Shown piece by piece: positions 1 through 64,000 of a stretch of 64,000 nt of DNA. Each line of letters starts with the position of its first letter. Within the stretch, counting starts at the first letter, position 1. The notes beneath the pieces are model-generated. The model had not been told where the DNA came from. It did not search any database and saw nothing but the letters and a program-made list of their open reading frames with translations. The translations under genes and the position numbers were made by a program. Source of the stretch: an uncultured Nitrososphaerota archaeon (lineage in GTDB: Archaea; Thermoproteota; Nitrososphaeria; Nitrososphaerales; Nitrosopumilaceae); NCBI GenBank assembly GCA_963701075.1, contig OY969559.1:1536001-1600000 (forward strand). The letters are read 5' to 3'.

Positions 1-36
1 CAGAACTAAATTTAGAGAACCTTGCCTTTATTGACA

Positions 37-537
37 TCAATTGGTTTTGTGTAGTTTTGGTTTTAACTTGGAGTTTTTTTTCAATAATTCCAAAGCAAGC
101 GCTTTGTTGTTTAGAGCAATGTCATATTTTTTATCAATTTTGAGGGCAGAGTTAAAACACTTGATGGCGTCCTTTAACAGACCAAGCTCCCCAAGTGACA
201 ATCCCTTGTATGCTATTGCCATAGCATATCTTGGTTGAACCTTAAGAACCCTATCATAACAATCAACTGCATCGTGATACTTACCTAGAGTATGGAGTGC
301 AGCGCCCTTGTTTACAAGCGCATCCACATTATTGGCATCTATTTCAAGGGCAGCATCGTAGCACTTGACTGATTGTTTGACTTTGCCCAAGTTTTGAAGT
401 GTAACACCTTTATTTATCAAGGCAGCCACATTGTGCGGCTCCTTGTATAAAACAAGATCATAATATTCCAAGGCAAGCGTGTACTCACCTTCTTCACACA
501 ATTCATAGGCCTCATTTAGAAGAGAGGAATTTCTCAT
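37..537 (-). CDS. TPR repeat protein
   Basis: Tandem 34-aa repeats (ALINKGxxLxxLGxY...CYDxAL). Confidence 0.9.
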   Translation of the reverse strand: MRNSSLLNEAYELCEEGEYTLALEYYDLVLYKEPHNVAALINKGVTLQNLGKVKQSVKCYDAALEIDANNVDALVNKGAALHTLGKYHDAVDCYDRVLKVQPRYAMAIAYKGLSLGELGLLKDAIKCFNSALKIDKKYDIALNNKALALELLKKNSKLKPKLHKTN

Positions 538-809
538 CTTTTCGTACTATAAAACATCAAGATATTATTCTTTTAGTAGATAGCATGTTCGTTCCCAGTC
601 AACAATTAGTTTCTTGTCCAAACTAGAAAAACATCCACTGCAATGTCACTTGTGTTAATTTACTTGCATACTACCTATTCATGCTTTAATACGATTTTCA
701 CACACATGTTGGATCGAATCATTCGTAAAATGAGTCAATTTAACAAACTAATGAATGGAAGGTTCTAAATTCACAACAGTCTTTAAGGGATTTTTAGTGC
801 GAGAGTCTG

Positions 810-1439
810 ATGCCTACAATAGTCTTCGACTTTGACGGTACCATAGCAGATACCCTATCTGTCGTGATAAAAATAGCCAACAAATTCGCTGACCATTACG
901 GATATCGTAAGATACCTCTAAGCGATCTTCCAAAACTTCGAGAAAAAAAGCCCAGCGAGGTGCTAAAGCATTTGGGAATTTCAATCTTCAAGTTACCTAT
1001 TGTTGTAAGAAAAATAAGATTTGAGATGAACAAAGAGATAGCCCACCTACAAGCTGCCGTAGAGATTAGAGACGCACTTGTAAAGCTAAGAGAGAATGGA
1101 TGTGTGCTTGGCATACTAACTACGAATTCAAGAGAAAACGTTATGGAATTTTTAAAAAATAATGATTTGCAATTGTTTGATTTTGTATATACTGGAAGGG
1201 CGATGTATGGCAAAAGTAGGTTACTCAAAAAATTGATGAAAGAGAAAACAATACCCCATAATGATCCAATTTACGTCGGAGACGAGATAAGAGATATCGA
1301 GGCTGCAAAAAAAGCAGGTATCAGAGTCATTGGCGTTTCATGGGGATACAATACAAGGACCGCACTTCAAAAGGCAAATCCTGATTACATTGTAGAAAAA
1401 CCAGAAGAGCTTCAAGTGATTATTCTAAGTAATAACTAA
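810..1439 (+). CDS. HAD-superfamily phosphatase (phosphoglycolate phosphatase-like)
   Basis: FDFDGT motif I, YVGDEIRDI motif IV, VSWGYN. Confidence 0.9.
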   Translation: MPTIVFDFDGTIADTLSVVIKIANKFADHYGYRKIPLSDLPKLREKKPSEVLKHLGISIFKLPIVVRKIRFEMNKEIAHLQAAVEIRDALVKLRENGCVLGILTTNSRENVMEFLKNNDLQLFDFVYTGRAMYGKSRLLKKLMKEKTIPHNDPIYVGDEIRDIEAAKKAGIRVIGVSWGYNTRTALQKANPDYIVEKPEELQVIILSNN

Positions 1440-1494
1440 TTGCAGATCATAGTACTAAGGTTTTTAGAGACATTGAGGGTACCACGTAATTAAA

Positions 1495-1698
1495 TTGAGT
1501 GCAGACGTTACAGAAGAAGAAAAGAAGGCACTTACTCCAGACTCTGGATTTAACCTATGTGGTATTGACTACTTTGAATCATTGGGCAGAAGGCTTTACC
1601 TAATAGAACACTACGAACGGTATCAAGACGCACTCAAGGCTAAAAAAGAAAGAGAAAATTCCAATGAATATCTCATTCTCTACAAAGGTTCTTCATAA
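1495..1698 (+). CDS. small hypothetical protein
   Basis: 67-aa ORF, AT-rich promoter-like upstream. Confidence 0.65.
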   Translation: MSADVTEEEKKALTPDSGFNLCGIDYFESLGRRLYLIEHYERYQDALKAKKERENSNEYLILYKGSS

Positions 1699-1770
1699 TT
1701 GGAAGGACAGTACTTTGATCATGAATGGTAATGAGTTCATTTAATACCAAATAATTCAGATTGTGGTTCC

Positions 1771-2061
1771 ATGTCTCTGAATCTCGAATTTAAAAAATAT
1801 TTAGAAGAAACAATTCATGGCATAATAATTGGAATCCCAACACTGAAGAAAGAATATCCAAAATTCAAAAATGATTGGAAGTTCAGTAGTGAGTTTGATT
1901 TCCTGTACGGTTGCATAGTAGGTCAGATACTTGGGACAAGCCTTACTGCCTTCAAAATGATACATGATAGGGAAGCAAAACCTGATGAAATTTTATCAAT
2001 TGGCGAACTAATAGAATCATATTTTCCTCTAATTCGCGATGAGATACAAAATGCATCTTAA
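1771..2061 (+). CDS. hypothetical protein
   Basis: 96-aa ATG ORF, normal composition. Confidence 0.7.
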   Translation: MSLNLEFKKYLEETIHGIIIGIPTLKKEYPKFKNDWKFSSEFDFLYGCIVGQILGTSLTAFKMIHDREAKPDEILSIGELIESYFPLIRDEIQNAS

Positions 2062-2161
2062 CTTGTGTTTATAATTTTGAATTTCAAAAGAATTATCTTT
2101 ACTGTAAATTCTCGCCAGGAGGTCATTTCTTTCTACAATCTTTTATACCACGATTATAATC

Positions 2162-2425
2162 TCATTTTCCTTTGACAGGTTTTGATTTTTCATACATTTT
2201 TTTGAAGATTCTAACTGCTTCAAGATGAGAACAATTTGCCTTCAAGCCTTTACCATGATGAAATTTGTAAAAATTCTTGAATCCCTCACACTCGCAAGTT
2301 TCTGAGGTTACAAAATAAGACTTTGCCAGATCACTAGAAGATTTGACCTGATAGAGATCTTCCTCTATCTTTACTACACCATCTTTAGCCAAAGCCTTTG
2401 CCTTTTTGATCGTATTTGCACTCAT
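2162..2425 (-). CDS. SWIM zinc-finger protein
   Basis: YxV...CECxGF...CSH pattern. Confidence 0.75.
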   Translation of the reverse strand: MSANTIKKAKALAKDGVVKIEEDLYQVKSSSDLAKSYFVTSETCECEGFKNFYKFHHGKGLKANCSHLEAVRIFKKMYEKSKPVKGK

Positions 2426-2542
2426 GGTTTAGCAATTAGCACCGCTTGTTAAAAAGTACTTGAAAGCAAGGTTGCCATTAGAGACCATGTTTGAATTCAC
2501 ACATTCAAAAAATATTATATCATATGAAATTGCATATCATAC

Positions 2543-2890
2543 ATGATTAGTGAAAGAATACTAAACATGGTAAACAAAGGAAAAATTACAATAAGCATAG
2601 ACGGCAAGCCCATCATGTCACTTGACAGAAATTCCAAATCACTTGATCTTGAGATATCAGGGGTTGAGAAAACTAACTTGAAATTATCCAATCTATTTGA
2701 GGCAAAAACAATCAAGGGAAGAATGTTTTTGGAAGCCTCTCAGCTAGTGAAAAAATTTACTAAAGACGGATGGATGTTTTCATTATATGACAGGGGCGAG
2801 CGCCTTCTTACTACTAGTACTCCTTCCAGATTTGGCCTGCATCTTCGCTTCAACCCCCTAAAGTTGAGACGAATATTGAGTGTCCTCTAG
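2543..2890 (+). CDS. hypothetical protein
   Basis: 115-aa ORF. Confidence 0.65.
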   Translation: MISERILNMVNKGKITISIDGKPIMSLDRNSKSLDLEISGVEKTNLKLSNLFEAKTIKGRMFLEASQLVKKFTKDGWMFSLYDRGERLLTTSTPSRFGLHLRFNPLKLRRILSVL

Positions 2891-3132
2891 CTTTTAGGTG
2901 TCAGTAGCACTACATTTTTCTTAGATGACGCCTTCTTTTCTTCTTCGGTTAATTCCCTTACATGTATAGACAGCGTTACAAGTCCATCTATTTCCAAAGT
3001 TTTTTCAATTCCTGGTAGTTTTATGTTTGTCTTTTGGAAGTTAATGTCTAGTTGCGAGTGCTTGTCAGCAAGTGATTCTATGAGACCCTCAAAGAAGCCT
3101 GCATCCATTCCTGAATCTTGTTTGCTCATGGC
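2887..3132 (-). CDS. hypothetical protein
   Basis: ORF-track frame; likely start near MSKQDS; start approximate. Confidence 0.6.
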   Translation of the reverse strand, partial: AMSKQDSGMDAGFFEGLIESLADKHSQLDINFQKTNIKLPGIEKTLEIDGLVTLSIHVRELTEEEKKASSKKNVVLLTPKS

Positions 3133-3172
3133 AGATATTATATGATTCAAAGTATTTACGCATTTAGTGACA

Positions 3173-3412
3173 TCAACACTGTGCAAGAAGTATCAATGTA
3201 GAACGAACGCCATCTATCCTTCGGATCTTTTCAGAAACGGTAGTGTTAATTTCATCGATTGTCTTTGATTCTATTTCCGCTACTATGTCATAATGACCTT
3301 CAGTACCTCGCGCTTCCTTTACTCTAGATATTGTCTTCAATTCTTCTAGTACTTGTTCCTCTTGTCCATAGTCACATGCGATCATGACATATGCAGTTGG
3401 CATAAGAAACAT
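3173..3412 (-). CDS. Lrp/AsnC ligand-binding (RAM) domain protein
   Basis: MPTAYVMI...GHYDIVAEIE...GVRSTLIL. Confidence 0.85.
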   Translation of the reverse strand: MFLMPTAYVMIACDYGQEEQVLEELKTISRVKEARGTEGHYDIVAEIESKTIDEINTTVSEKIRRIDGVRSTLILLAQC

Positions 3413-3527
3413 ACGGCATCATAATATTTCAAGGAATCTACACAAATAGAAGTAATACAGAAAAATATTGCATCAAATGTAATTTTCTGATTCACAACAT
3501 TTAATCTTATGACAAGGATTATCATTA

Positions 3528-3734
3528 TTGGAGACTATTATGGAACATGACGATGATGAATCTGAAATTCTAAAGGGAATGTTTGAAGAGATAATGAAAA
3601 TTATTCGTCAAAAACAGATCAAAATGGAATCCATTGTGCAAAGAGCTACAGAACAAGACATGATTTCTCAGGACTCATTTAACAGGATTTACAAGATACT
3701 CAGCGAATACGGCAAGAAAAAGCAGTGGATGTAA
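3528..3734 (+). CDS. small hypothetical protein
   Basis: 68-aa helical ORF. Confidence 0.6.
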   Translation: METIMEHDDDESEILKGMFEEIMKIIRQKQIKMESIVQRATEQDMISQDSFNRIYKILSEYGKKKQWM

Positions 3735-3748
3735 ATCAAATACAGGAA

Positions 3749-4201
3749 TTATGATTCCGGCCAATTAGCGCCGCATGCGTAACATATGCTTCTTACTCCA
3801 TTGTATCTCTCATCATAATATACACCACAATTCAGAGATTCACATCCCAGGCAGCTAACAAGGTTGTCAGAATCAAAAACTATGGTCTGTGATGGAAATT
3901 TGTGATTTAAAAGCACCATTATTGGGTGTGCCTTGCTCTTGTAAACAGCATATTTTCTTCCTTCAACTATAACAGAGGTATAGACCTGAATAAGATCACA
4001 TTTCTTTAGATTTTTGATCTTCTTGTATGCCAATGCTAACGAGATCTTACATTCTTTGCTTATGTCAAGGGTTGATTTTGGTGAATCAGTCAAAGATTCC
4101 AATATTTTTCTAGAATATTTATCGCCAAGAATCTTAAAGATGGTATTAACAGTGGACTCATCTTCTACTGTCTTTCCTCTGAGTATCAATTTCATATTCA
4201 T
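3749..4201 (-). CDS. ArsR-like winged-helix regulator with C-terminal Zn ribbon
   Basis: LGDKYSRKIL...ISKECKIS wHTH; CxxC...CxxC tail ending NWPES. Confidence 0.75.
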   Translation of the reverse strand: MNMKLILRGKTVEDESTVNTIFKILGDKYSRKILESLTDSPKSTLDISKECKISLALAYKKIKNLKKCDLIQVYTSVIVEGRKYAVYKSKAHPIMVLLNHKFPSQTIVFDSDNLVSCLGCESLNCGVYYDERYNGVRSICYACGANWPES

Positions 4202-4300
4202 GATGTATCACGTTTCAGCAAAGTTGCTGTTAGATTATGGTTTTAAGACTCTGAAATAAAAAGAAATCTGTAACGGCATAACTTTTCATAGATACACTAT

Positions 4301-4513
4301 GGGCATTTTTTGCCCTTGAGCATAAACTATCTGTCGATCACGATAGTCACACCAGTACAAAAGAAGAGATTTTGATGACAAACTAGGCAAAAAAATCTTG
4401 GAGAGGCACCTTTGGTAGGGACCCCCTCCAATGTGAAGGTCGCTTGCCTGCCAAACGATTGACTAAGAGATATTATTCCAATGCAAAAAAAAGGATCGTT
4501 TGGGCAAACCTTC
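4301..4513 (+). ncRNA. candidate structured non-coding RNA (multi-hairpin)
   Basis: Consecutive stems GGGCA/TGCCC, ACTATC/GATAGT, AGATTTT/AAAATCT, TTGGAG/CTCCAA and a long GAAGGT-TTGC-CCAAACGAT / ATCGTTTGG-GCAA-ACCTTC stem; no credible ORF. Confidence 0.4.
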
Positions 4514-4682
4514 GATATAATGTCCACAAATTAGCATATAGAAGTCCCTCACAACCAAAGCTTAATTTTCATAACCCTAGCTGATTTGTCAGAAGATTCA
4601 GCTTTTTGTCGGAGTGTTTTTTGCAATAATTTCGGGCGTTATTAGATGACTCATCTACAGCATGTGTGTACCAAATATACAG

Positions 4683-5063
4683 TTATAATTTCATGTTAAG
4701 ACTTTTTATCTTCTGTATAATCGCATCATGATTTGAATTTGGTTCTGTGGACAGTATGAGTAAGCCATCGTCTAAAAAGAGAGTAATCAATTTCACTTTT
4801 TCCTTGGAGGTTATCATCCAGTTAGTCTTGCCAAGTGCTTCGTTAAACATGTCTTCCCATGAAGCTTTTATGGATGCTTGATAATGGGCCATACTGCTCA
4901 GTTCTTCATCAAGCAGAGATGCAGTATTTGGGCGTCTGGCAAAAGATATCAGTTTTCTGTCTTTTATTCTGCCTACAAAGCGAACAGAGTTATCCAGCCC
5001 TAAGATCTGTACACATGAATCCATCTGCTTAAAACTTTGTGTCAATTTCAATATGACAGGCAT
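4683..5063 (-). CDS. roadblock/DUF6659-like thaumarchaeal protein
   Basis: C..IL.LD..VRFVG...F...LG.....I..EKV pattern shared with four other ORFs in the window. Confidence 0.7.
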   Translation of the reverse strand: MPVILKLTQSFKQMDSCVQILGLDNSVRFVGRIKDRKLISFARRPNTASLLDEELSSMAHYQASIKASWEDMFNEALGKTNWMITSKEKVKLITLFLDDGLLILSTEPNSNHDAIIQKIKSLNMKL

Positions 5064-5260
5064 CGAAAAGGAAATTTAATTCTATGGATGTATTATGGTT
5101 ATATAGACATGATCGCGGTAGATTCGAAAATGCCATTTATTCAAATATAAAAAATTACCACGGCCTAGGAAGATAATTAAGATGATGATCTAATTTAACG
5201 AGTATATACAATAGACAAATTCAAGATGAGATTGTTAGCCTCTTGATGTGTTTTTCAAAT

Positions 5261-5467
5261 TCATGTCCATGATTTTGGATCTTTTTTCCAGATGCGAACC
5301 CCGTCAACAAAAACCTGTTTTTCCTCTTCAAATACAGTATGCCACCTGCCATCGTGAGGAAACATAGTATTCATCTCCCGCACTTTCTCATTAGTAGGTG
5401 CCGTATTCATGAGGGCACCCCATCTCATGTTTTGGATTTTCGGCATTATTTCATTGATGTCACGCAT
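5261..5467 (-). CDS. conserved-looking small hypothetical protein
   Basis: 68-aa Trp-rich ATG ORF. Confidence 0.7.
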   Translation of the reverse strand: MRDINEIMPKIQNMRWGALMNTAPTNEKVREMNTMFPHDGRWHTVFEEEKQVFVDGVRIWKKDPKSWT

Positions 5468-5553
5468 GACTTTTCTATTATCAGGTTTCTTTTATTTGCT
5501 TTTTTTAAAAATTATGAGCTGTTTTAAGATTAAAACAGTGTAAGGCAGATTTC

Positions 5554-5799
5554 TTACTCTTCATTGATTAACATCGTAATGGTAGAGACAATCTTGTTTA
5601 CTTTTCTTATTTTACCAAGCGCATTTCTTATATCATCCATACTTGCACATTCAACTTTGACAATTATATCATACACCCCATAAACTCCTTGGATCTCACA
5701 CTTGACAGACGGGCTATCTTTTATGATTTCCTTTATTTTTGATATTATCTCAACTTCCGAATTGGGTTGACTATTTAGTAAGATGTATGCAGTTGGCAT
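5554..5799 (-). CDS. Lrp/AsnC ligand-binding domain protein
   Basis: MPTAYILLN...GVYDIIVKVE...STITM. Confidence 0.85.
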   Translation of the reverse strand: MPTAYILLNSQPNSEVEIISKIKEIIKDSPSVKCEIQGVYGVYDIIVKVECASMDDIRNALGKIRKVNKIVSTITMLINEE

Positions 5800-6087
5800 A
5801 CCATATTTAGGAATCCATACTATTTCAGTGTGGGCATATTACAAATTCATATACAATTGCATAAATTTCACACATAACAAGATAGCAATCATCGAACCAG
5901 ACAGTTAATCGCCTAACAAGATGTTCACTGGTTATGAGCATACACACCAATGTTTCTTCCTTTGGTTGCTATCTAGTATATGATACACATCCGCGAAATA
6001 AAAGACTATGGAACATACCAAGTAATCTATTTGTAATTTCAATTTCCACACAGCGAGCTTTATTACTTTGATTAACGAATAATATAC

Positions 6088-6219
6088 ATGAGAAAAGAAT
6101 TTTGCCACGTTTGTAAAGAAGGCGGCAAACAATGCGTTGATGTTGATACCAAGGGTGAAGTTTACCTCAAAATGTTTGAGGTAAAATGCTCAAAATGCGG
6201 AGCCCCCTTGGCGGTCTGA
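6088..6219 (+). CDS. small zinc-ribbon protein (43 aa, not in ORF track)
   Basis: MRKEFCHVCKEGGKQCVDVDTKGEVYLKMFEVKCSKCGAPLAV; CxxC...CxxC. Confidence 0.7.
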   Translation: MRKEFCHVCKEGGKQCVDVDTKGEVYLKMFEVKCSKCGAPLAV

Positions 6220-6294
6220 CACTGCACATCCACATTTTTGTGACTAGATTAGAAGATTACTAGTCAATTAATTCCCTACTGCAGTATATAGTCC

Positions 6295-6870
6295 ATGACA
6301 ACAATCGTAGGAATCAAGACAAGAAATGGAATAGTCCTAGGCTCAGACAAAAGAGCAAGCAAGGGATTCTTCATAGGATCAAAGATAGTCCAAAAGATTG
6401 CAAAGATAGATGAAACGCTGGCAGTGGCAATCGCAGGTCAGCTCTCTGATGCAGAATACATAATCAAGGTAGCAAAAGCAGAGAGAAGACTCATGGAACT
6501 TAGAAGAGGATTCCCTCTAACTGTAAAAGAGTCTACTAGATTGATTGCAAATCTGGCCTACTCTGGCTTGAGAAACTATCAGCCATACTATATTGAGTTA
6601 CTTGTGGCAGGAGTAGACCAACATGGTGCACATGTATATGCAGCCGATATGAGTGGTGCCATAACATCAGAAGACTTTGCCTCGTCAGGTTCTGGTTCTC
6701 CCATTGCATATGGAGTACTCGAAAGTCTATACAACAAGGAGATCAAAAATGAGCAAGCAAAGGAAATTGCTACGCGAGCAGTTGCTGCTGCAATGGAACG
6801 AGATCCAGGCTCAGGTAACGGAATAGATGTGCTAGCAATACCAATGATAACAAGGGAGGTTGCAGCATAA
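6295..6870 (+). CDS. psmB: 20S proteasome beta subunit (no propeptide)
   Basis: MTTIVGI N-terminus, SDKRAS, K33 region, GSGS, RDPGSG. Confidence 0.92.
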   Translation: MTTIVGIKTRNGIVLGSDKRASKGFFIGSKIVQKIAKIDETLAVAIAGQLSDAEYIIKVAKAERRLMELRRGFPLTVKESTRLIANLAYSGLRNYQPYYIELLVAGVDQHGAHVYAADMSGAITSEDFASSGSGSPIAYGVLESLYNKEIKNEQAKEIATRAVAAAMERDPGSGNGIDVLAIPMITREVAA

Positions 6871-7536
6871 ATGTCAGAATCTTCAAATGCTGGAAGGTTT
6901 CCTTTCTATGGACCTCAAGGCAGACTTGTTCTAGTAGACAGCGCACTAGAAGCAGTAAGTCGCGGGTCAACCACAATAGGAATCAAGACTCCAAAATTTG
7001 CCATACTTTCAAGCCAGATAAAACCTACACACCCATTGATAGAACCATCTGAGAAAATATTCTCGATTGATTACCACGTAGGTGCTACGGGTTCAGGATA
7101 CATTGGAGATATCTTGCAGTGAATTGATACCCTGAGACTGGAAGCTCAGAAACACAAATTGACATATGAAAGCCCAATAGATACAGATTCTCTGGCAAAA
7201 CATCTCAGCACTTACCTACACAACTATACAACATATGCTGTAAGACCACAGGCGGCTTCAATAATAATAGCTGGCTCAGATGAGACAGGAGTACAGCTAT
7301 ATCAGGTGGACCCAAGTGGTACTTTCTTTAGGGGTTCCGGCTTTGTCATAGGTCAGGCATCAGACATAGCACTCGATGTGGTAACAAAGGAGTATAGCGC
7401 AGACTTGACCCAGCAACAGGCCATAGATCTATCAAAAAAGGCAATAGAGAAAGCACTTGGTGAAAAACCAATTGTTGAGACAGGCATTGTTCTTGCAAGC
7501 GAAAATACGTTCCACAAGCTTCCCTTAGACAAGTAA
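6871..7536 (+). CDS. psmA: 20S proteasome alpha subunit, divergent; one in-frame TGA at 7120-7122 (probable sequencing error)
   Basis: GPQGRL...ALEAVSRGSTTIGI...EKIF...LYQVDPSG; ORFs 6871 and 7159 are in the same frame. Confidence 0.8.
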
Positions 7537-7620
7537 GATTCTCCCTACCTTCATTTTTTTTTTGCAGATATAGTCATGTATTCAGATCTATGCCAAACGT
7601 GTTATTTTACCAGATTATGA

Positions 7621-7690
7621 TTGATAAAAAAAGAGATGCGATGAGAAATTCCAATGCAAGTGACTTCTCATCGTATTCTCGTTTTATTAA
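7621..7690. other. long imperfect hairpin (candidate sRNA or terminator)
   Basis: TTGATAAAA..GAGATGCGATGAGAA / TTCTCATCGTATTCTC.TTTTATTAA. Confidence 0.55.
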
Positions 7691-7715
7691 CTGATAAAGA
7701 TATATTTTAAAAAAT

Positions 7716-7738
7716 TGGTACATTTGTAGATTGTACCA
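7716..7738. promoter_or_regulatory. operator TGGTACA-N9-TGTACCA (perfect inverted repeat)
   Basis: TGGTACA tttgtagat TGTACCA; on the minus strand N5 then TTAAAA. Confidence 0.75.
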
Positions 7739-7981
7739 TCTTGTAATCTACAAGACATAGAACGTGGACAGTAGAACTGTGTCAGATAAGCGTTCAACAC
7801 ATAGATGTCATGTATTTTTTTTGATGATTTGTACCTATAAGAGATCAATACAGCAACAATAGTAATGATATGCGTTAATGAGTAGTGATAAATAAAAAAG
7901 ACGATAACCACGTAATGAACGCCTGTTCTGACGTGGTTTTGTCGTCCTTACAAACTATCGTTCGATCATTATAAAGAATTA

Positions 7982-8016
7982 TAGTACAATCGAGGAATGT
8001 ACCACCAATATTATAA
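7982..8016 (+). promoter_or_regulatory. operator TAGTACA-N9-TGTACCA plus TATA box
   Basis: TGTACCA 7998-8004, TTATAA 8011-8016. Confidence 0.7.
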
Positions 8017-8038
8017 AAATCTCAAGCCATCATAATAC

Positions 8039-8116
8039 GTGAACGAAGAAAAAGCCATTCCAAAAGAATCTGAACAGAAGAAAAGAAAATGGTATCGGTT
8101 TTGGACCAAACAATAA
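8039..8116 (+). CDS. 25-aa basic/aromatic micro-protein (not in ORF track)
   Basis: GTG start 41 nt after the TGTACCA box; MNEEKAIPKESEQKKRKWYRFWTKQ. Confidence 0.5.
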   Translation: MNEEKAIPKESEQKKRKWYRFWTKQ

Positions 8117-8183
8117 TAAAATTGAAAAATCATTACGCAAGATCTTATCATTCTTAACAGATCAGTCACAGTAGGATTTTTTG

Positions 8184-8912
8184 TTAATTATATTGACTGA
8201 AAGAATTCAGTCTCTTCCCGCTAGACTTGTTCTGGAATACTTTGGTTATTTGCTCAAATATACGATATGCACTTACCATGGCTTCTGCCTTACTTTTGTC
8301 CCCTACAGCGTTACTCTCTACAATTGCATATCTCGATACTATCTTGAGGTTGACTTGGAACTTGTCACCATTAGTCCATTGTAACACATATCCTCCGTCT
8401 CCATCTATCAACCCTATCCAGCGTAAATTACCAAACCATTTTCCAACAAGCTTGTTTACAATTTCTTCAACCTCCACTGTATTAGGGATGTATAACTGAA
8501 GCACCTGAACAAACTGGTGTTGTTTAGATACTTTTCTAGACAAGTTCTCAAGGTCCAGTTTTGACCTCTTGACTAGAATTGACCTAAGATTCTTGCTTGG
8601 CCTATAACCTACTGCGCTTTTCTCTACGAGACCAGAATTTTCTAACCTATGCAAAGATCTTGAGAGGCTTTGTTGATGCATTCCCAGTTTTCTTGCAAGA
8701 CCATTGAAGGTATATTGGTTATCAGATAAATCATTGTCTTGGTTTAATATTGACAAAACTTTCTTGTCATTTACCTGAAAGTCATCAAGTGATATCCCAG
8801 AAGCGTCATCAATTATGAGTTGCACTATCTTGTCGTTTACCGTTATCTCTTTTTCTTCTGTTTTGTCCTCTATTTCAGTCCTGATTTCTTTGTTTTCCAT
8901 TTTTTCTATCAC
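8184..8912 (-). CDS. winged-helix (MarR-like) transcription regulator
   Basis: FNGLARKLGMHQQSLSRSLHRLENSGLVEK. Confidence 0.75.
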   Translation of the reverse strand: MIEKMENKEIRTEIEDKTEEKEITVNDKIVQLIIDDASGISLDDFQVNDKKVLSILNQDNDLSDNQYTFNGLARKLGMHQQSLSRSLHRLENSGLVEKSAVGYRPSKNLRSILVKRSKLDLENLSRKVSKQHQFVQVLQLYIPNTVEVEEIVNKLVGKWFGNLRWIGLIDGDGGYVLQWTNGDKFQVNLKIVSRYAIVESNAVGDKSKAEAMVSAYRIFEQITKVFQNKSSGKRLNSFSQYN

Positions 8913-8928
8913 ATAGTGAGCTTCTTAC

Positions 8929-9204
8929 TTATTTAAGGATAGGCAACATTATAGCGCTATCTTCCTGTCTTGTTACTATTTTTGTTAAAGATTTGTACAG
9001 TATGTTTAGTTTATTTTTTCTTGATCTTGTATTTCTTGAGCTTAGCCTTAATTTATTATTGCAACACGGACAGCGATGCAAAGGATATGAGTTTACGTCG
9101 ATGAAAACACTGCATACAGAGCACGGCCTTTGTCCTGCCACAAATCTAAACCCACCAGATGGCCTCTTTGCTGCAAACCTATTGCAAATTCCTTTACATC
9201 TCAA
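8929..9204 (-). CDS. Cys-rich Zn-finger protein
   Basis: CKGIC...CSVC...CPCC..KLR. Confidence 0.7.
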   Translation of the reverse strand: MRCKGICNRFAAKRPSGGFRFVAGQRPCSVCSVFIDVNSYPLHRCPCCNNKLRLSSRNTRSRKNKLNILYKSLTKIVTRQEDSAIMLPILK

Positions 9205-9393
9205 AAATTATCATCTTCTTTTTGACACATGTAAAAATGCACATAATTTGGTTGGATGTGACATTGATAAAGTGACTAATAGTCAATGAACCTAGTCACA
9301 TATACCGCAGATAAAGGCATCAGCGTAATGAAATCACTATGAGTTAAGAACTACTGGAACTCTTGTTTTTCTAATTTTATTCGAATTAGGAAG

Positions 9394-9507
9394 TCATTTG
9401 CATTTGCATTCAACGCAAGTACAACCGCTTCCACAAGTACATTTGCCTCCCTTATCGCATCCGCAAGTAGTTTTGTGTTGTGCACCGCATCCGCATTGTT
9501 TTACCAT
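9394..9507 (-). CDS. metallothionein-like protein 1 (37 aa, not in ORF track)
   Basis: MVKQCGCGAQHKTTCGCDKGGKCTCGSGCTCVECKCK; 10 Cys as five CxC, no aromatics; paralog at 12134. Confidence 0.85.
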   Translation of the reverse strand: MVKQCGCGAQHKTTCGCDKGGKCTCGSGCTCVECKCK

Positions 9508-9547
9508 GTGTGATTAATGAGTGAAGTGTTATATTCGAATATAGCAG

Positions 9548-9565
9548 ATTATCATTTTTGATAAT
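9548..9565. promoter_or_regulatory. palindromic operator ATTATCA-N4-TGATAAT
   Basis: Perfect inverted repeat 41 nt upstream of the MT1 ATG; counterpart at the same spacing before MT2. Confidence 0.65.
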
Positions 9566-9656
9566 GACTTTTATGATTGTACACATATAAATAAAAAAAA
9601 TAAATATTTTTCAATAACCATAAAAACAAAGTTATTTTTATTTTCAAACACGATAT

Positions 9657-9674
9657 TGTACCATGATGTTTATA
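9657..9674 (+). promoter_or_regulatory. TGTACCA-N5-TTTATA promoter
   Basis: 43 nt upstream of ATG 9700. Confidence 0.75.
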
Positions 9675-9699
9675 GCCTGCCTTGTGACGTATTAATCAC

Positions 9700-10002
9700 A
9701 TGGCAAAAACTAGAAGCCTTGCAAGTCATGATAAGCTAAAACGTGAACACCTTCGATTGAGACAACAACATGAAAAATTAAACAGAGAACATCAAAAATT
9801 ACGCAAAGAGCATGAAAAATTTCATTTGGCTTTGTTAAAACATCACAAAGAACATGAAAAACTACGCAAGGAACATCAACAACTTTTGAAACTTCATGAA
9901 AAACACCATAAAATGCATGAACAGCATCATGAATCTCATGAGATTCACCACAGAAAACATGATGCCCATAAAAAAGGACATGCTAGATTTCATAGAAGAT
10001 AA
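9700..10002 (+). CDS. His-rich coiled-coil (histidine-zipper) metal-binding candidate
   Basis: 23 His in 100 aa, with strict heptad periodicity. Confidence 0.8.
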   Translation: MAKTRSLASHDKLKREHLRLRQQHEKLNREHQKLRKEHEKFHLALLKHHKEHEKLRKEHQQLLKLHEKHHKMHEQHHESHEIHHRKHDAHKKGHARFHRR

Positions 10003-10007
10003 GTAGT

Positions 10008-12098
10008 TTAGATTCGCATTGGTTTGTATCTATTCAATAGTAGAGAATTGCTGATAACAGTTACAGAACTTGTTGCCATTGCACCAGCTGCAAGAAATGG
10101 CAAGATCATGTACACATGAGGGCCAAATATTGGAACAAGGGCACCAGCAGCAACTGGAATCAGAGCAGAGTTGTATACAAAGGATAAAAAGAGATTTTGT
10201 TTTATTTTTGATACTGTTTTTTTGCTCAATTCCATTGCCGTTACAACATCACGAAGATCATTTTTAACAAGTATGATGCCCCCTGTTTCTTTTGCAATAT
10301 CCGTTCCGCTTCCAAACGAAATTCCGATATCTGCCGCAGCAAGTGCGGGAGCATCATTTATTCCATCGCCCACCATGGCAACAATTTTTCCCTCTTCCTT
10401 TATTTTTCTAATGGTATTTTCCTTTTCTTGAGGCGATACTTCAGCAAGTACTCTATCTATACCAAGTTTGTTTGCAATTGTATTAGCTGTTCTTTTATTG
10501 TCACCAGTAAGCATTACTACCTGAATTCCATTTTTTTTGAGTCTTTGTATGGCTTCTTGCGCATAATCACTGATTGTATCCATCATTACAATTATTCCAG
10601 ATAATTTTTTATCTATGGAAACAATGACTGGCGTTTTCCCTTCTCCTTCAAACTCCTCCATCTTTTTATCAAGTGTTTCATCAATAGTAATTCCATTACC
10701 AATTATGAATTTTCTATTTCCAATCAATATCTGATGATCTCCGTATTGAGAGAATATGCCGCTGCCAGCAAATACTTTGAAAGAATCAGGTTCAGAGATA
10801 GGAATTCCTAATTTTTTTGCGTGTCTAACTATAGATTGTGCAAGCGGATGTTCGGAATTTTTTTCCGAGATTGCTGCTAGGCGCAAGATCTCGTTGTCAT
10901 CCATTCCATTTACTGAAAATACATCAGTAACTGAAGGAATTCCTTTTGTCAGAGTACCTGTCTTATCCAATACTACGACCTGAACCTTTCGTGCAATCTC
11001 AAGATTCTCTCCTCCCTTTATCAAAATTCCATTCTCTGCTGCTTTTCCAGCTCCGACCATCAAGGCAGCAGGTGTAGCAATTCCTAATGCGCATGGGCAA
11101 GAAATTATCACCACTGATACAAAAGCAAGAAGTGAGAATGTAATCCCAATTCCACCAAAAAAGAACCACCCTAGTGCAGAAATTAATCCAATTATGATGA
11201 TTGCTGGTACAAAATATGACGATATCTTGTCAGCAAGTTTTTGAATTGGGACCTTGCTTGATTTTGCTTCTTCTACAAGTTTTACTATCTGTGATAAAAC
11301 AGAGTCGTCTCCAATCTTGGTTGTTTTGAATTTAAAGGCTCCTTCTTTGTTGATTGTACCGCCAATCACTTCATCACCAGATTCTTTCTCAACTGGTATG
11401 CTCTCTCCTGTTATTGCAGACTGGTCTACAGAGGAGCTTCCATCAATTATGATTCCGTCAACTGGAATTTTTTCTCCAGGACGAACTAGAACGATATCAT
11501 TTAGCTGTACATTTTCAACTGGTTCATCTGTTTCTTTGCTATCTTTGATGACATGAGCTATGGTCGGTTTGAGATCTAGTAATTTTTTGACAGCTTTTGA
11601 TGCTCTTGTCTTTGTTCTGCTTTCTAGTAATCTTCCAATTAGCAAAAGCGTAATTATTATTGAAGAAGTTTCAAAGTACAGATCCCCCATTGGTAAAACA
11701 TTGTGCGCAAATGCTACAACAGTACTGTAACCCCATGCTGTTGAGGTTCCTATAGCAATCAAGACATCCATGTTAGTCATCTTGTGTTTGAACGCATCAA
11801 ATGTTCCCTGATAGAATCTCCACCCCAACCAGAACTGAACGGGCGTAGCTAAAGCAAAAAGTACGTATCCGTTAATCTGACGAGGTAATACGGAAATATA
11901 TGTTAACAAAACTATAGGAATTGTGAGTGCGATACCTAGAACGACATATCGCTTTAGTTTTTTAAGCTCTTTTTCTGGTGCAGCAAATTCATCAAGACAA
12001 CTCTTGCAACAAAAATAGTGTTTGGTTCCTTCTGTTTCATAGTTAAGGGATTGATCTTTTTCCTCAACAAACATTCCACAAATAGGATCTCTCGCCAT
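10008..12098 (-). CDS. copA: Cu(I)-translocating P1B-1 ATPase with N-terminal YHS/TRASH domain
   Basis: DPICGM...FCCKSC; TGES; CPC; DKTGT; SEHP; GDGINDAP; YN and MxxSS TM motifs. Confidence 0.95.
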
Positions 12099-12133
12099 TT
12101 TTGATCAACTATAAAGAAAAAATGAAGAGAGAT

Positions 12134-12262
12134 CTAACCGTGTTTTCCATGCTTGGGATCCCTACAATCCACACATGTACAATTACTTCCACAATCACAT
12201 TTGCCAGTTGTTTCACATTTGCAATGTGATTTATGTTGTGCGCCACAGCCACAGTTTGCCAT
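12134..12262 (-). CDS. metallothionein-like protein 2 (42 aa, not in ORF track)
   Basis: MANCGCGAQHKSHCKCETTGKCDCGSNCTCVDCRDPKHGKHG; 9 Cys, 4 His; 35 nt upstream of copA. Confidence 0.85.
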   Translation of the reverse strand: MANCGCGAQHKSHCKCETTGKCDCGSNCTCVDCRDPKHGKHG

Positions 12263-12302
12263 GATTATCTTAGAAATCACTGGTTAATTAGGCTGTTCCT
12301 AG

Positions 12303-12320
12303 ATTTTCAAGTTTGATAAT
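12303..12320. promoter_or_regulatory. operator ATTTTCA-N4-TGATAAT
   Basis: 41 nt upstream of the MT2 ATG, matching the 9548 site. Confidence 0.6.
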
Positions 12321-12332
12321 TAATTCTGGAGT

Positions 12333-12351
12333 TGTACCAATGACGTTAAGA
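12333..12351 (+). promoter_or_regulatory. TGTACCA box plus TTAAGA TATA-like element
   Basis: 41 nt upstream of ATG 12374. Confidence 0.7.
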
Positions 12352-12373
12352 TTACCCATGTAGAATCAATGAT

Positions 12374-12799
12374 ATGCAAAATGTGAGTTCCAGTATAGGA
12401 AAGAAGCCATTAGTCTATGCATACTTTATCCTATTCTCAATCATTTTTTTAGGAATAGTGTTTGTATTAATTTCACAATTGAACATGGCAACTGTTGACC
12501 AATCCTATTCCGAATCATCAGGTAAAATGATATCAAACGAAACAATGCCTGAGATGTCTGCCAATATGTCAGGTATGCATGGCATGTCTGGGATGTCTGC
12601 CAATATGTCAGGTATGCATGGCATGTCTGGGATGTCTGCCAATATGTCAGGTATGCATGGCATGTCTGGGATGTTAGGAATATCTTCAAATGAAAAAATG
12701 TCGATTTTTTTAGAATGGATGTTTATAATCACAGCAGGTTTGATAGGCATACCTTTTGCATGGGTTATCATAAGTGAAAGAAGAAAAAATTCCCGTTGA
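12374..12799 (+). CDS. 2-TM membrane protein with Met/His-rich loop
   Basis: Two hydrophobic helices flanking (MSANMSGMHGMSG)x3. Confidence 0.85.
   Translation: MQNVSSSIGKKPLVYAYFILFSIIFLGIVFVLISQLNMATVDQSYSESSGKMISNETMPEMSANMSGMHGMSGMSANMSGMHGMSGMSANMSGMHGMSGMLGISSNEKMSIFLEWMFIITAGLIGIPFAWVIISERRKNSR
12553..12674 (+). repeat. 39-nt tandem repeat x3 (coding)
   Basis: GATGTCTGCCAATATGTCAGGTATGCATGGCATGTCTGG repeated exactly. Confidence 0.95.
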
Positions 12800-12914
12800 C
12801 GGAATCATAATTGATGGAAGCTCCTCTGTAGACCAGTCTGCAATAACAGGAGAAAGCATCAGGGTCTAAAATCTGATTCATGACATAGATGGGCCTACCA
12901 GAACCGAACTTACA

Positions 12915-13172
12915 TCATGCTTTGACAGATTGTTTTGGATTGCTTTCAAATGGCCTTTCGCAATGGGGACATTGGGTGCTAGAATTAGTTCCACACATAC
13001 ATCTAGCAGACTGGAATGAATAAAAGACCGTTGCTACCGCCGTAAGTACCCCGGATAGAACTAAGAGTGCGAAAGCCCAATAGACTCCCATAATCAACAT
13101 TGATATGACCATGGTAAGCATTGCAACAGACATAACCAGCATCATTAGATTATCAGCAATGCCGTGAGCCAT
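12915..13172 (-). CDS. small Met-rich 2-TM protein with Cys tail
   Basis: Met-rich helices then CMC...CPHC. Confidence 0.7.
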   Translation of the reverse strand: MAHGIADNLMMLVMSVAMLTMVISMLIMGVYWAFALLVLSGVLTAVATVFYSFQSARCMCGTNSSTQCPHCERPFESNPKQSVKA

Positions 13173-13323
13173 CTAACCCATACTTCGCATAACTCATATA
13201 AAAATATCATAGAAGGATATCATATTTGAAATTGAAATGAAATCAAACCATGAGATTTGCTGTAAAATTATCATTTTAAGCATGAAAATTTAGTCTTAAC
13301 AGATTCAGGTTTGATACATTTGA

Positions 13324-13650
13324 TTGGTTTTACCATTTGAGTTCAAAACTAGGTGTTTAAGCAGAATATCTGGAATGAGTGACATGTCTTCCACGACTCA
13401 AGAAAATCCTGCGATTCCTTTGGAATCAATTCCGATAATCATAGCTATTTTAATAGGATCGCCTTTTGCTTGGTATTCTATTCATGAAAGAAGGAAAAAG
13501 GAGGTGAATGTAGTGAAAGATCTAGTGTGCGGCATGGAAGTAAGTGAAGGAAAATATTCAACAACGTACAATGGTAAGAATTACCTCTTTTGCTGTGCCC
13601 ATTGCAAAACGACATTTGAAGGCAATCCAAAACAGTTTGTCAAAGAATAG
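13324..13650 (+). CDS. YHS/TRASH metal-chaperone domain, in frame with an N-terminal TM segment
   Basis: KDLVCGM...YLFCCAHCK; internal SD GGAGGTGA before GTG 13513; true start uncertain. Confidence 0.8.
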   Translation: MVLPFEFKTRCLSRISGMSDMSSTTQENPAIPLESIPIIIAILIGSPFAWYSIHERRKKEVNVVKDLVCGMEVSEGKYSTTYNGKNYLFCCAHCKTTFEGNPKQFVKE

Positions 13651-13981
13651 AGTAGACTCAGAATCCTGAGTCCACTTTAGAAACAGAGGCTCTACTAGGC
13701 ATGCTGCTAAATCATAGTACTTCTTCTAAAACCAACACCTATGATCTGAAAACATGGCAGACAGCAAATAGTGCTGAATTGATAAATAGACAGAAACTGT
13801 AGAACGGTGACCAAGAAACAGAGTTAGGGTACTGTCATCAATATAACTCGCCTACAGTTTCTAAATGAAAATGTATCTGATGATTAAATACATTTTTGGT
13901 ACAATTCCCAAAGAGAGTATAATAATTTAGATTAGAAATTAGTTTTCAATAGTGAGAATCACTTCGATGTTTTTTATGCAG

Positions 13982-14068
13982 AATTTTTCCAACCCGTATC
14001 CTTGTTGCACGAGACGATGCTCCATGCAACAAAGAGCGGATCAGTGATGAAGTCAACGATACGTCGTT
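13982..14068 (-). ncRNA. candidate structured sRNA, copy A
   Basis: Homologous to 15287-15375; conserved stems with G-U pairs on the minus strand; own box+TTTATC promoter at 14092-14125. Confidence 0.6.
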
Positions 14069-14254
14069 AAATCTTATTGCCATCTTTGTCAGATAAATGA
14101 ATTGGTACAGTTACAGAATAAACCATAAGTGCTTGAGTAGGATATTTTGTTCTTAAAAAAATATATTTTTTAGTTTCACATCATAGAGACCCTATAGCTC
14201 TTATCATGCTGAATGAAAAAATAAATTTATTTTAAAAAATTTGTATTTGGGGTT

Positions 14255-15073
14255 TTAGCCCATGCTGTTAAACCCTTCTGCGATGGAGAATGTTGATGTG
14301 TATCTTTGATCATTTCCATCAAGGTATAGATCATGGTTGCTGACATTAACTAATGCAAAGTCAGTTACTCCATCGGGATTTGCTCCTCCTGTACCATCTG
14401 CACCCACATTAAAGTGGTATACACATATGCCATCTTTTGTATCCGATAATTGCTGAAGATATTGTACAGGTGGCGCTTCCAGTGTTAGTACACCGCCATC
14501 AATTATGCCCTCATAGAGTCTCAAATCTGGAGTTCCATTTGGTTCACATGGAAGAACCATTGCCATATGCCCCATTGTCGTATACCATGGAGTGGTGTCA
14601 GCCACATCCAGAAATTGTCCTGGTTTGAGATGTACGCTACCAAAATGGAACCATTCTTCAGTTGGGATGTTTGGAGGAGCATCAGCAGTTTGATTATATC
14701 CCGGTGAGAACGCTTCGCAGCGACCATAATATGCTATTCCTTGATAGACATAGCACGGATTAGCTGCTGATGAAGCAGAGCTGTCTGCAACACACCAACC
14801 AGTGAATGTCCACGGATTACCTAAAAATGAGGTAGTATCAGTGAAGGTTGGTATTGGCGGCCCTCCCAGATATGTGGCAGGATATGTCGTCTGCTGACAA
14901 GTTCCTTCAGATGTTGTGAACGCCGGTACATACACCCAAGGAGTGGAGGTATACATTTTTGGGGTCACAAGTGCGTACGCAGAAGGTACTATGTGAGTCG
15001 GACCTAGTCCAAACCCAACAGTAGCAACAATTGTCAGTACTAGGATTGTAGTTAGAAGCGATTGTTTTTGCAC
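14255..15073 (-). CDS. secreted protein with His/Met/Cys motifs (putative Cu-binding)
   Basis: Signal peptide; DTTP..GHMAMVLPC...CVYH. Confidence 0.8.
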   Translation of the reverse strand: MQKQSLLTTILVLTIVATVGFGLGPTHIVPSAYALVTPKMYTSTPWVYVPAFTTSEGTCQQTTYPATYLGGPPIPTFTDTTSFLGNPWTFTGWCVADSSASSAANPCYVYQGIAYYGRCEAFSPGYNQTADAPPNIPTEEWFHFGSVHLKPGQFLDVADTTPWYTTMGHMAMVLPCEPNGTPDLRLYEGIIDGGVLTLEAPPVQYLQQLSDTKDGICVYHFNVGADGTGGANPDGVTDFALVNVSNHDLYLDGNDQRYTSTFSIAEGFNSMG

Positions 15074-15109
15074 TATTGAACTTGAACAAATTGATTTATT
15101 TTAAGAGTC

Positions 15110-15132
15110 TGGTTCATTCTACAAATGTACCA
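15110..15132. promoter_or_regulatory. operator TGGTTCA-N9-TGTACCA
   Basis: Minus strand TGAACCA-N5-TTAAAA, 43 nt upstream of the 15073 start. Confidence 0.7.
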
Positions 15133-15286
15133 GTAGTGTTTTGAGATAAATCAACATGTTTTGTTTCTAAAGATCGTAAGTTTCTAAATCAGAATTTCTC
15201 AGGATCAAATACAATTTCGATACAATTTACAAATAGTTGGAATCTATTTGTAATGCGAAATATTGTGGAGTGGCATTTGGATGTAA

Positions 15287-15375
15287 AATTTTTCCAACCC
15301 GATCCCCGTTGCACGGCATGACATGCCATACAACAAAGGATGGATCAGTGATGAAGTCAAAACGATACGCGTCTT
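15287..15375 (-). ncRNA. candidate structured sRNA, copy B
   Basis: See copy A; degenerate box+TTTATC promoter at 15400-15433. Confidence 0.6.
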
Positions 15376-15473
15376 GTTTATTGATTAAACATTTTACAAG
15401 ATAAAGCAATAGATACATTTGCAGAATAAACCACTGAAAAAATTATGAAAAAATAGATTCAGAATATACAGAG

Positions 15474-16892
15474 TCAGTTGCAGACAGGATTGTTTAGACA
15501 ATGAAGACTTGCGCCAGTAAGAGTTGCACCGCCCAAGTCTACGCTCCTTAAATCAGCACCGTCAAAATTAGCTCCTGTTAGGTCTGCATAAGCAAATCCA
15601 GTACCTTGCAAGCTTGCACCCCTGAAATCAGCACCTCTAAGGTCAGAATTCATGAGAAGTGCACCGTCTAGATCCGCGCCATTAAATGAGACACGTTCCA
15701 TAGTTGCCCACCTCATCTGACTCCCCTGCAAATTAGCACCAGTCATGTTTGCACCATTAAGAGTCACATAGTCAAAATCAGAAGTTCCCAAGTCGGTGCC
15801 AATCATTTGCGTGCCACTCATATTTGCGCTAGAAAGATCACTGTTTTCCATATTAGCATTGGTAAAGTTAGCAAAGTCAATGTTTGCTTCCACCAAGTCT
15901 GATTTGTAAAGGTTCGCACCAGCAAAATTTGCGCCAACAAGATTGGCTGACGATAGATTAACATGGCTTAGATTATTTCCAGATTTATCGCAGAACGCCC
16001 AATCCACACTAGGAAGGTTTTCTGTCTGACAATAACCCGCGTGACGTACCACATCTACATTTACTTGATATGGAGGCCTTGCGGGAGAACTGAAGTATTT
16101 TATATAATCAGCTGATGTCAAGTTGCCTGATGATAACACTCCTGCCAAATCTGCTAGCGCATTAGGCGTGGATAGCATATTAGATTGTGGTGTTCCTGCC
16201 ATACTATTCATCATACCTTGCGCGTAATAATCAAATGAAAATATTCCTGACATGCCAATCATGTTATTCTCAATCTTATCAAAGAAAGAAGGGATAATAA
16301 TGCACTGCGATGTCTGTCCTGGCAAGCTTTGCGTGTTAACACAATTTGGTTTTGAATATGACATGCTGCTACCAGAGGTCGACATGCCTGACATGCCGTT
16401 CATGCCTGACATGCCGTTCATGCCTGACATGCCGTTCATGCCTGACATGCCGTTCATGCCTGACATTCCTGACATGCCTTGCGTATTACAATTTGTCATT
16501 TCCGACATGGCTTGCGGATTATATGCCATGCTTTGAACGTCATTACAGTATATCGTTTGCCCCATCGCTGTTAGCAAACCATCAGATGTACTGCTTATTC
16601 CTGACATGCTACTCATACCTGACATATTGGCAGACATCCCAGACATACCTTGCATGTTATTTGAAGATGAGTTAGCAAAGTTTTGACCTGAAACAAGAGT
16701 CTGTATCGAATTAATAAAATCTTGGTCACTGATTTGCCCATTGGCCCACAGTAATGCCTTGTAATGAAACCATGCCGGTATGGTGGTTGGCATGACTTGG
16801 GCGCTAGCATGATTTTGTGACAATCCCATGCTGAGAATCAATACAGAGAAGAGTAGCGTTACTGCTGTTAATGTTATTCTTGTTGTTTGCAT
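15474..16892 (-). CDS. secreted Met-rich pentapeptide-repeat protein
   Basis: Signal peptide, IPAW...GQISDQDF motif, (GMS/GMN)n, A(D/N)LxG repeats. Confidence 0.9.
   Translation of the reverse strand: MQTTRITLTAVTLLFSVLILSMGLSQNHASAQVMPTTIPAWFHYKALLWANGQISDQDFINSIQTLVSGQNFANSSSNNMQGMSGMSANMSGMSSMSGISSTSDGLLTAMGQTIYCNDVQSMAYNPQAMSEMTNCNTQGMSGMSGMNGMSGMNGMSGMNGMSGMNGMSGMSTSGSSMSYSKPNCVNTQSLPGQTSQCIIIPSFFDKIENNMIGMSGIFSFDYYAQGMMNSMAGTPQSNMLSTPNALADLAGVLSSGNLTSADYIKYFSSPARPPYQVNVDVVRHAGYCQTENLPSVDWAFCDKSGNNLSHVNLSSANLVGANFAGANLYKSDLVEANIDFANFTNANMENSDLSSANMSGTQMIGTDLGTSDFDYVTLNGANMTGANLQGSQMRWATMERVSFNGADLDGALLMNSDLRGADFRGASLQGTGFAYADLTGANFDGADLRSVDLGGATLTGASLHCLNNPVCN
16387..16476 (-). repeat. 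18-nt (9-nt based) tandem repeat encoding GMNGMS
   Basis: CCTGACATGCCGTTCATG x4 plus degenerate 9-mers. Confidence 0.95.
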
Positions 16893-16936
16893 TTATCTTC
16901 TAAGAATCTAGAATTGCTGCGAGATAATAAATAACA

Positions 16937-16959
16937 TGGTACATTCGATAATTGTACCA
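16937..16959. promoter_or_regulatory. operator TGGTACA-N9-TGTACCA (perfect inverted repeat)
   Basis: Minus strand followed by N5-TTTATT, upstream of 16892. Confidence 0.8.
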
Positions 16960-17074
16960 ATATTCAGATTTTAAAACTAGAAATTAATTTTGCATTTTAA
17001 TAAATGAATTTAGAAATATGTTGTAATTATATTAAAGTGTAAATATTTTTTATCATTGTTCCTTAGCGTTTAAT

Positions 17075-17968
17075 TTATTTTCTTGGAATCACTCTAGACA
17101 TAACTATTATACCAACAAATGATATCATCACAAGTAGTATTGGCATAGGAAACTCCGGTACGGCAGTTATATTGAATGCAGATATCAGGTTAGGATGAAT
17201 TTGCATGTGCACCACCATCATGACATCATTACCAGATCCCTGGGCATCTATTTTTTGTTTGAGTTCAGGGAGCGCAGTTCCAACTTTGTCAAGGTATACG
17301 GATGTACTTGACGGTGCAATTGATTGCAAATTATTAAACATGGTTTGAGCCGCATCAGTCATAGCCTGTGCACTTTGATATGCCGCCATATTGACAATTG
17401 GCGTGCTAGATGCAGTACTAGATGATGACATTCCGGACATGCTGCCCATGTTCATATTATTCATGTTGGTAAGATCTACCTTGGACCCTATAGCATTACC
17501 ATAGTCCTTCAACACTTCATTTAAGACATAAACCGTTGCAAGTGCCTGTACCGTAGCGTTATTTTGTGAAGCGCTGCTGACTTCTTCTGATTCTGCTTGG
17601 TCCAAGAGTTGGCCTATCTCATCTGCAGTTTGGTTTGCTGCGGCAGGATTTGCGTTTGGTTGTCCTGCCATAGAATACAAGTCATCTATAGATGTAGATA
17701 ACTGAGTAGCAAGACTCGAGTTTGTTTGAGAAAGAATGCCCATCTCGTTGCTTCCCCAATATTCCTGACTTTGCGATATGTGCCACTGGGCCAAGGTACT
17801 ATTAGAAATATTATTTGCTATCAATTTTGATTCTACCTTGAACTCTTGAACTTTTGCTATCAAACTTGCATCTGAATTTTGAACAAAGTTATGGGCAAAC
17901 GCTGGATGAGCAACCAACATGCCACTGAACACAATAACCATTATTGATACCGCCAGCGCCCTTTTCAT
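17075..17968 (-). CDS. PEF-CTERM anchored helical protein, His1 and Met-rich
   Basis: AFA-HNF cleavage; MNNMNMGSMSGM; MMVVHMQIHPNL; VPEFP+TM+RK. Confidence 0.88.
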   Translation of the reverse strand: MKRALAVSIMVIVFSGMLVAHPAFAHNFVQNSDASLIAKVQEFKVESKLIANNISNSTLAQWHISQSQEYWGSNEMGILSQTNSSLATQLSTSIDDLYSMAGQPNANPAAANQTADEIGQLLDQAESEEVSSASQNNATVQALATVYVLNEVLKDYGNAIGSKVDLTNMNNMNMGSMSGMSSSSTASSTPIVNMAAYQSAQAMTDAAQTMFNNLQSIAPSSTSVYLDKVGTALPELKQKIDAQGSGNDVMMVVHMQIHPNLISAFNITAVPEFPMPILLVMISFVGIIVMSRVIPRK

Positions 17969-18003
17969 ACCAGTGGGTGCGCTGGCAACATTTTAAAATA
18001 TTT

Positions 18004-18010
18004 TGGTACA
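18004..18010 (-). promoter_or_regulatory. TGTACCA box (N5-TTTTAA)
   Basis: 42 nt upstream of 17968. Confidence 0.7.
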
Positions 18011-18024
18011 CACATCAAGTAAAA

Positions 18025-18333
18025 TTAATCTGGGTTTTTTCGCGTTATGGCTACAACTGCTATCACTACACCGGCTGCACCAATTCCTATACCAGCCATG
18101 CTTATGACGTATAATGTATCAGTTGTGTCCTTTACTTCTTGAAAAGACTGGGCAACTTTTGCATAACTTTGAGCTGCATTATCTGCAGTATTCTTTGCGT
18201 CGGTGATATCATTGGTTAGCTGATTGATGACATTTTGAGACACTTGTGCTGATACAGGATGTATAACATGTGGCGACATTGCAATAACCGTCACAGCAAG
18301 AATCGCCGCAAGTATCAATTGTCTGGATTTCAT
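18025..18333 (-). CDS. small secreted coiled-coil protein with C-terminal TM
   Basis: Signal peptide, coiled coil, hydrophobic tail + RK. Confidence 0.8.
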   Translation of the reverse strand: MKSRQLILAAILAVTVIAMSPHVIHPVSAQVSQNVINQLTNDITDAKNTADNAAQSYAKVAQSFQEVKDTTDTLYVISMAGIGIGAAGVVIAVVAITRKNPD

Positions 18334-18374
18334 TTCGTTATATCAACAAGTGTCGAATTTTCATAAATATGTTA

Positions 18375-18381
18375 TGGTACA
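18375..18381 (-). promoter_or_regulatory. TGTACCA box (N5-TATTTA)
   Basis: Upstream of 18333. Confidence 0.65.
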
Positions 18382-18403
18382 AATTCAAAGATTGTGAAAT
18401 GGT

Positions 18404-19018
18404 TTAGAATTTAAGAAATCCTCTTGTTCTTCCAGTGACTACAACAACACTGATTATTGCAATCACAAGAACCAGAGAAGCTACAGGACCAAATTCTGGC
18501 ACAGTTTGATTGCCTGACATGGTGCTGTTCCCAGTCATGTTCATGCCTGACATACTAGTCATGGCTGGAAAGTAATACGCGTCCTTGGCTTCAACATCTT
18601 GCAGAGGATATGTGGTAGAAGGTATTGTTGTTCCGCCTATTGTACCCTGGATTATCATGTTATAGGTTCCAATCTGAGTTGGATTCACAGCGGCATCATA
18701 CTCTCCAGGCGTATCATCGCTTGGGTCAAAGCTTACTACCTTTGTCTGTCCACCATACTGGATGGTTGTGGTCATGTTGTCAAGACCAGTATCTGCGATA
18801 GGCGGTGCGTTGTCACTTGTTCCGTTGTATATGAATATCTGGACTGCATTTGCGTCACCTACAAGCGGTGGCTCATTTACCCAGCCGATCTTTATCGTGA
18901 CGTTGTTAAATGTTTTTGTGATGTGTGCTTCAGCTGGATGAAGTGCAAATGGTGTAACCAAAATAGCAACTAGAGCAAAAACTACGGGAACTAAAAATTT
19001 TCTAAGATTCACCCACAT
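18404..19018 (-). CDS. His1 secreted beta-sandwich protein, PEFG-CTERM anchored
   Basis: AEA-HIT; IGWVNEPP; MTSMSGMNM; VPEFG+TM. Confidence 0.88.
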   Translation of the reverse strand: MWVNLRKFLVPVVFALVAILVTPFALHPAEAHITKTFNNVTIKIGWVNEPPLVGDANAVQIFIYNGTSDNAPPIADTGLDNMTTTIQYGGQTKVVSFDPSDDTPGEYDAAVNPTQIGTYNMIIQGTIGGTTIPSTTYPLQDVEAKDAYYFPAMTSMSGMNMTGNSTMSGNQTVPEFGPVASLVLVIAIISVVVVTGRTRGFLKF

Positions 19019-19029
19019 TCACTCCACTA

Positions 19030-19479
19030 TCAAGGAAAGTTATACTTGTCCTTGGCTTCAACATCTTGCAGAGGATATGTGGTAGAAGGTATTGTTGTTC
19101 CGTCTATTGTACCCTGGATTATCATGTTATAGGTTCCAATCTGAGTCGGAATCACAGCAGCATCATATTCTCCAGGCGTATCATCGCTTGGGTCAAAGCT
19201 TACTACCTTTGTCTGTCCACCATACTGGATGGTTGTGGTCATGTTGTCAAGACCAGTATCTGCGATAGGCGGTGCGTTGTCACTTGTTCCGTTGTATATG
19301 AATATCTGGACTGCATTTGCGTCACCTACAAGCGGTGGCTCATTTACCCAGCCGATCTTTATCGTGACGTTGTTAAATGTTTTTGTGATGTGTGCTTCAG
19401 CTGGATGAAGTGCAAGTGGAACCATAATAACTGCTGCCAAAGCTAGAATTACTGTGACTACAAATTTTCTAGATTTCAT
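19030..19479 (-). CDS. His1 secreted protein, anchor-less near-identical paralog of 18404
   Basis: About 368 nt almost identical to 18581-18948; stops before the Met-rich/PEFG tail. Confidence 0.88.
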   Translation of the reverse strand: MKSRKFVVTVILALAAVIMVPLALHPAEAHITKTFNNVTIKIGWVNEPPLVGDANAVQIFIYNGTSDNAPPIADTGLDNMTTTIQYGGQTKVVSFDPSDDTPGEYDAAVIPTQIGTYNMIIQGTIDGTTIPSTTYPLQDVEAKDKYNFP

Positions 19480-19523
19480 GTCTCTCCTGTGATTATCATC
19501 AAATTATTTTCTTATATACGTTA

Positions 19524-19572
19524 TGGTACAAAATCAAAACAAGAATTGTTGTTCTATTTTACAACTGTACCA
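19524..19572. promoter_or_regulatory. divergent TGTACCA boxes
   Basis: TGGTACA 19524-19530 (minus: N5-TATATA) and TGTACCA 19566-19572 (plus, before copCD). Confidence 0.7.
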
Positions 19573-19619
19573 CTATTGTATTAAATTATAAGTGTTCATG
19601 AAACGTATAGATTGTATTT

Positions 19620-22600
19620 ATGACAGAAAGAACGAGAGGGCCAAAATCAACAATCAAAATAATTTTGCTAGTCGTTGTAGCTGTATCGGTCTTGGTCGTG
19701 GTGCCAAACATACCCAAGTCTTATGCGCATGCATTTGTTATTGGTAGTGATCCTGCACCATTTGCGTCATTGAATACTCCACCAACACAAGTTGAAGTAG
19801 ATTTTGTTGATCCCATAGACATGCGATATAGTCAGATAAAGGTCTTGGATTCTAACGGTAAAGAAGTCAATAACAACGACTGGCATTTCATCACTGCTGA
19901 TCATGAAAAATCAGTTGTTACTTTACCTTCCATTCCGAATGGAATTTACACTGTGTATACCAAAGTTCTTGATGCCACTGATGGCCATACCACTACAAAC
20001 GCATTTGTTTTTGCCGTTGGCCAACCTATACCACAGAATCTCTTAAACCAAAAAGAGAGTGTTTCCTTTACAGATATCGTATCCATTCAAGATACAATAG
20101 CAAGGTATCCATCACTTGTTGGACAAATCATTGTAGTTGGTGCTATCTTCTCAACTTTCTGGTTATGGAAACCACTATCTAGAATCTCTGCATTAAAAGA
20201 CGTCTTTGGACAGACTCGCGTCATGATAGACAAGAGTATGACCAAGTTGGTGCTAATTGGCTCAATAATTATTCTGGGTGGAGATGCGGCAATGATTTCA
20301 TCTGAGATGTATTCAATAAATTCAGGACTCCTAGATGCAATTAGCACGAATTTTGGACAAATGTGGATTGTACGTATGTCACTTTCTGCAGCCCTATTTG
20401 GAGTGGCATTTGTTGCATACCGTAAACAAAAGCAGTCAAATGGGGTCTTGCCCAAAGGCCTAGTCGCAACTCTGTTTGGACTGGGGATAGCGGTACTTAC
20501 GACAACTACACTGATAAGCCATGGTGCAGCAAGCGGAAAATTTTTGGCACTAGTTTTTGATTTCGTACACAACGTTGTTGCTTCACTCTGGATTGGAGGT
20601 GTGATATATCTGGCGTTTGTTGTGGCACCGCTATTGAAACGTATGCCTGATGATCGTGCCAGCGTTGCCATCATGTCTGTGATAATACCAAGATTCTCCA
20701 CGGTAGTTGTTGCACTACTTGGCATAGTTGCAATGACAGGTCCCTCTCTTCTTTACGAACTTGAAAACAACCTCTCCCTCACTCTAGCATCCATATACGG
20801 AGATATACTTATCATAAAACTCTCATTGGCCGGTGCCATGATTGGAGTTGGCGCTTTCCATCAGTTCATAATTTTTCGACAAGCGCGAAGCGCCATTGCT
20901 GTCTCGCCTCAGCAAGAGCATCATGTTGCCATGCCAATCGATCTAAAAATTCCTATCAAGAGGGGAAGCGAGGGCAAATCAGTCATCTCACATTTTGGCC
21001 GATTCATAAAAATTGAGGCAATAATAGGATTTTTGCTGATTGCTTCAATAGCAGTTCTTGTCGATTCCGGTCTGCCCGCAATTCAATATCAAAATGAATT
21101 GTCGCAACAGAAAAACCAGATTCCGCCTGTCTACGCCTTTGCAACGCCACTTGTAACGCAGAACCAATTTACAGAAACGCGATTTACAGACACGGGGGAC
21201 AAAATTGTCTTATCCATCAGTCCGTTCTATTCCGGAAAGAATAATGTAACGCTCTCGTTTTTTGATTCAAATGGTAACCCACTGAACAGCATAAACTCCA
21301 CAACGATAACGCTTAACCAAGTAGACAAGGGCATAGGTCCGTTAGTGGTAGGGTACAACCCACTCGAACCACAGTTCAATAGCAGCAACTCTAAAGAGAT
21401 ATCACCGGGGGTATTTTCCATTAGCACAAGTGCCTTTGCAATACCGGGTCACTGGGAAGCACAGATAGAGGGAACAACCACACAGGCTGGTGCACTTAAC
21501 GAGGTTACAACTTTTGATGATCTATATGTCAAGCCTAACTTGGCCCAGCTGCAGGCAAACATAACAGAATACAAAATGCCAGATAACGCCCAGCCGTTGT
21601 ATCCTCTTTATGATCCCATCAGAAATATAGTCTGGGTTGGAGACTCGGCCATTGGGAGTGGGAGGTTATGGGAGTTTGATCTAGACTCCAAACAGTTTAC
21701 AGAACATAAGATCAATGGAACCAACATCATCATGTATACAATAATGGACTTTCAAAACAACATTTGGTATTCTGACCCCCTAACAAAGATCTTGGGTAAT
21801 TACGAACCAGACACGGGCAAAGAGCAGAATTACAATCTTCCTGCCAATGAGACCATTTCAGGTCTTGCCATAGACAACACAGGCAATCTTTGGATGACCT
21901 CTGCGTCAAGTAACCAACTGCTAGAATTTGACATGCAGAAAAAAACATTCCATTCATTGGACCTGCCAGCAAACTCTTCACCACTTGGAATTTCCATAGA
22001 TCAATCAACCAACCAGATATGGGTAGCAGAAAGTAGTTCTGGAAAGATAGCAGAGGTAGATCCTTCCCAAAACTACAAAGTGACAGAATATGGTCCATCC
22101 AATGGCACCCTTGCAAGTCCCACGACGATTCTATTTGACCCTGTAACTGGCAAAGTTTTTGTCTCAGAGCATGATGGCAAGGCAGTATCAGTTTTTGATC
22201 CCCTGACCAAGTCATTCGAAAGATATCAGACAGATCCTGATCCTCAGGATCTGCCCTTTGGAATGGCATTTGATGCAAACCATGATCTATGGCTTGCTCA
22301 ACACACCTTTGATAAGATTGCAGTTATAGATCCTAGAACTGGCAAAACAAACGAATTTCCCATCCCTACGAAATCATCTTTTACCCAATGGGTCACAGCG
22401 GATTCAAAGGGAGATATAATACTGGCAGAACAACGCGCAAATGCACTTGGTCTTCTTACTACTAGCACAACTCCAGGATTTATCGAAAACGCCGAACAAA
22501 CAGGTTCAGTCTTGGGCATACCACTGCCATTTAGTTATGCAGATGTGGTAGGACCCTCGATTGCAGGTTGCCTCGTAGCAGTGGCATTTCTCTACTCTAA

Positions 22601-22658
22601 AACCGTAATAGAGTTAAGTGACAGTTTGAGACATATAAAGAAAAACTACGGCCAGTGA
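19620..22658 (+). CDS. CopC-CopD fusion with Ig-like and Vgb/NHL-type beta-propeller domains
   Basis: SYA-HAF..SDP, DGH (CopC); SHG, H...SLWIGG, YG..L..K (CopD); propeller repeats; C-terminal TM. Confidence 0.9.
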   Translation: MTERTRGPKSTIKIILLVVVAVSVLVVVPNIPKSYAHAFVIGSDPAPFASLNTPPTQVEVDFVDPIDMRYSQIKVLDSNGKEVNNNDWHFITADHEKSVVTLPSIPNGIYTVYTKVLDATDGHTTTNAFVFAVGQPIPQNLLNQKESVSFTDIVSIQDTIARYPSLVGQIIVVGAIFSTFWLWKPLSRISALKDVFGQTRVMIDKSMTKLVLIGSIIILGGDAAMISSEMYSINSGLLDAISTNFGQMWIVRMSLSAALFGVAFVAYRKQKQSNGVLPKGLVATLFGLGIAVLTTTTLISHGAASGKFLALVFDFVHNVVASLWIGGVIYLAFVVAPLLKRMPDDRASVAIMSVIIPRFSTVVVALLGIVAMTGPSLLYELENNLSLTLASIYGDILIIKLSLAGAMIGVGAFHQFIIFRQARSAIAVSPQQEHHVAMPIDLKIPIKRGSEGKSVISHFGRFIKIEAIIGFLLIASIAVLVDSGLPAIQYQNELSQQKNQIPPVYAFATPLVTQNQFTETRFTDTGDKIVLSISPFYSGKNNVTLSFFDSNGNPLNSINSTTITLNQVDKGIGPLVVGYNPLEPQFNSSNSKEISPGVFSISTSAFAIPGHWEAQIEGTTTQAGALNEVTTFDDLYVKPNLAQLQANITEYKMPDNAQPLYPLYDPIRNIVWVGDSAIGSGRLWEFDLDSKQFTEHKINGTNIIMYTIMDFQNNIWYSDPLTKILGNYEPDTGKEQNYNLPANETISGLAIDNTGNLWMTSASSNQLLEFDMQKKTFHSLDLPANSSPLGISIDQSTNQIWVAESSSGKIAEVDPSQNYKVTEYGPSNGTLASPTTILFDPVTGKVFVSEHDGKAVSVFDPLTKSFERYQTDPDPQDLPFGMAFDANHDLWLAQHTFDKIAVIDPRTGKTNEFPIPTKSSFTQWVTADSKGDIILAEQRANALGLLTTSTTPGFIENAEQTGSVLGIPLPFSYADVVGPSIAGCLVAVAFLYSKTVIELSDSLRHIKKNYGQ

Positions 22659-22720
22659 TGCCACACCGCATAGGCAGTCACAGATAGCATCATCAGACTA
22701 TATCAGGCACGTTCGTTCGT

Positions 22721-22738
22721 TGTACCACTTGGTTTAAA
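22721..22738 (+). promoter_or_regulatory. TGTACCA-N5-TTTAAA promoter
   Basis: 41 nt upstream of GTG 22762. Confidence 0.75.
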
Positions 22739-22761
22739 TTTCATTTTGACCAATTTCCATT

Positions 22762-23154
22762 GTGTTCAGGCCCCAAACTCTGATTGAGACTAAGTCTACA
22801 CTGTTAAGTGTAATAATATTTGCACTTGTTGCAGCGTTATCAATTCCTGTCATCCTACCCCACATATTTCAACAATACGAGCTTTTCCACATACTTTTAC
22901 ACATTAGCGGAATAGGTTTTGCGTCTTTTCTTACAATAGTAGCTGCAATGGCATATCACAAGGTCAAGACCCGCAGACTTCTTTTCACTACCATTGCGTT
23001 TGGCACTTTTATTTTGTCTGAAGTATTTGATCTAATTGATGCAGCATGGCAGTCAAAATATTATTTTTGGAGTTTTTCATCATCTGAGATAGCTCATCTT
23101 ATCATGTTCTTCACATTACTGATGTTTGCACTAAGTGTGTTTAGGAGAGATTGA
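22762..23154 (+). CDS. 4-TM His-containing membrane protein
   Basis: Hydrophobic; PH..FHILLH; overlaps the next gene by 4 nt. Confidence 0.8.
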   Translation: MFRPQTLIETKSTLLSVIIFALVAALSIPVILPHIFQQYELFHILLHISGIGFASFLTIVAAMAYHKVKTRRLLFTTIAFGTFILSEVFDLIDAAWQSKYYFWSFSSSEIAHLIMFFTLLMFALSVFRRD

Positions 23155-23654
23155 AAATGGATAGAGTTACACAGTTAATTGAGGTTATTGAAAAAAACCC
23201 TGGAATAAAATTTCGCGAGATAATGCGAGAGACTGGAATGAAAAACGGCGTTCTAGGATATTATGCAGGCAAGCTAGAAAGAGAGGGATCTGTAAAGGTT
23301 GATAGAAGTCCTGGGCAGACTAGATTTTATCCTCCAGGAATATCAGATGATGACACATTACTGATAAAGAATCTAAGACAGGAGACACCAAGGCAGATTC
23401 TTGCATCTTTATTGCAATATGGAATGCTATCATTCAATGAGCTAGTTGAGAAGACACGAAAATCTCCGGCTACAGTTTCCCTCTATCTCTCACAAGTAAC
23501 AAGAGACAATATCATTGAAAGTAAACTAGTCGATTTCAAAAAGAGATACCATGTTAAAGACATAGAAAAATTACAAAAAATTATTGATAAATATCATCCA
23601 AGCTTGATTGAAAGTTCAGCGGATCATCTTGCCGATACTTTCTCATCACTTTAA
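23151..23654 (+). CDS. double winged-helix transcription regulator
   Basis: NPGIKFREIMRETGMKNGVLGYY..LE and SFNELVE..KSPATVSLYL. Confidence 0.85.
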   Translation: MKMDRVTQLIEVIEKNPGIKFREIMRETGMKNGVLGYYAGKLEREGSVKVDRSPGQTRFYPPGISDDDTLLIKNLRQETPRQILASLLQYGMLSFNELVEKTRKSPATVSLYLSQVTRDNIIESKLVDFKKRYHVKDIEKLQKIIDKYHPSLIESSADHLADTFSSL

Positions 23655-23756
23655 AAACATCACAGATATTATTTTCACAATATTTGAGTTAAAAAGCAGA
23701 CAGCCGAGAACGAAGATCAGCGTTTATTTAGAGTTCAGATAAATGCATACGATAAG

Positions 23757-25206
23757 ATGGCACATGTCATGAGATCTGCATATTTTTTCAGCTATTTTCA
23801 TCATTGTTGTTTCCCTTTTCCTTGTTTCAAAAGCACACGGTGACGGTTTAGTTAGTGAGATTCTTCCACCGTCTCTGATAGGAAACACTAATGTTACTTT
23901 GTCTATTGGTTCTGTCCCATTTTTAATTAACGATACTCACGTAGGGACACAGTTGAATCTCGTACTGATGGATGCCGACACCCAGCAGCCAATTCAGGAT
24001 GCAACACTTGCAATTTCAGCATTCAAGGGTCAGAATGCAGTTTTTGGCCACATATTCAAGAGTGATAGCGGAAATTTTATTTTGAGTTTTTATCCACAAC
24101 AATCTGGCAACACGACATTTGACGAACAGGGCGGGCTTCTTTCAGACTTGTTCGGTCAAGATAGTGGAAATTACGACGTAAAAGGCCCAATCTTTAACAC
24201 AGCAGGATTGTATAGATTCAAAATCGAGGTTATTACGATGGGTGCATATGATAATCAAGTAAGCAGGTCGTATACTGCCGGTATATCAATACCAGAATAT
24301 GACAACCTTACAATTAACGATCCAGGTTACGGAACTCAACAGATGCAGATCATAGCATATTATGATAGGTTGCAGAACATCACATATGATCCAGTCAAAA
24401 AATTTGTTAATTTCACCATGCCATTTGACTGGTCAAATCAGACCATAAGCCAACTGAGTGTAGTACATCAAGAGATCAGAATTCCAAGAACTCTGGGAGA
24501 TCTGGTGGTAACAAAATATGATGCCTATGTGAACAACATCAAGATACCTGACAAGCTGATATCAATAGATGATTACTCCATGGATGCATATAGAATAGTG
24601 CATCTCATTTTATACAAGCCCGATGTACAAAATCTTTTTTCAGAACAAAAAGATCCGGGTCAAGTGATGAATTTTGCAATGAGGCCAAGCAATGATAACG
24701 CTTTCCCAATTGTACAGTTTACTAGAAATGCACAGTATAAAATAGCACTAAGTTGGAATCCACCAAAGATCCTAACTGGTTCCACTGTACAGTTTAACTT
24801 TAAGGTTCTAGATCCATTTGCCATGAATACAACAGTGAGTCCAATTTCTTATGATTTTTCTGTACTTGAAGGAGAAAATGGAGTGATATACCACCAGATA
24901 GGAAAAACAACTGATACAAGCTACGGAGACAACATCAATGTCGCATTTCCATCTAATTACACAGGATCAATCACAATAGCATTTGAGAACCTAAATGGAA
25001 GTAGTTTTTCTGCTACAGAATTTCCAGCTACAGTTAGCAACCCAGCAATGACAACCAATCAATCAGCAGTCAACAGCCAAGCTATTGCAGCTAATCAATC
25101 TACAGTGCCAGAGTTTCCGTTAACTACATTTGTAGTACTTGCAACCGTATTTGGATTAGTTGTGTCATTTTCAAAGATGAGTTTGCTCAAATCAATGCGG
25201 ATTTGA
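23757..25206 (+). CDS. secreted PEF-CTERM surface protein; 1-nt insertion near 23789 splits off the signal peptide
   Basis: Upstream in-frame AIFIIVVSLFLVSKAHGDG; VHQEIRIP; VPEFP+TM. Confidence 0.75.
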
Positions 25207-25207
25207 T

Positions 25208-26156
25208 TTATCCTTTCATACCATATCCGACTAGTACTGAATAACACCCAAGACCACAATCTTCACAAATAGGTTTCATGGATTTGTCCTCAGCACTGCC
25301 AATACAGCAAGGCCTTTTTTCCCTTCCAAGATGATCTACAGAGAGTATAGCCCATGTAGGACAATCTACGGGCGTTGTGCCCTTGCCACCCCAATTCTTT
25401 TTCATTCAGCTCAAGTTGACTATCAGGATTTATGATATAATCAGGATATTTTTCTCTCATTGCCATTATTTCATCAACAACCCGTGTTCTTTCTTCTCCA
25501 AACGGAAGCCACAAAGGATCATTTTTCATAAATGGAGTATGGAATTGAAATCCAATTTTATTTGAATAATTGCGCCATTCTTCTATGACATTTTTTATAG
25601 TTTTATAGTTGAGTGAGTTTATAGTCATTGTAATCCACATGTCCTTGTAAGCCAATTTGCCATTTTTTTCTACATAATCAATAACGTTGTTTCTTGTTTT
25701 ATCCCATGCACCATTACCACGAATCTTGTCATGAATGTCTTTTGTTCCATCTATTGATATCCAATAGAAATACAGATTATCGTATTTCTTCAGCGGGAGT
25801 GTCCCATTGGACACTATACAAATTCTTTTTGGAAATTCTTTTATGAATAATTCAATCACATCTGGCCTCATAGTAGGCTCACCCCCAACAAGTGTGATTA
25901 TGAAAACATGGTTTTTCTTAAATTTCTCATCTATTACATTTTTCCATTGCTCTACAGTTAGCTCTTCATTTTCTTTTCTATTGAGCCACCAGTAACAATG
26001 CGTACAGTGAAGATTGCACACATTGATTATATCTGCCGAGCCATATACCGGACTGCGTTTGTTAAATAACTTGTATCCGGCAAATTTGGTAAATATGTGC
26101 ACATAACTTGGAGCCTCTTGAATTATTTGCCTTACTCCTCTTCCCATTATTTCCAT
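25208..26156 (-). CDS. radical SAM protein with C-terminal Cys domain; frameshift near 25405
   Basis: CNLHCTHC, GGEP, ISIDG; continuation CPTW...CCIG...CEDC.LGC in ORF 25208-25405. Confidence 0.85.
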
Positions 26157-26262
26157 TATGTTCTAGATATGCCATAGCGCCTTATAAGATCTTTTTATTT
26201 TTTTCAATTACGATGTTTTAGAAATCTTGCGATGACTGTCTTTGTAAGATCTGTGCACGCAT

Positions 26263-26493
26263 TCAGTTAGCACATATCAATGTAGTAGTGCATCGGATTT
26301 TATCAAGACTACGAATTCTTGTGGTTATGGTTTGCTTAATCTCGTCAACTTTTGCAGATTCAATCTTGACAAGCACGTCATAGTTACCAAATACTCCTGT
26401 TACCTCCTTGACACATTCTATTGGTTTTAATTTGTCTATGACAGAACTTTCTGACCCCATCTCACAGTTAATCATCACATAGGCAGTTTCCAA
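26263..26493 (-). CDS. Lrp/AsnC ligand-binding domain protein
   Basis: TAYVMINCE...GNYDVLVKIE...TTTL. Confidence 0.85.
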   Translation of the reverse strand: METAYVMINCEMGSESSVIDKLKPIECVKEVTGVFGNYDVLVKIESAKVDEIKQTITTRIRSLDKIRCTTTLICAN

Positions 26494-26568
26494 CCCATGA
26501 ATATTACGTAGTTATAGTATATGAGATTTACACATCGTCAAAATATCATGAAAATAAAAAAGTAGGAG

Positions 26569-27366
26569 TTACTGTGCCCCAATTAAGAAAATGACGTTGA
26601 CCGTTGCTGTGATGTCTTGATTTGATGCAAGTATTGGCGTTTGTGCCATCTGAGGTGCAGGAGCACTCATCGCTGTCATACCATAGGTTTGAACTGGCGA
26701 AGGCATGTTGAACTCAGATAGGTTTACCGTTTTTACACCTATGATTTTCTGGCCAAGTGGAGCTAATGCCTTTTCAGCTTTTGATTGTGCATCCAAGACT
26801 GCCAAACTAATTAGATCGTTTTGAACACTCTGTTGTTTTGCCGGTGAAAGTAAGAACGATACACTATCCACCCTATTTGCTCCTGCGCCAACTGCTGCAT
26901 CAAGTATTCTACCTGTTAGGTGTAGTTGAGTTGTTTTGATGAGTAATGTATTGGAAACTTGGTATCCGACAAGATCATTTTTGTATTCGTTATATGGAGG
27001 ATACGGACCCGTCTGATTATAGACTGGATCTATTGTAAAGCTGTTAGTGCCGGTTTCATTGTTGGCAATGCCAAGATTTTGTATCGCAGTAATTGTGGCA
27101 TTTGTCGCTTGAGCGTTTTCACTCATTGCATCTTGCGCTGTTTTTGCTTGTGTGTCAACACCTAACTGTATGGCTACAAGATCTGGAGAGACTGACAAGG
27201 TTGCAGTTCCAGTCACAGAGGTGGTGTTCTGCTGCGGTAGGAAATAATATGATGCTTGTTGTGCATATGCTTTATTGCCATAGGTTTGCATATCAGCAGA
27301 GATCGTTGTCGACACAATTGCAATTGCTGCAAGTGCGGCCAGAATTATTGTGGTTTTATTTGTCAT
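26569..27366 (-). CDS. SIMPL (DUF541) domain protein
   Basis: VTGTA...PD.V.IQLGV, GYQVSN, AGANRVDSVSF, AV.DA..KA. Confidence 0.9.
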   Translation of the reverse strand: MTNKTTIILAALAAIAIVSTTISADMQTYGNKAYAQQASYYFLPQQNTTSVTGTATLSVSPDLVAIQLGVDTQAKTAQDAMSENAQATNATITAIQNLGIANNETGTNSFTIDPVYNQTGPYPPYNEYKNDLVGYQVSNTLLIKTTQLHLTGRILDAAVGAGANRVDSVSFLLSPAKQQSVQNDLISLAVLDAQSKAEKALAPLGQKIIGVKTVNLSEFNMPSPVQTYGMTAMSAPAPQMAQTPILASNQDITATVNVIFLIGAQ

Positions 27367-27723
27367 TAATACGTATTAAATGTAATCTCATATAGGCTTT
27401 GATTAAAATTTGTTTTAACTTAATTGTATACGAGAAAGTTATGTTAAACGATCATATACTTGAAATTTTTTATTTTTAACCTTATATCGAAGAATGAGTT
27501 GTTTTGACTTTTATAATTTTCAATGATTTTGTCAATTTGCCCAATTCATAGAGAGAGTCGATCTTGCAATTATCTCGTGAAATTACTTCACATTTAGATG
27601 TTCGAGCTAGTAATTATATGATATAAGTAAAATGATCATTGATTTAAGACAACATTCCAATTTGGAATCAGAAAATACGATATTCTTCCACATCTTTTTA
27701 GTATTTTATTAATAAGCACAAGT

Positions 27724-28008
27724 ATGGTCAGCAATCATGGAATAGAAAAGGGGTTAGTGGGGTTGGCCATAGAACATACTCTTTTGCAGATGGGTAAACC
27801 TATCTTCGATAAAGTTGAAAATCAGTTTCGCGAGAAATACCAGTGCTCTATAATAGATTGCTATGATCATCCACAGTACCTAAATGAGGTCTTAAGTGAA
27901 GTTTTTGGAAGATCCCATTCAGACATAACCAGATCTATTGAAGAGTTCCTCAAAGAATTCAGATACGAATATCACATAGAGACGTTCATCGAGAAAATAA
28001 AACAATAA
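27724..28008 (+). CDS. hypothetical protein
   Basis: 94-aa ORF, Y.C.I.DCY.HP.YL. Confidence 0.7.
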   Translation: MVSNHGIEKGLVGLAIEHTLLQMGKPIFDKVENQFREKYQCSIIDCYDHPQYLNEVLSEVFGRSHSDITRSIEEFLKEFRYEYHIETFIEKIKQ

Positions 28009-28068
28009 GCAGGTTACAAAAATCTAAAAATACGTCCAATCTTCAGACAGGCAAATTTCAAGGCGGTT

Positions 28069-28230
28069 CTACCTATCAGACATGCTCCACTTTTCTTCTT
28101 GATTCATCTTTAATATTTTTTCAATTGGGATATCGCTGTGGTCTTTGCTTAGATGTGTTGTATATTCAAGAAGACTAGTGAATCGTTTCTTGCAGATAGG
28201 ACAATCTTTCTCAAATCCAGCCATTGTCAT
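28069..28230 (-). CDS. C2H2 zinc-finger micro-protein (53 aa, not in ORF track)
   Basis: CPICKKRF...THLSKDH. Confidence 0.75.
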   Translation of the reverse strand: MTMAGFEKDCPICKKRFTSLLEYTTHLSKDHSDIPIEKILKMNQEEKWSMSDR

Positions 28231-28376
28231 TTTAAAAATAGGGATTTTTCTATTTTAATGTATGCTAGATTATCACATCTATAATTTTCTAAACTTTTCT
28301 TCCATATGATTTTGCCCAATAATTTTCATTGGTACTCAAAGATAACAACTAGACAAGCAAATCACTTGAATGCTAG

Positions 28377-29546
28377 CTATTTGAGGCGTAATTTTGAAAT
28401 TGCAGTTATGATATTTTTCTGAATTCTCTTGTCATACATGCTTGGTATGATGTGGTCATAGTGAAGTTCCCTATTTGAGACCGTTTTTGCTATTGCCACT
28501 GCAGTAACAAGTAATAATTTCATCGTTATTTTGTTTATTCTTTTATCCAGTATTGCCCGCATAAGGTGAGGAAATACTAGGGCATTGTTGACTTTGTTAG
28601 GATAAAGATAACTCCCAGTTGCTACAATTTTTGCACCAGCTGCTTTTGCTATCTCAGGTTTTATCTCAGGATCGGGGTTGGTAAGTGCAAAAACTATTGG
28701 ATCTTGGTTCATCGTTTTTATAATTTTAAAAGTGAGCAGATTTTTCTTTCCTGATACACCGATGAAAACATCAGCATTTTTCAGTGCGTCACACAGCGAG
28801 CCTTTTTCTTTTTTTGGGTTTGTCATATCTCCGAGTTCTTTTTTGTATTTGTTCATATTTGCAGTTCGTCCCTTGTAAATTATGCCATCAGAATCTGTAA
28901 CAAGTATATTTTTGCAGCCAGATGCAGCAAGTAATTTGCATATACCATACCCTGCAGAGCCAGCTCCTGCCACTACCACCCTGATTGTAGAGAGTTGTTT
29001 TTTGGTGAGTTTTAACGAGTTTAGCAATGCGGAAAGCACTACCACTGAAGTTCCATGCCTATCATCATGAAAGATTGGAATAGGCAGTGACTTTTCCAAC
29101 TCGTCAGATATTTCCATCACTTTTGGAGATTCAATATCTTCCAGGTTTATGGCGCCAAATACAGGTTCAATTGCCTTGATTGTAGCAATGATTTCATCTT
29201 TCTTTGTGGTATCAAGACAGATAGGAAAAGCGCTTACACCACCAAATTCTTGGTAAAGAACTGCCTTTCCTTCCATAACTGGCAATGCAGCATACGGGCC
29301 TATGTTTCCCAATCCAAGTATTCTTGTACCATCAGTCACTATAGCTACATTATTTCCTTTGGAGGTAAGAGTATATTTTTTTTCAGGATGATGATAGATT
29401 TCTTTGCATACTGCCGCAACCCCTGGAGTATAGATTAGTTTTATCTCGTTTGATCTCAAATTCTTGATTTTTCCTGTAACAATTATCTTTCCTTTTAATT
29501 TCTTGTGTAATGCAAGTGCCTTCTTTGAGTTCTGATCAGAAATCAT
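28377..29546 (-). CDS. NAD(P)-dependent malic enzyme
   Basis: YTPGVA, VTDG.RILGLGNIG, PVMEGK, NLEDI, HDDRHGT, GAGSAG. Confidence 0.93.
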   Translation of the reverse strand: MISDQNSKKALALHKKLKGKIIVTGKIKNLRSNEIKLIYTPGVAAVCKEIYHHPEKKYTLTSKGNNVAIVTDGTRILGLGNIGPYAALPVMEGKAVLYQEFGGVSAFPICLDTTKKDEIIATIKAIEPVFGAINLEDIESPKVMEISDELEKSLPIPIFHDDRHGTSVVVLSALLNSLKLTKKQLSTIRVVVAGAGSAGYGICKLLAASGCKNILVTDSDGIIYKGRTANMNKYKKELGDMTNPKKEKGSLCDALKNADVFIGVSGKKNLLTFKIIKTMNQDPIVFALTNPDPEIKPEIAKAAGAKIVATGSYLYPNKVNNALVFPHLMRAILDKRINKITMKLLLVTAVAIAKTVSNRELHYDHIIPSMYDKRIQKNIITAISKLRLK

Positions 29547-29610
29547 ACATTATCACTCTAATAGCTGCTTTGTAAGTCTTTTAGTCATTCTTGCAAAATA
29601 ATCCTAACTC

Positions 29611-30168
29611 TTACCGGTCGTTATCGCATGCATATTTTTTATCAAGTCTATATATGATAGTATTTTCTGTTAAATCAAATTTTACATTGCACCCAAGCTC
29701 CTTGAATGCTGCTTCATAAAATGCCTTGAAATGTTTGGACCATTTAATTCCCATGTCATGTCTCATGATGAACTTGATTTCGTTTTTACCTTCGATCTGG
29801 GTGAAACTAAAGCCGGCAGCCTTTGCCCTGCCACGTAAAACAGATATCCATTCCCAGACATCAGACGTTCCTTTCATTGCAAACAACATATCTCTTGAAA
29901 CATGTTTTCCTTTTTCCTCTGCAATGCTCAGAATTACCTTATCATCGAGTTTATCAAACCAAGACATGAGAAGCGCTTTTGGCACAGGCACCCACCCAGA
30001 TTTTGATGCCACAATATCCCAATCTACCGCATGTGCAAGGAGTTGGTTCACCAGTGCGTTAAGGGTGATTCTCTCAAATGTGGCATGAGATTTGATCTTG
30101 TCTAGAACTTCCTTGTCTATCCTAAATGTTACTGTCTTATTCTTCTCAATTGTGGATTCGTCATTCAT
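29611..30168 (-). CDS. ribbon-helix-helix-like DNA-binding protein
   Basis: TVTFRIDKEVLDKI...TLNALVNQLL; HDMGIKWS. Confidence 0.7.
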   Translation of the reverse strand: MNDESTIEKNKTVTFRIDKEVLDKIKSHATFERITLNALVNQLLAHAVDWDIVASKSGWVPVPKALLMSWFDKLDDKVILSIAEEKGKHVSRDMLFAMKGTSDVWEWISVLRGRAKAAGFSFTQIEGKNEIKFIMRHDMGIKWSKHFKAFYEAAFKELGCNVKFDLTENTIIYRLDKKYACDNDR

Positions 30169-30358
30169 GACATTGTTTTTGTTGATTGCGTACTGATTAA
30201 TATTGCGAAACAGAGTTCACTTGCACTCATTTGTGACATAACCAAATACGTCATTGTATAGAGACACCCGACGTTCTAGTAGCACCTACAGCTTCTGGCA
30301 TTATGTGTATTTGTGGCATCTCTGGCTAGTTCAAGCGGCTGTACTAGCACACTACAGA

Positions 30359-30802
30359 TTAGTTGTTTCTAATTCCAGGAGTAACAATATTGTATTTGTC
30401 TAGTTGATTTTTTATGATAGCAAGGAATTGTTTAGAATTAATCTTTTGAATCAAAGAAGTAGGATCTACACCCTTCTTTGCTATGACAATCATTATGTTT
30501 GAAAAGATCGGTATTGTTATGAATTTTAATTTGCTTCTTTCTGTTGTGATATAGTTAACAGATCCTAATTCTTCATCAAAATCGGCATGCATCGAGTGTT
30601 GCAATCTTATGCCCATACACAGCATCTCCATCTTTTCTCTGCTCAAAGTGAGATTTTTTGGTGCTTGCTCTAGCATTCTGCCTTGAGCATTTATTATTCC
30701 AACATATTCCAAGTTATATTTTAACAACGAATCAAGATGATCTGCTAAATCTTTCTCTTCCACATAATCATATGTCACTCTTATGCTAAAAAATGAGAGC
30801 AA
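30359..30802 (-). CDS. roadblock/DUF6659-like protein
   Basis: YVGIINAQGR...DFDEELGSVNY. Confidence 0.7.
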   Translation of the reverse strand: MLSFFSIRVTYDYVEEKDLADHLDSLLKYNLEYVGIINAQGRMLEQAPKNLTLSREKMEMLCMGIRLQHSMHADFDEELGSVNYITTERSKLKFITIPIFSNIMIVIAKKGVDPTSLIQKINSKQFLAIIKNQLDKYNIVTPGIRNN

Positions 30803-30867
30803 TATTATGCACTAGCTTGCAAGACTGGAAATGCTAGACAACAAAACTGTATGTCAAAATATCAAGA

Positions 30868-32253
30868 TCATTCAACATGATGTTGTACTATCAGCTGGTC
30901 GTAGAATCTTACTGACTTGATATTGACAAACTCTAACATGCCATATCTTGAGAGTTCTCTTCCAAAGCCACTTTGTTTTACTCCACCAAAAGGTATTCTT
31001 GGATCAGAGACAACAACGTTGTTTACTGCAACAAGCCCAGATTCGACCAATCTTGACAGCTTGTCAGCTTTATCCAGATCCTGAGTCCAAATACTCCCAC
31101 CAAGGCCATATTGTGACCCGTTAGCAAGGCGTATTGCCTCCATTTCATCTTCTACGATAGTTATTGGTGCAACGGGTCCAAATGCCTCCTCATTAGCCAT
31201 ACGCATGTTGGTGGTAACATTACCAAGTATTGTTGGACTGTAAAAGTATCCCTTGCTGTTCATCCTCTTACCACCAGTTAGTACTTCAGCACCTTTGTCT
31301 ACGGCATCTTTTACAAGTTCTTCTATTTTTTCAAGACCTTCTGAATTTACCATAGGTCCTATGTCAGTATCTTCAGATGTTGGGTCTCCCACTCTGAGTT
31401 TCTCCGTTTTTTGAACAAACTTTTCAATAAATTCTTTGGCAAGATTTTTTGTTACAAAAAATCTTTTTGATGCAATACAGCTTTGTCCACAGTTGATAAA
31501 ACGCCCTTTGACTGCACCTGTGGATGCCTTTTCAGCATCTGCGTCCGAGCACACTATGAAAGGATCGCTGCCGCCAAGTTCTAGGACGCATTTCTTTATT
31601 TTGGAGGTAGCCCGTTGTGCCACTTTTGCGCCAGCCATGTTACTGCCAGTAAATGTCACAGCGTTAACAGAATCTATGAGCTGCTCTGCCATGGAAGAAT
31701 CAGCAATCGCGGTTTGGAAGACACCTTCAGGCAATCCTGCTTTCTTGAACATATTTTCAATTTCTATACCGCACTGCATTGTGGCACTAGCCGGCTTTAG
31801 AACAACAGTATTCCCAGCCATCAACGAAGGAGCAGCAAATCTCAAAGCTTGCCAGTATGGAAAATTCCATGGCATTATACTTCCAATTACCCCTATTGGC
31901 TCAAACGCAATGAAGCTCTTTCTAGCATCAGTGTTTACGGATTCATCATGAAGAAAGGTTCCACTGTTATCGGCATAAAACTCCATAACCCAAGCACACT
32001 TTTCAACTTCGGATAACGATTCCTTGATTGCCTTACCCATCTCTTTTGTTGCAGTAAGTGCCAACTGTTGTTTGTTTTTTCGCAAAACATCAGCAAAAAT
32101 ATTGATAAAATCAGATCTTCTTTTGATATCTCTTTTCCAATCAGAAAAGGCCTTTTTTGATTTTTCTATTTTTTTATCCAGTTCGTCTTTTGTTATAACA
32201 TCGTATTGTGCCAAAACCTCCTCTGTTGTAGGATTAACTGTCTTGATTACCAT
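30868..32253 (-). CDS. succinate-semialdehyde dehydrogenase-type aldehyde dehydrogenase
   Basis: MPWNFP.WQ, FTGS, ELGGSD, GQSC, EEAFGP, PFGGVKQSG. Confidence 0.92.
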   Translation of the reverse strand: MVIKTVNPTTEEVLAQYDVITKDELDKKIEKSKKAFSDWKRDIKRRSDFINIFADVLRKNKQQLALTATKEMGKAIKESLSEVEKCAWVMEFYADNSGTFLHDESVNTDARKSFIAFEPIGVIGSIMPWNFPYWQALRFAAPSLMAGNTVVLKPASATMQCGIEIENMFKKAGLPEGVFQTAIADSSMAEQLIDSVNAVTFTGSNMAGAKVAQRATSKIKKCVLELGGSDPFIVCSDADAEKASTGAVKGRFINCGQSCIASKRFFVTKNLAKEFIEKFVQKTEKLRVGDPTSEDTDIGPMVNSEGLEKIEELVKDAVDKGAEVLTGGKRMNSKGYFYSPTILGNVTTNMRMANEEAFGPVAPITIVEDEMEAIRLANGSQYGLGGSIWTQDLDKADKLSRLVESGLVAVNNVVVSDPRIPFGGVKQSGFGRELSRYGMLEFVNIKSVRFYDQLIVQHHVE

Positions 32254-32360
32254 ACCAGGGTAAAATAAGGCGTCGTATATAATCCTCCAACTGCCTGGTT
32301 GCAAGCGAGTAATTTGCAATTTTTGAAGCTTTTAATATTTTAATCAATAAGGCATACCAT

Positions 32361-33458
32361 ATGCAATCTCTCTCCTCTCGTGAAAAGCAAAACTTGCAGT
32401 TTGAGACAGTTCTCATCTTGCAGGGAGGAGGATCTCTCGGGGCTTATGAATGCGGGGTCTACAAGGCCTTATACAGACATGGAATCAAGTTCGACATAGT
32501 AGCAGGAACTTCTATTGGAGCAGTTAATGCGTCTATTATTACAGGAAGTAGAAGCGACGATCCGGCAAAGGCATTGGAGGAGTTTTGGCTGGATTTGGCA
32601 GAAGGTGTAACTTCCTCTAGCTTGCCTGACAAGATACGACCATACTTTGCATCAATGTATTCTGCAGTTTTTGGAAACCCCAAAATGTTCTTTCCAAAAT
32701 GGTTTATTCCAAGTGCAGATTATTTTATGCCGTATTTTTGGCAATACATTTACGACATAGCCCCCCTCAAGAAAACATTAAACCAGTATGTCGATTTTCA
32801 AAGGATTCAAAGCTCCGATAAGCCAAGACTCATAATAACATCCACCGATGTCCAAAATGCAAAGCCTTCTGTTTTTGATAGCGAGTATGACAATATCGAA
32901 GCAGATCACGTACTTGCCAGTGCAGGGTATCCATTTTATGGCATATCATGGACCCAAAAGAGCGGAAAATATCTCTGGGATGGGACTCTTTTGAGCAACA
33001 CACCTCTTCGTGAAGTGATAAATGCTTCACCAAAACACGACAAGAAAGTTTACGTGGTAGATCTCTTTCCAAAAAATCAGCCCGAGCTTCCAAATAACAT
33101 GTTTGAAGTCTGGCACAGAGCAAGAGACATCATACATACTGATAAGACAGAGCATAACATACACATGTCAAGGATAATCACTCGCTACCTGAAATTAATA
33201 CGAGAGATGCATGAAATTCTTAGTTCTTCCACACTTGACGAAAAGGCCAAATCCAAACTTGCACTGTTAGAACTAGAATATCACAAGCTTGCCTCAGAAC
33301 GAGGTAGCATCATAGAGCAGATAGTAAAAATACAACGTCATGAACATGCTCATTTTCTCTTAGAAGATGCAGATTTTTCAATTGCTACAATAAGAGAATT
33401 GATAGAAAAAGGCGAAAGAGATGCAAAGGAAGCGCTCGCTACAAACAGCGTGGAATAG
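32361..33458 (+). CDS. patatin-like hydrolase (candidate PHA depolymerase)
   Basis: GGGSLG, GTSIG, WDG..SNTP; next to pha genes. Confidence 0.88.
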   Translation: MQSLSSREKQNLQFETVLILQGGGSLGAYECGVYKALYRHGIKFDIVAGTSIGAVNASIITGSRSDDPAKALEEFWLDLAEGVTSSSLPDKIRPYFASMYSAVFGNPKMFFPKWFIPSADYFMPYFWQYIYDIAPLKKTLNQYVDFQRIQSSDKPRLIITSTDVQNAKPSVFDSEYDNIEADHVLASAGYPFYGISWTQKSGKYLWDGTLLSNTPLREVINASPKHDKKVYVVDLFPKNQPELPNNMFEVWHRARDIIHTDKTEHNIHMSRIITRYLKLIREMHEILSSSTLDEKAKSKLALLELEYHKLASERGSIIEQIVKIQRHEHAHFLLEDADFSIATIRELIEKGERDAKEALATNSVE

Positions 33459-33562
33459 TAGATCGCAAGATAGAGTAGAAAAACAGACCAAAGACAATTT
33501 ACACAGTGTCAAATGATTATAACGAAAAAGACTTATCATGCATGCTTTCTCCCTACATATAG

Positions 33563-34161
33563 TTGCAAACCAAGTTTGCAGATGTCTGGGGGCACAAAGT
33601 AAGATACTTGGAGGAAGGCAAGTCAGGTAAAACGATCCTGCTTATCCATGGATTAGGCGGTTCTGCAGAGAGATGGTTAAAAGTCATCCCTATTTTGAGC
33701 CCAAAGTACAGGGTTATCGCCCCCGATATGATCGGTTTTGGATATAGCGACAAGCCTTCAGTTGACTATACAATAGAATTTTTTGGCAAGTTCCTATCTG
33801 CTTTTATTGATACATTAGGCCTAAAAACAGCGATTCTGGTAGGTACCTCTCTTGGAGGGCAGATTGCAGCAGAATGTACTAACACCAATCATGCCATAGA
33901 AAAGTTAGTCCTTGTTTCCCCTTCTGGGGCCATGAAACAGTCTACTGCAGCTGTAGACGCATACATGATGGCTGCTCTCTATCCCAATCATGCAAGTGCT
34001 AGAACTGCATTTGAGATGATGGCCAATTCAGGTACAGTTGACGAGTTTACAGTATCTGATTTTGTAAAAAGAATGTCCATTCCAAACGCAAAGCTTGCGT
34101 TTATCTCTTCAGTCCTAGGAATAAAGAACTCGAAGATAGATGAAAGTTTGCAGAAGATCTG
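33563..34161 (+). pseudogene. alpha/beta hydrolase, N-terminal part (split by inversion)
   Basis: HGLGG, GxSxG (GTSLGG); homology to the 37655 paralog ends at ESLQKI. Confidence 0.85.
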
Positions 34162-34296
34162 CATGTTTGTAGGTAAAAGGGATTCTATCTTCTCAATTAC
34201 ATTAGTGGCATTAGTGTGCATAATGTCACAAACAGAAATAGTTGACTTGTTCTCAACAGTATCAGGATTTGTAGGCTGTGGTCTCTTTTGCGCCAT
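34157..34296 (-). pseudogene. phasin-like gene, N-terminal part (split by inversion)
   Basis: MAQKRP...LLPTNMQ joins in frame to MYSDFYTEY at 37235. Confidence 0.75.
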
Positions 34297-34506
34297 CACC
34301 TGCTATACTATGAGGTATCTTTTAATGATTTGTGGGTGAGGTGTGTTAAGATTCGAACTGGGATAAAACCACTCCTTTTGAATATCCGTACAGCAACTAT
34401 TCCTTCTTTGTTAATCGTTATCTAATATCGATGAGACACTCTGTGATCTTTATCTCAATACAAAGTAGCAATCTCTATAAGATGTGAATGTTACTTAATA
34501 CACTTA

Positions 34507-35085
34507 ATGAGTTATACGGAAGAGTATAAGAAATCATTAGGGTATTACAAGCATGTCTCCCTATTTTGGACAGATTTGATATCTCTGATGTCAAGTAGGC
34601 CACAATCGCTCATGTCCACAGGACCCTTTAGGAAACTAGGTGTTAATGCCAAAAAGGCCAGTGCTGAAATGATAGAGATCAACCAAGGGCTGGCTGAATT
34701 TAATGTAAGACTTGGTGAATATTATAAACAACTCATAGATACGTGGAATGAGGCACAAAAACAATTTAGCAAAAAAGTGCCAGAGATTCCAACCGATACG
34801 GAACATCTTGACGCTACCAAGCGTATCTGGATAGACATATTCGAAAATTACTTTACAAGACTGTTTGATTCTCAGGAATTTGCAGAAAACTTTGGAAAAC
34901 TAGTATCAAGTGAACTTGATCTTGCAAAACACTGGAATAATGTAGCATCGCTCATGTTGGAGACTGTTAACATGCCAACAAAGAAAGAAATTGACGAGCT
35001 GTATAAAGAATTACACTTGTTGCGAAAAAGAGTTGCCAAACTTGAAAAAATATCTAATCATGGAGGAAATGGAAATGGAAAGTGA
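34507..35085 (+). CDS. phaE: class III PHA synthase subunit PhaE
   Basis: WIDIFE..F...F.S.EF; NMPTKKEIDELYKELH.LRKRV; directly upstream of phaC. Confidence 0.88.
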   Translation: MSYTEEYKKSLGYYKHVSLFWTDLISLMSSRPQSLMSTGPFRKLGVNAKKASAEMIEINQGLAEFNVRLGEYYKQLIDTWNEAQKQFSKKVPEIPTDTEHLDATKRIWIDIFENYFTRLFDSQEFAENFGKLVSSELDLAKHWNNVASLMLETVNMPTKKEIDELYKELHLLRKRVAKLEKISNHGGNGNGK

Positions 35086-36145
35086 ACTTAGAATAGACCC
35101 CCGTATATTGGAGGAGTTTCTACAAATGAACAGAAATATTCTTGATGCGCCAAAGTTGGTTGCGGCGCCAGATGAGATCAGCATGGAAATGACCCCATAC
35201 GATGTTGTGTATTCTGAAGGAAAGATGAGATTATTACATTTTAATTCTTCCCAGAAAAAACAGGTAAAAACTCCTCTTTTGATTACATATGCTTTGATAA
35301 ACAGATATCATATCCTAGATATTCATCCGCAAAAAAGCTGGGTGAGAAATATGTTAGAACAAGGTCTAGATGTATATTTGATAGATTGGGGAACCCCGAC
35401 TACTATGGATAGATATCTTGGTTTTGATGATTATGTAAATGGCTACATGGACAACTGTGTAGACTTTATTCTTAACGAGTCAGGTGTTGATAAGGTCTCA
35501 ATGCAAGGATACTGTACGGGAGGCACTCTTGCTACAGTTTACGCGTCACTGTATCATGAAAAAATAAAAAACTTGATTTTAACGGCTCCAGTAATTGACG
35601 GGAGCAGGGATAGTACAGTGGTAGCAAACTTGGCAAAACATATGGATGTGGACAAGATGGCTGATATCGTAGGAAATGTACCTCCTGAATTCATGTATTA
35701 CGTGTTCTCTATTCTCAAGCCCTTCGAACAGGGCCTTGAAAAATATGTCCAATTCTTTAAAAATATTCACAACAAAGAGTATGTCGAAAACTTTATCCGA
35801 GTGGAAAAATGGCTAAGCGATACCCCGCCTATTCCGGGCGAACTTTTCAGGGAATGGGTAAAGAATGTCTACCAGGACAATTTACTGATTAGGAACCAAA
35901 TGCATGTATCGGGCAGGCAGATAAATCTCAAAAATATATCCATGCCTGTCTTTACTCAAGTGGCAGTGGGAGATCATCTGGTATCTCCAGAATGCAGTAT
36001 GCCAATACACTATGCGGTGTCTAGTGAAGACAAAACGTTGAGAATGTATGCTACCGGGCATGTAGGTATGATAGCAAGCTCATTTTCTCAAAAAAAGGTA
36101 CTACCAGAACTAGGTCAATGGATAAAAGAAAGATCTGAAAAATAA
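35075..36145 (+). CDS. phaC: class III PHA synthase subunit PhaC
   Basis: TP.DVVY, YALINR..ILD, DWG, GYCTGG lipase box, DHLV, GHVG; SD GGAGG 35062-35066. Confidence 0.93.
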   Translation: MESELRIDPRILEEFLQMNRNILDAPKLVAAPDEISMEMTPYDVVYSEGKMRLLHFNSSQKKQVKTPLLITYALINRYHILDIHPQKSWVRNMLEQGLDVYLIDWGTPTTMDRYLGFDDYVNGYMDNCVDFILNESGVDKVSMQGYCTGGTLATVYASLYHEKIKNLILTAPVIDGSRDSTVVANLAKHMDVDKMADIVGNVPPEFMYYVFSILKPFEQGLEKYVQFFKNIHNKEYVENFIRVEKWLSDTPPIPGELFREWVKNVYQDNLLIRNQMHVSGRQINLKNISMPVFTQVAVGDHLVSPECSMPIHYAVSSEDKTLRMYATGHVGMIASSFSQKKVLPELGQWIKERSEK

Positions 36146-36168
36146 AAAAAGAGTTAGATACTAACTAA

Positions 36169-36585
36169 CTAATTTCTTGTTGGTGTCCATGCTGAGAACC
36201 AAGATTGCAGTATGTTTGCATTCATATCAGAAAACGCTTTTGTGTTGTCGTTGAATGTCTTTACGTTTTGTCTGATTGCATCAATTGTTGCTAGTACTGC
36301 TTTGCTTTGGACAGAACCTGTCTTGACTATCTCTTCTGTTGCATCATTAACTATTTTGAAGTATGCTGATGGTACATTTGTAGATAGACCTGTTCTTGAA
36401 GTATATTCATGTTGCATTGAAATTGCATTCTCGATTGTATTTTTACATGCTGTTGCATATTCTTGCTGTAGATTGGTTACTGCTTGTAAACACTGTGCAA
36501 CATTCTTCTCTGCTTCATCAAAGCATCGGTTAACATTCTGCTTGTACACTGCAAAGATCTCTTTTGTCTCTGTTGTCTTACTCAT
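36169..36585 (-). CDS. phasin-like protein
   Basis: Amphipathic Ala/Asn/Gln-rich helical protein coupled to an AbrB-type gene beside phaEC. Confidence 0.65.
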   Translation of the reverse strand: MSKTTETKEIFAVYKQNVNRCFDEAEKNVAQCLQAVTNLQQEYATACKNTIENAISMQHEYTSRTGLSTNVPSAYFKIVNDATEEIVKTGSVQSKAVLATIDAIRQNVKTFNDNTKAFSDMNANILQSWFSAWTPTRN

Positions 36586-37001
36586 TCTTTCACCTCCTCT
36601 TTTTGTTTTCTCCTTTCGACCGGTATGACAATTACTTGTACAAGGTCTTCTTCCTTGATTCCAAGAGCTTCTCGTTCTGCTTCCGGTATCGAAATGCGAC
36701 CATTACTTCCTACTGACGTTTTGAAGGTACCCCATGATAGGAGCGAGGGTAGTAGCTGTGAAGGGTTGAACATGTTGTACATTCCCTTTGACTGCATATC
36801 TGTAAAATTTTGGACAAAATCGGACTGTGCTTTTGTAGTCTTGTTTGTTATTTCTTTTAGTGTTTCAAGCGGATTGATTTGGTTGTTTCTGCTCATCATC
36901 TCGCCAAAAGTCTTCATGAAATCCATCTGTGCCTTTCCACTTCGTTGTATCCACTCGTGGAACATCTCAGTCGGATCGTATTGGTTGTTATTACCAGTCA
37001 T
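36582..37001 (-). CDS. AbrB-domain protein (archaeal PhaR-like)
   Basis: FKTSVGSNGRISIPEAEREALGIKEEDLVQVIV. Confidence 0.8.
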   Translation of the reverse strand: MTGNNNQYDPTEMFHEWIQRSGKAQMDFMKTFGEMMSRNNQINPLETLKEITNKTTKAQSDFVQNFTDMQSKGMYNMFNPSQLLPSLLSWGTFKTSVGSNGRISIPEAEREALGIKEEDLVQVIVIPVERRKQKEEVKE

Positions 37002-37027
37002 TGGTAATAGTTACCAGTAACTGGTAT

Positions 37028-37234
37028 TTAACTCTTGGCCAAAATGAGTCTTGAATCTAGGAACTCTAGTATGGATTCGGAGAATATGTCTGGCTTTTCC
37101 ACATGTGGCAAGTGACCGCAGTCGTCTAACTCTAGGAACTTGCAATTCCTAATTGAGGAGACAAATTGCTTAGCATGCTCAATGGGTATCACTCTGTCTT
37201 CTTTTCCCCACACCAATAATGTGGGCACCCAGAT
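37028..37234 (-). pseudogene. alpha/beta hydrolase, C-terminal part (split by inversion)
   Basis: IWVPTLLVWGKEDRVIP...CGHLPHVEKP. Confidence 0.85.
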
Positions 37235-37553
37235 GTATTCGGATTTTTACACAGAATACCTACATTCATTACAAGATCTTTTTGGAGCATGCTATATAGC
37301 AGAAAACGAAATTTTATCCAAGATGGGAATTGACCAGAAAGATCTCCAGTCCTTTGACACATATACCAAGACAGCTACCAGATCAACAATCGTTCAAATT
37401 GAAATGGCTAACAATATTCAAAAAACATATTTACAAACTCAGATATCAGCCATTAAAACACTTGATGAGTACATACGTCTTACACTTGATTATTATTCTA
37501 GGATGCTTTCCATGTCTCTCAACTCTCCTTTTCAGAAAATTTCAAACCACTAG
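37230..37553 (+). pseudogene. phasin-like gene, C-terminal part (split by inversion)
   Basis: QMYSDFYTEYLHS...; similar register to the 36169 protein. Confidence 0.7.
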
Positions 37554-37654
37554 TTCCTTTTTCTCAAGACAATGCCTTTAGTTGTAGTTAGATTCAATAA
37601 ATTGCCAAAATTGGTAAATAATATAGCTCGACAAAAACTTATGTAACGATTAAA

Positions 37655-38458
37655 TTGACCAAATTATACATGCAAGAGAAATATATCACAGTCAACGGAA
37701 ATAAGATAAGGTATATTGAAGAAGGAGACTCGAAAAATACCATAATTTTACTTCATGGCTTAGGAGGAATAGCAGAGAGATGGTTACCTGTAGTTCCGCT
37801 TCTGAGTAAAAAATACAGAGTGATTGCACTTGATTTGATCGGATACGGTCAAAGTGATAAACCACAGGTAGATTACACACCAGAGTTCTTCAGAGATTCT
37901 GTACTTGGCTTTCTAGAAACATTGTCATTGCAGAAGACTGTTATGGTGGGTACATCTCTCGGAGGGGAGATAGTGGCGGAATGTGCAGCTACACAAAATC
38001 CTTTGATTAAAAAAATAGTTATGGTGGCACCGGCTGGCATAATGAAGAGTCACACTCCTGTTCTTGATGCATATACAATGGCTGCACTATATCCAAATCA
38101 CGAATCTGTAAAAATAGCATATCAGATGATGATGGGAGAAAATAAAGAGATAAGTCCCCAGTCAGTTGAAAACTTCATTTCGAATATGACTAGACCCAAC
38201 TCCAAGATGGTGTTTCTTTCCACACTTTTAGGGATGAAAAACTCTCCTGTCATAACAGAGAAACTAAAGCTAATCAAAGTACCTACGCTTCTCATATGGG
38301 GAAAGGAAGACAAGATGATTCCAATAGAATATTCCAAAGAGTTTGTGAGCTCAATTCCAGGTTGCGATTTTGTAGTTATGAATGGATGCGGACATACGCC
38401 ATACGAAGAAAAACCCAATGAATTTTCAAAACTAGTGCTTGACTTTTTATCCAGGTAG
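37655..38458 (+). CDS. alpha/beta hydrolase
   Basis: HGLGG, GTSLGG, WGKED, GHTP. Confidence 0.92.
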   Translation: MTKLYMQEKYITVNGNKIRYIEEGDSKNTIILLHGLGGIAERWLPVVPLLSKKYRVIALDLIGYGQSDKPQVDYTPEFFRDSVLGFLETLSLQKTVMVGTSLGGEIVAECAATQNPLIKKIVMVAPAGIMKSHTPVLDAYTMAALYPNHESVKIAYQMMMGENKEISPQSVENFISNMTRPNSKMVFLSTLLGMKNSPVITEKLKLIKVPTLLIWGKEDKMIPIEYSKEFVSSIPGCDFVVMNGCGHTPYEEKPNEFSKLVLDFLSR

Positions 38459-38476
38459 GGGAGTCATGATTTTTCC

Positions 38477-38821
38477 TTGATAAAAATAAAAAGGGTTTAC
38501 GAGTCCTCATCTGAAGAAGACGGTTTTAGAATTCTCATCGATAGACTGTGGCCGCGTGGATTATCAAAAGAATCTGCGCAGATAGATGCATGGTTAAAAG
38601 ATATAGCGCCTAGCGATAATCTCAGAAAGTGGTTTTCTCACGATCCAAAAAAATGGATCGAGTTCAAGAAAAGATACTATAAAGAACTCGAGGAGAAAAA
38701 AGACATAGTTTCAAAGATCAGGTTGTTTGAAAAAGAAAAGAGAATGGTGACATTTCTCTATTCTGCAAAAGATAAAGAACACAATAACGCGGTTTTTCTA
38801 CAAGAATATATGCAAAAATAG
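38477..38821 (+). CDS. DUF488 (YeaO-like) protein
   Basis: IKRVYE...RILIDRLWPRG...APS..LRKWF.HD...HNNA. Confidence 0.9.
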   Translation: MIKIKRVYESSSEEDGFRILIDRLWPRGLSKESAQIDAWLKDIAPSDNLRKWFSHDPKKWIEFKKRYYKELEEKKDIVSKIRLFEKEKRMVTFLYSAKDKEHNNAVFLQEYMQK

Positions 38822-38943
38822 ATCAAGATCAGATACTAAGCAAGCACATACTAAATCAAAATAAACCAATTATAGACAAAATAATTATTTTGTACTTGTT
38901 ATCTTACACAATATTCATGTATCATGCCGATAATTTTAGATAC

Positions 38944-39054
38944 ATGGGTAGCAAACAAAGCGATGAGTTTCTTGACGAGGAACCAGAAGATAGCGAAGAA
39001 GACACAGAATACCTAAATGATGAATTCGAGGAAGACGGTTCAAAAGACAAATGA
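38944..39054 (+). CDS. 36-aa highly acidic micro-protein (not in ORF track)
   Basis: MGSKQSDEFLDEEPEDSEEDTEYLNDEFEEDGSKDK. Confidence 0.55.
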   Translation: MGSKQSDEFLDEEPEDSEEDTEYLNDEFEEDGSKDK

Positions 39055-39158
39055 GTGCCACAGCACATTAGAAACATATCAGAGATTTACCAAAACGGTA
39101 CATTTGACTGATGAATCATTCGTTCTAATCACTTAAAAGATAGACTGACTTTTAGATT

Positions 39159-39413
39159 GTGTTGAGTGAATCAGAGTATAATTCTCAAATTGAGAAAATT
39201 TCATTGATGATTACTGAGGATAACATGTCGCTTGATGAACAAGATCCCATGAAACTTCAAAAATATTACGACTTTGTGAAAAAACATTTTCACTTGGATG
39301 GCGAACCTGTCATTCAATTAGTTAACGAAGCATTCTTGTATCTAAAACTGAAAAAATCAGATTCCATAGACCCTCTCCAGCATGGAGATGAGTTTGGAGC
39401 AGGCTTTAGCTGA
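39159..39413 (+). CDS. hypothetical protein
   Basis: 84-aa ORF ending FGAGFS. Confidence 0.7.
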   Translation: MLSESEYNSQIEKISLMITEDNMSLDEQDPMKLQKYYDFVKKHFHLDGEPVIQLVNEAFLYLKLKKSDSIDPLQHGDEFGAGFS

Positions 39414-39440
39414 ATTAAGAGTTTTTCACAATATACCAGT

Positions 39441-39944
39441 CTACAAACCAAACTTGAACTTGGTCTTTGAGGAAATTGCAATTATTGATAAAATTGATAC
39501 AGCAAGAATAACAAATGACAGAGAACCAAATTCTGGAAGAACTTGTGTTCCTATTATTTCAATTCTTTCAGTGCCATTAGTGAATCCGATTGAAAGAGTT
39601 CTATCAGTGCCTGTTTTGTTTTCATGAAAGTCAGTATAAGTATCATCCACAAGAACAATGAACTGATCATCGTTTGCACCAACCTTTGCATCAATTAGAG
39701 TTCTAGGCAGGTCTATAATCAAATTCCCATCGCTTGTAGAATTTAGTGAAATTACAAGCGACGTTTCATGAGTGCTAATCAGCATATCGTTTATCGTTGC
39801 ACCTGTTATTGTGTAGTTAACGTTGTAAGATTGCCCACCTGCAGGATTCTTTATGACATAGATATTCGTCGATTGTGCAAAGGACGGCGCACTTGCCAAA
39901 GAGATCACAAATACAGCCAAAATCAAATATGGTTTCCAGTGCAC
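39441..39944 (-). CDS. PEFG-CTERM surface protein
   Basis: Signal peptide, LPR.LIDA, IEIIGT.VLPEFG+TM. Confidence 0.88.
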   Translation of the reverse strand: MHWKPYLILAVFVISLASAPSFAQSTNIYVIKNPAGGQSYNVNYTITGATINDMLISTHETSLVISLNSTSDGNLIIDLPRTLIDAKVGANDDQFIVLVDDTYTDFHENKTGTDRTLSIGFTNGTERIEIIGTQVLPEFGSLSFVILAVSILSIIAISSKTKFKFGL

Positions 39945-39979
39945 AAGAGGTTTGACATTGACCTGTATTTTTCCTTTGC

Positions 39980-40115
39980 GAGCAATTCGACCTCCAGATT
40001 GTTCCAGAATTCAGAGTCTGTTGTTTTGACTCTCACATACTCAGTTTTGGCTGTCATAGCAATGACTAGTAAAACTAGACGAGGTTTTGATCTGAACACT
40101 TACACCAATTTTTAA
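39980..40115 (+). pseudogene. orphan PEF-CTERM tail fragment
   Basis: EQFDLQIVPEF then hydrophobic run and SKTRR; no upstream gene body. Confidence 0.5.
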
Positions 40116-40129
40116 TTCAAGTTATTATA

Positions 40130-40417
40130 GTGCGTTTTTGCCTTCTAGTAATGAAAGACTTGTCTAATCCAGTCCTGATAAAAAAATTAAAGGAAAAAAT
40201 AAGCCAGAACGAGAACCGCCTACAGAGATTGATGATCGAGTATGAAAACATTTGGGAAGAAACCGGCCTAGATCCAAGAGATTCTTCCTACCTTGTAGAA
40301 AAAACCATGCGTTTTGAGATTGCACAAAAAAATATTACTACCATATTTTCCGCCTTCAAGGATTTAATTGAAAATTACAAGAATCTCTGCCAAGAACTAG
40401 AAAAAATAGATGAATAA
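40130..40417 (+). CDS. coiled-coil hypothetical protein
   Basis: 95-aa ORF coupled to the next gene. Confidence 0.65.
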   Translation: MRFCLLVMKDLSNPVLIKKLKEKISQNENRLQRLMIEYENIWEETGLDPRDSSYLVEKTMRFEIAQKNITTIFSAFKDLIENYKNLCQELEKIDE

Positions 40418-40966
40418 TGCAAATAATAGAATCTGCCGAGTTATTTGCCAAGGAAAGACATGCTGGCAGGATAAGAAATGACAATACTCCTTACTTGGAT
40501 CATTTGAAAGGAATGGTAAACAGACTGAAAAATCTTGGGATATCAGACCAAGAAGTACTTGCAGCAGCATGGCTACATGGCATCATGGAAGAAACCAACA
40601 CGACATTTGATGAAATTGATAAAAGGTTTGGCAGCAGGATAGCGGTTCTTGTTCTTGCATCACACAAAGACAAAAGCCTTCCAAGGGATCAGGTAGAAAA
40701 ACAGTATATCAAGCAATTAAAGGAATCTCCCATTGAAGCGAAGCTAATCAAGACTTTGTGATATTTCAACAAATCTCAAAGATTTAAAAAACGCCACATG
40801 GTCAAAGACCAAAAAAACAAAACAAGTTAAAAAGAATCTATATTATCTCAATATAATAAAGTTAGAACTATCAAATAATAAAACCCAGTATCCAGAGATT
40901 CAAAATATCGTAAATGGCATAAATGAAGTAATTTCAACACATGGTCAAAGACCAATTGTGTTATAA
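40417..40966 (+). CDS. HD_4/Mesh1-like HD-domain protein (HD reads HG); frameshift at 40751
   Basis: FAKERH.G..R...PY..H, AAWLHG..E.T, IKLCD after correction. Confidence 0.8.
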
Positions 40967-41023
40967 TTAGAAGACTTGTCCAATATAAGAAGAGATATCA
41001 ATGAATGCCCCATAACACATACA

Positions 41024-41167
41024 ATGGTAGAAGAAAAAAAGAAAATAAAGTCAAACACGGAGGATGAGTACAACAATGCCTTGGCCTCTGACGATCCAAC
41101 CAAAATATCAAAGGACGCCCAAGAGACATTAGCACGAGAGGCAATCAAGAAATTCAAGTCTTTGTGA
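41024..41167 (+). CDS. small hypothetical protein
   Basis: MVEEKKK...; start uncertain. Confidence 0.45.
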   Translation: MVEEKKKIKSNTEDEYNNALASDDPTKISKDAQETLAREAIKKFKSL

Positions 41168-41192
41168 CATACCCTATCGCTTTTATCTGGGA

Positions 41193-41823
41193 TTGAATAC
41201 CTATCATTTATTGTCTGATAACTTGGTAAATTCTGTTCAACAGATCATCATTCTTGGCAAAGGAGACCGCCTAAGATTAGAGTACATTCTCGAACTCTTA
41301 ACAAAAGGCAAAACTTTGCCCACATCGGATCAAAAATATTTGGAAAGCATCATTCCCTTGTATCTAGGCACACAAGATGCGGAATCTCTACAAAAGCACA
41401 TGGAAAACGTGATAGATACACTGCACGGAGAGATCCGGACACTCAATGAGAGACTTTCAAGGCTTGAAAGAAAAGGGTTTGAGAAATATGTTGGTAAAAA
41501 AGCAATCTTTTTCTTTGCTACTGTATTTGTGGGCTGGCATGTATTTCAGAGTCTATACAATGTCTTTTCTTGGACCATATTTGCCTTCCAACATAGAACA
41601 ATATCTATTTCCACTAAACATGTTGGCAAATAGTTTTAATGCCAACTCTTTGGTCTGGCTAGTTTTCATTTTCATGGCAGCAGCATGGCCATTTATTGGT
41701 GCTGCGTATCTGGCAAAATTCATAAAATCACACAAGAATGTTTCATGTACCGATAAGACGATAAATCGCTGCAATATACAAGAAACTGCAGGTAAGTTAG
41801 AAGGATGGGGTTGGAATATCTAA
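41193..41823 (+). CDS. membrane protein; frameshift at 41550
   Basis: GKGD..RLEYI..L..GK.L..SDQKYL N-domain, then TM segments across two frames. Confidence 0.7.
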
Positions 41824-41914
41824 CTTTATCCTACAGTCTCTATGAGCTGTGCTGATAATATGTTATTAAGAGGATAGCATTAAGTTGCAACTATTTGCAA
41901 TCTGTATTTCCAAC

Positions 41915-42640
41915 TCACTTTAATGGAAATTGCAATTTTGCCTTCGCTGAAATAATTATGATAGAAACCATAGAGAAAATAAGAACTGCTGATACAACAG
42001 ATCCAAACTCTGGCACAGTAGGCTGCGGTCCTACATAAAATGTGTATACGGATCTCTCAAAATCCGCTGCATTTTGATTAAAACCATTCGGTGATGAGAC
42101 CATAACAAGGAAATACTGCCTGCCATCCTTTAACCAGAAGGAAAATTCTTCAGTAATTGGACTATTCTGCGTAGCTTGGTTCCCTAAGGCAGTTTGATTC
42201 TCTGCAACAACTGCTTGAATCACAAAGCCGTCAGAAAACCTCTGAATATTTTTTTGATATACAACATATTTTGATGTATCAAATAGCTTTGCAATGGCAA
42301 GATCTAGAATCTGATCATCTGGGATCGATAATACCGCGTCAGATATGGGTTTACCTTGATAAAAGTAAATTGCAAAGTTGGCCGTGCTGTTTTGATTCTC
42401 ATTTTCAAATACTGCCAATGTTGAATCTGACTGATTGGTCTGTGGCACTGGAATCCACCCAAGCGGAGGCAAAATGGAAAAGTTGTACGCAGGATCAGTA
42501 TATGTATTGGTTTGAATGTTTGCAGGGTTAAACATAGGAGTTAACGAACTCTGAGTAGTGTTTCCTTCTGCCCATGCAGGATTTGTCATCAAGAAAGTAA
42601 GGGTAACGCCCAACAGAATAGAGCAAAAAACTAATCTCAA
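41915..42640 (-). CDS. PEFG-CTERM surface protein (PsbP-like fold suspected)
   Basis: Signal peptide, FSILPPLGW, VPEFG+TM. Confidence 0.85.
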   Translation of the reverse strand: MRLVFCSILLGVTLTFLMTNPAWAEGNTTQSSLTPMFNPANIQTNTYTDPAYNFSILPPLGWIPVPQTNQSDSTLAVFENENQNSTANFAIYFYQGKPISDAVLSIPDDQILDLAIAKLFDTSKYVVYQKNIQRFSDGFVIQAVVAENQTALGNQATQNSPITEEFSFWLKDGRQYFLVMVSSPNGFNQNAADFERSVYTFYVGPQPTVPEFGSVVSAVLIFSMVSIIIISAKAKLQFPLK

Positions 42641-42722
42641 TTTAAAAGAATTTCTAGTATCTACTATAAGAAGTATGATGCACGATAATTTTGTTTTTTA
42701 AGATGGGGATTACATCAGACGT

Positions 42723-43385
42723 TCATGAAATAATTCTGTAGCATAGACAGCCGTCTCTTATTTCAGGTTTGGAAAAAGAAACAGGGTATTCTTTGACTCT
42801 GCCATCACCGTCTGGAATCAGTTTATTGTAAGGATAGTATGATAGGGATTGTGGATCTGACGGATCATCGCCTTGGCCAAACAAGAGCTGTGAGATTTCA
42901 ACATGAAATCTTATCGGATAAGGAAAATTTCCGCTCTTGTTCCACCATTCTATACCAGTGAAATGGTTTGCGCCCTCGAAAATAAACGACCTATCGTCCA
43001 CGATAAAATCAAATTTCTCAGATTTGTTTACGGTTATGTCCTTTAGAATATATGTGATGGACTTGGTAGCCGAATTCATAATTATCTGGCGCATGTAGGA
43101 ATGATCTACTTCTGGTCTTATCATAGTGAATTCATGCTGATTTATTCCTCCAAATATTGCATGAAACTTGCCGTCGTCATTAAAAGAACAGATAAGATTA
43201 AGCTCAAGTGGCACGTTTTGTCTGTTAAACAACTCTAGCAGATATAGCATCCATGACTTGTCAGGTATTTTGTTTCCAAGATCTGCGTCTAATGTTATGA
43301 TATCAGATATAGAAATAACACGTGGAGGAAAAAACACGTTTCCCCTATCTTCAATATGGCAGAAAGAGCCTACCCAAAAATGCAC
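42723..43385 (-). CDS. hypothetical protein
   Basis: 220-aa ORF. Confidence 0.7.
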   Translation of the reverse strand: MHFWVGSFCHIEDRGNVFFPPRVISISDIITLDADLGNKIPDKSWMLYLLELFNRQNVPLELNLICSFNDDGKFHAIFGGINQHEFTMIRPEVDHSYMRQIIMNSATKSITYILKDITVNKSEKFDFIVDDRSFIFEGANHFTGIEWWNKSGNFPYPIRFHVEISQLLFGQGDDPSDPQSLSYYPYNKLIPDGDGRVKEYPVSFSKPEIRDGCLCYRIIS

Positions 43386-43521
43386 ATAGGTAAATAAGAT
43401 TTGATACTATTTTTCATTTGTTATATCGTAACATGTTTTAAAATTGATTATGTGTAAAAGAAATACTCTGTTATGACATGTAATATGCGATTGAGCAGAC
43501 TTTTTATCCTATCTTGGTTGC

Positions 43522-44916
43522 ATGAATTTTATGTTAAAATATTTTTTACTTCTTTTGCTTTTTGTTCCTGCCGAATCATTTGCCTTTACAACAGGTCAGA
43601 ATGCTACTTTGGTCATAGGACATGATGATTTTGATACAGGAGGGACAATCCATGATAATGCAACATCAGACGTCCTGTATTCTCCAGACGGCGTGGCATT
43701 TGATAAATCAGGAGATCTTTGGATTGCGGATACTGGATTCAATCGTTTGCTAGAGTTTGCTCCTCCGTTTACAAGCGGTGAAGAAGCAACACTTGTACTA
43801 GGACAAGATGATTTTGTTTCCACCAGTCCTGCATTGTCTGCAACTGGTCTTGACCAACCCTATGGATTAGCATTTGATAGTGACGGAAACATTTGGGTTG
43901 CTGATACTAATAACAACAGAATAGTGGAATACAGGACACCTTTTACAAATGGCGAAACAGTCTCTCTTGTGATTGGATATCCAAGCTTTGACAAAGGCGT
44001 ATATCCAACAACTGCAGGCTCACTTGCTGCTCCATATGGACTTGCGTTTGACAAATCAGGAAACTTGTGGGCCGTGGATTATTATAACAACAGAATACTG
44101 GAATATGTTCCACCATTCAAAAATCAAATGAATGCATCACTTGAAATAGGACAGCCTGATCTTACAAGCAATTCGGATGGAACAACTGCAAATCGATTGA
44201 ATTTACCAAGTGCTATTGCATTTGATGAAAAAGGTAACCTATGGGTGACTGACAGTCTTAATAACAGGGTACTAGAGTTTTCTTATCCATTTTCTACTGA
44301 CCAATCTGCTACATTGGTAGTTGGACAAGAAAATTTTACAACAAACCTTCCAGGTGTTACTGATGATTCCATGAATACTCCATACGGAATAATATTTGAC
44401 AGATCAGGAAACTTGTGGGTTACTGATGGAAACAACGCTAGAGTCTTGGGATATACCCCACCATTTAGCAACGGTATGAGCGCGTCTCTTGTTTTAGGTC
44501 AGACAAATTTTGCTGAGATGGTTTCCGGTACATCGGCTAACCTGTTGGCTGAACCATATGATGTAAAAGTAGATAATAGTGGTAACCTTTGGGTTGCAGA
44601 CACTGACAACAACAGAGTGCTAGAATTTGCTACAACTGTCACTAGCACCCAGATTCCATCATGGGTCAAAAACAACGCCAAATGGTGGTCAGAAGACACT
44701 ATTAGCGACCAGACATTTGTAAGCGGAATTCAATACATGATAAAAGAGGGAATCATAGTTGTTCCATCTACCAATTCTAGCACTAGCCAATCACAGCAGA
44801 TTCCCTCATGGATAAAGAATTCAGCAGGGTGGTGGGCAAGCGGTCAGATATCAGACGATAGCTTTGTGAAAGGAATCCAATATCTTATCAGCAATGGAAT
44901 AATCAATGTTGGATGA
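43522..44916 (+). CDS. secreted NHL-repeat beta-propeller protein
   Basis: Six P.G.AFD..GNLWV.D..NNRVL repeats; two C-terminal IPSWxKNxAxWW motifs. Confidence 0.92.
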   Translation: MNFMLKYFLLLLLFVPAESFAFTTGQNATLVIGHDDFDTGGTIHDNATSDVLYSPDGVAFDKSGDLWIADTGFNRLLEFAPPFTSGEEATLVLGQDDFVSTSPALSATGLDQPYGLAFDSDGNIWVADTNNNRIVEYRTPFTNGETVSLVIGYPSFDKGVYPTTAGSLAAPYGLAFDKSGNLWAVDYYNNRILEYVPPFKNQMNASLEIGQPDLTSNSDGTTANRLNLPSAIAFDEKGNLWVTDSLNNRVLEFSYPFSTDQSATLVVGQENFTTNLPGVTDDSMNTPYGIIFDRSGNLWVTDGNNARVLGYTPPFSNGMSASLVLGQTNFAEMVSGTSANLLAEPYDVKVDNSGNLWVADTDNNRVLEFATTVTSTQIPSWVKNNAKWWSEDTISDQTFVSGIQYMIKEGIIVVPSTNSSTSQSQQIPSWIKNSAGWWASGQISDDSFVKGIQYLISNGIINVG

Positions 44917-45493
44917 TATTTGAGTCAGTACTAGGTTTTCTTTTTTTCCTAAAATCATTTATAGTTATTAGCGAACCTACTATCAACGTGATCATTCCTA
45001 TTATGACCATTCCAATTGCTACAGGTATGACATAGCAGTTTATTCCATTAGCAGAATCACATGTTCCACTAAGATAAGGATCTTCTCCCAATACCACGGT
45101 GACATTTACTGGCGCGTTGCCTAGGTTTAGTATGCTTAAAGAGTAATTCCCTTGTTCTTGCGGTCTTTTCTCTATGATGTGGTACACAAATCCATTGTTA
45201 CTTTCTTTTTCAAATATTTCTCCATTAGGCTCTGTTACTTGTAATTTTATCGAACCTAAGGTAGGCATTACATGAACCACAAGTACAGTGTGTTCACTCA
45301 ATTCATCCCAGGTAATTGTTGAATTTATCGATTGACCCTGCGATACTTCCGTATCTTCAATTATGTCATGTTTTGTCTTCATCATTGATTCAACTAGATC
45401 GTATGAGTTATCAAAGATGTTAGAGCCCACAACAAGCAAGACTGCTCCAATCGATACAATTATCAAGCCACGTAGAGGGCATAATTTTGCCAA
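44903..45493 (-). CDS. 2-TM membrane protein
   Basis: Terminal TM helices around an extracellular domain. Confidence 0.75.
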   Translation of the reverse strand: MAKLCPLRGLIIVSIGAVLLVVGSNIFDNSYDLVESMMKTKHDIIEDTEVSQGQSINSTITWDELSEHTVLVVHVMPTLGSIKLQVTEPNGEIFEKESNNGFVYHIIEKRPQEQGNYSLSILNLGNAPVNVTVVLGEDPYLSGTCDSANGINCYVIPVAIGMVIIGMITLIVGSLITINDFRKKRKPSTDSNIIQH

Positions 45494-45587
45494 ATTGCAA
45501 TTACAAAACAGATCTGCCTAATAAGAAACTACCCTGTCATTTTGAGAAATATGTCTGCAGAATCTAGCAAGATGTGAAAAATTTGCT

Positions 45588-45860
45588 TCATTCCTTAGGT
45601 TCAATAAAAGACGATATATCGATGGTGGAACAAGCGCACTTGCAATAGACATTATTCTTACTTTTGAAGGTAAAGTGTTTTTTGCCGCTTTTGTCTATTG
45701 AGCCAGACACTAGCAGTAGTTTTTTGTCACTTAGCCTCTTAACCTGTCTATATATGGTGGTCAAGGAAACATCACAGTCCTTGCTTAGTTGATAGGCACT
45801 TTTGGGAGAAGTGGCAGAACGTAGAATGTGCTTTACACTTTCATCTGAAAGTATCTTCAA
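45588..45860 (-). CDS. ArsR-like winged-helix protein
   Basis: PKSAYQLSKDCDVSLTTIYRQV..L. Confidence 0.75.
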   Translation of the reverse strand: MKILSDESVKHILRSATSPKSAYQLSKDCDVSLTTIYRQVKRLSDKKLLLVSGSIDKSGKKHFTFKSKNNVYCKCACSTIDISSFIEPKE

Positions 45861-45996
45861 TAGATGTTCTGGAATTGTCCCATCCTTTTGGTTATTTTGA
45901 GGCGTATTGATCGTGTCATATTAAATTATTACACTCCTAAAGATAAACTTGATTTAAGTGGTTGCAAACGATTGCAGAAAATGAGATAAAAAGATC

Positions 45997-47041
45997 TTAC
46001 GATGAATTAAAGTATTTTAGTGCATCCTGAATTGTGTTTATCTCAATTACTTTCATCCCGTATTTGCTCTCCATTAGTGGTGAGAGCGGTTCTTGCTCGG
46101 TAGTACACGTTTGATATGTTATAGGTCCCTCGTTTTTTTCACTGCAGTTTTGAACAGTGCTAACTGCTTGCCCTTGAGGTACAAGAAATATTTTTGCGCC
46201 ATATTGGCCTGCCGCATCAGCTTTCACGTCTGCTGCCCCTATCTGCCCGATAGTACCATCTGGCTGGATTGTACCAGTCATCAATACCTGATTGTTGATT
46301 TGTTTTCCAAGTAGTTCTGAAACCAGCAATACCGTCATAGCTCCTCCTGCACTACCACCATCAACAGCCTGCAAGTCTTGATTATTTCCAGAACTAACTG
46401 AAAAAATTACATCTTTTTTGGATAGATCTATTCCAGTAACATTTTGAGCTACCATGACAGCAGTGTGTGCAGAAGACTGGAAATCTACGCCTGTCGGAAT
46501 GGCAGTATTAACTAACACAAGTCCACTGCCATCTCGAATCTCAACTGTAATTTTCAGTATAGAGCCCTGATAGACTTGTGGTTTCAAAGAACCCATCACT
46601 TTGGATGACTGGTGTTACGGCTACAGCGGATATAGATGCGTTATTTTGATCAGTGGTCGAAGATTGTGCGGTTATGCTTCGTACCTGTTGCAATAATAAG
46701 TTGTATTTAGATTGCAGAGTATCATATCTAGTTTGAAGGTCATTTATCTTCTGCAACAACTGCTGTGAGTTTTGAGTTTGTGTTTCAGACATATTCAAAA
46801 TGTTTGGCTGAGTTTCAGAAGTATGCAACATGCCTTGGTCAATCAGATATTGAATGGCCGTCAAAAAATCAGAATCGCTGGTCTGATTCTGTGACCACCA
46901 TCGTGCAGTATTTTTAATCCAGCTTGGTATAGAAGATTCTTGAGCAGAGGCTTTTATGGAACACCCAATAGTAATAGATGCTATCAAAACTAATGATAAT
47001 GTGATAATTGCGAGCTTTTTCATAACTATGTCGCGATTCAT
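45997..47041 (-). CDS. secreted S16 (Lon-C) serine protease; frameshift at 46572
   Basis: Signal peptide, IPSWIKN motif, DGGSAG, MTGTI.PDG.IG.IG...K. Confidence 0.85.
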
Positions 47042-47127
47042 TGGATAGACTCATTTTCTCAATTATAAATTTTTAGCCAGATTCTCAAAGAATGGTTGAC
47101 ACGATAATACAATCTATGTTTAGTTGT

Positions 47128-47421
47128 TTAGATTTTGTTCTTTTTCATATTGACAACAAAAGCAATTAACGAAGCTCCATAGATTGCCCCATTAATACCA
47201 TAGAACTTTATCCAATGGAAGCCAAGTTGTTGACCGCAATTTTGTGTTTTTTCTTCAGACGACCCCATCTTCACAGAATGGGATGAGAGAGGCTGGGTCA
47301 GGTTACAATCAATGTTTGCAAGTGTGTTGTACCATGCCAAAGAAAATGGAATCAAGGCTGCATATATGGCAATAAGAATAATCATCCTTAGTTTAATTGA
47401 ACGCTTGTTTTGTCTGATCAT
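47128..47421 (-). CDS. small 2-TM protein
   Basis: Two hydrophobic helices, two Cys in the loop. Confidence 0.65.
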   Translation of the reverse strand: MIRQNKRSIKLRMIILIAIYAALIPFSLAWYNTLANIDCNLTQPLSSHSVKMGSSEEKTQNCGQQLGFHWIKFYGINGAIYGASLIAFVVNMKKNKI

Positions 47422-47442
47422 ACCATGTATACTTGTGCTATG

Positions 47443-47838
47443 CTATTCCTTTTGAGATATCATACTGGCATCATTATTTGATATCATGGTAGAGTGCATG
47501 GTGTTTCTAGCAATTATATCTGGTAACTTTAATGTCATTTCTCGTAGTTTTTTCATATCTTGTAGACCGAGTTTATCTTTTGTTACATCCTGTTTATACT
47601 GGTTCTGTTCGACATATCTTAAGATCCATTGAATTTGTTGTTTTACTTCTACTTGCAATTCCTTTGGGTCCAAAATATTGTTCCAGAATTTATTAACCAA
47701 CATTTCAGCCTTGACGCAGAGCCTGCAGATTTGTATTACAGGGCAGAATACGCTAAGCCCTCCCATGGATAATCTTCGGAGTTCCCCACAACGAGGACAT
47801 GTCTCTTGCCCGTGATCGAGAAAGTCAGACGGTTCCAT
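47443..47838 (-). CDS. hypothetical protein with N-terminal Cys cluster
   Basis: CPRC...C....C..C. Confidence 0.65.
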   Translation of the reverse strand: MEPSDFLDHGQETCPRCGELRRLSMGGLSVFCPVIQICRLCVKAEMLVNKFWNNILDPKELQVEVKQQIQWILRYVEQNQYKQDVTKDKLGLQDMKKLREMTLKLPDIIARNTMHSTMISNNDASMISQKE

Positions 47839-48119
47839 CTGGTATATCCTTAAGATTTTCTTTTCACACTATTATTTAATCTGAACTATTGAAATTTACC
47901 ACCCAGGTTTTTGCCAATCAACAGAGAAATTCTCCAAATTATAACATGGTACAAAATTTGCAAAAATTTAACATCGGACAAATAGTTTCCTACAATTTAA
48001 AATCATCAGTTTACAGAATTTATTTGCGATAGATAAGATCATCAGAACACAATTTCTCAGTTTACACACATGAGAATGACCACAATAGATAAAATCAAAG
48101 TATAACTTCTAAAAATCAA

Positions 48120-48998
48120 ATGGATCCGATAAATACTGCCGTAATTGTCAAACTTGAGCCTGATTTTTCAGAAGGAAATGTCAGTTATAACCCAGACGGC
48201 ACTCTTAATCGAGCAGAAACAAAGAACATACTGGGCCCACATAGCGCTATTGCTGTTTCTGCTGCCTTTTATGCCAAGGTAAAGTATGGTGCCAAGATCT
48301 CAATAGGCACCATGGGGCCACCTATGGCTGAATCCATGCTACAGCAAGCTCAATTGATGTCTAATGCAGACGAGCTTTGTCTTTTCAGTGACAGAATCTT
48401 TGCAGGAGCCGATACACTGGCAACTGCTGAGGTTCTCAAGGCAGGAGTACAAAAAATGCATGGAAAGATGGACATTGTATTTTCCGGGCACAGAGCCTCC
48501 GATGGCGAGACTGGACAGACAGGTCCTCAGACAGCATGGAAGCTTGGAATGACATTTCTGGGGCACGTAATAGACTACGAGATAAATCTCGAGAGCAGAA
48601 CAATCAGGGCCAAGAGACTTGTCAGAATGCAAGGAGTTTACGATGTCGTTGAAGAGATTGAAGCTCCACTTCCTGTTTTTATTGCAATAGATCCTTCATA
48701 CAAACCCAAATTCAACACAGTGTCACAACGGTTAGCTTATGAGAAATACCAAAAGGAGGCAGGCGAGCGCGCTCAAAACTTTAAACAGTATCTCAAAGTC
48801 TTCAATGCTGTACAGATAGAAGCAGACCCAACGCTTATTGGAATGTCTGGCTCTCCAACTATTGTTTACAAAGTAGAACGCATACCAAAAGGCAAGGCAA
48901 CCAGACAAGCTGAAATCATAGATGGTTCAAATCAAGAACAGATTCGCAAAGTTGTCGCAAGATTTCAACAGTCATTATCCACAGCGGTGATAAAATGA
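48120..48998 (+). CDS. fixA: electron transfer flavoprotein beta subunit (FixA)
   Basis: GTLNR, TMGPP, SDR.FAGADTLATA, DGETGQTGP, GSPT.V. Confidence 0.92.
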   Translation: MDPINTAVIVKLEPDFSEGNVSYNPDGTLNRAETKNILGPHSAIAVSAAFYAKVKYGAKISIGTMGPPMAESMLQQAQLMSNADELCLFSDRIFAGADTLATAEVLKAGVQKMHGKMDIVFSGHRASDGETGQTGPQTAWKLGMTFLGHVIDYEINLESRTIRAKRLVRMQGVYDVVEEIEAPLPVFIAIDPSYKPKFNTVSQRLAYEKYQKEAGERAQNFKQYLKVFNAVQIEADPTLIGMSGSPTIVYKVERIPKGKATRQAEIIDGSNQEQIRKVVARFQQSLSTAVIK

Positions 48999-50179
48999 CA
49001 GAGGGAGATTACAGACATGTTTACATTGTAATAGAGCATGAAGAAGAAAAGATACTACAAGTAAGTCTTGAAATGCTCGGAGAAGCAAGAAGAATATTAG
49101 ATGATTTTAACAAGAAATACTCATCTAAAGAAAAAGTTGTTGCCGTTTTATTGGGATACAACATAAAAAACATACCAAAAACTTTGATTCAACATGGAGC
49201 AGACGCAGTAATTTGTGCAGACGATCCAGAATTAAAATATGTCAGAAATACGGTTTACACCAAGACGATATCTGAGATAGCAACAGATAGAGACATCGCG
49301 GCAAAGATAGAGCCGGAATATGCAGTACAATTCAAGAGGCCCAGATACATGTTCTTTGCAGCTGACAGCATAGGAAGACACCTTTCTGCAACAGTTTTAG
49401 CACATCTAGAGTCTGGTCTTGCATCAGACATCAACAAGTTAGTTGTAGGAGACCTTCAGATAACTCACCAAAACAAGACAGGTGGAAAACCTCTCACTTA
49501 TGAAAAAACACTTGAGATGTACAGGCCAGACTTTTCTGGATTTTTATGGACTACGATCCTTTGTCTAGATAATAAAAATCCAGCAATGCCAAGAGATTAT
49601 CACCCGCAAGCTTGCAGTATAATACCAGGAGTTTTTGAAATAATCCAACCTGACCCAAATCGCGATGGCAAGATAATTGAGTACGCACCAAAGTTTGACG
49701 AACAAGATCTAAAAGTCAAGATCATAGACCGTAAGATCATCAAGAGTGAGATTGACTTTGATAGCCACAAAACAATAGTAAGCTTTGGGCGCGGAGTCAA
49801 AGATTCGCCTGAGCAAAACATCAAGTTAATCGAACAACTTGCTGCAGAATTGGATGCACAGATTGGGATCACCCTACCGCTGTCCAAAAGGCCATTCTCT
49901 GTTAGTCAAACAGTAGATTCCACTTACCTAATACCAGATAGAGTAATAGGTACTAGTGGAAGAAAGGTTAATCCAAAATTGTACATAGCTGTTGGGATCA
50001 GCGGTGCCATGCAACACATAGCAGGTATGAAAGAGTCAGAGACAATCATTGCAATCAATCCAGACGAGAACGCATTAATCAAAGATGAATGCGATGTCTT
50101 CATAAAAGGAAGAATGGAAGATGTCATTCCAGTCCTCATAGAAGAGATAAGGAAACAAAAACAGGTCGTTCAGGCGTAA
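48995..50179 (+). CDS. fixB: electron transfer flavoprotein alpha subunit (FixB)
   Basis: IG.SGRKV.PKLYIAVGISGAMQHIAGM. Confidence 0.92.
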   Translation: MTEGDYRHVYIVIEHEEEKILQVSLEMLGEARRILDDFNKKYSSKEKVVAVLLGYNIKNIPKTLIQHGADAVICADDPELKYVRNTVYTKTISEIATDRDIAAKIEPEYAVQFKRPRYMFFAADSIGRHLSATVLAHLESGLASDINKLVVGDLQITHQNKTGGKPLTYEKTLEMYRPDFSGFLWTTILCLDNKNPAMPRDYHPQACSIIPGVFEIIQPDPNRDGKIIEYAPKFDEQDLKVKIIDRKIIKSEIDFDSHKTIVSFGRGVKDSPEQNIKLIEQLAAELDAQIGITLPLSKRPFSVSQTVDSTYLIPDRVIGTSGRKVNPKLYIAVGISGAMQHIAGMKESETIIAINPDENALIKDECDVFIKGRMEDVIPVLIEEIRKQKQVVQA

Positions 50180-50187
50180 GGTGAGAT

Positions 50188-52060
50188 GTGTTGGAAAAAT
50201 ATGATGTAGACTATAATTGGTGGAGGTTCTGCAGGCCTTGCAGCATTGAAGCATCTATCCACGTTAGGAAAGCAGGCAATTCTCTTCGAGTCAGGAAATA
50301 AGATTGGTGCTAAAAATATTTCAGGAGGCATCCTCTATTCTAAAAAACCAAAAAAAGGAAAAACATACAATGTAGAAGACATATATGAAAACTTTCTACA
50401 AGATGCGCCTTTTGAGAGAAAGATAACAAAATACATTTTACATGCGACCTCAAAAGACAAAGTCTTTTCCATAGACCTGACTGCCGCACACGAGTATGAA
50501 GCAAATTTTGGTTGTTCAGTACTTATGAACAAACTAAATCAATGGTTTTCACAGCAGGCAGAAGAAGCAGCTCAAAAACATGGTGGGGGAATAGTGACAG
50601 GAGTTCATGTTAGTTCCATAAGATGGGAAGATGGACGTACCATCATACAGACAGACGAACTTGAAGAGATTGAGGTCAAGGCAATAATTGCTGCCGATGG
50701 AGTAAACTCTGAAGTGGCAGACATGACTGGTGCACGACAGAAATTTTCTCCAAGTGAGCTCTATCAAGGAGTCAAGGTTGTTGCAAAATTACCTGAAGAA
50801 ATTATTAACCAGCGATTTTCAATCGGACAAGATGAAGGCGCCGCACACCTTTTTGCTGGAGACATCACACTAAATCACATAGGAGGAGGCTTTCTGTACA
50901 CTAATCGTGACACCCTGTCACTGGGAGCAGTATACCATCTTGACTCGCTTTTAGAAACACCAAATGAGCCTTACGAACTTGTAAACACGTTGCTGAAAAA
51001 TCCCATGATAAGTGAATTTGTCAAAGATGAAGTTCCAGTCAGAGGTGAGATCGATAGAGATGCCGCAAAAGAAGAACAGATGCGTATTCGTTTTGCAGTA
51101 ACAAAAATGATAAAGACGTGGTCAGAGTTAAGAGACATCTATTATTCCAAAAAGGAAAAAGAGAGACTAATCAAAGAAGGAAAGTATGGATCCTCAGAAG
51201 AGATAGGAACACAGTTATCGTCTCTTAGAGACCAGATGTCAACAAAATACGGTATCAAGTTTGAAACAGATTATGTTGAAGTAGAATACAGTGCAAAGTT
51301 GGTACCAGACGGAAAACGATGCAGAATGGAAAAGCCTTACTTCAAAAACATATTATTCGTAGGAGATGCAGCTGGAAGAGGCATATTTGTAGGCCCCAGA
51401 ATAGAGGGACTCAATGTTGGAATTGATGATGCAGTAAGAGCGGCAAATGCAGTTGCAAGAGCGTTAGATAAAGGAGACTTTACAGAAAAATATCTTGGAG
51501 AATACTATTCACAGTCGGTAGAAGAGAGCCCCTATACTCATGACTTGAAAGCAATAGACAAAGACTATCTGAAGATATTTCTTGATGCAGCAAAAGAAGT
51601 TCCAAAAGATATCATTAGTTCAAAATATGGCCTGGTCATAAAGATGATGTCAAGTGATACTCTGAGGAGCTTTGCAGTAGGGTTTGCAAATATTCTAGGA
51701 TATGAAAAGCTATTGCCAATCATTGAAACTGTTGACACCTATGTCAAGGTACCAACCGAACTTGCAGAAAGACTGGGCAAGAGCATATCTGCGTCTTATA
51801 CTCCAACCCTCCCATCCATTGCGCAGAGGGTAGCGAAATTAAAATTCAATGATGACAGTATTTCACACATCAAGGTACTAAAGCCCACCAGCGAATTCAT
51901 GAAAAAAATGGTAACTTTGTGTCCTACAAGATGTTATCTCATGGAAAAAGAGGGAGTCATGATACAACACGAAGGATGTGTCGAATGCGGCACTTGTTCA
52001 GAGGAGACAGACTGGAAACACCCTCGTGGAGAGAAGGGAATCAATTATCAATACGGATAG
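50188..52060 (+). CDS. fixC: FixC-type FAD oxidoreductase fused to a FixX-like ferredoxin; frameshift at 50208
   Basis: YDVAIIGGGSAG after correction, GAKNISGG, ADGVNS, VGDAAG; C-terminal CPTRC...CVECGTC..W.HPRG. Confidence 0.88.
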
Positions 52061-52082
52061 ATGATCACAATTGTTTCAAATT

Positions 52083-52770
52083 TTATGCTGTCACTCTTGT
52101 CTTTTCCTTTTCAATTTTTCTTAGATCTTCGTACGCTTCCCTAATTTCGGAATAAAAGTCATCCATCCTTGGTTCAAGAATGGTATAAGCAATGTAAAAG
52201 TCCTCAGCTTCTTTTACGTATCGCGCTACTTTCTCATGTCCAGAAATCTTTGAAATGAATCTCATGTTGTTTAATCTATCTGCCAGTTTGATTACTTTAA
52301 CATCATAATCGGATTTCGTCAAAACATTGCAGTATTCACGAAACCTCTCCAATTCACGTTCTTTGTCAGTCAGTCCAGGATAGATTTCCAGTGGCTTTGT
52401 TTTCAGAGTTGAAGCCGTCTTGTAAACATACTCACCAAACCGGTGACCAAAATACGCATCAAAACCATATGATTTTGATGCATGCAGATCCAAGATTCGG
52501 TCATTATCTTCCATCACATCATGCAGTATTGCAGAAACTATCTGAATTGTAGTCATCGGTTTGTTGGCCTGCTTGTAGTGCCTAATTACGTTTATTGTTA
52601 CTGGAAATATATGAGTCTCAAGAAATGATGACGTACCATCTTCCCTTCTAACTCCAGAATGGACCTCCTCTGCCAAATGTATGGCACTTTCAATATAGTC
52701 TATCAATGTGGATTTTTGCTTCCTTTTCTATGAAGAATAGAAAATCTTTCTTCTTAACAGACTCTATCAT
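52083..52770 (-). CDS. HD_4-family HD-domain protein; frameshift at 52697
   Basis: H.G..R, AILHDVMED, IKLADRLNN; upstream ATG 52770 joins after correction. Confidence 0.82.
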
Positions 52771-52924
52771 AAGATAATGTTTCACTTGATCATTGAAAAA
52801 TATGATCTTTTACGCCTAGAAGATTATGACCAGTCTCGGCATTGCCACCTATTTTAGGCATCATTGAAAAGAATCGATCAAAAGAGATTGCATTATTAAT
52901 CGGATTTACAGCATTAGTTTAGGT

Positions 52925-54229
52925 TTGAAATTTCCCTCGTTGAATAGATTCAAGTCACCTGAGAAATCTTTCCCTACATTAGAGGAACTTGATAAAAATA
53001 TAACAAAATTCAGGGCAAAGATTGATGAAAACATCAAAGAATCCAAAGGAGATGATTACACATTAAAATCCACTACAAAAGATAGCTTTCTCATACTGCC
53101 GGCTCCTTTTGATTCAATTGCAAGTATGGTTTATGATGATTCATCAGGATCTGCAAGAGAAAGAATAGAATACGTGCTTTCATTTTTTAAGAATCTGCAG
53201 AGTATCGACGCAACACAATATAACGGAATATTAGCGAGAATAGAGGGAACAATCTCAATCAAGGAACCTCAGTATTGGAATTCTCAGGATAACATGAAAA
53301 AAATTCAAGATATCATACCCAGCAGTATTAAGAAAAACAGTATTACAGCAATACAAACAGAAAGTAGCCAAATGCAAGAACGACAAGAATCTGTACAGAC
53401 CCAATCAATTACTACAACTCCATCCCCTCCGCAAGATGAAAATGCCAAATTTGAAGAGAACAAAGCGTACATTGCAAAGATCTTGACTGGGACAGGTCTG
53501 CCACTGGTACTCAGGTCAGAACAAAACACTACACTGCAAGATGAAGTAAAACAAGAAATATCATCTCTTCTGGAAGAGAACAATAAACTGAAAGAAAATC
53601 TCCTACAGACAAACAATCTAGCAATTGAGGAAGATGAATATCTTCTCAGAATAGCTAACTTTTATTATTTAATAGGCAACTCCCAGAAAGCAATTGAAAC
53701 GTACGAGTATATTCTCAAAAGAAATCCTACTAAAATGGCAATCCTAAACAACAAAGGAGTGGTTTTGGATTCCATTGGAGAATACAATAGTGCGCTAGAA
53801 TGTTTTAACAAGGCATTGGAACGCGTTCCTGAGAATGTCCATGTTTTATCCAACAAAGGAATTTCGCTATACAAGAGCAAAATGTATCAACAGGCACTTG
53901 AGTGTTTTGATGCTGCCCTAAAAATTGATACCAATTACATCAATGCCCTTACATTCAAAGGTCATTCATTATACAGACTTGGAAAAAATAGTGAAGCACT
54001 TGACTTGTATAATAGAATCATAAGGCTAGATCACGGTAACGCTGAAGCATTATACAATAAAGCATGCCTGTGTTCCATAAAGGGAGATGAATATGGCGCA
54101 ATCACATCTCTTGAAAGAGCAATTCGCCTTGACTCTTCATGGAAAGAGGCAGCTTCACAGGATAAGGACCTTGGACGTTTAAAGAACAATTCACGCTTTA
54201 AAGGGATTGTAAACTATGTATCGAATTAG
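52925..54229 (+). CDS. TPR repeat protein
   Basis: C-terminal TPRs, YNKAC...L.RAI.LD. Confidence 0.88.
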   Translation: MKFPSLNRFKSPEKSFPTLEELDKNITKFRAKIDENIKESKGDDYTLKSTTKDSFLILPAPFDSIASMVYDDSSGSARERIEYVLSFFKNLQSIDATQYNGILARIEGTISIKEPQYWNSQDNMKKIQDIIPSSIKKNSITAIQTESSQMQERQESVQTQSITTTPSPPQDENAKFEENKAYIAKILTGTGLPLVLRSEQNTTLQDEVKQEISSLLEENNKLKENLLQTNNLAIEEDEYLLRIANFYYLIGNSQKAIETYEYILKRNPTKMAILNNKGVVLDSIGEYNSALECFNKALERVPENVHVLSNKGISLYKSKMYQQALECFDAALKIDTNYINALTFKGHSLYRLGKNSEALDLYNRIIRLDHGNAEALYNKACLCSIKGDEYGAITSLERAIRLDSSWKEAASQDKDLGRLKNNSRFKGIVNYVSN

Positions 54230-54318
54230 AATTTTGTAAAAGATGTTTCAAGTGTAGAAGACTTGCATTTGCAAACATTTTGTTATTTTTTCTTGGATCA
54301 GAAAAGTCACTGATATGC

Positions 54319-54423
54319 CTTTGTTTTTTTATAGAAGAATACAGGTGCGCGATTCTATAAAAGCCAGAGATGCAGAAGTAGATGAAACTTTGTTTTTTTT
54401 ATAGAAGAATACAAGTGCGCGAT
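54319..54423. repeat. 35/36-nt direct repeat x2
   Basis: CTTTG(T7/8)ATAGAAGAATACARGTGCGCGAT at 54319 and 54388. Confidence 0.9.
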
Positions 54424-54528
54424 GGTTTCAGGAGAAGGATGTAATTTCTCAAGCATTTCACGTTTGACTCCATAATGCTCCAGAGCGTTCAACATTTCGT
54501 CTACAGATACTTTATCTGAGTTTGACAT
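54355..54528 (-). CDS. small hypothetical protein (probably longer if A8 is really A7)
   Basis: MSNSDKVSVDEMLNALEHYGVKREMLEKLHPSPETIAHLYSSIKK... Confidence 0.5.
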   Translation of the reverse strand: MSNSDKVSVDEMLNALEHYGVKREMLEKLHPSPETIAHLYSSIKKTKFHLLLHLWLL

Positions 54529-54651
54529 TGATGGAGGATCTTCTAAGACTAATAATATGACTGGGTGTGAGGGTTTTCATAGTACCTACTCAGCTTGTTT
54601 GATCAACTGCCAAAAATTGATGACTTGTATCAGATAAGACAGTGTAAGGTC

Positions 54652-55014
54652 TTAGAGATTACCTATTCCTTTATAGATTGATTTGAAATCTTCTGCGATT
54701 CTATAGGCTATGGTCTGTAGTTTTGTAACCTCAGTCATGTTTGGTCTTCCACGTGCTATCTGTCTCATCATGGTCATACATTTGTGTACTTTGTTGTGGT
54801 CAGATGAGGTGTGTTCATCAGACCAAGCCTTAAAGCAATCATCAAAGTCTAGACAGAAATTCAATATGACTTTTTCCCAGTCTTTTTTTGTTGCAGGATA
54901 GCCTATTGCGTCTGCAAGTTCCCGAAACTCATTACTTTTATCAGCATAAAGCATCTTAAGTGCCCTGTCCGCGTTCTTACGATCATAACCATCAAGTGCG
55001 CTTGAGCCTTGCAC
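54652..55014 (-). CDS. hypothetical protein
   Basis: 120-aa helical ORF. Confidence 0.72.
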   Translation of the reverse strand: MQGSSALDGYDRKNADRALKMLYADKSNEFRELADAIGYPATKKDWEKVILNFCLDFDDCFKAWSDEHTSSDHNKVHKCMTMMRQIARGRPNMTEVTKLQTIAYRIAEDFKSIYKGIGNL

Positions 55015-55133
55015 GTATCAGGTCCACCAGTTCTCCTATTTTAACGCATTAGATTCTACACACATATTATCATCCAACATGATAACTGTGAGCAAATCTG
55101 GCAATTATCGATACATTTGATTCATGGTTTGGC

Positions 55134-55661
55134 GTGTCGTCAATTAACAAAATGAGATTAGCGTGGGTCGTGGCATTGGTATTGACTTTGGCGGTGGCAG
55201 TCCTGCCCGCGTCTGCAGAAGAATTTAATGCTTCAGTAAACATCACAGGCGGCAGCGAAGCAGGTCAAAGTTGCGTTTCAGCCAAGAGTTGCTATGATCC
55301 TGATGCAATAACAGTGCAACCCAATACAGTAATTACGTGGATAAATATCGATAATACTGCACATACCGTAACAAGCGGATCACCATCCGAGAATAATACT
55401 GGAACAGTATTTGATAGTGACATGATAGGTCCTGGAGGAACATATTCTTTCATATTCATAAGCTCTGGCACATACGATTATTTTTGTTCAATCCACCCTT
55501 GGATGACAGGAGAAGTAATTGTGGCGTCTCCTCTTGCAACTAATTCATTAGGCAACAGTGCAACTACGCCAGAATTCGGCCCTTTAGTCATTCTTGTTTT
55601 TGTAATCTCGATCTTTGTGACAATTTTTCTGACCAAAAACAGATTGATTTTTAGATTTTGA
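55134..55661 (+). CDS. blue (type 1) copper cupredoxin, PEFG-CTERM anchored
   Basis: HTVTSG...YFCSIHPWMTG; PEFG+TM. Confidence 0.92.
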   Translation: MSSINKMRLAWVVALVLTLAVAVLPASAEEFNASVNITGGSEAGQSCVSAKSCYDPDAITVQPNTVITWINIDNTAHTVTSGSPSENNTGTVFDSDMIGPGGTYSFIFISSGTYDYFCSIHPWMTGEVIVASPLATNSLGNSATTPEFGPLVILVFVISIFVTIFLTKNRLIFRF

Positions 55662-55780
55662 AAAATTCATACCCAGATACCCCAGGCCAGTCCTGAAAGT
55701 CAAGTCATAATCATTACTTGAACCAGTTGTCAATATTTCAACGTGTATCTTTATCCGTTATGAACCCATGAAACCAGTTA

Positions 55781-56392
55781 TTGGATAAATCAATCAAGAG
55801 TTCTTCAGATGATGCCAGGTTGCTCCATAAGGAGGGACTCGGATTTCAGCAGCTAGGAAGACAGGAAGAGGCAATCTCTTGTTTTGATAAAGCATTAGGA
55901 CTGGAACCACATAATGCTGAATTTTTGTATGACAAGGCAATATCGCTTCAGATGATACCTAGGTTTGATGACGCAATAAAATATTATGACCTGGTATTGA
56001 AAATCGAATCAGATAATTTTGCTGCTCTTATCAACAAAGGACTTTGCTTATCAACTCCCAGTGTAAACCGACAAGAGGAAGCATTGCTTTGTTTTGAGGA
56101 AGCATTAAGAGTAGATCCAAATGATCTTGGGGCACTATCCTTGAAGGGCTATTCCCTCGATAGCTTGGGCAGATACAGAGAGGCCATAGGATGTTTTGAT
56201 AAAATCTTAGAACAACAACCAAACGAACTTAACGTATCAGTAAACAAAGGTCTAGCACTGCTTCATTTAGGCAAGTACGACGAGGCGATTGCATATTTTG
56301 ACAAGGTGCTCGAATATGAACCCGATAATCTTTTTGCATCAGAGTGGAAAAAAGACGCAGTTAAGATGAGAGAGAAGGATCTTTTTTCTTAG
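55781..56392 (+). CDS. TPR repeat protein
   Basis: Five TPRs. Confidence 0.9.
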   Translation: MDKSIKSSSDDARLLHKEGLGFQQLGRQEEAISCFDKALGLEPHNAEFLYDKAISLQMIPRFDDAIKYYDLVLKIESDNFAALINKGLCLSTPSVNRQEEALLCFEEALRVDPNDLGALSLKGYSLDSLGRYREAIGCFDKILEQQPNELNVSVNKGLALLHLGKYDEAIAYFDKVLEYEPDNLFASEWKKDAVKMREKDLFS

Positions 56393-56425
56393 AGTATGAT
56401 GAAAGATTGATAAATAATTACTAAA

Positions 56426-57205
56426 CTAATTTGGAGCAGTATAGCTCTGCCATGTTTTTGTTACAAAGCCATTTAGAGTGCCATTTCCAAGATAATATGC
56501 TTCATTGTAAACATTTTCTGGGAAGAGTCTGTATGTGTCGTTATACTGTATGACTGTAACCATTGGTACAATTTGTTGATCTGTTTGAAAGTCTGCAGGT
56601 GCCAAATTGTACAGATCGCATGTTTTTAAGAATCTCACGTACTTGGTAGAAAAGTCCACAAAGCAAGTGGTTTCAAGATTCCATTGAGTAACTTTACCAA
56701 GATATACGATGTAGTTTCCGGTAGATACTGGTAATCCGGTTATTGGATTTGAAAATTCAGCAGTTGCATTTGCCTGGGTTGCATTAGTAGGATAAGGATT
56801 TACAGTATAGGTTGAGCTTGCAAGTGCGTTTATGTATCCAGTTTTTGAAACAGTGACATCTATTTCATAAGTACCAGGGGTTGAAGGTATGGCAGACTGA
56901 TATCTAAAGTCGCCCTGATTGTCTGTAGTTGCCGTTACTGCTTCAGATCCAAATAAGATGAGCACGGTTGCACCTGTGACTGGTTTGTAGGCTTGATCCG
57001 TAACATTTCCAATTATCACTGGATAGTCTCCTTGTATGATGGGGTTTGTTTGAGGGCTTACATTAACAAGCATGTTGTAAGTAAGTGTAGAATGTGATAC
57101 CTGGATGCTTGAAAAAGCGATTATGAAGACTACAAGAACTACTGAGATAGGTACTATGTGGATTCCTTTCAACTCTTGATACTTTTTGCTTTTATTGTTA
57201 ATCAC
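56426..57205 (-). CDS. secreted protein with carboxypeptidase-regulatory-like Ig domain
   Basis: GNVTD...PVTGATV...TTDNQG.F...PGTY.I.V...GY. Confidence 0.75.
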   Translation of the reverse strand: MINNKSKKYQELKGIHIVPISVVLVVFIIAFSSIQVSHSTLTYNMLVNVSPQTNPIIQGDYPVIIGNVTDQAYKPVTGATVLILFGSEAVTATTDNQGDFRYQSAIPSTPGTYEIDVTVSKTGYINALASSTYTVNPYPTNATQANATAEFSNPITGLPVSTGNYIVYLGKVTQWNLETTCFVDFSTKYVRFLKTCDLYNLAPADFQTDQQIVPMVTVIQYNDTYRLFPENVYNEAYYLGNGTLNGFVTKTWQSYTAPN

Positions 57206-57348
57206 TGGAATCTAACTTTTTTCTCCATTGGCTCAGAAATGTTTAAGGAAGTATTTCATCGCATATACCAACGGGTGTACTGAGGAACCGTTTACATCCG
57301 TTTTTATTAGGAGAATATATGCCGTGGATCAAGATAGGAGGTGCAACG

Positions 57349-57651
57349 ATGAGTTATAACCAAGGCGGTTTTGGAGGAAGGTCTAACCGTGGATACGGCG
57401 GCCGAGGGTTCGGAGGCGGTAGTAGACGATTTGACGACAATAAACCAAAACCAGTAGAGACCGGAAAGGAATACGATGTTTCCGTGACGGAAATTAGCAG
57501 AAAAGGCGACGGTATCGCAAGAGTAGAAGGATTTGTGATATTTGTCAAAAACGGCAAGGTTGGCCAGAACACTAAGGTAAAGATTACCGAGGTAGGCCAA
57601 AGATTTGCTACTGCAGAGATAGTAGAAGGTTCTCAGCCAGCAGCTGAATAA
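57349..57651 (+). CDS. single TRAM-domain RNA-binding protein with RGG tail
   Basis: KPVE.GKEYDV...GDGIARVEGFVIFV; SD GGAGGTG. Confidence 0.93.
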   Translation: MSYNQGGFGGRSNRGYGGRGFGGGSRRFDDNKPKPVETGKEYDVSVTEISRKGDGIARVEGFVIFVKNGKVGQNTKVKITEVGQRFATAEIVEGSQPAAE

Positions 57652-57896
57652 TCAAGATACCTAGTTCGAGGAACTAGATTTCCAAAATTTTCTCAATTTT
57701 TAATTTCATTTTCTAGATAAACATAAAGCTGGACATAGTTTTCCATTGGACTCAGTTTTGTCTTTTAAGTATGATTCCATAAATCACGGGTTGTAAGAGA
57801 AAAGGCAGGCACGGTATTGTTACTATATCACAGTACTTTCATGTCAAGGCAGTTCAAGAAAGTAATGAATCAAACAAAATGAATTTAGGAAAATAC

Positions 57897-58290
57897 TCAC
57901 GGAAATCCTTCTGGGCTGTGAAGCATATCATGTTTCAATCGTAGAGCTTTGTATATTATTGGGGCATGATCAGCCTCTACATCTGTTGTAATGTAGAGTA
58001 TATGATCAAAATCCAATGGCATTGTAATTCGCTTTATCTTTTCATATTCTACTAGAGCGTATTTTCCTCTACCAATCTTAGCTGATACTTCGTTACGTGA
58101 TTTCCAAGCATTTATGGCAGAGCTGAAGCGATTTTTGACTTTCTTCAGGAGAGAGAAGATTTTCCACTCCCTTTCTATGACTGCTGAATAGTACTTTTCC
58201 TCCCATATCAAATATTGTAGCAAAACGAATCTTTGGGTCTATCGCCATTACCTTTTCAAATAGAGAGGTGTAATCCGTAATGTATAACAT
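57897..58290 (-). CDS. roadblock/DUF6659-like protein; frameshift near 58120
   Basis: DPKIRFATI...SLQ then AINAW..R...IG...Y..VEYEK. Confidence 0.75.
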
Positions 58291-58461
58291 ACTTCGAGAG
58301 TGATAAAGTTTACTGGAGAATTTCAGAGAGTAGAGAAGAGATAATGAAAAAAATTGAAAGCAATTAACGTATGATATGAATTTTGGATACTAAAACACGT
58401 GTGATGATTCTCAGCACTATTTTTCTGAATAGTTAAATATCAAACACTTAAAGTTGTTGTA

Positions 58462-58836
58462 TTGAACAAAGTTGAAGCACAAGAGATTGCAGAGCGAATA
58501 ACCGAGATGAGCCATTATGTTAGATTTGCAGGCATTATAAATAACAACGGCTGGTTAATCGCTCATGTAAGAAGAGCAGACTTGAAGCCTCTACTTAACA
58601 CAAAAAATACAAAGAACAAGTTTTCTCACCTTGCAACCCAAAGGGGCATGGCAACACAGTTTAACAAACAGCTTGGAAATGTGAAATTCCTCTGGGAAGA
58701 ACGGGAAAAAGTTCAGACAATCGCGTTTACACTAGGCAAGAACACAGTGTGGATTTCAATTGATAAAAATGTAGTTCGCTCAGAAGTTCTCAGGATAATA
58801 GACAACTGCCTTCCCATTGTGAAGCATTACCAATAA
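58462..58836 (+). CDS. roadblock/DUF6659-like protein
   Basis: VRFAGIINNNG...F...LG.V....EREKV. Confidence 0.75.
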   Translation: MNKVEAQEIAERITEMSHYVRFAGIINNNGWLIAHVRRADLKPLLNTKNTKNKFSHLATQRGMATQFNKQLGNVKFLWEEREKVQTIAFTLGKNTVWISIDKNVVRSEVLRIIDNCLPIVKHYQ

Positions 58837-58840
58837 ATTC

Positions 58841-59218
58841 CTAACAGAGTATCCCAAGTATCTTCATTGAAATTTTACCGTGATCTAAATCAGTATTTGC
58901 AGATACATACAATATATCATGGTCATTGAGTGGGAAACTCATGATGATTACTTTGTCTCTAAGTGACATTGCAAACCTGACCTTTCCTAATTGACTGTCA
59001 AACTCTTTTCTCATCCGCGCTCTCAGAGCAACCTCTGTAAAGAGCATTTCATCATCCTTCGGATCCTCAAGAGATTTTAATCCTTCTCGTAAACCTCCTG
59101 AGAGGAGTTTTCCTCTCTCATTTATGACACCTACAAATCGTATCGCAGAATCAAGATTCAGTACCTTTTCACATATAGAATCATAGTCTAGAGATCTGTT
59201 GTTTGACAACTTGACCAA
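58841..59218 (-). CDS. roadblock/DUF6659-like protein
   Basis: C..VL.LD..IRFVGVIN..G...EFD..LG.V. Confidence 0.8.
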   Translation of the reverse strand: MVKLSNNRSLDYDSICEKVLNLDSAIRFVGVINERGKLLSGGLREGLKSLEDPKDDEMLFTEVALRARMRKEFDSQLGKVRFAMSLRDKVIIMSFPLNDHDILYVSANTDLDHGKISMKILGILC

Positions 59219-59296
59219 CTATACACAGACATATGAAATAGATAATACCTTCGGTAATCAATTAAAAGTAAAAAATTGATTTAAGCGTATTTCAGC

Positions 59297-59437
59297 CTAA
59301 AATCTTCTTTGTGTACGATGTTTGGGTAAACATTCACGACAATACACTGGTTTGCCTTCCATTGGTTTGAAAGGAACCTGTGTCTCTTTTTTGCAATCCG
59401 AGCATACTGCTGGATGCATTTCCCTGTCTGCTGACAT
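59297..59437 (-). CDS. CxxC-x17-CxxC domain micro-protein (46 aa, not in ORF track)
   Basis: MHPAVCSDCKKETQVPFKPMEGKPVYCREC. Confidence 0.88.
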   Translation of the reverse strand: MSADREMHPAVCSDCKKETQVPFKPMEGKPVYCRECLPKHRTQRRF

Positions 59438-59792
59438 GGTTTTCAATAAAGGGCAGTTACATAAGAACTCTAGCATTTTACGTAATTGATATTCAAGTTA
59501 AAGCAGGTCTATTAGTCCTGACAAGATACCATCTGTGCGACATTTAGACTATTACTGCATACTGCGGCATTAGTGTTAAGATAAATAAGGAAAAACGAAA
59601 CTGTGGTCAAGTCAAGACATGATAAGCGCGACATGGTCTGGCTTGACAGGCACTAATAAGACCACAGTTCCTGCCACAAGTACGCATTATGAAAAGATAA
59701 GAAGGTACGAGTATTTTTGATAACAAAGAGATCAAAAACTTTACCTGACTCATGATCAACAAGTCCTGTTAAATAACATATAAAATAAAAAC

Positions 59793-60767
59793 CTAGTAAT
59801 GAAACACTGTATCTCCAATAGTCTTCTTCCAATCGGCACGAACTCCCGGCCTTCCCTTTAGCCGCTCTATGTAATTGAATGCCGAAAGTCCAGCTGTTGC
59901 GCCACCTGCACATGCTGCCACAATCTGTTTGTATGGGATATTGGTTGCATCACCTGCGGCAAATATTGCCGGATGCAAAGTGGCATTTCCCGCAGATATC
60001 TCAATTTCTCCCTTTGTGTTAATTTTTACCAGATGTTTTACAAAATCCAAGTTTATCTTTGAACCCATCTCAATGAATAAACCATCTACCTGTAGGGTGG
60101 TCTCTTTACCAGAGTTGTCTAGAACTACGATTGATTGAAGAGTGTTTTTGCCAGAAATGGCCTTGATTGATGATTGTGGCACTAGTTGTACATTCTCTTT
60201 CTTTTCAATAGATGCAATCATATCTTTGTCTCCGCCTAATGTGCCTCCCTTGTAAATCAGATATACTTTTGATGCCATCCTTGAAAGCAAGATCCCAGAC
60301 TCTAAGAGATATCCACCAACACCCACAGTGGCTGTTATCCTGCCTTGGTAAAATGGAGCATCGCATTTTGTACAGTAATGGACACCTTTGTTTGAAAATG
60401 TAGATTCGTTTTCTACGCCCAAATTATTTGGCACTTTGCCAGGAGCAAGAACTATAGATTTTGCCACATATTCAGACCTGCTCGTCTTTACTCTCATCCC
60501 AGATTCAGATTCTTCGATCATTTCCACAGTATCGTAAACTATTTCACCATTGAACGAAAGGTATTGGCTTTCCAGTGTTTTTGCAAGCAGCGGTCCACTT
60601 GACATTAACGTTCCGGGATAGTTCTCAAGCTTTGGAATTAGATTCATCTGTCCTCCTAGATCTTTTGATATTAGCAGACAGGATGTTTTTTGTCTTGCAA
60701 TAAAAATTCCCGCGCTCAACCCTGCAGGACCCCCTCCAACTACAATTATTTCGTATTCTTGAACCAA
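59793..60767 (-). CDS. trxB: thioredoxin reductase-family FAD oxidoreductase
   Basis: GGGPAG, ENYPG, GVHYCTKCDAP, FAAGD; NADPH motif degenerate. Confidence 0.85.
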   Translation of the reverse strand: MVQEYEIIVVGGGPAGLSAGIFIARQKTSCLLISKDLGGQMNLIPKLENYPGTLMSSGPLLAKTLESQYLSFNGEIVYDTVEMIEESESGMRVKTSRSEYVAKSIVLAPGKVPNNLGVENESTFSNKGVHYCTKCDAPFYQGRITATVGVGGYLLESGILLSRMASKVYLIYKGGTLGGDKDMIASIEKKENVQLVPQSSIKAISGKNTLQSIVVLDNSGKETTLQVDGLFIEMGSKINLDFVKHLVKINTKGEIEISAGNATLHPAIFAAGDATNIPYKQIVAACAGGATAGLSAFNYIERLKGRPGVRADWKKTIGDTVFHY

Positions 60768-60768
60768 C

Positions 60769-60999
60769 TTAGTTAATAGAGATAAGCGAAGTGAGGTTGT
60801 TTATGCCATCTATATTATGCAAGTCTACATCTATTGTTTGCTTAATTTCTTGCATATTATTTGATTCAAGTATGATTAGAATATCATATATGCCATAAGT
60901 GGTTTTTACGGATTTTACGGTGGGAAGTTTTTTTGCTTGTTCTACTATGTTATTTTGTTTTTTATAATCTACATTTAGCAGAACATATGCTTCATTCAC
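60769..60999 (-). CDS. Lrp/AsnC ligand-binding domain protein
   Basis: AYVLLNV...YGIYDIL. Confidence 0.82.
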   Translation of the reverse strand: MNEAYVLLNVDYKKQNNIVEQAKKLPTVKSVKTTYGIYDILIILESNNMQEIKQTIDVDLHNIDGINNLTSLISIN

Positions 61000-61089
61000 A
61001 TATTACGCATTGAGCCAATTGTAATAAAGTTTGGGGCTTTGGGTACTACGTACCATCTCAAGTCAAGCACCATACAATGTTCTTCAGTA

Positions 61090-61602
61090 CTAGAGATTCT
61101 TGTTACTTACATCCTTTATAGCTTGAATGATTTTCTCTTGACGTTTTGATTCTATCATTATTGTTTGACCGTTCTTGAATTCTAGTTTTATTCCACGTTT
61201 GCCTCCAAGAGAATATGCTTTTTTTGAAAGTGCATATCTTAGACCTAGTTTATTTTCTTCCTTCTCCCTTTGTTCATAAGACTCACAATTTTGGAGATCT
61301 GCAAGCGAGATCTTTTTGAACGAAGACTGGAATGGTATTACCCTTATGTACAAGCCATCATCACGTACTTGAATTCTGAGTTTGATTGTAAGCAATAGCA
61401 CTGGCAAGACAAACCCAATTGCCAAGAAAATAGACGATGCAATTGCTATTGCAGTTGTAGGAGCTCTATCTCCTGTCATCTCAAAGAGTGGCGGTAATGC
61501 AAAATAAACACTGCTAAAGGTGATACAAAGAACAACTAGCCATACCAAAGAGTGTGAAAAGGTTTGTGCCTCCCGGTACAAAACGTTCGTGGGACCTTCC
61601 AT
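61090..61602 (-). CDS. membrane protein with PH-like C-domain
   Basis: Y.E.Q.F, two TMs, AY...G..GI.L.F.NG. Confidence 0.7.
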   Translation of the reverse strand: MEGPTNVLYREAQTFSHSLVWLVVLCITFSSVYFALPPLFEMTGDRAPTTAIAIASSIFLAIGFVLPVLLLTIKLRIQVRDDGLYIRVIPFQSSFKKISLADLQNCESYEQREKEENKLGLRYALSKKAYSLGGKRGIKLEFKNGQTIMIESKRQEKIIQAIKDVSNKNL

Positions 61603-61875
61603 TTCATAACAGTTTGATTAGCCTGATTTATATCATAAACCAGAATCTCGAACTCAAATCAGAAAGATCATGTGGAAAACATTATCTACGCTGCATCTTT
61701 TGAAGTTTAGTTGTGATAGTAACTATTTTCATTATAATTTCGTCGTTACTACCTTTTCCTTCCAAGAACTTGCAGAGCCAAACGATTTCGTCATTTGTCA
61801 GTAAATTTTCCATAATTTTCTCTTTCCGGTGTACTATATAGTGTTGCTGTAGATATCAGATCTTTTGCCTTGAGC

Positions 61876-62805
61876 CTAGTATTTTGGCGCGAATCTGAGC
61901 CCTGTCTTTTTTGAGATGGCAATTATGGATACTACTGCAATTGCAAGTACCGCGACTGCGATTGGACCAAATTCTGGGATTACAAATGTACCGATTATTT
62001 CTATCTGTTGTGTTCCATTCTTGAATGGAATTGCAAGTGTTCTATCAGTGCTTGTGGTCATGGTCTCATTGGCTTGAGTATTTTCCTGACCATCGTTTAG
62101 TACTACGAATTTAGCAATGCTACCGTCTGAATTTGTTGCATCAATTAATGCTCTAGGCATTGTGATTGTCAACAAGCCATCGCCGGTGGTCTGAATTGAC
62201 ACTGTCAATGACTTGGATGCTGGGTCTGCCTTGATATCAGTAACTTTACCGTTTGTTATAGTGTAACTTATCGAATAACTTGTACCATCAACTGGAATAG
62301 TACTTGGGCCTGATGGGGTCGGAGAAGAACCTGAGAATTGGAATGTTGTTGTAGCAGTATCACTTGGAGAGCCATATTGGACAGATATAGTATATGTACC
62401 AGCAGATATCCATAAGGCCCCCGTAGCAACTGCGGAAGAAGAAAATGTTTTGTCTGATCCCACGGTGATTTGATCTACTTTGACTATGTTTCCAACGGGG
62501 TTTCTTAGAATAAGTGTAAGAGGTGTGTCACCAAGATAATTTGCCGTTGTGCCAGATATTTTTACCGTATCGCCGTCGTTATAGGATGGCTTGTCAGTAA
62601 CAACTGTTACTGCAGCTGTCGTTGACGAAGCTGTCATATTGGCAATCGTGTAAGCAGGACCTTGGTATTGTGACTGCCCCTGGCTTGACATGGTAGTATT
62701 AGTAGGTGTGAAAGTGTTATTCGCAGTCTGCGCAAATGCTGGAACTGCTACGGCAGAACCAAGTATGACTAGAAGCAGTAAAAGTCCATCAAGTCGAATA
62801 TTCAA
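61876..62805 (-). CDS. PEFG-CTERM surface protein
   Basis: Signal peptide, TDKPSY..GD.V.ISG, IEIIGTFVIPEFG+TM. Confidence 0.9.
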   Translation of the reverse strand: MNIRLDGLLLLLVILGSAVAVPAFAQTANNTFTPTNTTMSSQGQSQYQGPAYTIANMTASSTTAAVTVVTDKPSYNDGDTVKISGTTANYLGDTPLTLILRNPVGNIVKVDQITVGSDKTFSSSAVATGALWISAGTYTISVQYGSPSDTATTTFQFSGSSPTPSGPSTIPVDGTSYSISYTITNGKVTDIKADPASKSLTVSIQTTGDGLLTITMPRALIDATNSDGSIAKFVVLNDGQENTQANETMTTSTDRTLAIPFKNGTQQIEIIGTFVIPEFGPIAVAVLAIAVVSIIAISKKTGLRFAPKY

Positions 62806-63253
62806 TAATTGCGAATCAATTTACCGTTATATAAGCAATTGTAAAAAAACTTTTAATTTATGGATCAGATGTATTTGGCAAGATTTTACTAAAAATATTT
62901 GTTTTAACATTTGTCAAAATTGCTAGTGATTGTACTTGGCAGTTATTGATTGCTACAAATAACAAAAAGAGAATTTTTGGTTTTAGGTAAAATAACAAAT
63001 CTTAAAAACCATTATATCACATAAAAAGAAGAAAACCCTTAGTACCAAAGCATGTGCCTTGGCACTTTTGTGTCTGGAATTGGGTTTTCTTCAGTATTTT
63101 AAGCGCATTTCTGCTATTTAAAAAAAAGTTACAAATTTTCAGTCCCCATAGTTATTATCATGAAAATGAAATAAAGCGATATGAAATAGCCAGTATTTTC
63201 AAGATCTGCGGCTCATGTTTTAGAAATTACACTTGTTATCAAGTCAGACTTTC

Positions 63254-63550
63254 TTATGACTCGTCATCTTGTAGTATGAGCGAATCAACTTTTCTGTTTA
63301 ATTCATTCATTGCGTCAAGAGAGGATTCATGTTTATCATCAAAATCTGCTAGTTTTTTCAGTATTGCGTCATGGTTCTCCTCCAACTCTTCAATCCTGTG
63401 TAAAATATAGTCCTGCGAGTCAGAGGTCTTCTTTTGTCTGTTGTATATCCACCAACTTACTATGCCACCTATTATCGCGCCTGCGATTATTCCCACGTAT
63501 GTAGAGGCAGCATTACTCATGTCAATACAGTCTTGTGAAAGCTCTGGCAT
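63254..63550 (-). CDS. single-TM coiled-coil protein
   Basis: GIIAGAIIGGIVSWWIY then coiled coil; start uncertain. Confidence 0.7.
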   Translation of the reverse strand: MPELSQDCIDMSNAASTYVGIIAGAIIGGIVSWWIYNRQKKTSDSQDYILHRIEELEENHDAILKKLADFDDKHESSLDAMNELNRKVDSLILQDDES

Positions 63551-63723
63551 GCATCCCCAGATACTCAGTAAGATCAACATTTTACAATGATAAGATCATC
63601 GGTACATGTTTTCATACTTTCTATGAGTATCAATTAACGAGCTTGTAAAATTGATCAAATTCTTTTTTGAATTTCTACAAGTAGTTCTAGAAGATGCATA
63701 TCTTGAAAAGTAGATGGCAAAAC

Positions 63724-64000
63724 TTAATTTGGTTTCATCAAAATTTTACCAATAAAGGCGCCTTTTAGCATCTTGGTGTGCGCCTCCACCGCATTTTCGA
63801 AAGTATAGATTGAATCAATTATTGCTTTTATTTTCCCTTGCGACATCCAATATAGTCCGTCCTCGAGTTCCGCACGAGTTCCCTGCGTTGAACCCAAGAC
63901 GTTTATACCTTTGAAAAATATGTGCCTGAGATCAGTCTGTACATCATATCCAGTGGTGGCCCCTGTTGTAACTAGAGTTGCTCCATATTTTAGCAATGTC
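63724..64000 (-). CDS. Zn-dependent alcohol dehydrogenase/quinone reductase family, C-terminal part (runs off the window)
   Basis: LVT.GATTG, GSTQG, AH......F.GKI. Confidence 0.82.
   Translation of the reverse strand, partial: TLLKYGATLVTTGATTGYDVQTDLRHIFFKGINVLGSTQGTRAELEDGLYWMSQGKIKAIIDSIYTFENAVEAHTKMLKGAFIGKILMKPN

Follow-up and report, generated by a model that had tools for sequence, protein, structure and literature searches.

What is encoded by two similar stretches of ~95 nt on the minus strand of a copper gene island in an ammonia-oxidising archaeon? Within the window (the whole 64-kb stretch of DNA that was analysed), these units share the island with genes for CopC/CopD, a protein with a YHS domain, a P-type ATPase and Met-rich proteins, among others. 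Ammonia-oxidising archaea carry out soil and ocean nitrification on an unusually copper-dependent metabolism, and how they sense and ration copper is the question addressed here. The explanation toward which we lean, by a modest preference, is a copper-regulon small RNA (sRNA) that pairs with the start of a plastocyanin-family mRNA as part of a copper-economy circuit. A conserved open stretch of the RNA matches the first bases of the message for a blue copper protein, and the sRNA may thus let the cell ration copper. We regard the units as a new sRNA family of Archaea, probably a copper-economy riboregulator.

Both copies named in the original prediction were present, copy 1 at 13975..14070 and copy 2 at 15280..15378 (both minus), with scores of 106.3 and 105.7 bits, respectively, against covariance model R1. 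Mean column identity between them was 81% over 211 aligned columns, promoter included, and the identical 19-mer that had been described was confirmed in both. Indels in their alignment interrupt any reading frame common to the two, as had been noted earlier. When copy 1 was compared by BLAST with all 1,915,938 bases of the genome, only itself and copy 2 were recovered (E 2.2e-18, 75% over 150 nt); no third copy was found in the 1.92-Mb genome, the other 6 BLAST matches having E of at least 0.28.

The two copies had been predicted to fold alike on the minus strand, and they did. Fold energies were -33.7 kcal/mol for copy 1 and -36.6 kcal/mol for copy 2, with z values of -4.44 and -4.77 (0 of 200 shuffles equal or better). 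The corresponding values for the plus strand were -1.53 and 0.00, indicating that the strong fold is found on the minus strand only. Many of the hairpin pairs are G-U, where the other strand would have C-A. These findings indicate that the minus strand is the functional one. The long hairpin extends over 13989..14044 in copy 1 (minus), where it is built from a basal stem rich in G-U pairs plus inner and upper stems, and over 15294..15348 in copy 2 (minus), as defined by predicted fold and covariation. The basal stem is longer than originally drawn, with 8 bp (CUGAUCCG/CGGGUUGG), many of them G-U. The two window copies are both predicted to form the 5′ mini-hairpin of the original description (-3.1 and -4.8 kcal/mol); it is not a feature of the family, because 15 of 30 members had no stable 5′ structure.

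Between the 5′ part and the long hairpin lies the seed, at 14046..14055 in copy 1 (UGACUUCAUC, minus; mostly unpaired in the MFE fold) and at 15350..15359 in copy 2 (minus). The conserved single strand had been given as CUUCAUCAC. Its invariant core proved to be (U)GACUUCAU(C), and the trailing 'AC' belongs to this clade only. The predicted 5′ end of copy 1 is near 14068-14070; where its 3′ end lies is uncertain, since the hairpin has no T5 run after it. Such a run was observed within 25 nt after the hairpin in 17 of 30 family members. The proposed sRNA would have a variable 5′ part, then the invariant unpaired stretch, then the long covarying hairpin, and often a U-run last; the two units would be paralogous genes for a trans-acting, base-pairing sRNA of ~95 nt.

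A search of the genus with the covariance model gave a match at E ≤ 1 in 29 of 63 genomes, mostly one copy each, and in 16 of the 33 high-quality genomes; the sRNA was not found in the remaining 34 of 63. Rfam 15 at gathering scores gave no match in the 64-kb window, and at E ≤ 10 over 13800-15600 there were three chance-level matches (MALAT1, sau-41, GNAS-AS1_3), none of them on the hairpin. The claim of an undescribed family thus stood. BLAST with copy 1 against 201 genomes of the taxonomic family revealed only two credible relatives, and the covariance model recovered the rest. Model R2 was searched against 151 genomes of the taxonomic family, with the best 27 candidates per genome scored. 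The sole match outside the genus (27.9 bits, E 0.042) was rejected; it had neither operator nor seed. Re-search with filters off upstream of p130 (a membrane protein gene discussed below) in 9 genomes without a model match yielded only a weak, degenerate copy in one of them (16.6 bits). The pattern GTACCA-N35-65-GRCWTCAT was unspecific over the genus, and its promoter-like matches were all loci known from the model.

Covariation in the hairpin was strong, as the covariance-model check proposed with the original prediction was meant to assess. In 27 aligned members, 88.4% of cells pair, vs. 34.9-47.5% when partners were slid; 17 of 25 hairpin pairs had both partners changed. Of 500 shuffles, none attained the observed value for any of five covariation measures. 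These findings demonstrate that the hairpin is conserved as an RNA structure on one strand. The apical loop sequence was also similar in many members. The seed UGACUUCAU was invariant except for A->G in 3 genomes, terminal U->C in one, U->A in one (G194) and one insertion (G141). Judged from sequence comparison, the ~95-nt units are very probably real sRNA genes.

Each copy appears to have an archaeal promoter of its own that drives minus-strand transcription, as had been proposed: TGTACCA-N5-TTTATC precedes copy 1 and TGTATCT-N5-TTTATC precedes copy 2, ~25 nt before the proposed 5′ ends. The TATA boxes are at 14092..14097 and 15400..15405 (both minus). The operator of copy 1 is a 23-nt inverted repeat, TGGTTTATTC-N5-ACTGTACCA (14103..14125, minus; 31.2 bits), and that of copy 2, with right half TGTATCT, is at 15411..15433 (minus; 26.6 bits). 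The operator consensus is TGGTWTATTC-N5-AATGTACCA, with the TATA box 5 nt downstream. Operator and TATA box at fixed distance were observed in 28 of 30 family members inspected, and the promoter was retained even though neighbouring genes differ among relatives.

The same operator was found upstream of several genes of the island: a 272-aa secreted-protein gene (14255-15073, minus; operator 15110..15132), a 472-aa Met-rich pentapeptide-repeat gene (15474-16892, minus; operator 16937..16959) and a 1012-aa CopC-CopD-propeller fusion gene (19620-22658; operator 19550..19572, plus). A half operator, TTGTACCA-N5-TTTAA (22720..22737, plus), precedes the p130/HTH_167 operon (22762-23654). A weight-matrix scan of the genome revealed 13 operator matches of at least 15.8 bits, of which 11 were on 7 sites in window positions 7716-19572 and 2 elsewhere; above 16 bits there were 12 matches in the genome vs. 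1-3 in shuffled genomes. TGTACCA-N4-6-YTTAW occurred 6 times in the window vs. 0.10 expected. The operator is thus nearly restricted to the copper island in this genome, in agreement with the link to copper genes made originally. Because the same operator stands before the CopC-CopD fusion and the secreted and Met-rich genes, the sRNA would be made together with the copper-island regulon, of which it is likely a member.

Two readings that would deny an independent RNA gene were weighed against these results. That the units are non-functional, i.e., a small repeat or MITE, or a decayed coding sequence such as the 5′ end of a plastocyanin gene in inverted orientation, is hardly credible. It draws on the plus strand, where ATGAAGTCAA(AAC) equals the first codons of the plastocyanin-family gene, so that the seed could stem from a captured gene start; however, the plastocyanin similarity stops after 13-14 nt and extends neither to the promoter nor to the remainder of the signal peptide. 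Compensatory changes maintain the hairpin across the genus, the promoter is conserved, and no conserved ORF was found on the RNA strand (30 members, RNA plus 40 nt), the longest ORFs being 11-42 aa with unrelated peptides and frames. A small-protein gene was rejected on the same ORF results. MITEs and comparable small repeats are dispersed in many copies, bounded by terminal inverted repeats and target-site duplications. Such an element was rejected on copy number: the genome holds only two copies, and relatives mostly have one, at syntenic sites. Both outcomes that had been named as counting against the original prediction, decayed CDS and MITE, are thus at variance with the data. Archaeal C/D-box sRNAs have a C box (RUGAUGA) and a D box (CUGA), plus C′/D′, on the transcribed strand and are ~50-70 nt long. 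This class was rejected as well, since the GUGAUGA here is on the plus strand, whereas fold energies and G-U pairing assign the RNA to the minus strand; a second pair of boxes is absent, and the unit is ~95 nt.

The other reading, very improbable though less so, is a cis-acting element: a terminator or attenuator for the convergent neighbour, a leader of the 272-aa gene (copy 2), or an antisense partner of a plus-strand transcript. Its 3′ end faces the CopCD 3′ end in 12 of 28 relatives' loci, and the T5 runs in 17 of 30 members would suit a terminator, but a terminator has no need of an invariant single strand 5′ of the hairpin or of its own operator and TATA box at fixed distance (28 of 30), and the G-U pairs fix the functional strand opposite to CopCD. 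The 272-aa gene follows copy 2 on the same strand at a distance of 200 nt; however, an operator and TATA box belonging to that gene separate the two, and downstream of copy 1 there is no gene on its strand. Among relatives, the gene downstream of the element is convergent or missing at 21 of 28 loci, i.e., no same-strand gene follows. A riboswitch or 5′ leader was rejected on these grounds, together with the separate promoter of the 272-aa gene.

Returning to the sRNA as an independent gene, its likely regulator would be HTH_167, a 167-aa double winged-helix (ArsR/MarR-like) protein (23151..23654, plus) that is a candidate for binding the operator. A further HTH protein of the window that might be considered for this role has 242 aa (8184-8912). 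The sRNA gene is divergent to the p130 (membrane protein)/HTH_167 operon in 21 of 28 relatives' loci. HTH_167 was present in 29 of 29 sRNA-bearing genomes, and the sRNA was found in 0 of 13 genomes without HTH_167 (Fisher p 9.5e-5, kinship ignored). The bacterial sRNA genes of OxyS/OxyR and GcvB/GcvA are divergent from their own transcription factor genes. The arrangement here is similar in that the sRNA is divergent to an operon whose last gene encodes a DNA-binding protein, the operator being located in the intervening region (21 of 28 loci); it differs in that HTH_167 is only a candidate regulator and in that the sRNA genes are ~7-9 kb away from the p130/HTH_167 operon in the window's own clade.

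The unpaired seed had been predicted to be complementary to a translation start region, and a match was found at a cupredoxin mRNA start. The seed UGACUUCAU(C) is complementary to the opening bases AUGAAGUCA... of a plastocyanin-family mRNA that appears to be leaderless and has a TATA-like box 23 nt upstream of its ATG. The encoded protein, an MKSKP-type cupredoxin, is secreted, 195 aa long and of the plastocyanin/azurin family (PF00127, 42.4 bits vs. cut-off 21.2), and its tail is Met-rich. Together with the UUUU that flanks it on the 5′ side, the copy 2 seed is perfectly complementary to this mRNA start over 13-14 nt, and the longest perfect complement of copy 2 genome-wide, sRNA genes excluded, was the 14 nt on the target ATG. 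When 15-nt seed windows were compared with 8442 start windows, the target start came first for copy 2 and second for copy 1. The duplex of copy 2 with the target had an energy of -20.8 kcal/mol vs. a mean of -4.96 (sd 2.29) over the 8442 windows. In RNAduplex runs with the whole 5′ part (32-34 nt), long imperfect helices dominated, and with the whole 32-nt 5′ part of copy 1 the plastocyanin start was outside the top 12 of 8442 windows.

The target has close homologues in 63 of 63 genus genomes, including the 34 without an sRNA match, a point that counts against this reading. The duplex begins at mRNA base 1 in 12 of 13 sRNA/target pairs from 12 genomes. In G194 both sides were changed: the seed is GACAUCAUC (U->A) and the start of the target orthologue is AUGAUGUC (A->U), with a duplex energy of -13.1 kcal/mol for the cognate pair vs. 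-8.7 kcal/mol for the non-cognate pair. Re-search of G207, a close relative of G194 with the identical AUGAUGUC target, gave no sRNA match. The only other substitution inside the seed core, A->G in 3 genomes, retains a G-U pair. Because seed and mRNA start are nearly invariant, comparative support for the pairing consists of one compensatory event plus wobble-compatible changes. Synonymous-site conservation over the target's first 30 nt extends past the paired part; it is likewise seen in genomes without an sRNA match, from which 15 of the 27 homologues inspected were drawn. Something besides the sRNA evidently also constrains the target start. Taken together, the plastocyanin-family mRNA is somewhat favoured as a target, on comparative grounds. 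The seed would pair with the first 9-13 nt of this leaderless message, start codon included, which would block ribosome loading and/or trigger decay.

Does the RNA respond to copper shortage or to excess? According to a transcriptome study of Nitrososphaera viennensis, copper limitation, imposed with the chelator TETA, raises CopC/D and an ArsR-regulator operon among other genes and lowers plastocyanin genes, and a motif, TTCSGSMTTTGWACYANT, lies 5′ of genes up-regulated under limitation; the study leaves regulation of the cop genes open (PMC7785015). The motif adjoins core promoters of CopC/D, of exported proteins with unknown function and of the ArsR-type regulator operon; like the operator described here, it is sometimes doubled or on the opposite strand, and both contain TTC...TG(T/A)AC(C/T)A-N-T (PMC7785015). 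Unlike that motif, the present operator forms a complete inverted repeat of 23 nt, and the paper's text mentions no RNA gene under the motif, with 'sRNA', 'small RNA' and 'non-coding' occurring 0 times (PMC7785015). A search with the published motif (≤3 mismatches) gave 6 matches in the window vs. 3.07 expected, a number equalled in 12 of 100 shuffles; 4 of the 6 were TGTACCA-type sites, and neither sRNA operator was matched. Because the match to the published motif is only partial, we infer the equation of the two regulons, and induction under copper shortage, as plausible and do not count them as results. If the operator is the counterpart of the N. viennensis copper-limitation motif, the circuit would be a copper-economy device: under copper shortage, CopCD-type acquisition proteins would rise while the sRNA stops synthesis of a dispensable cuproprotein. 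Induction of the sRNA under copper shortage is quite possible by this comparison, somewhat short of probable.

A real, independent copper-island sRNA might also act in a different way, through induction by copper excess, other main targets, or protein binding via hairpin and loop; as a whole we regard this as unlikely, though a serious rival. With copper excess as signal, it would belong to a detoxification response that shuts off a copper-binding or copper-importing protein. The resistance-type genes of the island (a P1B ATPase with YHS domain, CopC/CopD and Met-rich proteins) would fit such induction, as would the partial match of the published limitation motif, but copper limitation raises CopC/D and the genes with the motif in N. 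viennensis (PMC7785015). Among other targets, the start region GUGAUGAAG, part of the original prediction, does exist: it is the start of a Met-rich pentapeptide-repeat paralogue (GGUGAUGAAGU), a second and weaker candidate. For copy 2, the start of this 293-aa paralogue was placed 2-3 among the 8442 windows; however, its complementarity needs the clade-specific 'AC'. Four ORF starts in the genome are ATGAAGTC, one of them of a 430-aa membrane protein that is, by eye, a candidate NRAMP-type metal transporter. The similar apical loop in many members would suit protein binding. Against other main targets, the plastocyanin start was top or second for both copies and carries the only compensatory change seen. 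The original interpretation is supported in every part that could be tested computationally, with the mini-hairpin and the extent of the seed corrected.

Metal-sparing sRNAs are known from bacteria, where RyhB of E. coli, PrrF and IsaR1 spare iron. The sRNA proposed here resembles them in having its own promoter under a putative metal-responsive operator, a gene among metal-homeostasis genes, and a predicted unpaired seed for the translation start of an mRNA for a scarce-metal protein; the top target, of the PF00127 plastocyanin/azurin family, uses copper, which fits the metal-sparing logic. It differs from them in its archaeal host, in the metal, and in having no sequence or structure relation to them (Rfam without match); the predicted pairing covers the 5′-terminal AUG of a leaderless-looking target rather than a Shine-Dalgarno site. 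Copper itself is the metal of the plant Cu-microRNAs (miR397/398/408/857; SPL7). These are induced by shortage, lower the mRNAs of dispensable copper proteins including blue copper proteins, and are co-regulated with copper-acquisition genes via one promoter motif. They are eukaryotic, 21 nt long and Argonaute-dependent, in contrast to a structured archaeal RNA of ~95 nt, and the likeness is one of logic only. That they save copper under deficiency is described in PMC6631055.

Our literature search found no sRNA described for ammonia-oxidising archaea and none linked to copper. Trans-acting archaeal sRNAs have been characterised in Methanosarcina mazei, Haloferax volcanii and Sulfolobus. The present RNA is like these in being, by prediction, independently transcribed and in having a single-stranded region that pairs with mRNAs, and differs in phylum (ammonia-oxidising archaea) and in forming a new family (archaeal sRNAs are reviewed in PMC4152357). 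We tentatively suggest, as a possibility below even weight, that it is the first archaeal metal-economy riboregulator, and the first prokaryotic copper-sparing sRNA found in our literature search, clamping the AUG of a leaderless plastocyanin mRNA under copper shortage. If so, scarce copper would be directed to ammonia monooxygenase and the respiratory chain; the metal-sparing principle of small RNAs, known for iron in bacteria and copper in plants, would extend to Archaea; riboregulation would enter a phylum where our search found none described; and the phylum would have its first functional sRNA-target pair, with natural sRNA control of a leaderless mRNA. If copper excess is the signal, the RNA would still be a new conserved sRNA of the copper regulon. 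The circuit is testable, with a defined operator, an adjacent candidate regulator, an sRNA whose invariant seed is 9-10 nt long, and a named target. A natural mutant pair (seed U->A, target A->U) is available for checking the pairing.

Two related candidate sRNA genes were found on the minus strand in the copper gene island: copy 1 at 13975-14070 and copy 2 at 15280-15378. They aligned over ~165 nt including the promoter, with a mean column identity of 81%. A search of the whole 1.92-Mb genome recovered only these two copies (second copy E 2.2e-18; all other matches E >= 0.28), confirming the duplicated unit of the original prediction. The minus-strand folds had energies of -33.7 and -36.6 kcal/mol (z -4.44 and -4.77), and none of 200 dinucleotide shuffles folded as well; the plus-strand folds (z -1.53 and 0.00) did not stand out clearly from shuffles, in agreement with the strand originally proposed. 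Each minus-strand fold had a weak hairpin at its 5′ end, an unpaired stretch (copy 1, CUUCAUCA; copy 2, ACUUCAUCA), and one long hairpin whose base was an 8-bp G-U-rich stem, CUGAUCCG/CGGGUUGG. The predicted basal stem is present but longer than had been described. The 5′ mini-hairpin appears, weakly, in both copies but is no family trait, since stable 5′ structure was absent in 15 of 30 members.

With a covariance model trained on both copies plus one relative found by BLAST, the element was detected in 29 of 63 congeneric genomes, mostly once per genome, and in 16 of the 33 high-quality ones. With five unpublished genomes excluded (carriers among them: G232, G233, and G235), the count was 26 of 58. 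In the alignment of the 27 matches with E <= 0.001, standard pairs filled 88.4% of cells, vs. 34.9-47.5% after a shift of the 3′ partners by 1-3 columns; both sides had changed in 17 of 25 pairs, and 0 of 500 column shuffles attained any of five measures, the alignment being model-fitted and to that extent biased toward structure. RNAalifold, applied to the same alignment, gave 19 pairs, 13 with compensatory changes. Because G-U pairs were frequent, the functional strand could be fixed. No conserved ORF was found among the 30 members, whose longest ORFs were 11-42 aa in differing frames. Of these 30 members, 17 had a T5 run no more than 25 nt past the hairpin; neither window copy did.

A scan of Rfam 15 gave no match, as expected of the undescribed family that had been proposed, and BLAST over 201 genomes of the taxonomic family revealed nothing further outside the genus. 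A single marginal covariance-model match outside the genus (151 genomes, few candidates scored per genome) was rejected on inspection. Two divergent or decaying members were noted: L038 in genome G141, which has a 2-nt insertion in the seed (the conserved unpaired stretch) and no operator, and L086 in G161, a 16.6-bit remnant upstream of the gene for a 130-aa membrane protein (p130). A full-text literature search, with most subscription journals outside its reach, turned up neither an sRNA described from ammonia-oxidising archaea nor a copper-sparing one from prokaryotes. Iron-sparing bacterial sRNAs and plant Cu-microRNAs (PMC6631055) are alike in logic only; the characterised archaeal sRNAs (PMC4152357) belong to other phyla. 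A promoter motif of Nitrososphaera viennensis is also among the closest known things. We rate the element as a new sRNA family.

A conserved promoter block preceded the RNA in 28 of 30 members, in the order 23-nt inverted repeat (the operator; consensus TGGTATATTCGnnAAATGTACCA), 5-nt spacer, TATA box (TTTATC or CTTATT), ~20-25 nt, and conserved RNA start. An operator weight matrix gave 13 hits >= 15.8 bits in the whole genome, of which 11 fell on seven sites within 7716-19572 of the window and two elsewhere; above 16 bits there were 12 hits, vs. 1-3 in shuffled genomes. The seven sites were those of the two sRNA genes, those upstream of the genes for a 272-aa secreted protein, a 472-aa Met-rich pentapeptide-repeat protein, and a 1012-aa CopC-CopD-propeller fusion, and two palindromic sites at 7716 and 7982. 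TGTACCA-N4-6-YTTAW occurred six times in the window (0.10 expected), including upstream of the p100, p297, and p130 genes. The neighbouring genes form a copper island: a P1B-type ATPase with YHS domain, a YHS protein, Met-rich proteins, and CopC/CopD. The claim that each copy has its own copper-box promoter is supported.

Two more half sites, TTGTACCA, are within 2-3 mismatches of the motif published for N. viennensis. One (12324-12341) lies upstream of a 141-aa Met-rich protein gene (12374-12799); the other (13895-13912) lies on the minus strand just downstream of copy 1 and is followed by TATA-like TATTTAAT. The identical 23-mer cggttgattcgtcaactgttgca, a weak weight-matrix hit (11.1 bits), occurs nine times in the genome (e.g., C1:334385, 452239, 1737908) and probably belongs to a repeated element or a gene family.

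In 21 of 28 relatives' loci, the sRNA gene was divergent to a two-gene operon encoding p130, a four-helix protein, and a 167-aa double winged-helix (ArsR/MarR-like) protein, HTH_167, with the operator between the RNA gene and this operon. The operon has a half operator of its own, which the window retains at 22720. In the clade to which the window belongs, the RNA genes adjoin the 272-aa and 472-aa genes instead. The 167-aa protein was present in all 29 sRNA carriers and the sRNA in none of 13 genomes without it (Fisher p 9.5e-5, overstated because the genomes are kin). The p130/HTH_167 pair is a candidate sensor/regulator for the TGTACCA operator, and it resembles the NVIE_014290/014280 pair of N. 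viennensis described in PMC7785015. The operon (window 22762-23654; loci L020-L042) occurs in 50 of 63 genus genomes and is the gene pair usually found divergent to the sRNA gene.

The family-wide invariant single strand was (U)GACUUCAU(C). The longest perfect genomic complement to that of copy 2, sRNA genes aside, was 14 nt (GAUGAAGUCAAAAC; 11 nt for copy 1) and fell exactly on the ATG of an ORF of 195 aa, which is located outside the window (genome position 1413532). The predicted product carries, in addition to a signal peptide, a plastocyanin/azurin domain (PF00127, 42.4 bits), a Met-rich tail, and a C-terminal membrane helix. The end of a TATA-like box lies 23 nt upstream of the ATG, from which we infer that the cupredoxin mRNA is probably leaderless. 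When 15-nt seed windows were ranked against 8442 candidate start windows, the cupredoxin start was 1st for copy 2 (-20.8 kcal/mol; mean -4.96, sd 2.29) and 2nd for copy 1 (-16.3), consistent with the seed complementarity to start regions originally noted. With the whole sRNA 5′ part as query, it was 1st for copy 2 and outside the top 12 for copy 1. In the 12 genomes with both partners recovered, the duplex began at mRNA base 1 in 12 of 13 pairs; the exception was G141, whose copy also has no operator.

In genome G194, the sRNA seed was GACAUCAUC and the target orthologue started with AUGAUGUC. The cognate duplex had -13.1 kcal/mol, vs. -8.7 with the usual target; the usual sRNA had -16.5 with its usual target vs. 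-12.7 with the G194 type. These paired changes, the decisive hint, are one single compensatory event. The only other substitution in the seed core, A to G in G216, G058, and G236, retained a G-U pair. Hardly any variation was seen in the first 30 nt of the target, even at synonymous sites beyond the paired part. This was true also of tandem paralogues and of those homologues (15 of 27) whose genomes had no detected sRNA (rows from unpublished genomes: G232, G234, G235, and G077). Uncompensated changes in the 8-nt core occurred in 0 of 12 homologues of carriers vs. 2 of 15 of non-carriers (G207, G234), the numbers being small. Judged from the sequences, the first 30 nt are under nucleotide-level constraint as a putative leaderless 5′ end. 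In the MKSKP-type cupredoxin genes (C1:1413532 and homologues, loci L044-L073), these 30 nt are near-identical genus-wide, even between homologues at 51-58% protein identity; a sister paralogue family starts with AUGAUGUC (MMSKP).

The interpretation of the element as a copper-regulon sRNA is supported as far as computation goes. As to the direction of control, Reyes et al. 2020 (PMC7785015) report for N. viennensis under Cu limitation a motif, TTCSGSMTTTGWACYANT, 35-70 nt upstream of up-regulated genes, among them a CopC/D gene, an operon that includes an ArsR-type regulator, and genes for exported proteins without known function, and a decrease of putative plastocyanin genes. The operator described here has TTC...TGTACCA-N-T in common with that motif, and the kinds of downstream genes are the same. 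However, the match is partial: with up to 3 mismatches, the window had 6 hits vs. 3.07 expected, and four of them were TGTACCA-type sites (12324, 13895, 16944, 22712), neither sRNA operator being included. If the regulons are counterparts, the sRNA would be made under copper shortage and the circuit would be a copper-economy device, as was originally guessed. Given the resistance-type genes in the island, the sRNA may instead be induced by copper excess.

A second, clade-specific candidate target (rank 2-3 for copy 2) was GGUGAUGAAGU, with which the gene for a Met-rich pentapeptide-repeat paralogue of 293 aa begins; it complements the part of the sRNA single strand that is specific to this clade. 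This gene starts at C1:527199-527202, outside the window, and is a paralogue of the 472-aa gene.

Other small elements accompany the palindromic operators. On the minus strand of 7595-7740, operator 7716-7738 is followed by N5, TATA-like TTTAAAATAT, a short hairpin (GAUGAGAAGU...AUUUCUCAUC), and a T7 run; the fold of this 78-nt stretch has z -3.41. The 5′ arm, GAUGAGAAGUCA, resembles the sRNA target sequence with 2 extra bases. Possible readings of the element are another tiny RNA, a decoy, or an ORF of 18 codons. The region is conserved in G121 (87%) and the unpublished genome G232 (75%). Operator 7982-8004 scores on both strands, with N5 and a TATA-like box on either side (regions 7862-8004 and 8004-8110); its minus-strand side leads to a small hairpin and T6 run (weak fold, z -1.30), its plus-strand side to a possible 25-codon ORF. 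A proteasome-subunit gene is apparently split into ORFs of 83 aa (6871-7122) and 125 aa (7159-7536), the latter matching positions 73-186 of Pfam Proteasome; a complete 191-aa proteasome-subunit gene (6295-6870) directly precedes them.
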